Virus record (IMG/VR): IMGVR_UViG_2534681662_000010
Direction: 5' to 3' (one strand)
Source: a virus
Taxonomy: Duplodnaviria; Heunggongvirae; Uroviricota; Caudoviricetes
Length of the DNA stretch: 19,333 bases
Part shown: positions 1-19,333 of the stretch, one piece after another
Numbering within the stretch: the first letter of the stretch is position 1
How the letters are laid out: every line of letters begins with the position of its first letter
The notes under the pieces: model-generated
Seen by the model: the letters and a program-made list of their open reading frames with translations, nothing else
Database searches by the model: none
What the model was told of the DNA's origin: nothing
Position numbers and translations under genes: made by a program

Positions 1-251
1 AGCGCAGTAGCTATCGCACGAATGCTCATTTTGGCTGACAAACCAGCTCGTATCTCCTCGCGCTCAGACAGTGTCAGGTGAGCTACAGCCCGCTTACGCT
101 CATGGGGTTTTATGCCGCCAGTATCCCTTAACATAGTGAAGATCGTTCCGGGTTTTGAACCCAGGATATTCGCTATTTCACTGAAGCCTGTTCCGTTCTT
201 CCATAGTTCAAAAACAGAGGCTTTTTCCTCTGCTGTAAATGTTCGTCTCAT
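1..251 (-). CDS. insI: IS30 transposase, N-terminal 83 codons (partial, runs off window)
   Basis: Reverse-strand translation from ATG (revcomp of 249-251) reads [83 protein letters not shown], matching the remembered IS30 InsI N-terminus. It is missing from the ORF track because no stop lies inside the window. Confidence 0.85.
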
Positions 252-313
252 TCAAAAAACCTCCGCAACCCCATGTTTTCACATAACTGTTGCGTTGACC
301 AATTGAATCTACA
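1..313 (-). mobile_element. IS30, partial (left inverted repeat and 5' part of the transposase gene; the rest lies beyond the window start)
   Basis: Reverse complement of 289-313 reads TGTAGATTCAATTGGTCAACGCAAC, which I recall as the IS30 terminal inverted repeat, followed by the transposase start. The element abuts the IS911 fragment at 313/314. Confidence 0.8.
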
Positions 314-612
314 GTAGCCTTTTTTAATATTTCATTCTCCATTTCAATGCGTTGTAGCTTTTTCCTCAGCTCACGTATTTCGATTTGTTCTGGTGTTATC
401 GGAGAGGCTTTTGGTGTTTTGCCCTGACGCTCATCACGCAGTTGTTTGACCCATCTTGTCATTGTGGAAAGGCCAACATCCATAGCTTTGGCGGCATCTG
501 CCACCGTGTAGTTCTGGTCAACAACCAGTTGAGCGGATTCGCGTTTAAACTCTGCGCTGAAATTTCTTTTTTTCATTGGAGCACCTGCGTTGTTCTGAGG
601 TGAGCATATCAC
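314..612 (-). pseudogene. insN: IS911 OrfA (InsN-like transposase regulator), 3' end disrupted by IS30
   Basis: Translation [88 protein letters not shown] matches IS911 OrfA. The track ORF 208..612 continues into IS30 sequence, giving a non-native C-terminus ([10 protein letters not shown]...). Confidence 0.8.
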
Positions 613-648
613 CTCTGTTCAGGTGGCCAAATTCAGTGTGCCACTTCA
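314..648 (-). mobile_element. IS911 (IS3 family) fragment: left end plus orfA, interrupted by IS30
   Basis: Reverse complement of 620-648 reads TGAAGTGGCACACTGAATTTGGCCACCTG, the remembered IS911 terminal repeat. orfA follows and is cut by the IS30 end immediately after the A-AAA-AAG frameshift motif (revcomp of about 314-330). Confidence 0.8.
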
Positions 649-680
649 GACAAAAGAAAAGGAGAACAGGAGGCTGGCTG

Positions 681-1016
681 ATGAACAGGAAATATTATCT
701 TAATAATATGTGGTGGGGATGGTTTATGGGTGGGTATACTCTGTATATGTCATGGGATTATGAGTTTAAATACAGATTGCTGTTCTGGTGTATTTCTCTC
801 TGCGGAATGGTTTTGTATCCGGTTGCCAGATGGTGTATTGAAAATACTGCCCTGAAATTTACCCGGCCTCATTTCTGGAATAGCGGTTTTTTTGCTGATA
901 CTCCCGGAAAAATGGGATTACTTGCGGTTTATACGGGTACTGTTTTAATATTATCTCTTCCGTTAACTATGATATATATTCTTTCTGTTATCATAAAAAG
1001 GTTGTCTGTAAGATAG
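681..1016 (+). CDS. Colicin Ia/Ib-type pore-forming colicin immunity protein (111 aa), apparently intact
   Basis: ATG at 681 preceded by AGGAGAACAGGAGG. Product MNRKYYLNNMWWGWFMGGYTLYMSWDYEFKYRLLFWCISLCGMVLYPVARW... is a small multi-pass membrane protein that I recognise as colicin Ia immunity-like. It is convergent with a colicin pore-domain fragment, as in ColIa/ColIb. The track ORF start at 576 is an upstream extension through the IS911 end and is not used. Confidence 0.8.
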   Translation: MNRKYYLNNMWWGWFMGGYTLYMSWDYEFKYRLLFWCISLCGMVLYPVARWCIENTALKFTRPHFWNSGFFADTPGKMGLLAVYTGTVLILSLPLTMIYILSVIIKRLSVR

Positions 1017-1037
1017 ACAGCCTGTCTTATATATTAT

Positions 1038-1658
1038 TTAAATGCCCCAGAACTTATTCGCTTTTTCCACAAGCGTTTCATCAATCAGTGTACCGGTGAC
1101 AGCCATCAGTAAACCATACCCGATAATGCCTAAAGCGCTTCCGGTAAGAATACTGAAGACCAGAGCAACAAGAGCCGTTGCGGCATTACCTGCTATGATG
1201 GTTTCTGTTTTAACAAAAAAAGGACACCCGTTATCTGTCCGGGCAGCCTTACCAAACTCAGTGATCCAGTCAGCAAAATTTGTAATTTTTCCTGCATATC
1301 CCAGTCCGCGACTGAACCTATTCAGATTAGACGATATATCAGACAGCTTCACAGACTCAAGGGCTTCGGCAATCGCTGCACGATCTTTTGCATTAATTTT
1401 TTTGTTAATGTCAGCCCGGTACTTTTCATACGTTTTTAATGCCTCTTCAACATTACGTATTTTCTTCCCTTTAGCCTGCCCGGCCATCTCTCTGGCTAAC
1501 TGCTCATCTTTTGCACCATATTTTTCTGAAACTGATTTCAGGAACTCTGTTGTGAAATTAATTGCGTCTTTCGTTGCCTTCAGTTCATCCTGTTTTCTTT
1601 TCTCTTCCGCTATCTTCTGATTGATGCCGGCAAGCTGGTTACGGATATTCTCTTTTTC
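1038..1658 (-). pseudogene. Colicin Ia/Ib-like toxin, C-terminal ~207 codons only (pore-forming domain); 5' two-thirds replaced by IS1
   Basis: Reverse-strand translation ends ...GKITNFADWITEFGKAARTDNGCPFFVKTETIIAGNAATALVALVFSILTGSALGIIGYGLLMAVTGTLIDETLVEKANKFWGI, with the hydrophobic helical hairpin typical of pore-forming colicins and a remembered colicin Ia C-terminus. The track ORF 1038..1736 takes its first 26 codons from IS1 sequence. Confidence 0.8.
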
Positions 1659-1715
1659 GGTGATGCCTCTAATTAGTTGAATCTGATGTATAATACGGGC
1701 TTTTGAGGTTATCTC

Positions 1716-1988
1716 ATGGACAGTGTTAATATTCATTGTCCCCGTTGTCAGTCAGCTCGGGTTTACCGCCATGGTCAGAATCCTAAAGGCCGTGACAGAT
1801 TTCGCTGCCGTGACTGCCACCGTGTGTTTCAGCTCACTTATACTTATCAAGCACGTAAGCCGGGTATGAAAGAGCTGATAACTGAAATGGCCTTTAATGG
1901 TGCCGGGGTTCGCGATACCGCCAGGACAATGAAAATTGGTATTAACACCGTCATCCGGACTTTAAAAAACTCGCGCCAAAGCGAATAA
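1716..1988 (+). CDS. insA: IS1 InsA (zinc-finger/HTH transposition regulator)
   Basis: MDSVNIHCPRCQSARVYRHGQNPKGRDRFRCRDCHRVFQLTYTYQARKPGMKELITEMAFNGAGVRDTARTMKIGINTVIRTLKNSRQSE has the CxxC...CxxC plus HTH layout of IS1 InsA, about 50% identical to the K-12 isoform by eye. Confidence 0.85.
   Translation: MDSVNIHCPRCQSARVYRHGQNPKGRDRFRCRDCHRVFQLTYTYQARKPGMKELITEMAFNGAGVRDTARTMKIGINTVIRTLKNSRQSE
1964..1970 (+). other. IS1 programmed -1 frameshift motif (AAAAAAC) linking insA to insB
   Basis: TTAAAAAACTC at the 3' end of insA, with the insB frame (-1) opening here. Confidence 0.7.
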
Positions 1989-2410
1989 CTTCTTCGCCTG
2001 TTGCCCATGCTGATGTGGCGCTTATCTGCGAGCTTGATGAGCAATAGAGCTACGTTGGCAGTAAAGCCCGGCAACACTGGCTCTGGTACGCGTACAACAC
2101 CAAAACAGGCGGTGTACTGGCCTACACTTTTGGTCCCCGAACCGATCAAACGTGCCGGGAGCTACTGGCACTGCTTACACCCTTCAACATCGGCATGCTG
2201 ACCAGCGATGACTGGGGCAGCTATGGCCGGGAGGTGCCGAAGAATAAGCATCTGACCGGCAAAATATTCACCCAACGCATTGAGCGTAATAATCTGACGC
2301 TACGCACCCGCATTAAGCGGTTGGCTCGTAAAATAATCTGCTTCTCACGCTCAGTTGAGATCCACGAAAAAGTGATCGGAGCGTTTATCGAAAAACACAT
2401 GTTCTACTAA
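1969..2410 (+). pseudogene. insB: IS1 InsB frame (transposase catalytic part) with in-frame TAG at 2045-2047
   Basis: The -1 frame reads ...LICELDEQ*SYVGSKARQHWLWYAYNTKTGGVLAYTFGPRTDQTCRELLALLTPFNIGMLTSDDWGSYGREVPKNKHLTGKIFTQRIERNNLTLRTRIKRLARKIICFSRSVEIHEKVIGAFIEKHMFY. The stop replaces the conserved Trp of the DEQW motif (TGG to TAG). Confidence 0.75.
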
Positions 2411-2424
2411 TTGGATGCACTACC

Positions 2425-2806
2425 ATCACTTGCATGTCTTGCTATCTTATCTTCAGAGAAAATAGTGCAAAGGTTTTTATTTGGGTGTCTTAATAGTTTA
2501 GGAAGTAAAGTTAAGGCTATTATCCACAAGGATATATCTGCAACATGGAGACTTTGTGATATATCTTCAAGACTGTGCCTGAGTGAAAGTTTGTTAAAAA
2601 GAAAATTAAAACACGAAGGCTTATCATTTGGTAAACTAAATCTTGAAGAGCGAATGGTGATGGCGGAAAGCTTATTAAGCTACAATTTATATTCTGTTGG
2701 GAAAGTTGCTGAGATATGCGGTTATGAAAATACGTCATATTTTGTAAGTGTTTTCAGAAGATATTTTGGTGTTCCTCTCCACAAATATTCATCAAGATTT
2801 TTTTAG
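2425..2806 (+). pseudogene. AraC/XylS-family transcriptional regulator, C-terminal DNA-binding domain only (N-terminal domain missing at the IS1 junction)
   Basis: Translation ...WRLCDISSRLCLSESLLKRKLKHEGLSFGKLNLEERMVMAESLLSYNLYSVGKVAEICGYENTSYFVSVFRRYFGVPLHKYSS shows the two-HTH AraC signature. About 35% GC. The frame is closed upstream by IS1 sequence. Confidence 0.7.
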
Positions 2807-2884
2807 AAAAACACATGATGTAACGTGATGCGATTTAATGATTTTGTAATTTTCGTATTTGATAATTTTATGATGCTTTCAGCT

Positions 2885-2916
2885 ACGCCAGAATAATCGC
2901 TGGCGTTTTTCTTTTT
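2885..2916 (+). terminator. Rho-independent terminator-like hairpin (ACGCCAG-loop-CTGGCGT) plus T-run
   Basis: Stem 2885-2891 / 2900-2906, then TTTTTCTTTTT. Lies between the AraC fragment and the holin; could be the AraC gene terminator or a tR'-like late terminator. Confidence 0.6.
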
Positions 2917-3012
2917 GAATAGATGTTCAGGCCTTACGCTAATGTAACTTCTATACCTTTCCCTCTTCGTTCCGAACCGTGTACACCATCCGTTATTTGC
3001 GGAGGTGAGGCT

Positions 3013-3228
3013 ATGAAATCCATGGACAAGTTAACAACGGGCATTGCCTACGGCACCTCCGCAGGCAGTGCTGGCTACTGGTTTTTACAGTGGCTTGATC
3101 AGGTCAGTCCATCACAGTGGGCTGCTATTGGTGTGCTGGGAAGTCTGGTTCTGGGCTTTCTGACTTACCTGACGAATCTGTACTTCAAAATAAGAGAAGA
3201 CAAGCGTAAAGCTGCGCGGGGAGAGTAA
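3013..3228 (+). CDS. Phage 21-type class II holin (pinholin) with dual-start motif (Met1 antiholin, Met4 holin)
   Basis: GGAGGTGAGG RBS, then [71 protein letters not shown], which matches the remembered S21 pinholin almost residue for residue: two TMDs and a basic C-terminus. The track ORF start at 2923 is an upstream extension. Confidence 0.9.
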
Positions 3229-3232
3229 TTCA

Positions 3233-3577
3233 ATGACTCAAAACTATGAACTGATTGTGAAAGGGATCCGCAATTTTGAGAATAAAGTTACGGTAACTTT
3301 AGCGTTACGGGACAAAGAACGCTTTGACGGTGAAATTTTTGACCTGGACATCTCGCTGGACCGTGTTGAAGGTGCCGCGCTGGAGTTTTATGAGGCAGCA
3401 GCCAGAAGGAGCATCAGACAGGTCTTCCTGGATGTTGCTGCCGGGTTATGTGAAGGGGATGAGCTGTCGCCGGAAAAGCGCCCCATAATTTTAGAGGCGC
3501 AGAATGTGTGGATAACCTACAAAGGAAAGCTACCGGGAAGAATTACTGGTTCTCTGAAGACTCCGCCGAAATGGTAA
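3233..3577 (+). CDS. Hypothetical 114-aa protein inserted between holin and endolysin (possibly YdfR/DUF1327-like lysis-cassette protein)
   Basis: ATG 5 nt after the holin stop, with GGGGAGAG RBS; soluble, no TM segment. Position matches the essQ-ydfR-rrrQ arrangement of the K-12 Qin prophage, but homology is not verified. Confidence 0.6.
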   Translation: MTQNYELIVKGIRNFENKVTVTLALRDKERFDGEIFDLDISLDRVEGAALEFYEAAARRSIRQVFLDVAAGLCEGDELSPEKRPIILEAQNVWITYKGKLPGRITGSLKTPPKW

Positions 3578-3815
3578 TTTCACCAGCATATTTTTCTTCC
3601 AGTAATACCGCCAGCCACTTGAAAGAATTTTGTTGTTGCTGGGACCATTTGGGGTTGAGTGATTCAAGCTGGAGCGATGCCAGTGTTGGTTGCATTTGTT
3701 CCTTGGGAATTGAGAATGCCAGATATGAAAATGCGACAGTAAGGGCATTTACATCATCCCGAAGCTTGGAAATGCAGTCGAGCAACTCCTGTAGAGAAAT
3801 GGTGCTATTGTCCAT
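3543..3815 (-). CDS. Hypothetical 90-aa protein, convergent with and 3'-overlapping the 114-aa gene
   Basis: ATG (revcomp 3813-3815) preceded by AGAGAGGA at good spacing. Product MDNSTISLQELLDCISKLRDDVNALTVAFSYLAFSIPKEQMQPTLASLQLESLNPKWSQQQQ... looks helical and soluble. No family recognised. Confidence 0.5.
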   Translation of the reverse strand: MDNSTISLQELLDCISKLRDDVNALTVAFSYLAFSIPKEQMQPTLASLQLESLNPKWSQQQQNSFKWLAVLLEEKYAGEITISAESSENQ

Positions 3816-3920
3816 AAACAATCCTCTCTATTGTATTTAACTATTCCTTGCCTGATTCAACAGGCCGGGACAGATAAACATATCCAGGGTTCAGAAACCG
3901 ATAAATCCTGATAAATATCC

Positions 3921-4463
3921 ATGAACGTAAAAATCAGATACGGCCTGTCGGCTGCCGTTCTGGCACTGATTGCCGTCGGGGCGCCTGCGCCTGATATTCT
4001 CGACCAGTTTCTGAATGAAAAAGAAGGTAACCACACAACGGCATACCGCGATGGTTCCGGCATCTGGACCATCTGTCGGGGTGCCACGGTGGTGGATGGA
4101 AAACCCGTTTTTCCCGGTATGAAACTGTCGAAGGAAAAATGCGACCAGGTTAACGCCATTGAACGGGATAAGGCGCTGGCATGGGTGGAGCGCAATATTA
4201 AAGTGCCACTGACCGAACCACAGAAAGCGGGTATAGCGTCATTTTGTCCCTATAACATTGGCCCCGGTAAGTGTTTCCCGTCGACGTTTTATAAGCGGCT
4301 GAATGCCGATGATCGTAAGGGGGCATGCGAGGCGATTCGCTGGTGGATAAAAGATGGTGGGCGTGATTGCCGCCTGACAAAAGGGCAGAAGAATGGCTGT
4401 TATGGGCAGGTCGAGCGGCGCGATCAGGAAAGCGCACTGGCGTGCTGGGGGCTGGAGCAATGA
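3921..4463 (+). CDS. SAR endolysin (T4-lysozyme/GH24-like muramidase with N-terminal signal-anchor-release domain)
   Basis: N-terminus MNVKIRYGLSAAVLALIAVGAPAP is a weakly hydrophobic Ala/Gly-rich SAR segment. The E...D...T catalytic spacing is present in NEKEGNHTTAYRDGSGIWTICRGAT. Paired with a pinholin, as in phage 21. Confidence 0.85.
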   Translation: MNVKIRYGLSAAVLALIAVGAPAPDILDQFLNEKEGNHTTAYRDGSGIWTICRGATVVDGKPVFPGMKLSKEKCDQVNAIERDKALAWVERNIKVPLTEPQKAGIASFCPYNIGPGKCFPSTFYKRLNADDRKGACEAIRWWIKDGGRDCRLTKGQKNGCYGQVERRDQESALACWGLEQ

Positions 4464-4996
4464 AAATTAATCCGGATCTTATAGGCGTTGTCGTTATTGC
4501 TGGCCTTTCGGTCGCTCTCGTCAAGAGTTGCTCTCACGCCAGTAATCTTCAGAGCGATAACGACGTTCTGCGAAGTGACAACTCTATGCTGGGGCAGGTA
4601 ATCGCCACCCAGGCATTCAACTTCAATCGATTCAATCAGGTTGCAGAACATGCCAACAGTCTTAACTCCCTGATCGACACCAGCACCGAAAAAACCGTAA
4701 TCGAATACCGGGAGATTCTCCGCCGTGAAAAAACCTGTGATCTGCCTGTTCCTGCTGATATCGCTGGTGGGTTGCTCGAATACACGTACCGTTTACGTGC
4801 CAGCGCCATGCACACCGATACCGGCAGACCTAATGAAGCCTATGATCGTACCGCTACCACCAGCTCAATGACCTACTGCCAAGCTGTCTTGTGGATTAAG
4901 CCGCTACTGGCGTTGATAGAAAAAGGAAATAATAATTTTTCGAGTATTCGTGAAATTGATGAGTTGCGTTACAGACCATCTGAGCATGGCCAGTAA
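4460..4996 (+). CDS. Rz-like i-spanin
   Basis: ATG overlaps the endolysin stop (ATGA). N-terminal TM segment (LIGVVVIAGLSVALV), then a long helical periplasmic region; an Rz1-like gene is embedded in the +1 frame. Confidence 0.8.
   Translation: MKINPDLIGVVVIAGLSVALVKSCSHASNLQSDNDVLRSDNSMLGQVIATQAFNFNRFNQVAEHANSLNSLIDTSTEKTVIEYREILRREKTCDLPVPADIAGGLLEYTYRLRASAMHTDTGRPNEAYDRTATTSSMTYCQAVLWIKPLLALIEKGNNNFSSIREIDELRYRPSEHGQ
4725..4871 (+). CDS. Rz1-like o-spanin (outer-membrane lipoprotein) embedded within Rz
   Basis: Hand translation from GTG 4725: (M)KKPVICLFLLISLVGCSNTRTVYVPAPCTPIPADLMKPMIVPLPPAQ, with lipobox LVGC and a proline-rich mature part. GGAG lies 9 nt upstream. Below the ORF-track size cut-off. 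Confidence 0.75.
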   Translation: MKKPVICLFLLISLVGCSNTRTVYVPAPCTPIPADLMKPMIVPLPPAQ

Positions 4997-5071
4997 GGTT
5001 GCAGGAAATTTAAAATCTGGCGATGAAATTTAATATTAGAAATTCATTGCCTAGTGAGATTAATAATGGGA

Positions 5072-5113
5072 ATCCCTTTGTGACGATAAGCTTTAACACA
5101 TTCACAAAGGGAT
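5072..5113. terminator. Perfect 12-bp inverted repeat (ATCCCTTTGTGA ... TCACAAAGGGAT) with 18-nt loop, between convergent Rz and the reverse-strand moron
   Basis: Arms at 5072-5083 and 5102-5113, A/T-rich flanks on both sides. Plausible bidirectional terminator, or a protein-binding palindrome. Confidence 0.5.
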
Positions 5114-5164
5114 ATTTAATATAGGGTGGTTAATTCCCACTTGCTGTGGTGTTTAGGGGGTAAT

Positions 5165-5857
5165 TCAAATCTTATCTAACTCATTATAGGCTTCGATAAT
5201 AAAAATTCTGATTTTAATAAGGCATGATTCAATGAAAGGAATTACTTCATGGTCATTCCCATGGAATCTTATTTTTTTCTCTTCGGTAATGACTATGTTT
5301 AAAGGTACACCATTACCACTTCTTTGTAATTTCCCATTTTCGAAAGTAAAGTCTTCTAATTTTTTGCCATTGATGTGGTTGTTTTTAAAGAGAATTTTTG
5401 CTGAGCTTCCTGCTGTGATTAAACCAAAACCATCTACGCTCACACTTAGGTCTTTAACAGAACTCTCTTCTCTTAAGGGGATTGGTTGTCTGTGCTTTAC
5501 TTCATTAGTGAGATTACACATCATTTCCAACCAAGATTCGCCAGTGTGATAATCCTGTATAGAAGTAAAAATTTTATATAATGGAGAAGATGATGGTGGG
5601 TTTATTTTTAGCGTCTTTGAGAAAAATTTATCAATAAACTCTTTTTTTCCGTAAGGGAAATATATTTTGGGGCGCTCATCATTACTGCGTGGAGAAATAT
5701 ATTTATCATAGGTATCATTAGCGAGATACTCTAAGGAACTTCGTAAGTTTTCCAAAATAGCTTTGACTTTTACAGGCTTGATATGCTGTGTCTGTCTCAT
5801 TATGTCAAGACTTTCTTCAACTTCTTGCAATAAGTCCAACGAGCCTTCTCTAGACAT
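5165..5857 (-). CDS. Hypothetical 230-aa protein; AT-rich moron at the bor-equivalent position (candidate lysogenic-conversion or anti-phage gene)
   Basis: Long reverse-strand ORF in a roughly 30% GC island inside roughly 50% GC phage DNA. AAGGAGA RBS (revcomp of 5863-5869) upstream of the ATG. No signal peptide or TM segment. No family recognised. Confidence 0.7.
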   Translation of the reverse strand: MSREGSLDLLQEVEESLDIMRQTQHIKPVKVKAILENLRSSLEYLANDTYDKYISPRSNDERPKIYFPYGKKEFIDKFFSKTLKINPPSSSPLYKIFTSIQDYHTGESWLEMMCNLTNEVKHRQPIPLREESSVKDLSVSVDGFGLITAGSSAKILFKNNHINGKKLEDFTFENGKLQRSGNGVPLNIVITEEKKIRFHGNDHEVIPFIESCLIKIRIFIIEAYNELDKI

Positions 5858-6240
5858 ACAGGTAATTCTCCTTTATGAATTTTCAACATGTTATAACTAA
5901 TAATATATTTATCATATAACTGTATGAATAAATTGTGAGATTAGTAATGCAAGTTTCTATCCATAGTGTTCTCTAAGTACCCGCTTCCATCATGTTGTTA
6001 CGGACGGTATGGCTAAAACAAAGCACCTGAAGTTAAACGTTCTGAACTTTATGCTCGTTGAGCATATGAATTATCTGTAACCCGATGCGCTGGTTGTGGT
6101 TCACATTGATGGTCGTAATCAGCAGCGGTGGTGCCTGATGGCATGCAACTTCTTACTTATAAAACTTCGTATGGAATTGTTGCCATAACGAGCCCAGCTT
6201 AGCAGTTTTTAATGGGTCCTCCCGGCAGTGTGTCCTGCCA

Positions 6241-6260
6241 CGGGGCGGGAGCGTCGCGGA
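6241..6260 (+). other. Lambda-like cos site (cosN core) upstream of the terminase genes
   Basis: CGGGGCGGGAGCGTCGCGGA aligns with the remembered lambda cosN CGGGGCGGCGACCTCGCGGG; the presumed 12-nt cohesive end is GGGCGGGAGCGT at 6243-6254. Confidence 0.7.
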
Positions 6261-6298
6261 AAAAGGCTAGTTTTTGAAATTTCATTCGTCATCACCAC

Positions 6299-6326
6299 CA
6301 CTGTAATAGATTGATATTACAGTGGT
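6299..6326. repeat. Perfect 11-bp inverted repeat CCACTGTAATA-GATTGA-TATTACAGTGG followed by a T-rich tract, in the cosB-equivalent region
   Basis: Seen directly, about 45 bp downstream of cosN and about 100 bp upstream of the small terminase start. Confidence 0.6.
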
Positions 6327-6428
6327 TTTATTTTTATGGTGTCGATTTTGATTGTTTTTTGTTCATCACTAACACCGTTTGCCTAAAGTTGTTCGCGAGA
6401 TGCATGTTTAAAACATTCTGGAGCGGGT

Positions 6429-6923
6429 ATGGATCGAGAGTTAAAAAATCTGACGCTGAATATCAGTCAACTGGCGGCACTGTCAGGTGTACATCGCCAG
6501 ACTGCTGCGGCAAGGCTGCAAAATCTACCCGTTGCAGGGGGGCATGAAAGCAACCTCAAGCTTTATCGGGTGGTTGATATTGTGTCGGCATTTCTGGCAT
6601 TGCCACCGCCGGTTGCAGAAGGCGAAATGGACGCGCATGAGCGCAAAGCCTGGTATCAGTCTGAACGTGAGCGTCTTAAGTTCGAACAGGAAACGGCACA
6701 ACTCATTCCGGCCAGTGATGTCAGACGGGAGTTTGCCATCTGGGCAAAAGCGGTCGTGCAGGTGCTGGAGACATTACCGGATATTCTGGAACGTGACTGC
6801 GGTCTGCAGCCTGCCGCTGTGAGCCGTGTTCAGTCCATTATTGATGATCTGCGCGATCAGATAGCCCTGCGGGTGACTGAAGCAGGTGCGGATGATGAGG
6901 AGGAATTACAGCAGGAGGAGTAA
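6429..6923 (+). CDS. Terminase small subunit (Nu1-like, N-terminal HTH)
   Basis: Immediately downstream of cos, with its stop overlapping the large terminase start (TAATG). N-terminal ISQLAALSGVHRQTAAARL helix-turn-helix and an acidic C-terminus. Confidence 0.8.
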   Translation: MDRELKNLTLNISQLAALSGVHRQTAAARLQNLPVAGGHESNLKLYRVVDIVSAFLALPPPVAEGEMDAHERKAWYQSERERLKFEQETAQLIPASDVRREFAIWAKAVVQVLETLPDILERDCGLQPAAVSRVQSIIDDLRDQIALRVTEAGADDEEELQQEE

Positions 6924-9025
6924 TGCTGAATCAGGAAACCGCAAAGGCAGCACGAACCGATTCAGGTTATATCCTTCGCGCACCGAGACGAATGCGGGTT
7001 GCTGATGCCGTTGCTCAGTATATGCGGGTGCCCATGGGGGCAGGGAACTCAGTCCCGTGGGATCCGCTGGTGGCACCGTATGTTATTGAGCCGATGAACT
7101 GCCTGGCCTCGCGTGAATACGACGCAGTGATATTTGTTGGTCCGGCACGAACCGGCAAGACTATCGGCCTGATTGACGGCTGGGTGATTTACAACGTGAT
7201 TTGCGATCCTGCGGATATGCTGATCATTCAGATGACGGAGGAAAAAGCCCGCGAACACTCCAAAAAACGACTTGCCAGAACGTTTCGCGTCAGCCCGGAA
7301 GTGGTCAGTCGCCTGAGTCCGAACAAAAATGACAACAACGTTTATGACAGAACATTCCTTGCTGGCAACTACCTGAAAATCGGCTGGCCGTCAGTCAATA
7401 TCATGTCCTCATCAGATTATAAATGCGTGGCGCTGACGGATTATGACCGTTTTCCGGAAGATATTGATGGCGAGGGGGATGCCTTCTCTCTTGCCTCAAA
7501 ACGTACCACCACATTTATGTCCAGTGGTATGACGCTGGTGGAGAGTTCCCCCGGTAGGGATGTGAAGGATGTGAAATGGCGAAGGACTTCACCGCATGAG
7601 GCTCCACCAACCACGGGGATACTGTCGCTCTATAACCGTGGCGATCGCCGTCGCTGGTACTGGCCCTGTCCACACTGTGGTGAGTATTTTCAGCCCTGCG
7701 GCGATGTGGTTGCTGGTTTCCGTGATATTGCCGATCCCGTGCTGGCAAGTGAGGCGGCTTATATTCAGTGTCCTTCCTGTTCAGGACGGATTATGCCTGA
7801 ACAAAAACGTGAGCTGAACGGACGTGGGGTCTGGTTGCGGGATGGTGAATCCATCAATGCGGATGGCAGTCGTTATGGTGATCCCCGACGCTCACGTATT
7901 GCGTCATTCTGGATGGAGGGGCCGGCAGCTGCTTACCAGACACTCTCGCAACTCGTTTACAAACTGCTTACTGCAGAACAGGAATACGAGACAACCGGAA
8001 GTGAAGAAACACTCAGGGCGGTTATCAATACCGACTGGGGATTACCTTATCTTCCCCGCGCCAGCATGGAGCAACGAAAAAGTGAACTGCTTGAGCAGCG
8101 GGCAGAGCCAGTTCCTTCCCGCAGTGTGCCGGATGGCGTTAATTTTCTTGTGGCGACAGTGGATGTGCAGGCGGGACGTCATCGCCGTTTTGTGGTTCAG
8201 GTAACGGGCTATGGCAGCCGTGGCGAACGCTGGATTATTGATCGTTACAACATCACGCAGTCATTGCGCAGTGACTGCGACGGGGAGAGCCAGCGAATTG
8301 ATCCGGCCAGCTATCCGGAAGACTGGGATGTCCTGCTGACGGATGTTTTTCATAAAAGCTGGCCGCTGGCCTCCGATCCTTCTCAACAAATGCGACTGAT
8401 GGCAATGGCGGTGGACTCCGGCGGTGAAGACGGGGTCACTGATAATGCCTATAAATTCTGGCGTCGTTGCCGTCGTGATGGCCTTGGTAAACGTATTTAC
8501 CTGTTTAAGGGCGACAGCATCCGGCGCGCAAAACTGATCACCCGTACATTCCCTGATAACACCGGACGAACGGGCCGACGGGCGCAGGCCGCAGGTGATG
8601 TGCCGCTCTGGCTTCTTCAGACGGATGCACTGAAAGACCGGGTGAATAACGCGTTATGGCGTGACTCGCCAGGTCCCGGCTATGTGCATTTCCCTGACTG
8701 GCTGGGGAGCTGGTTTTACGACGAACTGACGTATGAAGAGCGGAGCAGTGACGGGAAATGGAGTAAGCCGGGTCGCGGTGCCAACGAAGCTTTTGACCTG
8801 ATGGTGTATGCCGAGGCTCTGGTCATTCTGCATGGATACGAAAAGATCCGCTGGCCGGATGCACCGGAGTGGGCGAGCCGGGAAACCTGGCTGGAGTGTG
8901 TCCCGGACAGTACCGAACCGTCACCCTCACCGGAACCGGTACCCACGCCTGTTAAAAAACAAAAACGGAAGAAAACAGTAACTGACGATGTTAACCCCTG
9001 GCTGACTTCCGGAGGATGGTTATGA
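6923..9025 (+). CDS. Terminase large subunit, lambda GpA family
   Basis: 700 aa with Walker A (VGPARTGKT), an internal Cys4 zinc ribbon (CPHCGEYFQPCG...CPSCSG) and a C-terminal nuclease region; synteny with lambda A. Confidence 0.9.
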   Translation: MLNQETAKAARTDSGYILRAPRRMRVADAVAQYMRVPMGAGNSVPWDPLVAPYVIEPMNCLASREYDAVIFVGPARTGKTIGLIDGWVIYNVICDPADMLIIQMTEEKAREHSKKRLARTFRVSPEVVSRLSPNKNDNNVYDRTFLAGNYLKIGWPSVNIMSSSDYKCVALTDYDRFPEDIDGEGDAFSLASKRTTTFMSSGMTLVESSPGRDVKDVKWRRTSPHEAPPTTGILSLYNRGDRRRWYWPCPHCGEYFQPCGDVVAGFRDIADPVLASEAAYIQCPSCSGRIMPEQKRELNGRGVWLRDGESINADGSRYGDPRRSRIASFWMEGPAAAYQTLSQLVYKLLTAEQEYETTGSEETLRAVINTDWGLPYLPRASMEQRKSELLEQRAEPVPSRSVPDGVNFLVATVDVQAGRHRRFVVQVTGYGSRGERWIIDRYNITQSLRSDCDGESQRIDPASYPEDWDVLLTDVFHKSWPLASDPSQQMRLMAMAVDSGGEDGVTDNAYKFWRRCRRDGLGKRIYLFKGDSIRRAKLITRTFPDNTGRTGRRAQAAGDVPLWLLQTDALKDRVNNALWRDSPGPGYVHFPDWLGSWFYDELTYEERSSDGKWSKPGRGANEAFDLMVYAEALVILHGYEKIRWPDAPEWASRETWLECVPDSTEPSPSPEPVPTPVKKQKRKKTVTDDVNPWLTSGGWL

Positions 9026-9234
9026 ACCAGAATGATATCGAAGCCATGATTCAGCGTTATACGGAAGCTGAAATGGCGGTGCTGGACGGAAAATCCGTCA
9101 CCTTTAATGGTCAGCAGATGACCATGGAAAACTTATCTGAGATCCGGCAGGGGCGGCAGGAGTGGGAGCGCCGCCTTGCGGCTCTGATTACACGACGACG
9201 GGGGCATCCCGGGTACCGGCTGGCGAGGTTCTGA
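9022..9234 (+). CDS. W: Head-tail joining protein, lambda gpW-like
   Basis: 70 aa ending ...RRRGHPGYRLARF, like lambda W (...RRRGPAGFYV). Start ATG 9022 after GGAGG; stop overlaps the portal start (TGATG). The track start at 9016 is also possible. Confidence 0.8.
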   Translation: MNQNDIEAMIQRYTEAEMAVLDGKSVTFNGQQMTMENLSEIRQGRQEWERRLAALITRRRGHPGYRLARF

Positions 9235-10742
9235 TGGCAATTCTTGATGATGTGATTGGCGTTTTTTCACCAAGATGGAAAGCGGCAAGGCTGCGTTCCC
9301 GTGCGGTGATCCAGGCTTATGAGGCCGTAAAAACGACGCGGACACATAAAGCCCGACGGGAGAGCCGAACTGCCGACCAGTTAAGCTAGTACGGGGCCGT
9401 GTCGTTACGTGAGCAGGCCCGTTACCTTGATAACAACCACGATCTGGTCATTGGTGTATTTGACAAGCTGGAAGAACGGGTGGTGGGGAAAAACGGGATT
9501 ATTGTCGAGCCACATCCGGTATTACGCAATGGGGCCATTGCCCGTGATCTGGCAGCGGAGATTCGCACCCGATGGAGTGAATGGTCTGTCAGTCCGGAGG
9601 TCACCGGGCAGTTTACCCGTCCGATGCTGGAACGTCTGATGCTGCGTACCTGGCTGCGCGATGGTGAGGTGTTTGCCCAGATGGTTTCCGGGCGCATAAA
9701 CAGCCTGACGCCTTCTGCCGGTGTTCATTTCTGGCTGGAGGCGCTCGAGCCGGACTTTATTCCCATGACCAGTGATGAGAGCAACAGGCTGAATCAGGGC
9801 GTGTTTGTTGATGACTGGGGGCGTCCCGAAAAATATCTGGTGTATAAAAGCCGTCCCGTATCCGGGCGGCAGATGGAAACCAAAGAAGTGGATGCAGAGC
9901 GAATGCTGCATCTTAAATTTGTTCGCCGTCTGCACCAGATGCGCGGGACGTCTTTGTTGTCCGGTGTGCTGATCCGCCTCAGTGCTCTGAAAGAGTATGA
10001 AGATTCTGAGCTGACTGCAGCAAGGATCGCCGCTGCTCTGGGGATGTACATCCGGAAAGGCGACGGACAGAGCTATGAAACGGATGGTAATGACAGCAAG
10101 GAGAATGAACGCGAGCTTACCATTCAGCCAGGCATTATTTACGACGATCTGAAACCCGGCGAAGAAATCGGAATGGTGAAGTCGGATCGCCCCAATCCTA
10201 ACCTTGAAACTTTTCGTAATGGTCAGTTGCGTGCCGTGGCGGCGGGCAGTCGTCTGAGTTTTTCCAGTACAGCGCGCAACTATAACGGCACTTACAGCGC
10301 CCAGCGTCAGGAGCTGGTTGAATCTACTGATGGCTACCTGATCCTGCAGGACTGGTTTATTGGTGCCGTCACCCGCCCGATGTACCGTGCCTGGCTGAAA
10401 CAGGCTGTGGCATCCGGTGTTATCAGGCTACCCCGCGATCTGGACCGATCTTCACTGTATACCGCGGTGTATTCCGGACCGGTGATGCCGTGGATTGACC
10501 CTGTTAAGGAGGCTGAGGCCTGGAAAATTCAGATTCGTGGTGGAGCGGCGACAGAATCAGACTGGGTACGTGCTGGTGGTCGTAATCCGGATGATGTCAA
10601 ACGTCGGCGCAAGGCCGAAATTGATGAAAACCGCAAGCTGGATCTGGTATTTGATACCGATCCGGCCAGTGATAAAGGAGGCAGCAGTGCCGCAACGAAA
10701 CGACAGGAGCCGCAGCACACCGACGACCAGTCCGAAGAATAA
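9234..10742 (+). pseudogene. Portal protein (lambda gpB / Gifsy preconnector family) interrupted by in-frame TAG at 9387-9389
   Basis: ATG 9234 (MAILDDVIGVFSPRWKAARLRSRAVIQAYEAVKTTRTHKARRESRTADQLS) runs to TAG, then continues in the same frame as YGAVSLREQARYLDNNHD... for a further 450 codons (track ORF 9399..10742). Confidence 0.8.
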
Positions 10743-10755
10743 TTCCTGGTTCAGG

Positions 10756-12714
10756 ATGCAGGCAGGTCACCAGAGTGACGCGGATATTTATATTTATGAC
10801 GAGATTGGTTTCTGGGGTGTTACAGCGAAGCAGTTTATCAGTGATCTGAATGCACTGGGCGATATCACCCACATTAATCTCCATATTAATTCACCGGGTG
10901 GCGATGTCTTTGAAGGCATCGCCATTTTTAATGCGCTGAAAACACATGGTGCGTCCATTACCGTTTATGTCGACGGTGTGGCGGCGTCAATGGCGTCGGT
11001 CATTGCGATGGTGGGAAACCCGGTCATTATGCCGGAAAACACCTTCATGATGATTCATAAACCATTTGGCTTTACGGGCGGTGATGCGGAGGACATGCGC
11101 ACCTATGCCGACCTGCTCGATAAAGTTGAGGCGGTTCTGTTACCCGCTTATGCACAGAAAACCGGGAAAACCACCGATGAAATTGCTGCCATGCTGGCGG
11201 ATGAGACCTGGATGTCCGGTGCCGAATGTCTGGCACATGGATTTGCTGATCAGGTAACGCCAGCCGTTAAGGCAATGGCATGTATTCAGTCAAAACGTAC
11301 AGAGGAATTTAAAAAGATGCCGGAATCCATTCGAAACATGATTACTCCGCCACGCAACAGTGCTCCACGCGTACAGGATGATGAACCTGCAGCCTCCCGG
11401 ACGCCAGTGCAGGCAGCAGCACCCGTGGTGGATGAAAACAGTATCCGTGCGCAGGTCCTGGCAGAGCAAAAAGCGCGTGTAAACGGTATTAATGATCTGT
11501 TTGCCATGTTTGGCGGGCGTTATCAGACGCTGCAGGCCCAGTGTCTTGCCGATCCTGAATGTTCGCTGGAGCAGGCCCGCGAAAAGCTGTTGAACGAGAT
11601 GGGGCGCGAGTCCACGCCATCCAATAAAAATACCCCGGCTCATATTTATGCCGGTAACGGTAATTTTGTGGGGGACGGGATCCGCCAGGCGCTGATGGCG
11701 CGTGCCGGATTTGAAAAAACCGAACGTGATAATGTCTACAACGGGATGACCCTGCGTGAATATGCCCGTATGTCACTGACTGAACGGGGTATTGGGGTTT
11801 CCGGTTATAACCCGATGCAGATGGTCGGTGCGGCGTTCACACACAGTACGTCTGACTTCGGTAATATTCTGCTGGATGTTGCGAACAAAGCCATTCTGCA
11901 GGGCTGGGAAGATGCCCCTGAAACCTATGAACAGTGGACGCGGAAAGGTCAGTTGTCTGATTTTAAAATTGCCCATCGTGTGGGTATGGGGGGCTTCAGT
12001 GCTCTGCGTCAGGTGCGTGAAGGGGCGGAATATAAATACGTCACCACCGGAGATAAACAGGCCACTATTGCACTGGCGACCTATGGCGAGCTGTTCAGTA
12101 TCACCCGTCAGGCCATTATCAATGATGATCTGAATATGCTGACCGATGTCCCGATGAAACTGGGCCGTGCGGCGAAATCCACTATTGCCGATCTGGTTTA
12201 TGCCATTCTGACGTCTAACCCGAAAATCTCCACAGATAATGTAAGTCTGTTCGATAAAGCGAAACATGCAAACGTACTGGAGAGCGCTGCAATGGACGTG
12301 GCATCGCTGGATAAAGCCCGCCAGTTGATGCGCGTTCAGAAAGAGGGGGAGCGTCATCTGAATATTCGTCCTGCGTTCGTACTGGTACCGACGGCGATGG
12401 AGTCTGTTGCTAACCAGGTCATTCGCTCCTCAAGTGTCAAGGGGGCTGACATTAACGCCGGTATTATTAACCCGGTGAAAGATTTTGCGACCGTTATTGC
12501 AGAGCCTCGTCTTGATGATAACAGCCAGACCACCTTCTACCTGGCTGCGTCAAAAGGCTCCGATACGATTGAAGTGGCTTATCTCAACGGTGTGGATACG
12601 CCATATATTGATCAGATGGAGGGCTTCAGTGTGGATGGCGTGACAACGAAAGTGCGTATTGACGCCGGTGTCGCGCCAGTTGATCACCGCGGTCTGGTGA
12701 AATGTACGGCGTAA
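10756..12714 (+). CDS. Fused prohead protease (ClpP/S14-like) and major capsid protein
   Basis: N-terminal part has ClpP-like motifs (INSPGGDVFEGIAIFNALK, ASMASVIAMVG, MIHKP). The C-terminal ~330 aa is capsid-like and is followed by a terminator-like hairpin. Start chosen at ATG 10756 just after the portal stop; the track start 10495 lies inside the portal gene. Confidence 0.8.
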   Translation: MQAGHQSDADIYIYDEIGFWGVTAKQFISDLNALGDITHINLHINSPGGDVFEGIAIFNALKTHGASITVYVDGVAASMASVIAMVGNPVIMPENTFMMIHKPFGFTGGDAEDMRTYADLLDKVEAVLLPAYAQKTGKTTDEIAAMLADETWMSGAECLAHGFADQVTPAVKAMACIQSKRTEEFKKMPESIRNMITPPRNSAPRVQDDEPAASRTPVQAAAPVVDENSIRAQVLAEQKARVNGINDLFAMFGGRYQTLQAQCLADPECSLEQAREKLLNEMGRESTPSNKNTPAHIYAGNGNFVGDGIRQALMARAGFEKTERDNVYNGMTLREYARMSLTERGIGVSGYNPMQMVGAAFTHSTSDFGNILLDVANKAILQGWEDAPETYEQWTRKGQLSDFKIAHRVGMGGFSALRQVREGAEYKYVTTGDKQATIALATYGELFSITRQAIINDDLNMLTDVPMKLGRAAKSTIADLVYAILTSNPKISTDNVSLFDKAKHANVLESAAMDVASLDKARQLMRVQKEGERHLNIRPAFVLVPTAMESVANQVIRSSSVKGADINAGIINPVKDFATVIAEPRLDDNSQTTFYLAASKGSDTIEVAYLNGVDTPYIDQMEGFSVDGVTTKVRIDAGVAPVDHRGLVKCTA

Positions 12715-12738
12715 ACGTCGCAGACAACAACTCTGATG

Positions 12739-12757
12739 GCCCGTAAGGGCTTTTTTT
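12739..12757 (+). terminator. Short GC hairpin (GCCC-GTAA-GGGC) followed by T7, downstream of the capsid gene
   Basis: Seen directly; the stem is only 4-5 bp, so strength is uncertain. Confidence 0.45.
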
Positions 12758-12800
12758 GTACCTGAAATCAGCCCCTGAACGGGGCTGTGCGGAGACAGTT

Positions 12801-13124
12801 ATGGCAAAGAATTTTGTAGAAGAAGGAAAAACGGTGGCGATTGTTGCCAGTGCAGCCATCAGCAGCGGAGATCTGGTGCAGGTGGGTGATGTTTTTGCGG
12901 TGGCGCTGACCGATATTCCACAGGGTGAAACAGGCGACGGCATGACCGAAGGTGTGTTTATGCTGCCTAAGCTGAAAACGGATGACATGAAAACGGGTAA
13001 GAAGGTTTATCTGAAGTCCGGAAAAGTTCAGCTGACTAACAGCGGCTCTGATCCGCTGGTCGGGGTTGTCTGGGCAGATGCCGGAACCAGTGCAGAAGAA
13101 GTGCCGGTAAAACTCAATGTCTGA
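12801..13124 (+). CDS. Small head protein (DUF2190-like; putative head completion or decoration protein)
   Basis: ATG 12801 after GGAGA; 107 aa MAKNFVEEGKTVAIVASAAISSGDLVQVGDVFAVALTDIPQGETGDGMTEGVFMLPK..., lying between the capsid gene and the FII-like gene. Confidence 0.6.
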   Translation: MAKNFVEEGKTVAIVASAAISSGDLVQVGDVFAVALTDIPQGETGDGMTEGVFMLPKLKTDDMKTGKKVYLKSGKVQLTNSGSDPLVGVVWADAGTSAEEVPVKLNV

Positions 13125-13392
13125 TCCCTTTTCCCGGCTGGCAGCGCGTATGGATGCGATCACGGTCAGAAAGATGGGAAAGACAGCCTCGATTAATGAT
13201 GCCGATATGACTGTGATCCCGGGAGAAACACTGGCAGAGCTGAATGCTCTGTCCGGACCTGCGGTCTCTCTGGTGGTGTTTTCTTCGGGATACCGCCCAC
13301 GGCGCGGGGATCGCGTTGTTTATGACGGACAACAATGGACGGTCACACGGCATGAACGTTTTAACGGTAAGCCAATGATCTTTATTGAGTAA
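13117..13392 (+). CDS. Head-tail joining protein, lambda gpFII-like
   Basis: MSDPFSRLAARMDAITVRKMGKTASI...RRGDRVVYDGQQWTVTRHE resembles lambda FII (ADFDNLFDAAIARADETIRGYMGTSATI...RRGDTLTIGEENFWVDRV) and sits directly upstream of Z. Confidence 0.65.
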   Translation: MSDPFSRLAARMDAITVRKMGKTASINDADMTVIPGETLAELNALSGPAVSLVVFSSGYRPRRGDRVVYDGQQWTVTRHERFNGKPMIFIE

Positions 13393-13403
13393 AGAGGTGT
13401 GGG

Positions 13404-13982
13404 ATGAAGGGGCTTGAGAATGCCATCCGTAATCTGAACAGCCTTGATACCCGTATGGTGCCACAGGCCAGCGCATGGGCGATAAACCGTGTGGCACAGA
13501 AAGCGGTCTCGGTCGCCACCCGGCAGGTTGCCGGGAATACCGTTGCGGGAGATAACCAGGTGAAAGGGATCCCCCTGAAACTGGTACGTCAGCGTGTCCG
13601 GGTGTTTAAAGCCAGTCCGTCAGGAAAAATGACGGCCAGGATCCGCGTTAACCGGGGCAATCTGCCCGCTATTAAGCTGGGGACAGCCCGGGTCAGACTG
13701 GCCCGGCGTGGTGGAAAACTGCAGTACCGTGGCAGTGTGCTGAAGGTGGGTAAATATCTTTTCCGGGATGCGTTTATTCAGCAACTGGCGAATGGTCGCT
13801 GGCATGTGATGCGGCGTATTGATGGCAAAAATCGTTACCCCATTGATGTGGTGAAAGTCCCGCTGTCCGGACCGCTGACACAGGCATTTGAAGATGCCCG
13901 CGACCGCATCATTGCTGCGGAAATGCCGAAACAGCTGGGGTATGCACTGAAACAACAACTGAGGTTATGGCTGACCCGATGA
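13404..13982 (+). CDS. Z: Minor tail protein Z (tail completion)
   Basis: MKGLENAIRNLNSL...AINRVAQKA...RIRVNRGNLPAIKLGTARV...FIQQLANGRWHVMRRIDGKNRYPIDVVKVPL is clearly homologous to lambda gpZ. Confidence 0.9.
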   Translation: MKGLENAIRNLNSLDTRMVPQASAWAINRVAQKAVSVATRQVAGNTVAGDNQVKGIPLKLVRQRVRVFKASPSGKMTARIRVNRGNLPAIKLGTARVRLARRGGKLQYRGSVLKVGKYLFRDAFIQQLANGRWHVMRRIDGKNRYPIDVVKVPLSGPLTQAFEDARDRIIAAEMPKQLGYALKQQLRLWLTR

Positions 13983-14380
13983 ACCGACATACACAAATCC
14001 GCCAGGCCGTACTGGCACGCCTTCGGGAACAGTGTGGAGACAGCGCCACGTTTTTTGACGGGCTTCCGGCATTTATTGATGCGCAGGAACTGCCTGCCGT
14101 GGCGGTGTGGCTGAGTGATGCTCAGTACACCGGAAAAATGACGGATGAAGATGACTGGCAGGCTGTTCTGCATATTGCTGTCTTCATCCGGGCACAGGCA
14201 CCGGATTCAGAGCTGGATATGTGGATGGAGAGCACCATTTTCCCGGCTCTGAATGATATACCGGCACTTTCCGGACTCATCGACACCCTGATCCCTCTCG
14301 GTTTTAACTATCAACGTGATAATGAGATGGCCACCTGGGCGATGGCGGAAATCACGTACCAGATCACGTACACGAATTAA
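13967..14380 (+). CDS. U: Minor tail protein U (tail terminator)
   Basis: ...GDSATFFDGLPAFIDAQELPAVAVWLSDAQYTG...WQAVLHIAVFIRAQAPDSELDMWMESTIFPALNDIPALSGLI... matches lambda gpU. The true start may be ATG 13979 (MNRHTQIRQAV), which aligns with the lambda U N-terminus. Confidence 0.9.
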   Translation: MADPMNRHTQIRQAVLARLREQCGDSATFFDGLPAFIDAQELPAVAVWLSDAQYTGKMTDEDDWQAVLHIAVFIRAQAPDSELDMWMESTIFPALNDIPALSGLIDTLIPLGFNYQRDNEMATWAMAEITYQITYTN

Positions 14381-14391
14381 AGGAGGTGGCA

Positions 14392-15135
14392 ATGACCACA
14401 CCAAATCCACTGGCAAAAACGAAAGGTGCGGGAACGACGTTCTGGATGTACACCGGCAAGGGCGATGCGTTTGCGAACCCTTTATCAGACACTGACTGGC
14501 TGCGTCTTGCGATGGTGAAGGATCTGCAACCTGGCGAAATGACCGCTGATGCAGAAGATGACACTTATCTCGATGATGAAGATGCAGACTGGAAAACGAC
14601 AACCCAGGGGCAGAAATCCGTCGGTGATACTTCGGCGACGCTGGCCTGGCGTCCGGGTGACAGCGGGCAGAAAAAACTGGTTCAGTTGTTCGACTCCGGT
14701 GAAGTCTGCGCGTTTCGTATCAAATATCCCAACGGCACTGTTGATGTTTTCCGTGGCTGGCTGAGCTCACTGGGTAAAACCATTGCCTCAAAAGACGTGA
14801 TGACCCGCACAGTGAAAATCAGCGGTGTGGGGCGTCCGTATCTGGCAGAGGAAGGCACTGAAACAGTGAGCGTTACCGGGCTGACGGTGGCACCGGCATC
14901 TGCCAGTGTAAAAGTGGGAGCAACCACCACGCTGACCTTTACAGTAAAACCTGACGGAGCCAGTGACAAAGCGATCAGTGTGCATTCGACAGATCCACAG
15001 ACTGCCACGGTGACCCTGAACGGGCTTGTGGCCACGGTGAAAGGCGTGAAGCAGGGCAGTGTCAGCATTGTGGGCATGACTTCTGACGGCGATTTTGTGG
15101 CAGTGGCTGCGGTGGCTGTCAGCGCCGCAGGTTAA
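14392..15135 (+). CDS. V: Major tail protein V with C-terminal Ig-like (Big_2) domain
   Basis: AGGAGG RBS, then MTTPNPLAKTKGAGTTFWMYTGKGDAFANPLSDTDW...YLDDEDADW...NGTVDVFRGW..., near-collinear with lambda gpV. Confidence 0.9.
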   Translation: MTTPNPLAKTKGAGTTFWMYTGKGDAFANPLSDTDWLRLAMVKDLQPGEMTADAEDDTYLDDEDADWKTTTQGQKSVGDTSATLAWRPGDSGQKKLVQLFDSGEVCAFRIKYPNGTVDVFRGWLSSLGKTIASKDVMTRTVKISGVGRPYLAEEGTETVSVTGLTVAPASASVKVGATTTLTFTVKPDGASDKAISVHSTDPQTATVTLNGLVATVKGVKQGSVSIVGMTSDGDFVAVAAVAVSAAG

Positions 15136-15155
15136 CAGGACGATACTCATCATTT

Positions 15156-15179
15156 GCCCCGGTTATCCGGGGCTTTTTT
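15156..15179 (+). terminator. Hairpin GCCCCGG-TTAT-CCGGGGC plus T6 immediately after V
   Basis: Seen directly: 7-bp GC stem, 4-nt loop, T-run. Likely a partial terminator or attenuator after the abundant tail tube gene. Confidence 0.7.
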
Positions 15180-15192
15180 GCAGGTGGAGAAC

Positions 15193-15582
15193 ATGATGTT
15201 TCTGAAACAGGGCACGTTTAATTATGAAAAGCAGTCCGTGGTGCTCAGTGAGCTGTCCGGGCTGCAGAGAATTGAATATCTGGCGTTTGTTCAGCAGCGA
15301 ACGGCAAAGTTTGATGCCGAAGAGGGAGAACTGCCGGAGGCTGAACGACAGATTGCTTTTCTGCGGATGGGGATGGATATCAATGCCTGGCTGGTTTCCC
15401 GCTCACTGTGGAATGCGGAACAGTCTCAGGATGTTGAGACGCTTTGCGCATCCGTTATTACAACATGGTCGTATGATGCCCTGGGAGCGGGGGCGGAGAT
15501 GGTTCTGTCGCTGAGCGGTATGGGAGCCATTGAGAATGCCGGGGATTTGGAGCATGAGGTGCTGACGCCGGAAAAGTCCTGA
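15193..15582 (+). CDS. G: Tail assembly chaperone G
   Basis: GGTGGAGA RBS, then ATGATG; MMFLKQGTFNYEKQSVVLSELSGLQRIEYLAF resembles the lambda gpG N-terminus. The track start at 15154 lies within the upstream terminator. Confidence 0.85.
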   Translation: MMFLKQGTFNYEKQSVVLSELSGLQRIEYLAFVQQRTAKFDAEEGELPEAERQIAFLRMGMDINAWLVSRSLWNAEQSQDVETLCASVITTWSYDALGAGAEMVLSLSGMGAIENAGDLEHEVLTPEKS

Positions 15583-15920
15583 CGCGGGAAATGCAGTTTG
15601 TCATGCGGCTTGCCCGGGAGTTCCGGCGGGCAGACTGGCGGCGGATGCTGTCGGAAATGTCGGCCACTGAGCTTGGTGAGTGGGGCGATTATTTCCGGAT
15701 GCAGAGCTTCAGTGATGTGTGGATGGATGCGCAGTTTGCCTCGCTGAAGGCATTGATCGTGAGAATGGTGTCCGGTAGCAGTGATGCTGCGGTGGCTGAT
15801 TTCAGCCTTTTACCGGAAGAGAACGGGATACCGGAGCGAACGGACGAAGAACTGATGCATCTTGGGGAAGGTATTTCCGGAGGTGTGCGTTATGGACCAG
15901 ATAGCCAACCTGGTCATTGA
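15193..15920 (+). CDS. T: G-T tail assembly chaperone fusion made by -1 frameshift (T-frame portion 15570-15920)
   Basis: The -1 frame ORF (track 15591..15920) directly follows G and overlaps the tape-measure start, the conserved G/GT architecture of long-tailed phages. Confidence 0.7.
15570..15576 (+). other. Candidate -1 programmed frameshift site for G-T fusion (G GAA AAG)
   Basis: The T frame is closed by TGA at 15555-15557 and the G frame ends at 15580-15582, so the shift must occur within 15558-15579. The only slippery-like element is GGAAAAG, one base different from the lambda GGGAAAG. Confidence 0.55.
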
Positions 15921-18900
15921 TTTGGGGATTGATGCGGCAGAGTTTAAAAATGAAATTCCCCGTATCAAAAACCTTCTGAATGGTGCAGCCAGCGATGCAG
16001 AACGGTCTTCTGCCCGTATGCAGCGTTTTATGGAGCGTCAGACTCAGGCCGCCCGGCAGACAACGCAGGCAGCTTCTTCGGCTGCAACAGCCGCATCCGT
16101 CCATGCGCAGACGGTGGAGAAGAACGCACAGGCTCATGAACGCATGGCCCGCGAGGTGGAGAAAACCCGCCAGCGCATGGAGGCACTGAGCCAGAAAATG
16201 CGCGAGGAACAGGCGCAGGCCATGGCTCTGGCGGAGGCTCAGGATAAAGCGGCTGCCGCGTTTTATCGTCAGATTGACAGTGTGAAACAGGCCAGTGCGG
16301 GGCTGCAGGAATTACAGCGTATTCAGCAGCAGATCCGACAGGCCAGAAACAGTGGCGGGATTGGTCAGCAGGATTATCTGGCGCTGATTTCTGAGGTTAC
16401 TGCGAAAACTCGTGTTCTTACACAGGCTGAGGAAGAGGCTACCCGACAGAAAGTGGCGTTTATCCGTCAGCTTAAAGAGCAGGCAACCCGCCAGAATCTT
16501 TCTTCTTCTGAGTTGCTTCGTGCTAAGGCTGCCCAGCTGGGGGTAAGCAGTGCTGCAGAAGTGTATATCCGCAAAATGGAGCAGGCAGGAAAAGCCACGC
16601 ATTCGCTGGGTCTGAAAAGTGCAGCGGCCCGCCAGGAGATAGGCGTTCTGATAGGTGAACTGGCTCGCGGCAATTTAGGTGCGCTGAGGGGATCCGGGAT
16701 AACGCTGGCTAACCGTGCCGGATGGATAGACACACTGATGTCACCGAAAGGCATGATGCTGGGCGGGGTTATTGGCGGTATTGCCGCGGCCGTCTATGGT
16801 CTGGGTAAAGCCTGGTATGATGGTCAGAAGGAGGGGGAAGAATTTAACCGCCAGTTGTCGCTGACGGGGCATTATGCCGGAGTCACTGCCGGGCAGCTGT
16901 GGACGCTCAGTCGTGCTATTTCCGGGAATGGTATTACGCAACATGCTGCAGCCGGTGCGCTGGCTCAGGTGGTGGGGAGTGGTACATTTCGTGGAAACGA
17001 TATCGGTATGGTGGCGAGAGCTGCCGCACAGATGGAGCGATCGGTTGGCCAGTCGGTCAGCGATACCATAAATCAGTTTAAGCGGCTGAAGGATGATCCT
17101 GTAAATGCCGCGAAGGCTCTGGACAATGAGCTGCATTTTCTTACTGCCACTCAGCTTGAGCAGATACGCGTCCTTGGGGAACAGGGGCGGTCCAGTGATG
17201 CGGCACGGATAGCCATGTCTGCACTGGCAGAGGAAACCGGTCGGCGTACTGCGGATATTGATAATAACCTCAATGCGCTGGGCAGTACGCTGAAGTATCT
17301 GTCTGATTTATGGAGTCGTTTCTGGGATGCGGCCATGAATATTGGTCGTGAAGACTCGCTGGATGAACAGATTTCCGCTTTACAGGAGAAAGTGTCGCGG
17401 GCGAAAAGACTCCCCTGGACGGCATCATCTTCTCAGGTTGAGTACGATCAGCAGCGTCTTAACGAGCTTCAGGAGAAAAAACGCCAGAAGGATTTGCAGG
17501 ATGCAAAAGAGCAGGCAGAGCAGAATTATCAGGAGCAACAGAAACGCCGTAATGCTGAAAATGCTGCACTGAACCGGATGAATGAAACGGAAGCAGCACG
17601 ACATCAGCGTGAAATTGCGCGTATTAATTCCATGCAGTACGCCGATCAGGCTGTCAGGGATGCGGCGATACAACGTGAAAATGAACGTTACGAGAAAGCC
17701 CTGGCATCCGGTAAGAAAAAAACACGCGAAACCCGTAATGATGAGGCCACCCGGTTATTGCTGCAGTACAGTCAGCAACAGGCACAGGTGGAAGGACAGA
17801 TTGCTGCTGCCAGACAGTCAGCAGGCATTGCCACGGAAAGGATGACAGAAGCGCATAAACAGCTTCTGGCTCTGCAGCAGCGCATCAGCGACCTGGACGG
17901 GAAAAAACTGACGGCAGATGAAAAGAGTGTGCTGGCCCGTAAAGATGAACTGATTCAGGCACTGACGCTGCTGGATGTAAAACAGCAGGAGCTTCAGAAA
18001 CAGACGGCACTCAACGAGCTGAAGAAAAAAACAATTCAGCTGACCAGTCAACTGGCTGAAGAAGAGCGCGCTCAGCGTCAGCAACATGACCTGGATATCG
18101 CCACGGTGGGTATGGGTGATCAGCAGCGGCAGCGATATCAGGTACAACTGAGTCTTCGCCAGAAATACCAGCAACAGCTGGAGCAGTTGAGGCGGGATAG
18201 TGAGCAGAAAGGAACATATAACACGGATGACTACAGAAAGGCCGAGCAGGCGCTGACGGAGAGCCTGAACCGACAACTGAATGAGAATCGCCGTTACTGG
18301 CAACAGCTTGAAGTTGTGCAGGGTAACTGGAAAAACGGAGTCCTGCGTGCATTTCAGAATTTTACCGTGGATGCAGATAATACGGCAGGAACAGCAGAAC
18401 AGGTGTTCTCGTCAGCCTTCAGCAACATGGGAAATGGCCTGGCAACTTTTGTCACTACCGGCAAACTCAATTTCAAATCCTTCACCTCTTCTGTGCTGTC
18501 AGATATGGCGAAAATCCTGGCGCAGGCAACCATGATGAAATCGATAAAAGGGATTGGCAGTGTACTGGGATTTGATCTCAGCAGCCTTTCCCTGAATGCC
18601 AATGGGGGGATTTATCAGTCTGCTGATTTGAGTCGTTACAGTGGCACGGTGGTTAACCGTCCGACGTTTTTTGCTTTTGCAAAAGGCGCGGGTGTGATGG
18701 GGGAAGCGGGACCTGAAGCCATTCTGCCACTGCGTCGTGGTGCTGACGGTAAGCTGGGGGTTGTGGCGGATATTGGTGGTTCAGGTATGGCGATGTTTGC
18801 CCCGCAGTACAACATCGAGATCAATAACGATGGCACGAACGGGCAGATAGGTCCGGCTGCCCTGAAGGTGGTTTATGACCTCGGGAAAAAAGCGGCAGCG

Positions 18901-18957
18901 GACTTTATGCAACAGCAGGCCCGTGATGGTGGTCGGTTAAGTGGAGCATATCGGTAA
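15892..18957 (+). CDS. H: Tail tape measure protein H (1021 aa)
   Basis: GGAGG RBS, ATG 15892. Very long, Ala/Gln/Glu-rich coiled-coil protein with a Gly-rich putative TM stretch (LGGVIGGIAAAVYGLG) and a conserved C-terminus, in the position between G-T and M. Confidence 0.9.
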   Translation: MDQIANLVIDLGIDAAEFKNEIPRIKNLLNGAASDAERSSARMQRFMERQTQAARQTTQAASSAATAASVHAQTVEKNAQAHERMAREVEKTRQRMEALSQKMREEQAQAMALAEAQDKAAAAFYRQIDSVKQASAGLQELQRIQQQIRQARNSGGIGQQDYLALISEVTAKTRVLTQAEEEATRQKVAFIRQLKEQATRQNLSSSELLRAKAAQLGVSSAAEVYIRKMEQAGKATHSLGLKSAAARQEIGVLIGELARGNLGALRGSGITLANRAGWIDTLMSPKGMMLGGVIGGIAAAVYGLGKAWYDGQKEGEEFNRQLSLTGHYAGVTAGQLWTLSRAISGNGITQHAAAGALAQVVGSGTFRGNDIGMVARAAAQMERSVGQSVSDTINQFKRLKDDPVNAAKALDNELHFLTATQLEQIRVLGEQGRSSDAARIAMSALAEETGRRTADIDNNLNALGSTLKYLSDLWSRFWDAAMNIGREDSLDEQISALQEKVSRAKRLPWTASSSQVEYDQQRLNELQEKKRQKDLQDAKEQAEQNYQEQQKRRNAENAALNRMNETEAARHQREIARINSMQYADQAVRDAAIQRENERYEKALASGKKKTRETRNDEATRLLLQYSQQQAQVEGQIAAARQSAGIATERMTEAHKQLLALQQRISDLDGKKLTADEKSVLARKDELIQALTLLDVKQQELQKQTALNELKKKTIQLTSQLAEEERAQRQQHDLDIATVGMGDQQRQRYQVQLSLRQKYQQQLEQLRRDSEQKGTYNTDDYRKAEQALTESLNRQLNENRRYWQQLEVVQGNWKNGVLRAFQNFTVDADNTAGTAEQVFSSAFSNMGNGLATFVTTGKLNFKSFTSSVLSDMAKILAQATMMKSIKGIGSVLGFDLSSLSLNANGGIYQSADLSRYSGTVVNRPTFFAFAKGAGVMGEAGPEAILPLRRGADGKLGVVADIGGSGMAMFAPQYNIEINNDGTNGQIGPAALKVVYDLGKKAAADFMQQQARDGGRLSGAYR

Positions 18958-19286
18958 TGGAGACGTTTCACTGGAAAGTGCGCCCGGATATGAATGTGGT
19001 ATCAGAGCCGAAAGTGGTGACAGTGAAGCTGGGCGATGGTTATGAACAGCGTCGTGCGGCGGGACTGAATAACCAGTTGTCGATTTACAGCGTGACGATA
19101 CGTGTTCGTAAATGTGAACACCCATCTTTAAAAGCCTTTCTGGAACGGCACGGTGGCGTCCGCGCATTTCAGTGGACGCCACCTTATGACTGGAAGCCGA
19201 TCAGGGTGGTTTGTCGTAAATGGTCGGCAAGCGTGGGGGCGCTGTGGGTAACCATAACGGCAGATTTTGAACAGGTCGTGGCATAG
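18957..19286 (+). CDS. M: Minor tail protein M
   Basis: METFHWKVRPDMNVVSEPKVVTVKLGDGYEQRRAAGLNNQLSIYSVTI...HGGVRAFQWTPPYDW...FEQVV is homologous to lambda gpM. Start overlaps the H stop (TAATG). Confidence 0.9.
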   Translation: METFHWKVRPDMNVVSEPKVVTVKLGDGYEQRRAAGLNNQLSIYSVTIRVRKCEHPSLKAFLERHGGVRAFQWTPPYDWKPIRVVCRKWSASVGALWVTITADFEQVVA

Positions 19287-19296
19287 GAGGCCCTGA

Positions 19297-19333
19297 TGCA
19301 GGATATTTCACAGGAAACACATCATGAGACGAC
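19297..19333 (+). CDS. L: Minor tail protein L, first 12 codons (continues beyond window)
   Basis: MQDISQETHHET matches the lambda gpL N-terminus (MQDIRQETL...). Confidence 0.7.

Follow-up and report, generated by a model that had tools for sequence, protein, structure and literature searches.

Organization of the colicin module

The window, a 19,333-nucleotide stretch from a record assigned to the Caudoviricetes (IMGVR_UViG_2534681662_000010), carries at its left end a colicin immunity gene (681–1016, plus strand) and the remnant of a colicin gene (1038–1658, minus strand), with insertion sequences on both sides. The two genes are convergent; the immunity gene stops at 1016 and the colicin stop codon on the opposite strand lies at 1038–1040, which leaves a gap of 21 nt. 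The scan placed a terminator-like hairpin between the two genes (999–1023), which the native ColIa locus L019 has as well. The 1010-bp segment 649–1658 occurs at 100% identity on two complete E. coli plasmids (NZ_CP141737.1 and NZ_OZ501624.1) and at 95–99% identity in hundreds of ColIa loci, and a chance pattern is thereby excluded. Many plasmid contigs also carry the identical module.

The immunity gene is full-length and has its own ribosome binding site (GGAGG at 669–673, 7 nt before the ATG as read from the sequence), as the first-pass annotation of this DNA had stated. Its 111-residue product matches the Pfam family of E1-type colicin immunity proteins (PF03526) with 28.1 bits against a cut-off of 25, and 101 of the 111 residues (91%) are identical to canonical Iia in an alignment that is co-linear from end to end and contains no gaps. 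To the variant clade of Ia-type immunity proteins it shows 97–98% identity. Judged by the Kyte–Doolittle profile only, the window protein is superimposable on canonical Iia, with strong peaks near residues 36–46 and 84–104 and a weaker, aromatic-rich first segment; E1-type colicin immunity proteins have three membrane-spanning segments (PMC7064778, PMC10906532). An NCBIfam scan of the window and canonical immunity proteins returned no family match and was of no help with typing, and the NCBI pipeline labels the window allele just as a "colicin E1 family microcin immunity protein", without using the name "colicin 1A immunity protein". By profile and co-linearity, the predicted product is an Iia-subgroup member of the E1-type (three-helix) colicin immunity proteins.

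The colicin gene keeps only its C-terminal part, also as first described. The remnant consists of 206 codons plus the stop, corresponding to residues 421–626 of a 626-residue colicin Ia-like protein, and thus comprises the end of the long helix and the pore-forming domain (PF01024, 6.9e-49). Neither the window nor the plasmid copies contain codons 1–420 or the region upstream of them, and the translocation domain, the central Cir-binding receptor domain and the SOS-regulated promoter are thus missing; RefSeq marks the identical plasmid copy of the remnant as a pseudogene missing its N-terminus. The solved colicin Ia structure (1CII) aligns with the remnant at 389–391 bits over residues 421–624, and the Ia pore is ~94% identical to it, with 12 of the 206 residues differing.

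The initial assignment to an Ia/Ib type can be narrowed on this basis. The Ia part of it stands, and alignment places the pair with Ia-like sequences of a minority allele group. The Ib part was rejected, since the colicin Ib pore shares the fold family PF01024 but scores only ~177 bits against 389 for Ia, and the immunity protein shares 91% of its residues with Iia. Colicins Ia and Ib have nearly identical translocation and receptor domains, and those are the domains absent from the window. The Ia and Ib immunity proteins are only ~22% identical according to a published comparison (PMC6723558), and the window protein would therefore not be expected to protect against Ib.

Insertion sequences flanking the module

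Upstream of the immunity gene lies the 5′ remnant of an IS3-family element, which we take to be IS911 (314–648, minus strand). It retains the terminal repeat and the start of orfA; its ORF matches PF01527 (HTH_Tnp_1), and at this position of the identical plasmid RefSeq annotates an "IS3 family transposase, incomplete". Inserted into IS911 is the end of an IS30 (1–313, minus strand), comprising the 26-bp terminal repeat and the 5′ part of the transposase gene, and RefSeq annotates an IS30-like element at the corresponding position. Compared with the IS30 of plasmid loci L003 and L009–L015, window positions 1–313 match in reverse orientation only, while 288–313 also match the opposite IS30 end in forward orientation. 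All plasmid copies of the module have their IS30 in the other orientation.

IS911 ends at 648, close upstream of the immunity gene as reported in the first pass, and 32 nt of native sequence are kept before the ATG (649–680, plus strand), including the ribosome binding site. Native ColIa homology begins at 649, and 649–680 aligns with positions 3001–3032 of L019. In L019 a promoter-like site (GTGACA-18-TATTAT) is located 71–100 nt upstream of the immunity ATG, and this site is missing in the window. A promoter scan of the plus strand from 300 to 680, covering IS911 and its end, gave no promoter-like site at threshold, and none was found when 560–680 was read by eye. Because the native site lay 71–100 nt upstream and nothing promoter-like has taken its place, IS911 more likely removed the immunity promoter than, as had been proposed, rewired it.

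On the other side, the remnant abuts a 766-bp IS1-family element (1659–2424, plus strand; insA at 1716–1988). The element starts with GGTGATGCC... at 1659 and ends with ...GCACTACC, contains InsA and DDE_Tnp_IS1 domains (Pfam PF03811, PF12759 and PF03400), and is close in length to the ~768 bp usual for IS1-family elements, which are bounded by imperfect terminal inverted repeats. Its insB frame is broken by an internal TAG at 2045–2047, and the present copy therefore cannot have supplied its own transposase. IS1 has different flanks in window, plasmid and chromosome, and it lacks a target duplication. In the plasmid copies the right flank re-enters the native ColIa neighbourhood ~3.0 kb further on, 200 bp before a ProQ/FinO gene, and IS1 there substitutes for ~3.0 kb comprising cia codons 1–420, the colicin promoter region and yagA. 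The idea that IS1 stands in place of the receptor and translocation domains was right in that IS1 begins at 1659; the event was, however, not a simple insertion into cia, a possibility we rejected because the sequence on the far side of IS1 does not belong to cia and a target duplication is lacking. The resumption of the right flank ~3.0 kb further on points to a deletion. IS1-mediated adjacent deletion gives the same arrangement, with IS1 abutting the break without target duplication and the other flank resuming 3.0 kb on, and the internal stop in insB of the window IS1 is the respect in which the present case differs.

The junction with a lambdoid prophage

To the right of IS1 the window leaves the plasmid neighbourhood. 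The element is followed by an N-terminally truncated gene for an AraC-type regulator (2425–2806, plus strand; PF12833 and PF00165), and an AraC-type remnant is the right-hand neighbour of the prophage IS1 copy in other E. coli chromosomes. Window positions 1659–3400 are 99.7% identical to these chromosomal loci, for which the RefSeq annotation lists a helix-turn-helix gene as incomplete. The remainder of the window, which lies outside the colicin module, is the late region of a lambdoid prophage (2923–19333, plus strand), with Pfam matches for a P21-type holin, DUF1327, lysozyme, gpA terminase, lambda-type portal, ClpP-capsid fusion and tape measure, and it is 96–99% identical to chromosomal prophages and phage-like records.

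A three-way alignment with the plasmid and chromosomal copies revealed the one unusual feature of the region: the window IS1 is a hybrid, whose SNPs are of the plasmid type as far as 1781 and of the chromosome type from 1880 on. The single switch from plasmid to chromosome type falls within 1782–1879, a stretch of 98 bp that is the longest over which both IS1 copies are identical. The best reading of the join is homologous recombination between the IS1 of the plasmid module and the IS1 of the prophage. In having a hybrid IS1 with a single crossover, it resembles the IS-mediated plasmid–chromosome recombination of Hfr-type integration; it differs in the broken insB frame, and the likeness here is inferred from one junction only.

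It is quite possible, if the less probable account, that the join is an assembly artefact, in which the assembler crossed over within IS1 and the true genome contains the plasmid module, with IS1 followed by ProQ/FinO, and a separate prophage IS1. The junction is absent from all 5,426 complete E. coli genomes and from the plasmid contigs read, and no complete-genome record matching the left part of the window (1–3400) spans it. The hybrid IS1 and its InsA protein were likewise found nowhere else: the best IS1 copy in the 5,426 genomes is 99.5% identical, with none at 100%, and an exact-sequence look-up of the hybrid InsA gave no record. The SNP type moreover switches only once, inside the longest identical stretch, which is where an assembler would mis-join, and the window itself begins inside another repeat, IS30. 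However, RecA-mediated recombination between two IS copies also yields one clean crossover in the longest identical stretch, and the joined product is structured as expected for plasmid integration. The inverted IS30 is a further argument, since collapse of a 26-bp repeat cannot yield this inversion relative to all plasmid copies at the usual k-mer sizes, and it suggests that the source genome was truly rearranged here. If the join is real, the hybrid IS1 records the capture of a plasmid defence gene beside a chromosomal prophage.

Retention of the immunity gene and decay of the colicin gene

The order IS911 remnant, immunity gene, colicin remnant and IS1 is found on 9 of the 10 plasmid contigs read, and in the tenth (L011) IS1 lies further in. 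The exact window immunity protein is on record in 352 blocks of a public collection. PLSDB contains 1031 plasmids with an Iia homologue, 679 of them in the 80–90% identity band, and three plasmids sampled from this band had virtually no cia. Across the relatives the immunity ORF is intact while cia has been lost in at least six different ways, with residues 421–626, 528–626, 555–626 or 365–626 kept, with an internal deletion, or with only the last ~6 codons left. The module is thus not new; it is common on plasmids and exemplifies a phenomenon already in the literature, orphan immunity genes being widespread beside identically truncated colicins on E. coli plasmids (Nat Commun 2025, PMC12546727).

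The two genes of the module differ in the changes they have accumulated. Five replacements are specific to the remnant of this lineage (A471D, A518E, W564G, R565C and A610T), and relative to its nearest relative the remnant has 5 nonsynonymous changes and 1 synonymous change. Trp564, which is Gly in the remnant, is invariant in five solved pore domains (colicins Ia, Ib, E1 and B and pyocin S5). The combination of W564G and R565C with A471D and A518E fits relaxed constraint, and the remnant is a decaying, promoterless pseudogene that is now gathering damaging substitutions. The immunity protein has only two lineage-specific changes, F89L and L97M, both of which are conservative, and Met97 is the canonical residue.

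We consider it somewhat unlikely that the immunity gene is a silent relic as well, with the whole 1.3-kb segment being dead DNA between insertion sequences that hitch-hikes on a successful plasmid lineage and gives no protection. The upstream region is the main reason to entertain this: IS911 removed everything beyond 32 nt from the immunity gene, the native promoter-like site included, and the scan detected no replacement on the plus strand from 300 to 680. In addition, copies of the exact module are near-identical to each other, so that purifying selection since the truncation is not measurable within the lineage and the intact immunity ORF could simply mean recency; the protein does have its two lineage-specific changes, and the immunity gene is broken in some relatives, L002 having a stop at W25 and L022 lacking an annotated copy. 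Against this, the ORF and its ribosome binding site are intact, and the two changes are mild where the neighbouring pore remnant shows radical ones. The gene has also stayed intact across the independent losses of cia, at least six of them, and on hundreds of plasmids without any cia. Protection, finally, needs very little immunity protein, a cloned Ia immunity gene alone protecting K-12 even at leaky expression (PMC10761095).

The first-pass annotation had further raised the possibility that a chimeric pore-domain protein is made from a promoter reading out of IS1. The reading frame of the remnant does run on into IS1 at 1659, where 26 codons in the IS1 end (1659–1736, minus strand) extend it to an ATG, and the resulting ORF of 232 residues (1038–1736), whose extension had been described correctly, is sometimes annotated by automatic gene callers (L015 and L017). 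The proposed expression finds no support in the promoter scan, which detected no promoter-like site upstream of the ATG at 1736; the sole site on this strand is weak, lies inside the IS1 end from 1717 to 1690 and, being downstream of the ATG, cannot drive the full ORF. Colicin channels generally open only when the voltage is positive on the side of insertion, and pore domains made in the cytoplasm would accordingly be harmless. It is unlikely that a chimeric protein matters, and very improbable that the ORF, although open, provided with an ATG and annotated by some callers, is expressed with a function of its own, for instance as an internal toxin restrained by the immunity protein, given that its pore part has lost the invariant Trp564 and carries the other replacements, and that a sister plasmid with IS1 further in has kept only residues 528–626, which makes the longer fragment dispensable.

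A divergent allele block in colicin Ia and its immunity protein

The window pair is assigned by alignment to a minority Ia allele group, distinct from canonical Ia and from Ib. A divergent block of ~700 bp starts 66 nt before the immunity gene, covers that gene and the H6–H7 pore segment, reaches to around residue 535 of cia and is ~8% divergent from the canonical sequence, compared to ~1% outside the block. The variant differs from canonical Ia by 10 replacements in the immunity protein and by 6 in the H6–H7 membrane segment of the pore (F545I, S547N, L548F, V559A, E562D and L567F). Within the voltage-gated H6–H7 region (residues 544–572) the differences between variant and classical Ia are 6 nonsynonymous and 0 synonymous, compared to 1 and 7 in the rest of the pore remnant (Fisher p = 0.005). 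E1-type immunity proteins are said to recognise helices 6 and 7 of the pore domain. The replacements in H6–H7 and in the immunity protein look like toxin and immunity protein co-changing under diversifying selection.

Positive selection in situ across the whole immunity gene was considered and rejected, as the gene has a dN/dS of ~0.2 against the canonical allele and a dS of 0.22, four times the value elsewhere in the locus. These values argue for an imported or an old divergent block. The block may define a separate "Ia-variant" immunity specificity within colicin Ia, but we regard this as rather unlikely. If it does, the orphan would protect against a colicin that escapes classical Ia immunity, or vice versa. 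Given the 10 immunity and 6 H6–H7 replacements, protection against classical Ia is not to be assumed. Intact producers of the variant are rare, with one found (NZ_CP148367.1), and immunity-only carriers are common.

Discussion

Our data very probably describe a decayed ColIa-type bacteriocin locus of a large conjugative E. coli plasmid, with its immunity gene intact, that in the window is joined to a prophage through a recombinant IS1. An IS1-family element replaced ~3.0 kb of the locus, taking with it the colicin promoter region, codons 1–420 and yagA, and left as toxin residue a promoterless pore-domain pseudogene in which damaging substitutions are accumulating. IS911 came to lie 32 nt upstream of the immunity gene, displacing the native promoter-like site, and was later hit by IS30. 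Any transcription of the immunity gene would most likely come from read-through or from a weak fortuitous promoter, and the product, if the gene is transcribed, would be a small protein of the inner membrane, related to E1/Ia immunity. This protein would block the channel of a matching imported colicin, so that the cell would be immune and yet bear no cost of making a toxin. The most likely match is the variant Ia allele that is intact on NZ_CP148367.1, not necessarily classical Ia, and probably not Ib. Homologous recombination between the plasmid IS1 and the prophage IS1, with its crossover in 1782–1879, probably joined the module to the prophage.

The closest known counterpart is the cia/iia locus of ColIa-type IncI1 and IncF plasmids, with which the module shares the gene order, the convergent arrangement of the two genes 21 nt apart, the common hairpin, a 111-residue immunity protein at 91% identity, and a pore domain at ~94% identity that is co-linear with 1CII. 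The plasmid copies also share the flanking genes, with DUF6404 upstream and ProQ/FinO downstream. Unlike that locus, the window has a toxin gene that lacks codons 1–420 and the promoter, and it carries the ~700-bp divergent block with ten immunity and six H6–H7 replacements.

The published orphan immunity genes of E. coli plasmids, which include a near-canonical Iia on IncF plasmids (WP_001080732.1), are similar in that immunity is kept without a working toxin, in that the same truncation occurs on many plasmids of varied size and origin, and in their setting on large conjugative virulence or resistance plasmids (PMC12546727). The window differs in that the region upstream of the immunity gene has been replaced by IS911 and in that the module adjoins a prophage, not plasmid genes. 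In the IncF orphan Iia examples examined, one of which is from an O25:H4 strain, the ST131 serotype, ~6 cia codons are left, compared to the 206-codon fragment in the window.

Neither of the side results, the allele groups or the hybrid IS1, alters current understanding. The existence of at least two Ia allele groups, with their differences exactly at the presumed contact between toxin and immunity protein, does offer a simple natural system for the evolution of immunity specificity. The window itself adds to the documented cases in which a colicin immunity gene has outlived its toxin, as happens often on E. coli plasmids, and this pattern of kept immunity genes has been read as a sign that warfare by colicins is important in nature.

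A colicin Ia-like immunity gene beside an IS1-truncated colicin

In its leftmost 2.4 kb the window contains a colicin-locus fragment of 1.0 kb hemmed in by the stacked ends of mobile elements. One end of IS30 (1–313) is followed by a 5′ remnant of an IS3-family element (314–648), taken to be IS911, whose OrfA fragment matches PF01527, and then by 32 nt of native colicin-locus sequence (649–680) with a GGAGG at 669–673. The 111-aa immunity gene, imm, lies on the plus strand at 681–1016, followed by a terminator-like hairpin (999–1023), a colicin remnant of 206 codons and a stop on the minus strand (1038–1658, the pore remnant) and an IS1-family element (1659–2424). A mechanical 232-aa ORF (1038..1736) takes its first 26 codons from inside the IS1 end. 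The ORF listing and our reading of the sequence bear out the coordinates of the first-pass annotation, those of this ORF included, and confirm its observation of an orphan immunity gene adjoining an IS1-truncated colicin; its interpretation overall is partly supported.

The locus had been typed as Ia/Ib. The 111-aa protein scores 28.1 bits against PF03526 (E1-type colicin immunity; Pfam cut-off 25) and aligns without gaps to Iia, the colicin Ia immunity protein of a standard IncI1 ColIa plasmid, with 101 of 111 residues identical. The pore remnant matches PF01024 (colicin pore domain, 6.9e-49), corresponds to residues 421–626 of a 626-residue colicin Ia-like protein, and scores 389 bits against the solved colicin Ia (1CII) compared to only ~177 bits against the colicin Ib pore. 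These scores and the match to Iia make the locus Ia-like, not Ib-like, and do not support the mixed type. The Ia and Ib immunity proteins share ~22% identity (PMC6723558).

Condition and expression of the two genes

Relative to the nearest relative, NZ_CP076710.1, imm carries one silent change and two conservative replacements, F89L and L97M, the methionine at residue 97 being that of the classical (standard ColIa) allele, and the hydropathy profile of its product matches that of classical Iia. The pore remnant differs from the same relative at one silent site and by five replacements, A471D, A518E, W564G, R565C and A610T. Of these, W564G removes a conserved tryptophan that colicins Ia, Ib, E1, B and pyocin S5 have in common. 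Such a pattern fits a pseudogene.

The best-matching promoter-like site ahead of imm in native loci (GTGACA, 18 nt, TATTAT; 10 of 12 matches) is 71–100 nt upstream of the start; it is absent from the window because IS911 sits at −32. A scan of the plus strand from 300 to 680 detected nothing promoter-like, and with the native site gone the proposal that IS911 may have rewired the promoter is not supported. Very little Ia immunity protein is needed: a cloned gene gave ~3 logs of protection even from a repressed pBAD promoter (PMC10761095). The suggestion that a chimeric pore-domain protein could be made is not supported either; the sole promoter-like site that the scan placed on the strand of the 232-aa ORF is downstream of its ATG.

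A variant allele of the colicin Ia locus

Loci read from other records (L003, L005, L007 and the native ColIa locus L019) fall into at least two allele groups, set apart by a ~700-bp block over imm and H6–H7 of the pore domain (window 681–1300). To compare the window's allele group (variant) with the classical one, the intact variant NZ_CP148367.1 and the near-intact NZ_CP076710.1 were aligned with one classical locus. Divergence is ~1% over most of 4 kb and ~8% in one block, which begins 66 nt ahead of the imm start and reaches ~275 nt into the colicin gene, cia, from its 3′ end. For imm, which lies within the block, dS is 0.22 and dN 0.043, compared to a dS of 0.04–0.06 for the rest of cia; these values suggest that the segment is old or was imported, and speak less for recent change in place.

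The variant pore is defined by seven replacements (F545I, S547N, L548F, V559A, E562D, L567F and S615T). Six of them lie in residues 544–572, the helices 6–7 segment, which undergoes voltage-driven insertion across the membrane (PMC2230624, PMC2585860). Between variant and classical alleles the ratio of nonsynonymous to synonymous changes is 6:0 in residues 544–572 and 1:7 in the rest of the remnant (Fisher p = 0.005). Recognition by E1-type immunity proteins probably involves the helices 6–7 region. The comparison is suggestive, no more, of a shifted immunity specificity in the variant allele. One locus, L008, is a mosaic with classical immunity and part of the variant pore pattern. An intact variant-type colicin was seen only on NZ_CP148367.1, and several other variant loci are frameshifted.

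Origin of the module and loss of the toxin

Two complete E. coli plasmids, NZ_CP141737.1 and NZ_OZ501624.1, match the unique segment 649–1658 at 100% identity, and in them RefSeq annotates an immunity gene and a colicin pseudogene 'missing N-terminus' with IS3-family and IS1 flanks. The exact immunity protein is recorded in 352 blocks of a public assembly collection. Of ten contigs read that carry it, nine have the IS911 remnant, then imm, then the colicin remnant and lastly IS1; they are plasmid-like, ~100–137 kb, with ProQ/FinO, IS66, S6 autotransporter protease, K88-type fimbrial and similar genes. To the right of IS1 in the plasmid copies, the native ColIa neighbourhood resumes ~200 bp before the ProQ/FinO gene, 3,040 bp past the break as measured on a reference ColIa plasmid, and examination of the IS1 flanks revealed no target duplication. 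It follows that the toxin was lost in place, through an IS1-associated deletion that removed cia codons 1–420, the upstream region and yagA.

On the tenth plasmid contig (L011, 6336–6712) the identical immunity protein is present, IS1 lies ~320 bp nearer to imm, only cia residues 528–626 are left, and EAL and K88-type fimbrial genes follow in place of ProQ/FinO. This arrangement indicates a second IS1-associated deletion within the same lineage.

A hybrid IS1 at the prophage junction

Beyond the right end of IS1 the window departs from the plasmids and continues into a truncated AraC-type gene and lambdoid prophage late genes, a stretch 99.7% identical to chromosomal loci of several E. coli strains. 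At those loci this IS1 variant, internal stop included, recurs in the same place. The AraC-type regulator gene (2425–2806) has its N-terminus cut off by IS1, a truncation shared by several E. coli chromosomes. A three-way alignment revealed that the window IS1 (1659–2424) is a hybrid of the plasmid and chromosomal copies. It has the plasmid bases at 1720, 1724, 1759 and 1781 and the chromosomal bases at 14 plasmid-differing sites from 1880 to 2418, with an exception at 2238, where the one aligned chromosome differs from both plasmid copy and window. A single crossover falls in 1782–1879, the longest stretch identical between the two copies. A search of 5,426 complete genomes of E. coli returned no identical IS1, and an exact look-up found no record of the hybrid InsA protein.

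The insB frame contains an internal TAG at 2045–2047, common to prophage copies in other strains and annotated there as 'internal stop'; canonical IS1 has a Trp codon (TGG) at this position. In the plasmid copy position 2046 is a G and the frameshifted transposase is intact. Because of the TAG, the window IS1 is transposition-defective on its own.

We consider it somewhat more likely than not that this one junction, on which the judgement rests, arose by real IS1 × IS1 recombination between plasmid and prophage, as in plasmid integration. Alternatively, the junction would be an assembly mis-join and the contig chimeric, but IS30 (1–313) lies in the opposite orientation to every plasmid copy of the module, and its inversion suggests a real rearrangement of the source DNA. 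As the two 26-bp ends of IS30 are identical, the junction sequence is the same in either orientation, and inversion, re-insertion at the same site and an assembly effect are candidate causes.

Farther into the prophage, the late region (6214–19333) shares 97–98% identity with database entries for small 'plasmids' (e.g. NZ_CP148393.1, 44.6 kb), so assemblies may at times present this phage as a circular molecule outside the chromosome. A 230-aa ORF in the lysis/terminase region (5165–5857, minus strand) has no Pfam match.

Orphan colicin Ia immunity on plasmids

In a translated search, 1031 of 72,556 plasmids were found to carry an Iia homologue, including one identical to the window's protein, 41 at 95–99% identity, which are the window's allele group, 275 at 90–95%, which are classical Iia, and 679 at 80–90%. 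The three examples opened from the last band (L023, L025 and L027) are all IncF plasmids, one from O25:H4 (the ST131 serotype), and all harbor the near-canonical Iia WP_001080732.1 with only the last ~6 codons of cia. NCBI's pipeline labels this protein 'colicin E1 family microcin immunity protein', so name-based automated surveys would miss it as Ia immunity.

Across the loci examined, at least six different lesions truncate or disrupt cia while imm remains open. The parts retained are 421–626 in the window module, 528–626 in L011, 555–626 in L024 and 365–626 in L008; other damage includes an internal deletion in L006 and frameshifts in L019–L021. A 2025 survey counted 243 plasmids carrying orphan immunity genes, pore-forming colicins accounting for 146 of them, and noted heavily truncated bacteriocin genes with identical truncations common to different plasmids (PMC12546727). 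The arrangement in the window belongs to a known and populous class of element.

Follow-up and report, generated by a model that had tools for sequence, protein, structure and literature searches.

The gap between the pinholin and endolysin genes in the analyzed stretch of DNA (the window, 19,333 nucleotides of a caudoviricete sequence, derived from a defective prophage of E. coli) holds two genuine protein-coding genes, both under constraint, that converge and overlap at their 3' ends, and this convergent overlapping unit is conserved at several positions in phage late operons. Two-gene cassettes of this class, to which the pair belongs, are widespread in such operons and uncharacterised. A first-pass annotation had singled out the convergent pair, and all its coordinates, the 35-bp overlap and the strong Shine-Dalgarno (SD) sequence of the reverse-strand gene were borne out.

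The gene order is Q ... S, ydfR, rev (antisense), R, Rz. The S gene (3013..3228, plus strand) encodes a phage 21-type class II holin, or pinholin, of 71 aa with the MKSM dual-start motif (PF04971, E=3.5e-35), which carries the PGAP label 'class II holin family protein'. The ORF of the late-operon-strand partner, ydfR (3233..3577, plus strand; 114 aa; PF07041, E=1.5e-42; phrog_406), begins 4 nt past the holin stop and is preceded by GGGGAGAG. Facing it is the reverse-strand gene, here termed rev (3543..3815, minus strand, with its ATG at 3815), which encodes a 90-aa protein of phrog_2411, or 'Ybl58'. The two genes share 35 bp (3543..3577, both strands), which specify residues 80-90 of rev and the last 11 codons of YdfR, and the variable sites inside this overlap are divided between both frames among 37 unique alleles. 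The rrrQ-like lysozyme gene of the endolysin R (3921..4463, plus strand; PF00959, E=1e-23) starts 692 bp from the holin stop, and is followed by a gene for an Rz-like i-spanin (4460..4996, plus strand; phrog_214, E=2.1e-54), in which an Rz1-like lipoprotein ORF from the ORF list (4725-4871) is embedded. The combination of a PF04971 holin, a PF00959 lysozyme with a predicted SAR N-terminus and spanins typifies a phage 21-type lysis cassette, and the Gly/Ala-rich hydrophobic N-terminus of the endolysin, MNVKIRYGLSAAVLALIAVGAPAP, is consistent with a SAR endolysin. As had been remarked at the outset, the endolysin start at 3921 has no obvious SD, with no SD-like run in the upstream sequence GATAAATATCC; the start is equally SD-less in alleles lacking rev and in K-12. 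In K-12 the ydfR stop overlaps the rrrQ start as ATGA, whereas the endolysin of the window is without such translational coupling to ydfR. The terminator scan called no plus-strand terminator between S and R. These two genes, which are directly adjacent in phage 21 and DLP12, are separated in the Qin prophage of K-12 by ydfR only, with no antisense gene.

We found that the reverse ORF, whose reality the first-pass annotation had made dependent on its conservation and codon-level constraint, is a real gene that, judging from its pattern of variation, is under purifying selection. Its protein (annotated by PGAP as WP_000370545.1) matches phrog_2411, a family of unknown function, from end to end (E=2.2e-59, 1-90 of 90), and its remote relatives match the same family at E-values of 1e-10 to 1e-19. 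Across the 37 unique alleles the non-overlapping part of rev has a pN/pS of 0.36, while the values for four of the five remaining frames range over 0.8-1.5. The single competing frame is a plus-strand ORF at 3508-3840, which has its third codon positions in common with rev and a pN/pS of 0.23. This frame has neither an ATG nor an SD, and stops break it in L090, L093, L087, L084, L085 and L089, six homologous loci in which the reverse frame is open. The apparent codon constraint on this mirror ORF was accordingly rejected as an artefact of the common third positions. The rev frame itself stays open at 81-92 aa in homologues of down to about 35% identity, where the mirror ORF breaks, and it retains its ATG and SD into remote relatives. 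Premature stops in 3 of the 37 alleles, along with frameshifts in several database entries, show that the gene is dispensable in decaying prophages, and an exhaustive profile search recovered only 23 representative clusters, from which we conclude that the family is narrow.

The rev protein is acidic, with four predicted helices (residues 8-79) and a disordered tail (residues 80-90), the latter being the low-confidence and poorly conserved part encoded by the overlap (AF2 mean pLDDT 68.7). It drew no match in Pfam, the PDB or the defence database and no informative fold match; neither protein of the pair matched NCBIfam, a PDB sequence or, at E<=0.1, any profile of PADLOC-DB 2.0 (2023 library). 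The literature searched offered no functional information under DUF1327, ybl58 or the RefSeq accessions; on the YdfR side, all such information came from a single paper on an RNase E interaction.

The 114-aa protein, for which membership of DUF1327 had been proposed, belongs to the YdfR family at 144.2 bits versus a cutoff of 25, its residues 1-112 aligning with positions 1-92 of the 93 in the PF07041 model. Its pN/pS is 0.39 in the same 37 unique alleles. Residues 1-72 form the conserved N-domain, while the C-terminal part (...ITYKGKLPGRITGSLKTPPKW) is a variable tail; the AF2 model (pLDDT 43.7) was too poor for a fold search. The K-12 Qin protein YdfR (b1555) resembles it in family and in its position between a P21-type holin and a lysozyme, with 66% identity overall that is concentrated in residues 1-72. 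It differs in its length of 103 aa, its other C-terminus, the overlap of its stop with the rrrQ start and its want of an antisense neighbour. K-12 YdfR binds the N-terminal domain of RNase E through residues 1-72 and co-purifies RNA, and its overproduction altered the transcriptome to a limited extent only, with no toxicity reported (PMC13232886). The form used in that overproduction work is tail-less.

The SD of rev, GAGAGGA (3828..3822, minus strand), could be read directly from the sequence 6 nt before the ATG, and its GAGG core is kept in 37 of 37 unique alleles. Upstream of it is a candidate promoter (3877..3905, minus strand), with a -35 box TTTATC at 3905..3900, a 17-nt spacer and a -10 box TATGTT at 3882..3877. 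Both boxes are invariant in the 37 alleles, in the least diverse segment of the region (pi 0.010), and the motif CCCTGGATATGTT of this segment recurs at the 5' edge of a leader element, in the L122/L175-type leaders of other phages. Given that the boxes are weak and that the consensus promoter scan called none at rev, we treat the promoter as putative. The presumed 5' leader contains a hairpin, GCCUG-UUGAAU-CAGGC (3850..3865, minus strand), whose counterpart, by alignment, is helix P2 in the leader RNA described below; L087 has AGCCUG/CAGGCU at the equivalent position, and a covariance-model match to the leader at 3890..3825 is weak (9.4 bits). On the other side, within ydfR and 43 nt beyond the rev stop, RNA folding revealed a hairpin with a U-tract (GCGCCUC-N9-GGGGCGC + UUUU; 3478..3500, minus strand), a candidate terminator or 3'-end element of rev. 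It is invariant in the 37 alleles, and an orphan rev copy linked to iha (L085) keeps it with a strengthening change of G-U to A-U. Since the terminator scan did not call this hairpin, its role as a terminator is likewise putative. The boundaries of an insertion/deletion at 3571/3863 were considered as the limits of the cassette; these are contradicted by the iha-linked copy and the common CCCTGGATATGTT motif, both of which suggest that the functional unit probably runs from about 3478 to about 3905.

The arrangement had been described as an unrecognised one. It is in fact common: the rev segment is present in 1221 of 5426 complete E. coli genomes (~22%), where it is always labelled "hypothetical", and its carriers include REL606, in which the cassette sits in the Rac prophage, a BL21(DE3)-derived Rosetta2 strain and CFT073; the cassette is present in phage Chlobot as well. 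The question of whether the two genes travel together was answered in the affirmative, with the S-ydfR-rev-R layout in 80 of the 80 viral loci retrieved with the rev protein and a convergent 3'-overlapping partner again in distant relatives. Full-length homologous regions have an identical 693-bp geometry with no indels (72/72). A scan of species-representative genomes yielded two loci only, in Escherichia ruysiae and Citrobacter meridianamericanus. Each gene is also encountered without the other. YdfR occurs without rev in K-12 and in abundant 116-aa variants, and rev copies with no YdfR are located beside iha, on IncF plasmids and at chromosomal sites. Such orphan copies where there is no late operon (iha, IncF plasmids) are to be expected if rev acts alone in non-lytic elements. 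In a rev-less allele about 290 bp are replaced between ~3571 and ~3863. Across phages the alternative alleles of the S-R gap contain YdfR alone, or YdfR and one of three unrelated antisense genes, such as a 176-aa YdfR with an unrelated 88-aa antisense gene overlapping it by 53 nt, or a 72-aa YdfR with a 98-aa antisense gene and a full leader. The ITGSL tail of YdfR is also seen in the 116-aa form without rev and in the 176-aa form with other cargo; being abundant in these settings, it is not exclusive to rev.

Relatives of rev, which match each other at E-values of 1e-10 to 1e-48 and all of which match phrog_2411, are found in lysis, packaging-proximal and tail regions. In 8 of the 8 phage contexts examined a small convergent late-strand gene accompanies them, with a 3' overlap of 7-35 nt. 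The pair precedes a lambda-S-type holin accompanied by a CHAP endolysin in L089 and a different holin in L096; it adjoins terminase genes in L100 and separates the tail genes M and L in L106 and L109, with further examples of the convergent pair in L095 and L110. In all these contexts, which span four kinds of site, both genes are additional to the canonical operon. The Citrobacter locus, where the partner protein is of 63 aa, has an earlier rev stop, which reduces the overlap to only 14 nt. The tails of the partners are alike (RITGSLKTPPKW, KITGSLRAPIKL, RIIGSLITPPEL, RLTGDILIPLES), and four synonymous differences within ITGSL between E. coli and Citrobacter point to selection on the peptide. 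Past the closest relatives the partners resemble one another weakly (E 0.004-0.1, against a tiny database), and physical linkage might account for this similarity.

Outside E. coli, rev relatives are preceded by a conserved structured RNA leader, whose helices covary (93.5% of cells paired, versus 27-51% when slid, in an alignment seeded by an invariant 15-mer); searches of Rfam at the leader positions of 8 sources gave no match at E<=1. Its predicted structure includes the helices P2 and P3 and a UCAGCC/GGCUGA pairing. The same leader precedes at least 20 other families of small-protein cargo, mostly with a similar overlapping partner. A convergent ORF of 45-140 aa overlapping by 4-54 nt was present in 47 of 72 distinct cassettes as compared to 139 of 1200 random anchors, a 5.6-fold enrichment, and 27 of the overlapping partners have a conserved N-terminus in common. 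These partners combine an interchangeable N-terminal part, either a YdfR-like domain or a MTLEQRVEALEK-type coil, with a variable C-terminal part that changes along with the cargo gene. An identity of the leader with the anti-sRNA loci of Tree et al. 2014 was considered and rejected; those loci lie elsewhere, from the pR' moron to the next ORF, and are 51-60 nt long, for which reasons no link between the two was drawn. It is possible, although we are inclined to doubt it, that the window holds one member of a large, undescribed and hypervariable class in the late operons of temperate phages of enterobacteria, defined by a MTLEQRVEALEK-type coil and/or YdfR-like partner, a convergent 3'-overlapping cargo gene, a portable promoter and a pseudoknotted, non-Rfam leader, and serving as matched lysogenic and lytic antagonists in prophage self-immunity with a tie to RNase E and RNA decay.

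We tentatively favor, at a level of confidence that stops short of calling it probable, a reading in which rev and its late-strand partner are a functionally matched pair comparable to noncontiguous operons, with rev acting in the lysogen and the late partner neutralising or replacing it during lytic growth. Promoter use, expression timing, binding between the two proteins and their biological activity are inferred. The filling of the S-R gap would on this proposal be a two-gene cassette in which ydfR would be made only during Q-antiterminated late transcription. Facing it, rev is equipped with a separate ribosome-binding site and probably with a weak promoter at ~3905-3877 on the minus strand, so that its product would be present in the lysogen. 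To reach the endolysin, late transcription starting at pR' would have to cross rev in antisense, and in lytic growth convergent transcription and the complementary 3' end would suppress rev as YdfR appears. Exclusion of, or defence against, other phages is one possible activity of rev in the lysogen among several. The late partner, possibly via its variable C-terminal part, could neutralise or replace rev when the prophage goes lytic. The earlier suggestion of defence cargo riding on late transcription may apply, and would fit best as an immunity/counter-immunity pair of the Tai/Ati type. Several observations run against the proposed model, namely the weak promoter and the null results of the promoter scan and PADLOC, the dissimilarity to TaiEcA/AtiEcA and the divergent geometry with 5' overlap of the phi80 pair, the abundance of ITGSL-tailed YdfR without rev or with other cargo, the premature stops in 3/37 rev alleles, and the weak, perhaps linkage-derived, similarity of partners beyond the closest relatives.

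An alternative that we consider rather unlikely makes rev a self-contained accessory gene, an independent moron flanked by a promoter and a terminator of its own. The overlap with ydfR would then be incidental, the frame simply running to the first available stop, and co-inheritance would be a matter of linkage and recombination joints. The poor conservation of the last 11 rev residues, which are all that the overlap encodes in rev, the shortened overlap in Citrobacter, the solitary rev relatives, the ~290-bp replacement in a rev-less allele and the promoter-like and terminator-like elements on either side of rev would all agree with this. However, the joint presence of both genes as extras to the canonical operon in every phage context examined, at four kinds of site, and the 5.6-fold enrichment of overlapping partners, 27 of them with a common conserved N-terminus, speak against it.

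The pair might instead combine an effector and its antidote, in the manner of colicin operons or, more loosely, toxin-antitoxin systems, such that the C-terminal part of the late partner harms the cell or hits a host target, for example RNase E, and a constitutive rev protects the lysogen from leaky late expression. We regard this as unlikely. The modular build of the partners, with C-terminal parts that vary along with the cargo, the binding of K-12 YdfR to the catalytic half of RNase E and the predicted small, acidic and helical nature of rev, which is compatible with an inhibitor, are weighed against the limited effect, with no toxicity reported, of overproducing the tail-less YdfR in K-12, the very many genomes with tailed YdfR variants and no rev, the orphan rev copies without any partner and the failure to match any toxin or antitoxin family in Pfam, NCBIfam or PADLOC. 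A classical form of the toxin/antitoxin-like module raised in the first-pass annotation is unsupported.

The same annotation had also considered a lysis-timing regulator. In such a device the rev transcript or promoter would interfere with late transcription or with translation of the SD-less endolysin, or would trigger processing of the S-ydfR-R message by RNase III/RNase E. While the candidate promoter region of rev abuts the endolysin start, the endolysin has neither an SD nor the coupling to ydfR seen in K-12, the two transcripts would share 35 nt or more of complementary sequence and YdfR binds RNase E, we deem it improbable: tail operons and packaging-proximal regions, which are not lysis cassettes, also have homologous pairs, the SD-less start is identical in alleles without rev, and the protein-level constraint on rev indicates that it is not merely an antisense RNA. 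Finally, the notion that the reverse ORF is no gene, and only mirrors constraint on plus-strand coding or regulatory sequence, is already contradicted and retains hardly any credibility, for despite its pN/pS even below that of rev the plus-strand frame, with third positions in common, has no ATG or SD and carries stops in six homologous loci where the reverse frame is intact, whereas rev forms a profile family and keeps its ATG, SD and length even in remote relatives.

Should the proposal hold, about one fifth of E. coli genomes, including those of workhorse B strains and the uropathogen CFT073, would carry an unstudied small-protein switch in prophage lysis cassettes. The wider family, with its dozens of cargo types, common structured leader and repeatedly overlapping partners, would extend the recently recognised principle of prophage immunity with a lytic antidote to a new geometry and to very small proteins. 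It would also provide, for the first time, a genomic logic for the orphan DUF1327/YdfR family, whose earlier reported properties comprise only RNase E binding and RNA co-purification.

Among known systems, the noncontiguous-operon pairs of immunity and counter-immunity genes, namely Tai/Ati, Tab and Tha/Ith of S. aureus prophages, come closest, and the published logic nearest to that of the window pair is the one of Tai/Ati and Tab. In this logic the immune gene is on in the lysogen, the counter-gene is expressed only in lytic growth and the products bind as cognates; in phi80, the products of taiEcA (orf63) and atiEcA (orf64) show such cognate Tai-Ati binding, and Tai is reduced by Q (PMC11364771). 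Tab of Pseudomonas prophages is reportedly a precedent for the same logic (PMC10884400). As in the Tai/Ati tail-assembly-inhibition system, the window has an opposite-strand gene that interrupts a Q-dependent late operon beside a small late-strand gene, and the cassettes likewise share moron positions near lysis and packaging genes and orphan copies in non-phage elements. There is no sequence similarity (hhalign probabilities of 0.6% and 0.3% for rev/YdfR against TaiEcA/AtiEcA), and rev is of 10 kDa as against the 26 kDa of TaiEcA. Furthermore, the phi80 genes diverge from a 20-bp 5' overlap, and their counter-gene is the downstream one, whereas the genes of the window pair converge on a 3' overlap and the upstream one is on the late strand.

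The lambdoid morons (HK97 gp15, lambda bor/lom) share with the window pair the extra DNA between otherwise adjacent genes and a presumed expression in the prophage, and have expression signals of their own, which in the window are putative. In the definition reportedly given by Juhala et al. in 2000, a moron is a single gene that lies between neighbors of other phages and is flanked by its own sigma-70 promoter and factor-independent terminator. At rev such signals are confined to the weak promoter-like boxes TTTATC-17-TATGTT and a hairpin trailed by four U residues, neither of which the consensus scans called; unlike the single gene of a classical moron, the window has a two-gene unit with a conserved tail-to-tail overlap, and its relatives have a structured leader common to many unrelated cargo genes. 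In pore-forming colicin operons an opposite-strand immunity gene with its own promoter lies between the effector and the lysis function, and the likeness extends to a small counter-strand gene set against an inducible operon and, on the effector-antidote reading, to a matched, variable pair of effector and immunity gene. There is no homology to these operons, and the partners of the window class are cytoplasmic proteins of 50-240 aa without translocation or receptor domains. In contrast to type II toxin-antitoxin systems, whose genes are co-directional, co-transcribed and always found together, the genes of the window pair converge, match no domains in Pfam, NCBIfam or PADLOC and are each also found alone. 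The lambda OOP RNA/cII pair and the type I toxin-antitoxin pair txpA/RatA resemble the window in having convergent transcripts with complementary 3' ends in a prophage. They differ in that both strands of the window encode conserved proteins, so that the antisense partner is not a non-coding RNA; the reading of the pair as an antisense-regulated RNA module alone gives way, as it does for type I systems and cis-antisense RNAs in general, to a reverse strand whose protein product is subject to purifying selection and has distant homologues.

The window comes from a lambdoid E. coli prophage that is Qin/Rac-like and defective, and its segment 2900-4500 is 99.9% identical to strain PK8566, in which the gene order is hokD, rem, ydfU, antiterminator Q, a lipocalin gene, a ybgA-family gene, IS1, an HTH pseudogene, the holin, a YdfR-family gene, a hypothetical gene on the reverse strand, the rrrQ lysozyme, a spanin-like gene and a second IS1. 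The phage 21 S-type holin gene (3013-3228, plus strand; PF04971) is followed after 4 nt by the start of the 114-aa ydfR ORF (3233-3577, plus strand), which overlaps by 35 bp the 90-aa ORF rev (3543-3815, minus strand), with an ATG start and GAGAGGA upstream at 6-nt spacing. Beyond these lies the lysozyme gene R (3921-4463, plus strand; PF00959), which has no recognisable Shine-Dalgarno (SD) sequence. All the coordinates of the first-pass annotation were correct, including the overlap, the rev SD and the SD-less lysozyme. None of the alleles has an SD before the endolysin start; in the K-12 locus L094 (2555-2558) this start is coupled as ATGA to the stop of the 103-aa YdfR, and in the window the nearest same-strand stop upstream of 3921 is 343 nt away. 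A terminator scan of the window found no plus-strand terminator between S and R, and a terminator-like hairpin was seen at 2885-2906 (plus strand), immediately 5' of the holin gene. Between Q and the holin, at about 1716-2823, annotation of the related locus L001 places an IS1 pseudogene as well as a truncated AraC-type HTH gene, upstream of which the lipocalin and ybgA-family genes occupy the moron position. Further downstream, a 48-aa ORF with a lipoprotein-type N-terminus (MKKPVICLFLLISLVGC) is nested at 4725-4871 (plus strand) within 4460-4996, where PGAP annotates the outer ORF only, as hypothetical; the nested ORF is probably an Rz1-type o-spanin inside an Rz-like gene.

Several lines of evidence establish rev as a real gene. 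PGAP calls its product (WP_000370545.1), a phrog_2411 match spans its whole length, and the length of 90 aa is kept in database homologues at 75-98% identity. The region of 693 bp is free of indels in 72 loci, and across its 37 unique alleles the non-overlapping part of rev has a pN/pS of 0.36, against 0.39 for ydfR; codon-level constraint, the absence of which had been set beforehand as grounds for discarding the reverse ORF, is thus present. A plus-strand ORF at 3508-3840 (110 aa) mirrors rev and gave a pN/pS of 0.23. Its frame has stops in three alleles at 85-92% identity and in all three homologues at 57-63%, and rev is open at 83-90 aa in these six loci; we rejected the mirror ORF as a constrained gene. 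Its spuriously low pN/pS arises because it has its third codon positions in common with rev, a warning for codon-constraint tests on overlapping strands. Premature stops in 3 of the 37 rev alleles, along with several database entries frameshifted into a neighbouring frame, indicate that some copies are decaying. An AF2 model of the protein (pLDDT 68.7) has four helices over residues 8-79 and a low-confidence tail, 80-90, which is exactly the overlap-encoded part; fold search, PDB, Pfam, NCBIfam and PADLOC yielded no informative match.

When 1.84 billion representatives were searched exhaustively with a profile, only 23 clusters were recovered, and in one-genome-per-species data rev occurs only in Escherichia ruysiae and a Citrobacter, pointing to a family that is real but narrow. 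The arrangement had been taken as unusual, a view that did not hold: of 5426 complete E. coli genomes, 1221 carry the rev segment (3571-3863), among them REL606 (in the Rac prophage), a BL21(DE3)-derived Rosetta2 strain and CFT073, and the pair is nearly always annotated there as 'hypothetical protein | YdfR family protein', so that rev is neither rare nor unannotated. A literature search for the pair found no paper mentioning rev.

The 114-aa protein, for which membership in DUF1327 had been proposed as a check, is a clear member (144 bits against a cutoff of 25) and also matches phrog_406. YdfR proteins share residues 1 to about 72 and diverge beyond them into several length variants, among them a very abundant 116-aa form, with the C-terminal end ...KTPPESQP and a 63-bp spacer after it, and forms of 176 and 183 aa. 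According to a 2026 study (PMC13232886), residues 1-72 of K-12 YdfR bind the catalytic N-terminal half of RNase E, RNA co-purifies with the protein, and it is essentially unexpressed in growing K-12; beyond that study we found no functional information on YdfR in the literature. An AF2 model of the forward protein, of low confidence (pLDDT 43.7) and left out of the fold search, suggests three strands and a long helix (50-73), with a hairpin at the C-terminus.

The suspicion that the two genes form a module is supported by comparative genomics. That they always travel together holds in 80/80 viral loci recovered with the rev protein, where S, ydfR(114), rev and R recur in identical geometry, so that E. 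coli-type phages have the pair as a fixed unit, but each gene is also found without the other. Homology among the distant rev relatives is clear, all of them match phrog_2411, and each phage-borne one has a small convergent late-strand ORF overlapping its 3' end. In Citrobacter meridianamericanus (L089) a 238-aa partner overlaps by 14 nt, and the genes that follow encode a holin of lambda-S type and a CHAP endolysin; in C. freundii (L096) a 63-aa partner overlaps by 14 nt, upstream of a different holin. In further loci the partners have 61 aa (L095, 20 nt), 62 aa (L100, 20 nt, adjoining terminase genes), 71 aa (L106, 7 nt) and 60 aa (L109, 15 nt), both of the latter between tail genes M and L, and 85 aa (L110, 17 nt). 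At each distant phage site the canonical operon lacks both members. The partners differ in their N-terminal parts and are alike at their C-terminal ends (RITGSLKTPPKW, KITGSLRAPIKL, RIIGSLITPPEL, RLTGDILIPLES, QIFGDLKKPPSY), and E. coli and Citrobacter differ at four synonymous positions in the ITGSL codons; past the nearest relatives, homology of the partners has weak statistical support. The C. freundii prophage also has, about 1.7 kb from its rev-like pair, a match to the Hfq-binding sRNA isrI (RF01392) at L096:5929-6026 (minus strand; 51.7 bits, above the gathering score).

YdfR without rev is common, as in K-12 and with the 116-aa form. A lone rev relative, named 'Ybl58' in UniRef, adjoins iha in a UPEC island (strain F11, L085:2446-2718, minus strand, divergent from iha); since part of the 3' region of ydfR survives beside it as a remnant, along with the stretch reaching to the endolysin start, this copy is a captured fragment of a phage lysis cassette. 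Others occur on IncF plasmids, adjoining an autotransporter (L084:2471-2740, minus strand). These orphan copies are 57-60% identical and lie among IS remnants in the pathogenicity island and on conjugative plasmids; 75 plasmid records hold rev-type copies. Remote relatives of 87-97 aa are found at chromosomal sites such as dinI-X-bssS (L103:4001-4279 and L104, between dinI and bssS; L102:4001-4294), where, in other Enterobacterales, they stand as single genes that lack a convergent partner.

While searching for the rev promoter we encountered a conserved element, about 90 nt long, that precedes every phage-borne rev relative from outside E. coli. This leader comprises, in order, CCCTGGTTAAGGT, N6-7, UCAGCCCG, a covarying hairpin CAGUG-GUGGGA-CACUG, a spacer, a second covarying hairpin with the loop GAUGGCUGAUUA, an SD and the start codon. 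An upstream UCAGCC is complementary to GGCUGA in the second loop, which suggests a possible pseudoknot; both sequences are invariant, so covariation gives this pairing no support. In an alignment of 70 sequences, collected with an exact 15-mer from the loop and hence conserved there by construction, 93.5% of cells pair, against 27-51% with partners slid, seven pairs show double changes, and frequent G-U pairs assign the RNA to the same strand as the downstream gene. No Rfam 15 family matches at the leader positions. A covariance model built from the alignment detects the element at L089, L096 and L109, which were not among its sequences, with E about 1e-8 to 1e-10. A promoter-like box with the structured RNA lies on the plus strand at L106:2907-2995, L100:3901-3993, L095:52-144, L089:3904-3993, L096:3901-3993, L109:363-449 and L110:743-813, and the leader recurs in about 97 viral loci among L112-L231.

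In viral contigs the leader precedes at least 20 unrelated protein families of 63-99 aa, one of them DUF1883 and the rest outside Pfam. In 47 of the 72 distinct cassettes with enough flanking DNA, a convergent ORF of 45-140 aa overlaps the 3' end of this cargo by 4-54 nt, as against 139 of 1200 random anchors. Of the partners, 27 start with a MTLEQRVEALEK-like motif, and a YdfR-like segment (...DFTLEGYNQRAKEHA...) occurs in some. The MTLEQRVEALEK-like late-strand ORFs of L112-L231 (for example L115, L129, L197, L142 and L230) are small, vary at their C-termini and match no Pfam or PHROG family. This class of cassettes and its leader RNA are apparently undescribed and merit study in their own right.

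The S-R gap of P21-type cassettes itself exists in at least five states. In two of them YdfR stands alone, as YdfR103 or as YdfR116. The window has YdfR114 accompanied by rev; in another state YdfR176 is accompanied by an unrelated 88-aa antisense gene that it overlaps by 53 nt, with a weak leader match; and in a further one a 72-aa YdfR has a 98-aa antisense gene bearing a full leader. The YdfR C-terminus and the antisense gene change together. The ITGSL segment is not specific to rev, since it is also found in the 116- and 176-aa forms. In L233 (1501-2245) and L234 YdfR176 has a 62-aa C-terminal extension, which overlaps the antisense gene, of 86-88 aa, by 53 nt; the 98-aa gene, a third antisense gene, was seen in L136 and L224.

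With default filters the covariance model found no full leader in the window. With filters off, a weak 9.4-bit match appears on the minus strand at 3890..3825; it includes the 5' box ACCCUGGAUAUGUU, 20 nt identical to the flank of true leaders such as that of the viral locus L122, and one hairpin (GCCUG-UUGAAU-CAGGC), the second being missing. Within the box lies a -10-like TATGTT (3882..3877, minus strand), 17 nt downstream of a -35-like TTTATC (3905..3900, minus strand). Neither hexamer varies among 37 alleles, the segment around them is the least diverse of the region, and the rev-less 116-aa allele reads CAGGTT at the -10 position. A consensus promoter scan of the window did not call these boxes; they likely represent the rev promoter, as a weak candidate. 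Past the rev stop, inside ydfR, a hairpin followed by UUUU (3478-3500, minus strand) may form the 3' end of the rev transcript; the iha-linked copy retains this hairpin, with a change that strengthens it.

These facts point to a mobile two-gene cassette with its halves expressed from opposite strands. The ydfR half would be expressed with the Q-dependent late operon, the rev half in the lysogen, probably from its own promoter, and late transcription would necessarily cross rev in antisense on its way to the endolysin. A matched lysogen-phase/lytic-phase pair is in our opinion the best explanation, held tentatively and at somewhat less than even confidence; rev may have a role in defence or exclusion, as one possibility among several. 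Next comes the reading of rev as an independent moron with an incidental overlap, which would sit more easily with the solitary copies than with the recurrent convergent partners and which we consider doubtful. We give slightly less credit to an effector-antidote relationship between the two products, which is unlikely on present evidence, and much less to an antisense device for lysis timing, which appears improbable. That rev is not a gene is scarcely credible in view of its constrained frame.

The arrangement is best filed with a known kind, in which antisense accessory genes within the late operons of prophages have a late-strand companion. 'Noncontiguous operon' is a recent name for such a layout where a prophage immunity gene is paired with its antidote; in phi80, taiEcA is constitutive and reduced when Q is expressed, AtiEcA, a small late-operon protein, neutralises TaiEcA, and Tai proteins bind their cognate Ati proteins (PMC11364771). 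Tab is a second immunity/antidote case of this type (PMC10884400). The window pair resembles phi80 Tai/Ati in layout; however, rev and YdfR are not homologous to TaiEcA or AtiEcA, and the phi80 genes are arranged head-to-head, whereas rev and ydfR are tail-to-tail. Given this lack of homology and the different geometry, the likeness between the two systems is one of logic and not of family.

Follow-up and report, generated by a model that had tools for sequence, protein, structure and literature searches.

A 230-aa open reading frame (ORF) with an ATG start was found on the minus strand at 5165..5857 of the window, that is, of the whole 19,333-nt stretch of DNA analysed here, and its product has a calculated mass of 26.5 kDa and a pI of 6.6. 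It is placed between Rz and the cos end of an Escherichia coli prophage of 50% GC: an Rz-like ORF, in which an Rz1-like lipoprotein ORF is embedded at 4725..4871, terminates at 4996, and cos was located at ~6243, the position to which the first base of the phage cdtI and Tritos records aligns, with position 1 of the phage mEp460_4F5 record aligning to window 6238. The ORF has a GC content of 33.8% and a GC3 of 30.7%, compared with 50.2% GC for the window and a GC3 of 51–58% in the neighbouring lysozyme, Rz, terS, and terL genes, and is enclosed by a low-GC island extending from ~4850 to ~6050. By our estimate, 230 stop-free codons would arise at the GC content of the ORF with a chance of ~3e-8; the ORF is a real gene and not a chance frame, because its homologues in several phyla have common invariant residues. 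The encoded protein has an acidic N-terminus and carries neither an export signal nor a lipobox, and its sole hydrophobic stretch (KD19 of 1.66 at residue 205) corresponds to the C-terminal core helix of a confident, soluble structural model. These data bear out the initial annotation as to the reverse-strand frame between Rz and cos, its own ribosome-binding site, the AT-rich region upstream of it, into which the low-GC island reaches, the perfect palindrome downstream, and a protein that is not Bor-like, having no signal peptide or transmembrane segment; the AT-rich composition within ~50% GC phage DNA also held, with the proposed figure of roughly 30% proving slightly low.

Table 1. Features of the ORF and its surroundings, in window coordinates.
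Feature	Position	Strand	Basis
Variable module with Rz/Rz1 variant, AT-rich island, and ORF	4374..6213		bounded by sequence common to other E. coli prophages
Perfect 12-bp inverted repeat	5072..5113		repeat search; arms 5072-5083 and 5102-5113, 18-nt loop
Codons of R197-x5-H203 (KIRFHGNDH string)	5249..5269	-	not a conserved motif
Codons of the predicted inserted beta domain, residues 126-200, directly after H122	5258..5482	-	model secondary structure
Codons of T117-N118-E119-V120-K121-H122, the most conserved motif of the family	5492..5509	-	conservation among 202 homologues
Codons of helix-2 residues 32-48, polar stripe K32/E36/R39/S40/Y44/D48	5713..5764	-	90-98% conserved, 202 homologues
Shine-Dalgarno sequence AAGGAGA	5867..5873	-	9 nt 5' of ATG; read from sequence
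Sigma-70-like promoter candidate	5911..5939	-	-35 CTCACA (5939-5934), 17-nt spacer, -10 TATGAT (5916-5911)
Upstream block ACGGGTAC..GAACACTAT..GATAG	5953..5984	-	upstream alignment of six loci; kept in Enterobacter and Citrobacter cassettes
cos end, approximate	6243		start of the cdtI and Tritos records aligns there

The upstream region of the ORF contains a sigma-70-like promoter candidate that matches the consensus at 9/12, and a scan of the region returned 8 sites compared with 5.7 ± 2.4 in shuffled sequences, a signal that is weak alone; this candidate would put the transcription start near 5904; the CTCACA block is common to the regions upstream of the ORF and of its Enterobacter homologue. 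The conserved block farther upstream includes a CACTAT-N2-ATAGTG-type inverted repeat and may act as an operator. The upstream 120 nt, holding both the −35/−10 candidate and the inverted-repeat block, are partly kept across genera, and therefore the mobile unit comprises the promoter region together with the gene. On the other side, the perfect inverted repeat sits between the convergent Rz and ORF, has arms that are 100% complementary, and gave an RNA fold of −27 kcal/mol (z = −2.3). It was rejected as a canonical terminator for want of a T-run, and as a known RNA, with Rfam giving only a chance-level match to mir-135 (E = 0.75); no Rfam RNA family was found in the ORF region. Given its 18-nt loop, the missing T-run, the z score, and its absence from the other cassette copies (in Citrobacter, 5 bp separate the end of the ORF from the spanin gene), this repeat was treated as incidental or, at most, as a local transcript-end structure.

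The position of the gene was found to be constant. It is flanked by spanin/endolysin genes on one side and packaging genes on the other, and runs opposite to the late genes, at 17 genome loci representing nine protein clusters and the genera Escherichia, Enterobacter, Citrobacter, Raoultella, Cronobacter, Atlantibacter, and Superficieibacter; the Escherichia loci have two different sets of terS/terL, and a variant from E. cloacae is included. This slot was kept across at least four packaging-module types (lambda-like DUF1441 + TerL; HNH + Terminase_4 + TerL; Terminase_3 + portal_3 + Mu_F; and another) and several lysis cassettes, the endolysin being of the Phage_lysozyme or Glyco_hydro_19 type and the prophage copies being flanked by spanin and by terS or HNH genes. 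Similarly, 36 IMG/VR contigs encode the gene, 33 of which were analysed, and the same arrangement was observed in 19/19 contigs with both flanks recognisable; in one contig the gene precedes the lysis genes, and one contig is P2-like.

The contents of the slot, by comparison, vary among E. coli prophages having the same lysozyme or the same cos/terS, in which it was found to be empty (four strains), to hold iss/bor on the reverse strand, as with iss in the MS 85-1 prophage, or to hold a kinase + PP2C pair. Lambda bor sits in the Rz-cos slot as well, and in phi80 this slot is filled by rha, atiEcA, and, on the reverse strand, taiEcA. Between the flanks of the variable module, strain Esc29 carries 1146 bp that differ in sequence and include no gene on the reverse strand, and in STEC719 the module is kept to 6283 and then followed by a different terS/terL. 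An atiEcA-like plus-strand counter-defence gene was rejected for the present locus, where the ORF-to-cos interval has only unconserved ORFs of 21–30 aa. Megablast matches to sequenced phages were confined to the cos/terS side, and a tblastn search with the ORF, covering 50,697 phage records, gave no match at E ≤ 1. This genomic context is the strongest evidence in the analysis. The survey of the Rz-cos slot in related prophages agrees with the initial annotation, which had proposed an independent cargo of foreign composition in the bor-equivalent position: the ORF is almost certainly an accessory cargo gene in a hotspot, and it is a horizontally mobile single-gene cassette aimed at the cos-proximal cargo hotspots of temperate phages.

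Next, the protein family was delimited. No match to the ORF product was found in Pfam, NCBIfam, or PADLOC at E ≤ 10, none of the 5027 models of PADLOC-DB v2.0.0 matching at this threshold. A Pfam scan of 80 diverse members returned no consistent family and no HEPN family, and PDB searches with two profiles linked the family to no solved structure and to no HEPN chain. In PHROGs, the full-length match is phrog_13652, the function of which is not known there; all public copies of the product are named ‘hypothetical protein’, with the identical sequence occurring on at least 1000 contigs, and the gene is chromosomal in 98/5426 complete E. coli genomes. A word-indexed search found 74 relatives, mainly in Enterobacteriaceae, with a tail at ~30% identity, while searching 1.84 billion representatives with a profile yielded 991 clusters at E ≤ 1e-3, of which 480 remained at E ≤ 1e-10, counted at 50% identity, nearly all of them 215–250 aa long and matched over their full length. 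The earlier statement that no family could be recognised was therefore right for the curated libraries but not beyond them, the family being large and represented in PHROGs. Its accessions and PHROG id were not found in a literature search covering 8 million papers, a very recent naming being possible, and neither the accessions nor the motif strings are present in the DefensePredictor and Vassallo et al. supplements.

Genome scans placed members in Gammaproteobacteria (Rouxiella, Siccibacter, Acinetobacter, Marinobacter, Shewanella, and Rheinheimera), Betaproteobacteria (Neisseria), Bacteroidota (Chryseobacterium, Epilithonimonas, Flavobacterium, Dokdonia, Tenacibaculum, and Salinimicrobium), Deinococcales, Planctomycetia, and Pontiellaceae, and, as a partial copy in a Nitrosotalea MAG, in Archaea; the hosts include marine, soil, and gut bacteria.

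Alignment of 202 full-length homologues showed that the motif at residues 117–122 (Table 1) retains H122 in 202/202, K121 in 201/202, N118 in 192/202, and T117 in 161/202 members, and K121 and H122 are invariant also in the distant set of 80 members. The i, i+4, i+7 spacing of the helix-2 stripe puts its residues on one face of the helix spanning residues 28–53, where they would form part of an active site or an RNA groove. Conservation was also found at L42, the F67-P68-Y69-G70 loop, Q101, and W109-L110. Altogether, K32, E36, R39, Y44, D48, Q101, N118, K121, and H122 are kept at 90–100% from Enterobacteriaceae to Bacteroidota and Planctomycetota. The KIRFHGNDH string near the C-terminus, which the initial annotation had noted as a nominal HEPN motif, is indeed present, but it does not behave as such a motif: among the 202 homologues, 47 have R at position 197, 46 have K, and 28 have E, with position 203 occupied by Y in 70 members, by I in 54, and by H in only 6.

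An AlphaFold2 model based on a 44-sequence alignment (pLDDT 89.6, pTM 0.74) contains helices at residues 3–23, 28–53, 72–82, 92–98, 102–105, and 109–122 and a C-terminal helix at 205–227, with a seven-strand beta domain (128–198) between helix 109–122 and the C-terminal helix. In this predicted model, the product resembles a helical bundle of HEPN type into which a beta domain is inserted, and its four-helix up-down bundle superposes on solved HEPN domains. The helices would map as H1 (3–23), H2 (28–53), an insert, H3 (to 116), the motif (117–122), the beta insert, and H4 (205–227), and the conserved residues would cluster in space. Foldseek against the PDB found nothing significant, with HEPN toxins appearing only at probabilities of 0.33–0.38 and papillomavirus E2 rejected at a TM of ~0.2, and Foldseek against BFVD found a single viral protein without a name, A0A514TZW7, at probability 1.0. 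No other part of the protein varies as much as the beta domain, with a pairwise identity of 50% compared with 69–80% in the helices among close homologues, and of 19% compared with 36–49% among distant ones. Such sequence variability suggests a specificity domain, and we propose the beta domain as the one that senses the trigger.

As to the HEPN question, the canonical Rx4-6H motif was not found, its arginine being missing family-wide: 161 of the 202 homologues have T at the would-be arginine position, 117, and 14 each have N or V. N118 (95%) occupies the site after the missing arginine, four residues before H122, and E36 (90%) is found as E-x2-R39 and K32-x3-E36, not exactly as Ex3[KR]. Across Pfam, NCBIfam, PADLOC, and the PDB profiles, no sequence profile ties the family to any HEPN family. 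A missing motif arginine marks a catalytically inactive domain in several HEPN lineages. In HEPN domains generally, a polar residue follows the motif arginine, an acidic Ex3[KR] motif lies upstream, and long inserts occur; in Csx1, moreover, the motif is immediately followed by a beta-hairpin (Anantharaman et al., 2013; PMC3710099). Some HEPN families, such as PaREP1/8, keep the histidine without the arginine, with other conserved basic residues proposed to substitute for it (PMC3710099); the likeness of the ORF product to this archaeal HEPN-T family, which occurs in different contexts, is one of description and implies no sequence relationship. With its invariant histidine, polar asparagine, and upstream E36/R39 pair, the sequence motif plausibly fits a HEPN reading except for the arginine.

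The surroundings of distant members were also inspected. The Rouxiella copy is the only gene between the portal gene gpQ and the replication gene gpA of a P2-like prophage, and this cos-proximal gpQ-gpA locus is the P2 defence hotspot, where P2 itself has old and tin (Rousset et al., PMC9122126). One member lies two genes from a fused PARIS AriAB (E = 4e-197), one adjoins a DRT UG29 reverse transcriptase with MzaA one gene further, one adjoins a type II methylase, and one lies two genes from an Argonaute-associated REase-domain protein. In other cases the setting is ordinary: a Neisseria member lies inside a yejBEF-like transporter operon, which is not defence-like, and an Acinetobacter member adjoins a semialdehyde dehydrogenase gene. 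In 24/24 diverse loci, the GC content of the gene was below that of its flanks, and when the three nearest genes on each flank were clustered by BLAST, no conserved partner emerged, with shared neighbours only in three syntenic Neisseria loci. A two-gene ATPase + effector system was considered for member P0072 on Neisseria-type contigs, where the gene and a 515-aa neighbour, which first matched AAA_21/ABC and the PADLOC mad3, AriA, and AbiLi models, overlap by 4 bp. It was rejected because this neighbour is YejF, the microcin C/oligopeptide ABC transporter ATPase (NCBIfam, 1e-179), with yejB/E-like permeases upstream.

Among characterised systems, HepS of the Gifsy-1 prophage of Salmonella remains inactive at first and cleaves tRNA once it has been activated by a phage tail protein (Sargen et al., 2026; PMC13043305). 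It is a single-gene prophage HEPN protein of <250 aa that has no partner or antitoxin, is expressed in the lysogen, and acts by abortive infection, and by analogy it may offer the closest model for how the ORF product works. Tha-1 and Tha-2 of S. aureus prophages (PMC11087260) differ from it: they have 301 aa, a C-terminal HEPN domain with a canonical RNSIMH motif, an N-terminal region predicted with low confidence, a paired inhibitor Ith, and Gram-positive hosts, whereas the variable domain of the ORF product is inserted inside the bundle. The HEPN-MNT toxins (8xdj, 4nqf, 5yep, 7ae2, and 1jog) and the HEPN domain of RnlA/LsoA (5hy3) have only 7–17% identity to it, bear RX4HXY or Rx4H motifs with an adjacent MNT- or Dmd-type antitoxin, and are without a beta insert; with no conserved neighbour at the 24 loci, membership in the HEPN-MNT type II/VII group was not supported.

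The occupants of the same slot differ from the ORF in other ways. taiEcA (phi80 orf63) was shown to act in defence: the lysogen expresses it, opposing Q-dependent late transcription damps it in a ‘noncontiguous operon’, and most Tai homologues precede the packaging module (He et al., 2024; PMC11364771). The ORF is likewise a prophage moron in the slot upstream of the packaging module, divergent within the Q-dependent late operon, and the two products are of comparable size (204 aa for TaiEcA versus 230 aa). Despite the common slot, phi80 orf63 (L008:4366-4980, minus) has no sequence similarity to the ORF product (BLASTP E = 35; hhalign probability 0.1%), and the identification of the ORF with taiEcA was rejected; the two are distinct genes that exploit a common niche. 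Tai, moreover, blocks tail assembly without killing the cell, and phi80 has the adjacent counter-defence gene atiEcA, whereas no equivalent is conserved beside the ORF. Bor and Iss share the Rz-cos slot and the opposite strand, with iss in an E. coli prophage having the same terS, but they are lipoproteins of ~97 aa with a signal peptide, unrelated to the cytosolic 230-aa ORF product.

From position, context, and fold, we consider that the ORF product is probably an anti-phage defence protein. Of the two roles that the initial annotation had offered, defence is thus the one retained, and lysogenic conversion of the Bor/Iss type is unlikely, because the protein is cytosolic and occurs also in marine and soil bacteria. 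The best reading of the family, a stand-alone HEPN-like abortive-infection family, is plausible though somewhat short of probable, and a HEPN-type RNase mechanism, suggested by the predicted structure, is held just as tentatively. By analogy, we propose an abortive-infection nuclease of the stand-alone HepS/Tha type as the most economical mechanism. The lysogen would express the gene from its own sigma-70 promoter, and the protein, at the level of its predicted fold, would be a HEPN-like four-helix bundle. H122 and K121 of T-N-x-x-K-H, together with E36, R39, Y44, D48, and Q101, would form a metal-independent RNase site in which R39 or K121 may stand in for the missing motif arginine. The hypervariable beta domain after H122, as in the HepS and Tha analogy, would sense a component of the infecting phage and activate the nuclease, and cleavage of tRNA, mRNA, or rRNA would then halt growth and abort the infection. 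Upon induction of the resident prophage, Q-antiterminated late transcription running antisense through the gene might damp its expression, as with taiEcA in phi80, or, alternatively, the proteins of the prophage itself may not trigger the ORF product.

The main rival to the nuclease reading is that the protein defends the lysogen by binding a protein of the incoming phage and, in the manner of Tai, blocking a late stage, for example tail assembly or packaging, with a catalytically inert HEPN-like bundle serving only as a scaffold. The slot and antisense orientation shared with TaiEcA, a tail-assembly blocker (PMC11364771), the missing HEPN arginine, a variable beta domain suited to a binding module, and the lack of a conserved antitoxin or partner, which a non-toxic binder would not need, all speak for it. 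We nevertheless regard it as unlikely, as nine polar residues conserved at 90–100% are typical of a catalytic or ligand site and not of a fast-evolving binding surface, and as there is no sequence similarity to TaiEcA. The same nine residues could instead make up a new active or ligand-binding site on an arginine-less HEPN-like scaffold, a distinctly improbable reading at present, within which the substrate could lie beyond bulk RNA (a specific tRNA modification, a nucleotide second messenger, or the cos/terminase step, beside which the gene is invariably placed in cos phages) and the inserted beta domain would be an allosteric switch.

It is also conceivable, at a rather low probability, that the gene is a moron with no anti-phage role, encoding a cytosolic factor that alters the physiology, regulation, or fitness of the lysogen. 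The lysogenic-conversion genes lambda bor and MS 85-1 iss share the slot, the Neisseria yej operon and the Acinetobacter semialdehyde dehydrogenase neighbourhood are ordinary chromosomal contexts, and the family is absent from the defence database searched (PADLOC); yet the product has no export signal, hosts from sea, soil, and gut in many phyla oppose a conversion function specific to a host niche, members recur in defence hotspots and islands, and the predicted fold resembles HEPN nucleases. Least favoured of all, and very unlikely in our judgement, is a role in the service of the phage, be it anti-defence, regulation of superinfection, or addiction through a toxin with an undetected small-RNA or peptide antitoxin. 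The gene is dispensable for the phage, because it is missing from closely related prophages, an antisense gene with its own promoter suits expression in the lysogen rather than lytic growth, and the chromosomal non-phage copies oppose a function in the phage life cycle; neither an MNT gene nor another conserved neighbour was found, and Rfam found no RNA family in the region.

Stand-alone HEPN defence encoded by prophages is already known from HepS, Tha, and several Abi proteins; what is new here is a large, cross-phylum, and unannotated family with an arginine-less motif, a post-histidine beta domain, and a strict positional preference. If its defence role is confirmed, about a thousand 50%-identity clusters without an entry in Pfam, NCBIfam, or PADLOC would be assigned a function, and the ORF would be the third unrelated proven or probable defence-type occupant of the lambdoid lysis-packaging slot, after Bor/Iss and Tai, strengthening this slot as a general immune-gene hotspot comparable to the cos-proximal hotspots of P2 and P4. 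The arginine-less motif and the beta domain following the histidine would, in turn, provide a test of how HEPN nucleases can be rewired and silenced without an antitoxin. Should the new-site reading prove true, the family would represent a mechanistically new and widespread single-gene immune sensor-effector. Carried by 98/5426 complete E. coli genomes, the gene could influence the host range of therapeutic or temperate phages.

Comparing the region upstream of the 230-aa ORF with those of four other loci (L011 and L014-L016), we found a block at window positions 5953-5984 that the cassettes of E. coli, Enterobacter and Citrobacter have in common. This block includes an inverted repeat, the two arms of which match perfectly in Citrobacter (CACTAT-TG-ATAGTG) and imperfectly in the window. 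The conserved block with its repeat may be regarded as a candidate operator. Among the 98 E. coli genomes carrying the gene, two (64EVA and PK8566) have an IS1 inserted some 150 bp upstream of where the ORF begins. In the 64EVA locus (L045) the element lies at about 1290-2060, equivalent to window positions ~5990-6010. In both genomes the insertion site falls just past the predicted promoter and the conserved block while the ORF itself is intact, and the IS1 might alter the expression of the gene. For taiEcA, the defence gene in the equivalent slot of phi80, a transposon insertion is known to have knocked out the gene once the counter-defence gene had been deleted (PMC11364771).

The slot between Rz and cos, in which the gene resides, is filled differently in E. 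coli S1-KEN-03-A (L048, 990-2922), where a plus-strand protein kinase gene is found together with one for a PP2C phosphatase and a small hypothetical one. This set resembles the prophage kinase-phosphatase modules that are reported to govern lysogeny and defence in Pf phages (PMC11341870).

Several further ORFs and insertion-sequence remnants lie elsewhere in the window, as listed below.

Additional features of the prophage within and outside the lysis cassette
Feature	Window coordinates	Strand	Length	Match or remark
Colicin E1-type immunity protein ORF	576..1016	plus	146 aa	PF03526, 3e-6
Colicin pore-forming-domain ORF	1038..1736	reverse	232 aa	PF01024, 7e-49
IS fragments either side of the colicin-like pair	208-612 and 1716-1988	minus; plus		IS3-type OrfA (HTH_Tnp_1); IS1 InsA
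AraC-type HTH ORF	2411-2806		131 aa	HTH_18, 6e-12; HTH_AraC, 1e-10
Antisense ORF within lysis cassette	3543-3821	minus	92 aa	Overlaps end of ydfR-like gene

The colicin-like and immunity ORFs adjoin each other within the prophage, in a patch of 40-42% GC. The former has the PF01024 domain only, the receptor and translocation domains being absent from it, and the two make up a truncated colicin with its immunity partner, borne by the prophage. At the equivalent region of E. coli ACN001, a strain with the same 230-aa gene, tRNA-Ile, tRNA-Arg and TolA-like genes are found in place of the IS-flanked pair; the window contains no tRNA gene. Immediately upstream of the holin gene, the AraC-type ORF occupies a patch of 34.5% GC and looks like cargo, either a short regulator of the AraC family or a fragment from the C-terminal end of one. 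The antisense ORF, a second gene lying antisense within the late operon, had no match in Pfam and is a conserved hypothetical protein in RefSeq (WP_000370545 in ACN001).

A distant family member and a possible more remote relative were found in two further settings. In nine Neisseria-type contigs (L002-L007, L026, L028 and L034), a member with 29-33% identity is located within a yejBEF-like ABC transporter operon, preceded by an acyl-CoA-ligase-like gene and overlapping the yejF start by 4 bp, a housekeeping-operon setting in which one would hardly expect a gene proposed to serve in defence. Among the viral structures of BFVD, the sole significant Foldseek match was A0A514TZW7 (E = 5e-5, probability 1.0, TM 0.55/0.46), an unnamed viral protein of 275 aa, which may be a more remote phage-borne relative sharing the two-domain architecture.

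Follow-up and report, generated by a model that had tools for sequence, protein, structure and literature searches.

Introduction

The portal dodecamer of tailed phages nucleates procapsid assembly, docks the terminase and forms the channel through which DNA enters the head. Nonsense mutations in the lambda portal gene are classical laboratory tools: the Bam ambers grow only on suppressor hosts, and DNA packaging fails on non-suppressing ones.

The closest described relatives of the locus studied here are the lambdoid phages mEp460 (portal protein YP_007112078.1) and cdtI. In these phages, terS, terL, a W-like adaptor gene, the portal gene and a fusion of a ClpP-like protease with the major capsid protein (ClpP-MCP) follow one another, and the portal gene begins with ATG and has 502 codons. 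We analysed a window of 19,333 bp, which is the complete draft contig AQDT01000050.1 of assembly GCA_000355595.1, and found the same gene order, the same start codon and the same codon number when the frame is restored. Between positions 9016 and 10800 the DNA is 98.1% identical to mEp460 and 98.5% to cdtI, and 495 of 503 positions of the portal protein agree with mEp460. Unlike these phages, which have CAG at codon 52, the window has TAG, so that no full-length protein would be made.

An identical TAG at the equivalent codon is present in the portal pseudogenes of the Escherichia coli strains 101EVA and GPEC1405. The DNA to the left differs: these strains combine a terminase allele of 699 aa with a different lysis cassette and with cold-shock and gnsB genes as cargo, whereas the window has a 700-aa terminase and an IS1/plasmid-like junction. 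As in lambda Bam, the lesion is a nonsense codon in a lambdoid portal gene. In contrast to the laboratory-selected mutants, it occurs naturally in a resident prophage, and lambda gpB is only distantly similar to the window portal in sequence (PDB 8K38, E = 1e-4). A further comparison is offered by the cryptic prophages Qin and DLP12. Close relatives of the window prophage carry Qin-type genes (hokD, rem, ydfU, essD/rrrQ, cspI, gnsB), and the window prophage shares with Qin and DLP12 the IS insertions and point lesions of prophage decay. Unlike Qin of K-12, whose decay we take to be much further advanced, its visible morphogenetic module is intact apart from one codon.

Results

The portal frame is interrupted by one amber codon

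The portal reading frame runs on the + strand from the ATG at 9234 to a TAA ending at 10742 and comprises 503 codons including the stop. Its one internal stop is the TAG at 9387-9389, codon 52 (...TADQLS*YGAVSLREQ...). A first-pass annotation of this DNA had described the frame as continuous but for this TAG, and both the frame translation and the list of open reading frames (ORFs) reproduce its coordinates and description exactly. The resulting features are:

9234..10742, + strand: lambda-family portal gene (PF05136), a pseudogene with one internal amber; 502 codons when restored
9387..9389, + strand: TAG amber, codon 52; ancestral CAG (Gln), C>T at 9387
9234..9389, + strand: ORF of a 51-aa N-terminal fragment, created by the amber
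9399..10742, + strand: residual 447-aa ORF with a GTG start three codons past the TAG; covers Pfam profile positions 25-354

The 447-aa ORF matches the Pfam family PF05136 (Phage_portal_2, lambda family) with 264.6 bits (1.9e-78; gathering cut-off 32.9 bits). This match begins at profile position 25, and the ORF lacks positions 1-24. When the stop is replaced by Gln, the restored 502-aa protein scores 276 bits (E = 6.5e-82) over residues 35-372. Here, the match starts at residue 35, which corresponds to profile position 3, and spans the stop. This places the amber within the conserved domain, and the frame is not open over the whole of it. A chance arrangement of ORFs is ruled out, as both sides of the TAG lie in one frame and are ~99.8% identical to an intact annotated portal.

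A sequence search of the PDB with the portal returned distant portals alone (8GTD, 8VHX and lambda 8K38), with a single weak, non-significant stretch extending to residues 61-119. The gene lies between the genes for the terminase large subunit and W-like adaptor on one side and the prohead protease-capsid gene on the other, as is typical of a head module. Homology and gene order identify the portal and its neighbours as a head module of the mEp460/cdtI type found in lambdoid phages. Sixteen phage records are 98.0-99.2% identical to the region 9016-10800, and 1,928 of 5,426 complete E. coli genomes contain a match to it.

Codon 52 is CAG in intact orthologues

In E. coli YA-1, which is the best match, and in the phages mEp460 and mEp460_ev081, the portal gene is annotated from the identical ATG, with 1509 nt and 502 codons. 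A base-by-base check of these three orthologues found CAG (Gln) at codon 52 in every one, which provides the ancestral codon that the first-pass annotation had proposed to identify by comparison with intact homologues. YA-1 and the window differ at only 3 of 1509 bases, one being the C/T at 9387 and the other two synonymous. With CAG in the orthologues and a single base separating it from TAG, the lesion is one C>T transition.

The same ATG is used by intact orthologues in the viable phages mEp460, mEp460_ev081 and cdtI and in more than 1,800 complete E. coli genomes. A 61-mer containing the TAG is absent from all 16 phage records, each of which annotates the matched region as a portal gene, unflagged. 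Uninterrupted orthologues of 502 codons and unflagged phage portals rule out that portals of this family naturally start downstream and are preceded by a separate small gene. Programmed readthrough or a two-gene layout is likewise rejected, as the stop is not conserved among functional relatives (0 of 16 phages, and CAG in the three orthologues). We consider it highly probable that the portal gene is an ordinary amber pseudogene that arose through one C>T transition, from CAG to TAG.

The TAG allele is a minority variant in E. coli

A 61-nt query centred on the TAG had exact matches in only 2 of the 1,871 complete E. coli genomes in which this sequence occurs: 101EVA, from a human in Singapore, and GPEC1405, from a chicken in the USA. 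PGAP calls the allele a pseudogene in both (SE696_RS01030 and ACYVV0_RS03195, respectively), with the product 'phage portal protein' and the remark 'internal stop'. In public assemblies, gene calls include the 51-aa fragment that ends at the amber on 203 contigs and the exact 447-aa ORF on 204, compared with at least 1,000 contigs for the intact 502-aa protein that is otherwise identical to the window portal.

Six representative contigs with the 447-aa ORF were inspected. Four have the identical TAG and two have upstream frameshifts, so the ORF counts slightly overstate the number of TAG carriers. In one of the latter (L010, 9900-10000) the ORF is reached via a 1-nt deletion upstream of codon 52, without a TAG. 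In the other (L013, 9600-10000) it is reached via several indels upstream of codon 52, again without a TAG, and further split genes in L013 suggest long-read indel errors. An exact-pattern scan of the GTDB species-representative genomes did not find a 43-mer containing the TAG, which is expected, as each species has one representative genome.

These data show the TAG to be a genuine variant, present in a minority of the E. coli population, and not a base-calling error. A sequencing error at this base, which the first-pass annotation had named as a possible refutation, is at odds with the presence of the codon in two complete genomes and of fragment ORFs on about 200 contigs.

Carriers fall on several prophage backgrounds

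Over the 11,334 positions from 8000 to 19333, five TAG carriers are near-clonal, with 0-2 differences. A sixth, L014, differs from this group at 25-26 positions. The window differs from all other carriers at 41-54 positions; for 101EVA and GPEC1405 the figure is 41-42 of 11,334 in the head and tail region from about 8000. Among non-carriers, YA-1 differs from the window at 63 positions and CFSAN061769 at 81. The examined carriers thus represent three or more prophage backgrounds that differ slightly. That the prophage was recently inactivated, as the first-pass annotation had it, is a fair description of the clonal group; it does not hold in the sense of a lesion private to the window strain, as other strains share the allele and carriers lie 0-54 substitutions per 11.3 kb apart.

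To the left of about position 8000, the window has a different terminase and lysis haplotype, and its exact TerL protein is recorded on one contig, that of the window itself. Directly upstream of the portal (9027-9102) the window is YA-1-like and unlike the TAG clone. At 9387 and in the tail genes it resembles the TAG clade.

A second, related prophage in the same genome might provide an intact portal of this family while the window's own portal is dead, and the mosaic could even stem from two near-identical prophages collapsed into one contig during assembly. In line with this, some E. coli genomes have 2-5 places that match the portal region, and the contig ends at repeats, in an IS30 at its left end and in a tail gene at its right end. 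However, the median is one copy of the portal region per genome, the window itself gives no sign of a second copy, and real recombination between lambdoid prophages explains the mosaic equally well. We regard a rescuing second prophage as quite unlikely, although it fares best among the alternatives to a plainly defective prophage.

The simplest reading of the haplotypes would be a single origin of the TAG followed by homologous recombination, as is typical of lambdoid prophages. As an alternative to descent, an independent C>T transition may have occurred on a YA-1-like background. The haplotype data lean towards identity by descent with recombination rather than recurrent mutation. The carriers have also acquired further lesions, which include an IS3 in Q (GPEC1405), a truncated distal tail gene (101EVA), an IS in L014 and, in the window, an IS1 upstream of the holin gene. 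Such differing additions would look like the pattern expected from the ongoing decay of a dead prophage.

The remaining structural and lysis genes are intact

All 13 remaining structural genes of the window, terS to the M-like minor tail gene, are full length and have no internal stop. Their products are 96-100% identical to those of the viable phage mEp460, with which the module is collinear at 98.9% DNA identity over 7.4 kb, placing it in the mEp460/cdtI type. The genes are:

6429..6923, + strand: terminase small subunit (DUF1441), intact; 160/165 identical to mEp460
6923..9025, + strand: terminase large subunit (GpA ATPase and nuclease), intact; 694/701 identical to mEp460
9022..9234, + strand: gpW-like head-tail adaptor, 70 aa, intact; 71/71 identical, stop overlaps the portal ATG
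10687..12714, + strand: ClpP-like prohead protease/major capsid protein fusion, intact; 5' end overlaps the portal 3' end
12801..19286, + strand: nine more genes for head and tail, each intact and 96-100% identical to mEp460 in amino acids, as follows
12801-13124, + strand: decoration protein
13117-13392, + strand: Gifsy-2-type head closure protein
13404-13982, + strand: Z-like protein
13979-14380, + strand: U
14392-15135, + strand: major tail protein
15196-15582, + strand: G
15591-15920, + strand: T
15892-18957, + strand: tape measure protein
18957-19286, + strand: M-like minor tail protein

The lysis genes are open as well:

3013..4996, + strand: lysis cassette
3013-3228, + strand: P21-type holin
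3233-3577, + strand: DUF1327 protein
3921-4463, + strand: lysozyme
4460-4996, + strand: Rz-like protein

The first-pass annotation had considered the flanking structural genes as well as the tail and lysis genes to be intact, and both statements are borne out: none of the 13 structural genes has an internal stop, the tail genes are full length, and the holin, DUF1327, lysozyme and Rz-like frames are open. Gene-call lengths across terS-L in the TAG carriers show no obvious breaks either.

Two ORFs lie on the opposite strand, one of 230 aa between the lysis genes and terS (5165-5857, - strand) and one of 90 aa inside the lysis cassette (3543-3815, - strand). Both are conserved in relatives as 'hypothetical protein' and match nothing in Pfam or PADLOC; they may be moron genes.

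An IS1 element joins plasmid-like DNA to the prophage in the draft contig

The window starts in the end of an IS30 and stops inside the tail gene L, and both ends are assembly breaks at repeats. Positions 1-2426 begin with the IS30 end, followed by an IS3 fragment, an immunity gene of the colicin E1 type, a fragment encoding a colicin pore domain, and an IS1. An E. coli plasmid contains a segment with the same arrangement at 99.2% identity. The immunity gene, of the colicin E1 family (681-1016, + strand), is intact. Next to it, a 232-aa ORF (1038-1736, - strand), whose ATG lies inside the IS1 end, encodes a complete colicin pore-forming domain without translocation or receptor domains. The pair has the appearance of an orphan immunity gene that accompanies a truncated colicin and came from a plasmid. 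The features at the junction with the prophage are:

1659..2426, + strand: IS1-family element in the AraC-type helix-turn-helix (HTH) gene upstream of the holin; chimeric, insB TGG>TAG at 2045-2047
2427..2806, + strand: 3' remnant of an AraC-family HTH regulator gene (GadX/YdeO/HilD-like), 5' end cut by the IS1; prophage cargo

The element has insA and insB joined by a frameshift at an A-run (A6C) within about 768 bp, as in IS1, and the IS1 transposase model NF033558 matches both of its halves. The insB codon at 2045-2047 is TGG in the plasmid copy and TAG in the window. This second amber, to which the first-pass annotation had also drawn attention, is therefore real. It breaks the transposase frame, and the window copy probably cannot move by itself. 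An identical insB TAG is found at the equivalent IS1::HTH junction in AH04, where PGAP notes an 'internal stop', and the junction DNA occurs in several other complete genomes at 99.6-99.7% identity.

The two ambers had been called independent, and their distribution agrees. AH04 has the IS1 amber and a portal of a different family, and the EVA-type loci with the portal TAG have no IS1 in the region examined. The IS1 amber and the portal amber thus originated in separate lineages, and the two together say nothing in common about the host.

Positions 1659-1879 of the IS1 are identical to the plasmid copy (NZ_CP141737.1) and positions 1782-2345 to the AH04 chromosomal copy, which places the join between plasmid-like and prophage DNA inside the IS1. 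The join is either a true IS1-by-IS1 recombination, with integration of a plasmid, or an assembly chimera.

In relatives, the AraC-type regulator gene lies directly upstream of the holin gene. In the window, a terminator-like hairpin (2885-2906) lies between the HTH remnant and the holin gene, and promoter and terminator consensus motifs ahead of the lysis genes were no more numerous than in shuffled sequence. In AH04 and other strains with the equivalent junction, other DNA lies to its left and the entire early region has been lost, Q included. The first-pass annotation had reported the Q/late-promoter module as missing. This is correct for the contig, which contains neither Q nor pR'; it does not extend to absence from the genome, as the contig is a draft with a join in IS1.

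Discussion

We have described a natural amber allele in the portal gene of an E. coli prophage. The CAG in its orthologues, the 'internal stop' call by PGAP and the location of the stop within the conserved domain all speak for a dead allele. Translation from the ATG at 9234 would end after 51 residues, and full-length portal would be made only by very rare natural misreading of UAG. Without a dodecameric portal, we would expect no correct procapsid nucleation, no docking of the terminase and no DNA packaging, and tails would have no connector to join. If late transcription is still inducible, tails, capsid protein and lysis proteins could still be made and the cell could still lyse, but there would be no DNA-filled heads and no infectious or transducing particles. 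Given the essential role of portals in tailed phages, the prophage is thus very likely unable to package DNA, in agreement with the first-pass annotation.

The intact state of all other structural genes fits a young lesion and would also fit continued use. The allele may make the prophage conditionally productive, by way of natural amber suppressors, leaky misreading as Gln or portal from a co-resident prophage, or the host may itself use a tail and lysis module without a portal. This reading draws on the persistence of the allele on about 200 contigs and at least three backgrounds, together with the intact state of the other morphogenetic genes, and we consider it very unlikely.

How could a phage with this allele be conditionally viable? 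A host suppressor tRNA, or leaky decoding by near-cognate tRNA-Gln, could allow the amber to be read through. Suppressors of the supE type (glnV/glnX; tRNA-Gln with the anticodon CUA) insert Gln, and a CAG>TAG change is exactly what they revert. As 12 portal copies per head suffice, leaky expression might yield a few particles. The roughly 200 contigs with every other structural gene intact, and the second TAG lesion in the window in the IS1 insB, could be taken in the same sense. However, the ambers come from different lineages and do not point to one suppressor host. Basal readthrough of UAG is about 1e-3 or less, and a T after a stop codon, which is the base that follows the portal TAG, makes an efficient termination context.

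A phage-borne suppressor tRNA was not found in the window, which has no tRNA gene, or in related prophages. In the latter, tRNA genes lie just downstream of Q (L004 2692-2766, L005 2692-2766 and L007 547-804). These are tRNA-Met(CAU), in ECC-1470 together with tRNA-Arg(UCU), and include no amber suppressor; related prophages with the TAG carry tRNA-Met(CAU) as their sole tRNAs. A literature search yielded nothing specific on the portal TAG allele or on natural amber suppressors. We judge conditional viability through readthrough highly improbable.

Reinitiation at the GTG at 9399, nine bases past the TAG, could instead give a working portal of 447 aa that lacks residues 1-55. The GTG is in frame, near the stop and closely preceded by a G-rich stretch (ACGGGG), and gene callers predict the 447-aa ORF, whose NCBI entry reads 'phage portal protein'. 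During maturation of phage lambda, gpB loses its first 20 residues. However, the G-run ends 2 nt before the GTG, a poor spacing for a ribosome-binding site, and the lost segment includes the conserved Pfam positions 3-24. Moreover, viable phages of the family have no short portal form, and PGAP scores the locus as a pseudogene. A functional short portal is thus extremely improbable.

Equally hard to credit is a sequencing or assembly error that conceals a C at 9387 and an intact portal: the contig is short and belongs to an older draft assembly, and with its exact TerL on one contig the TAG has been seen once on the window background, but a random mistake is very unlikely to recreate an existing population allele, here present in identical form in two complete genomes and, by base-level inspection, in at least four more assemblies, with fragment proteins on about 200 contigs. 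Even jointly, the four escapes from a packaging defect, namely a suppressor tRNA, leaky readthrough, reinitiation at GTG 9399 and a portal from a co-resident prophage, remain unlikely.

Taken together, the TAG allele, which is already annotated as a pseudogene in RefSeq, is a case of ordinary prophage decay, and its importance beyond annotation is small. The prophage of the window and those with the same allele in about 200 other E. coli assemblies look complete and should nevertheless be scored as defective by prophage predictors. The deposition of the residual 447-aa ORF as 'phage portal protein' is a warning for the use of gene callers at such loci. The C>T transition at codon 52 provides a clean natural marker with which this prophage lineage, and the recombination between it and its relatives, can be followed.
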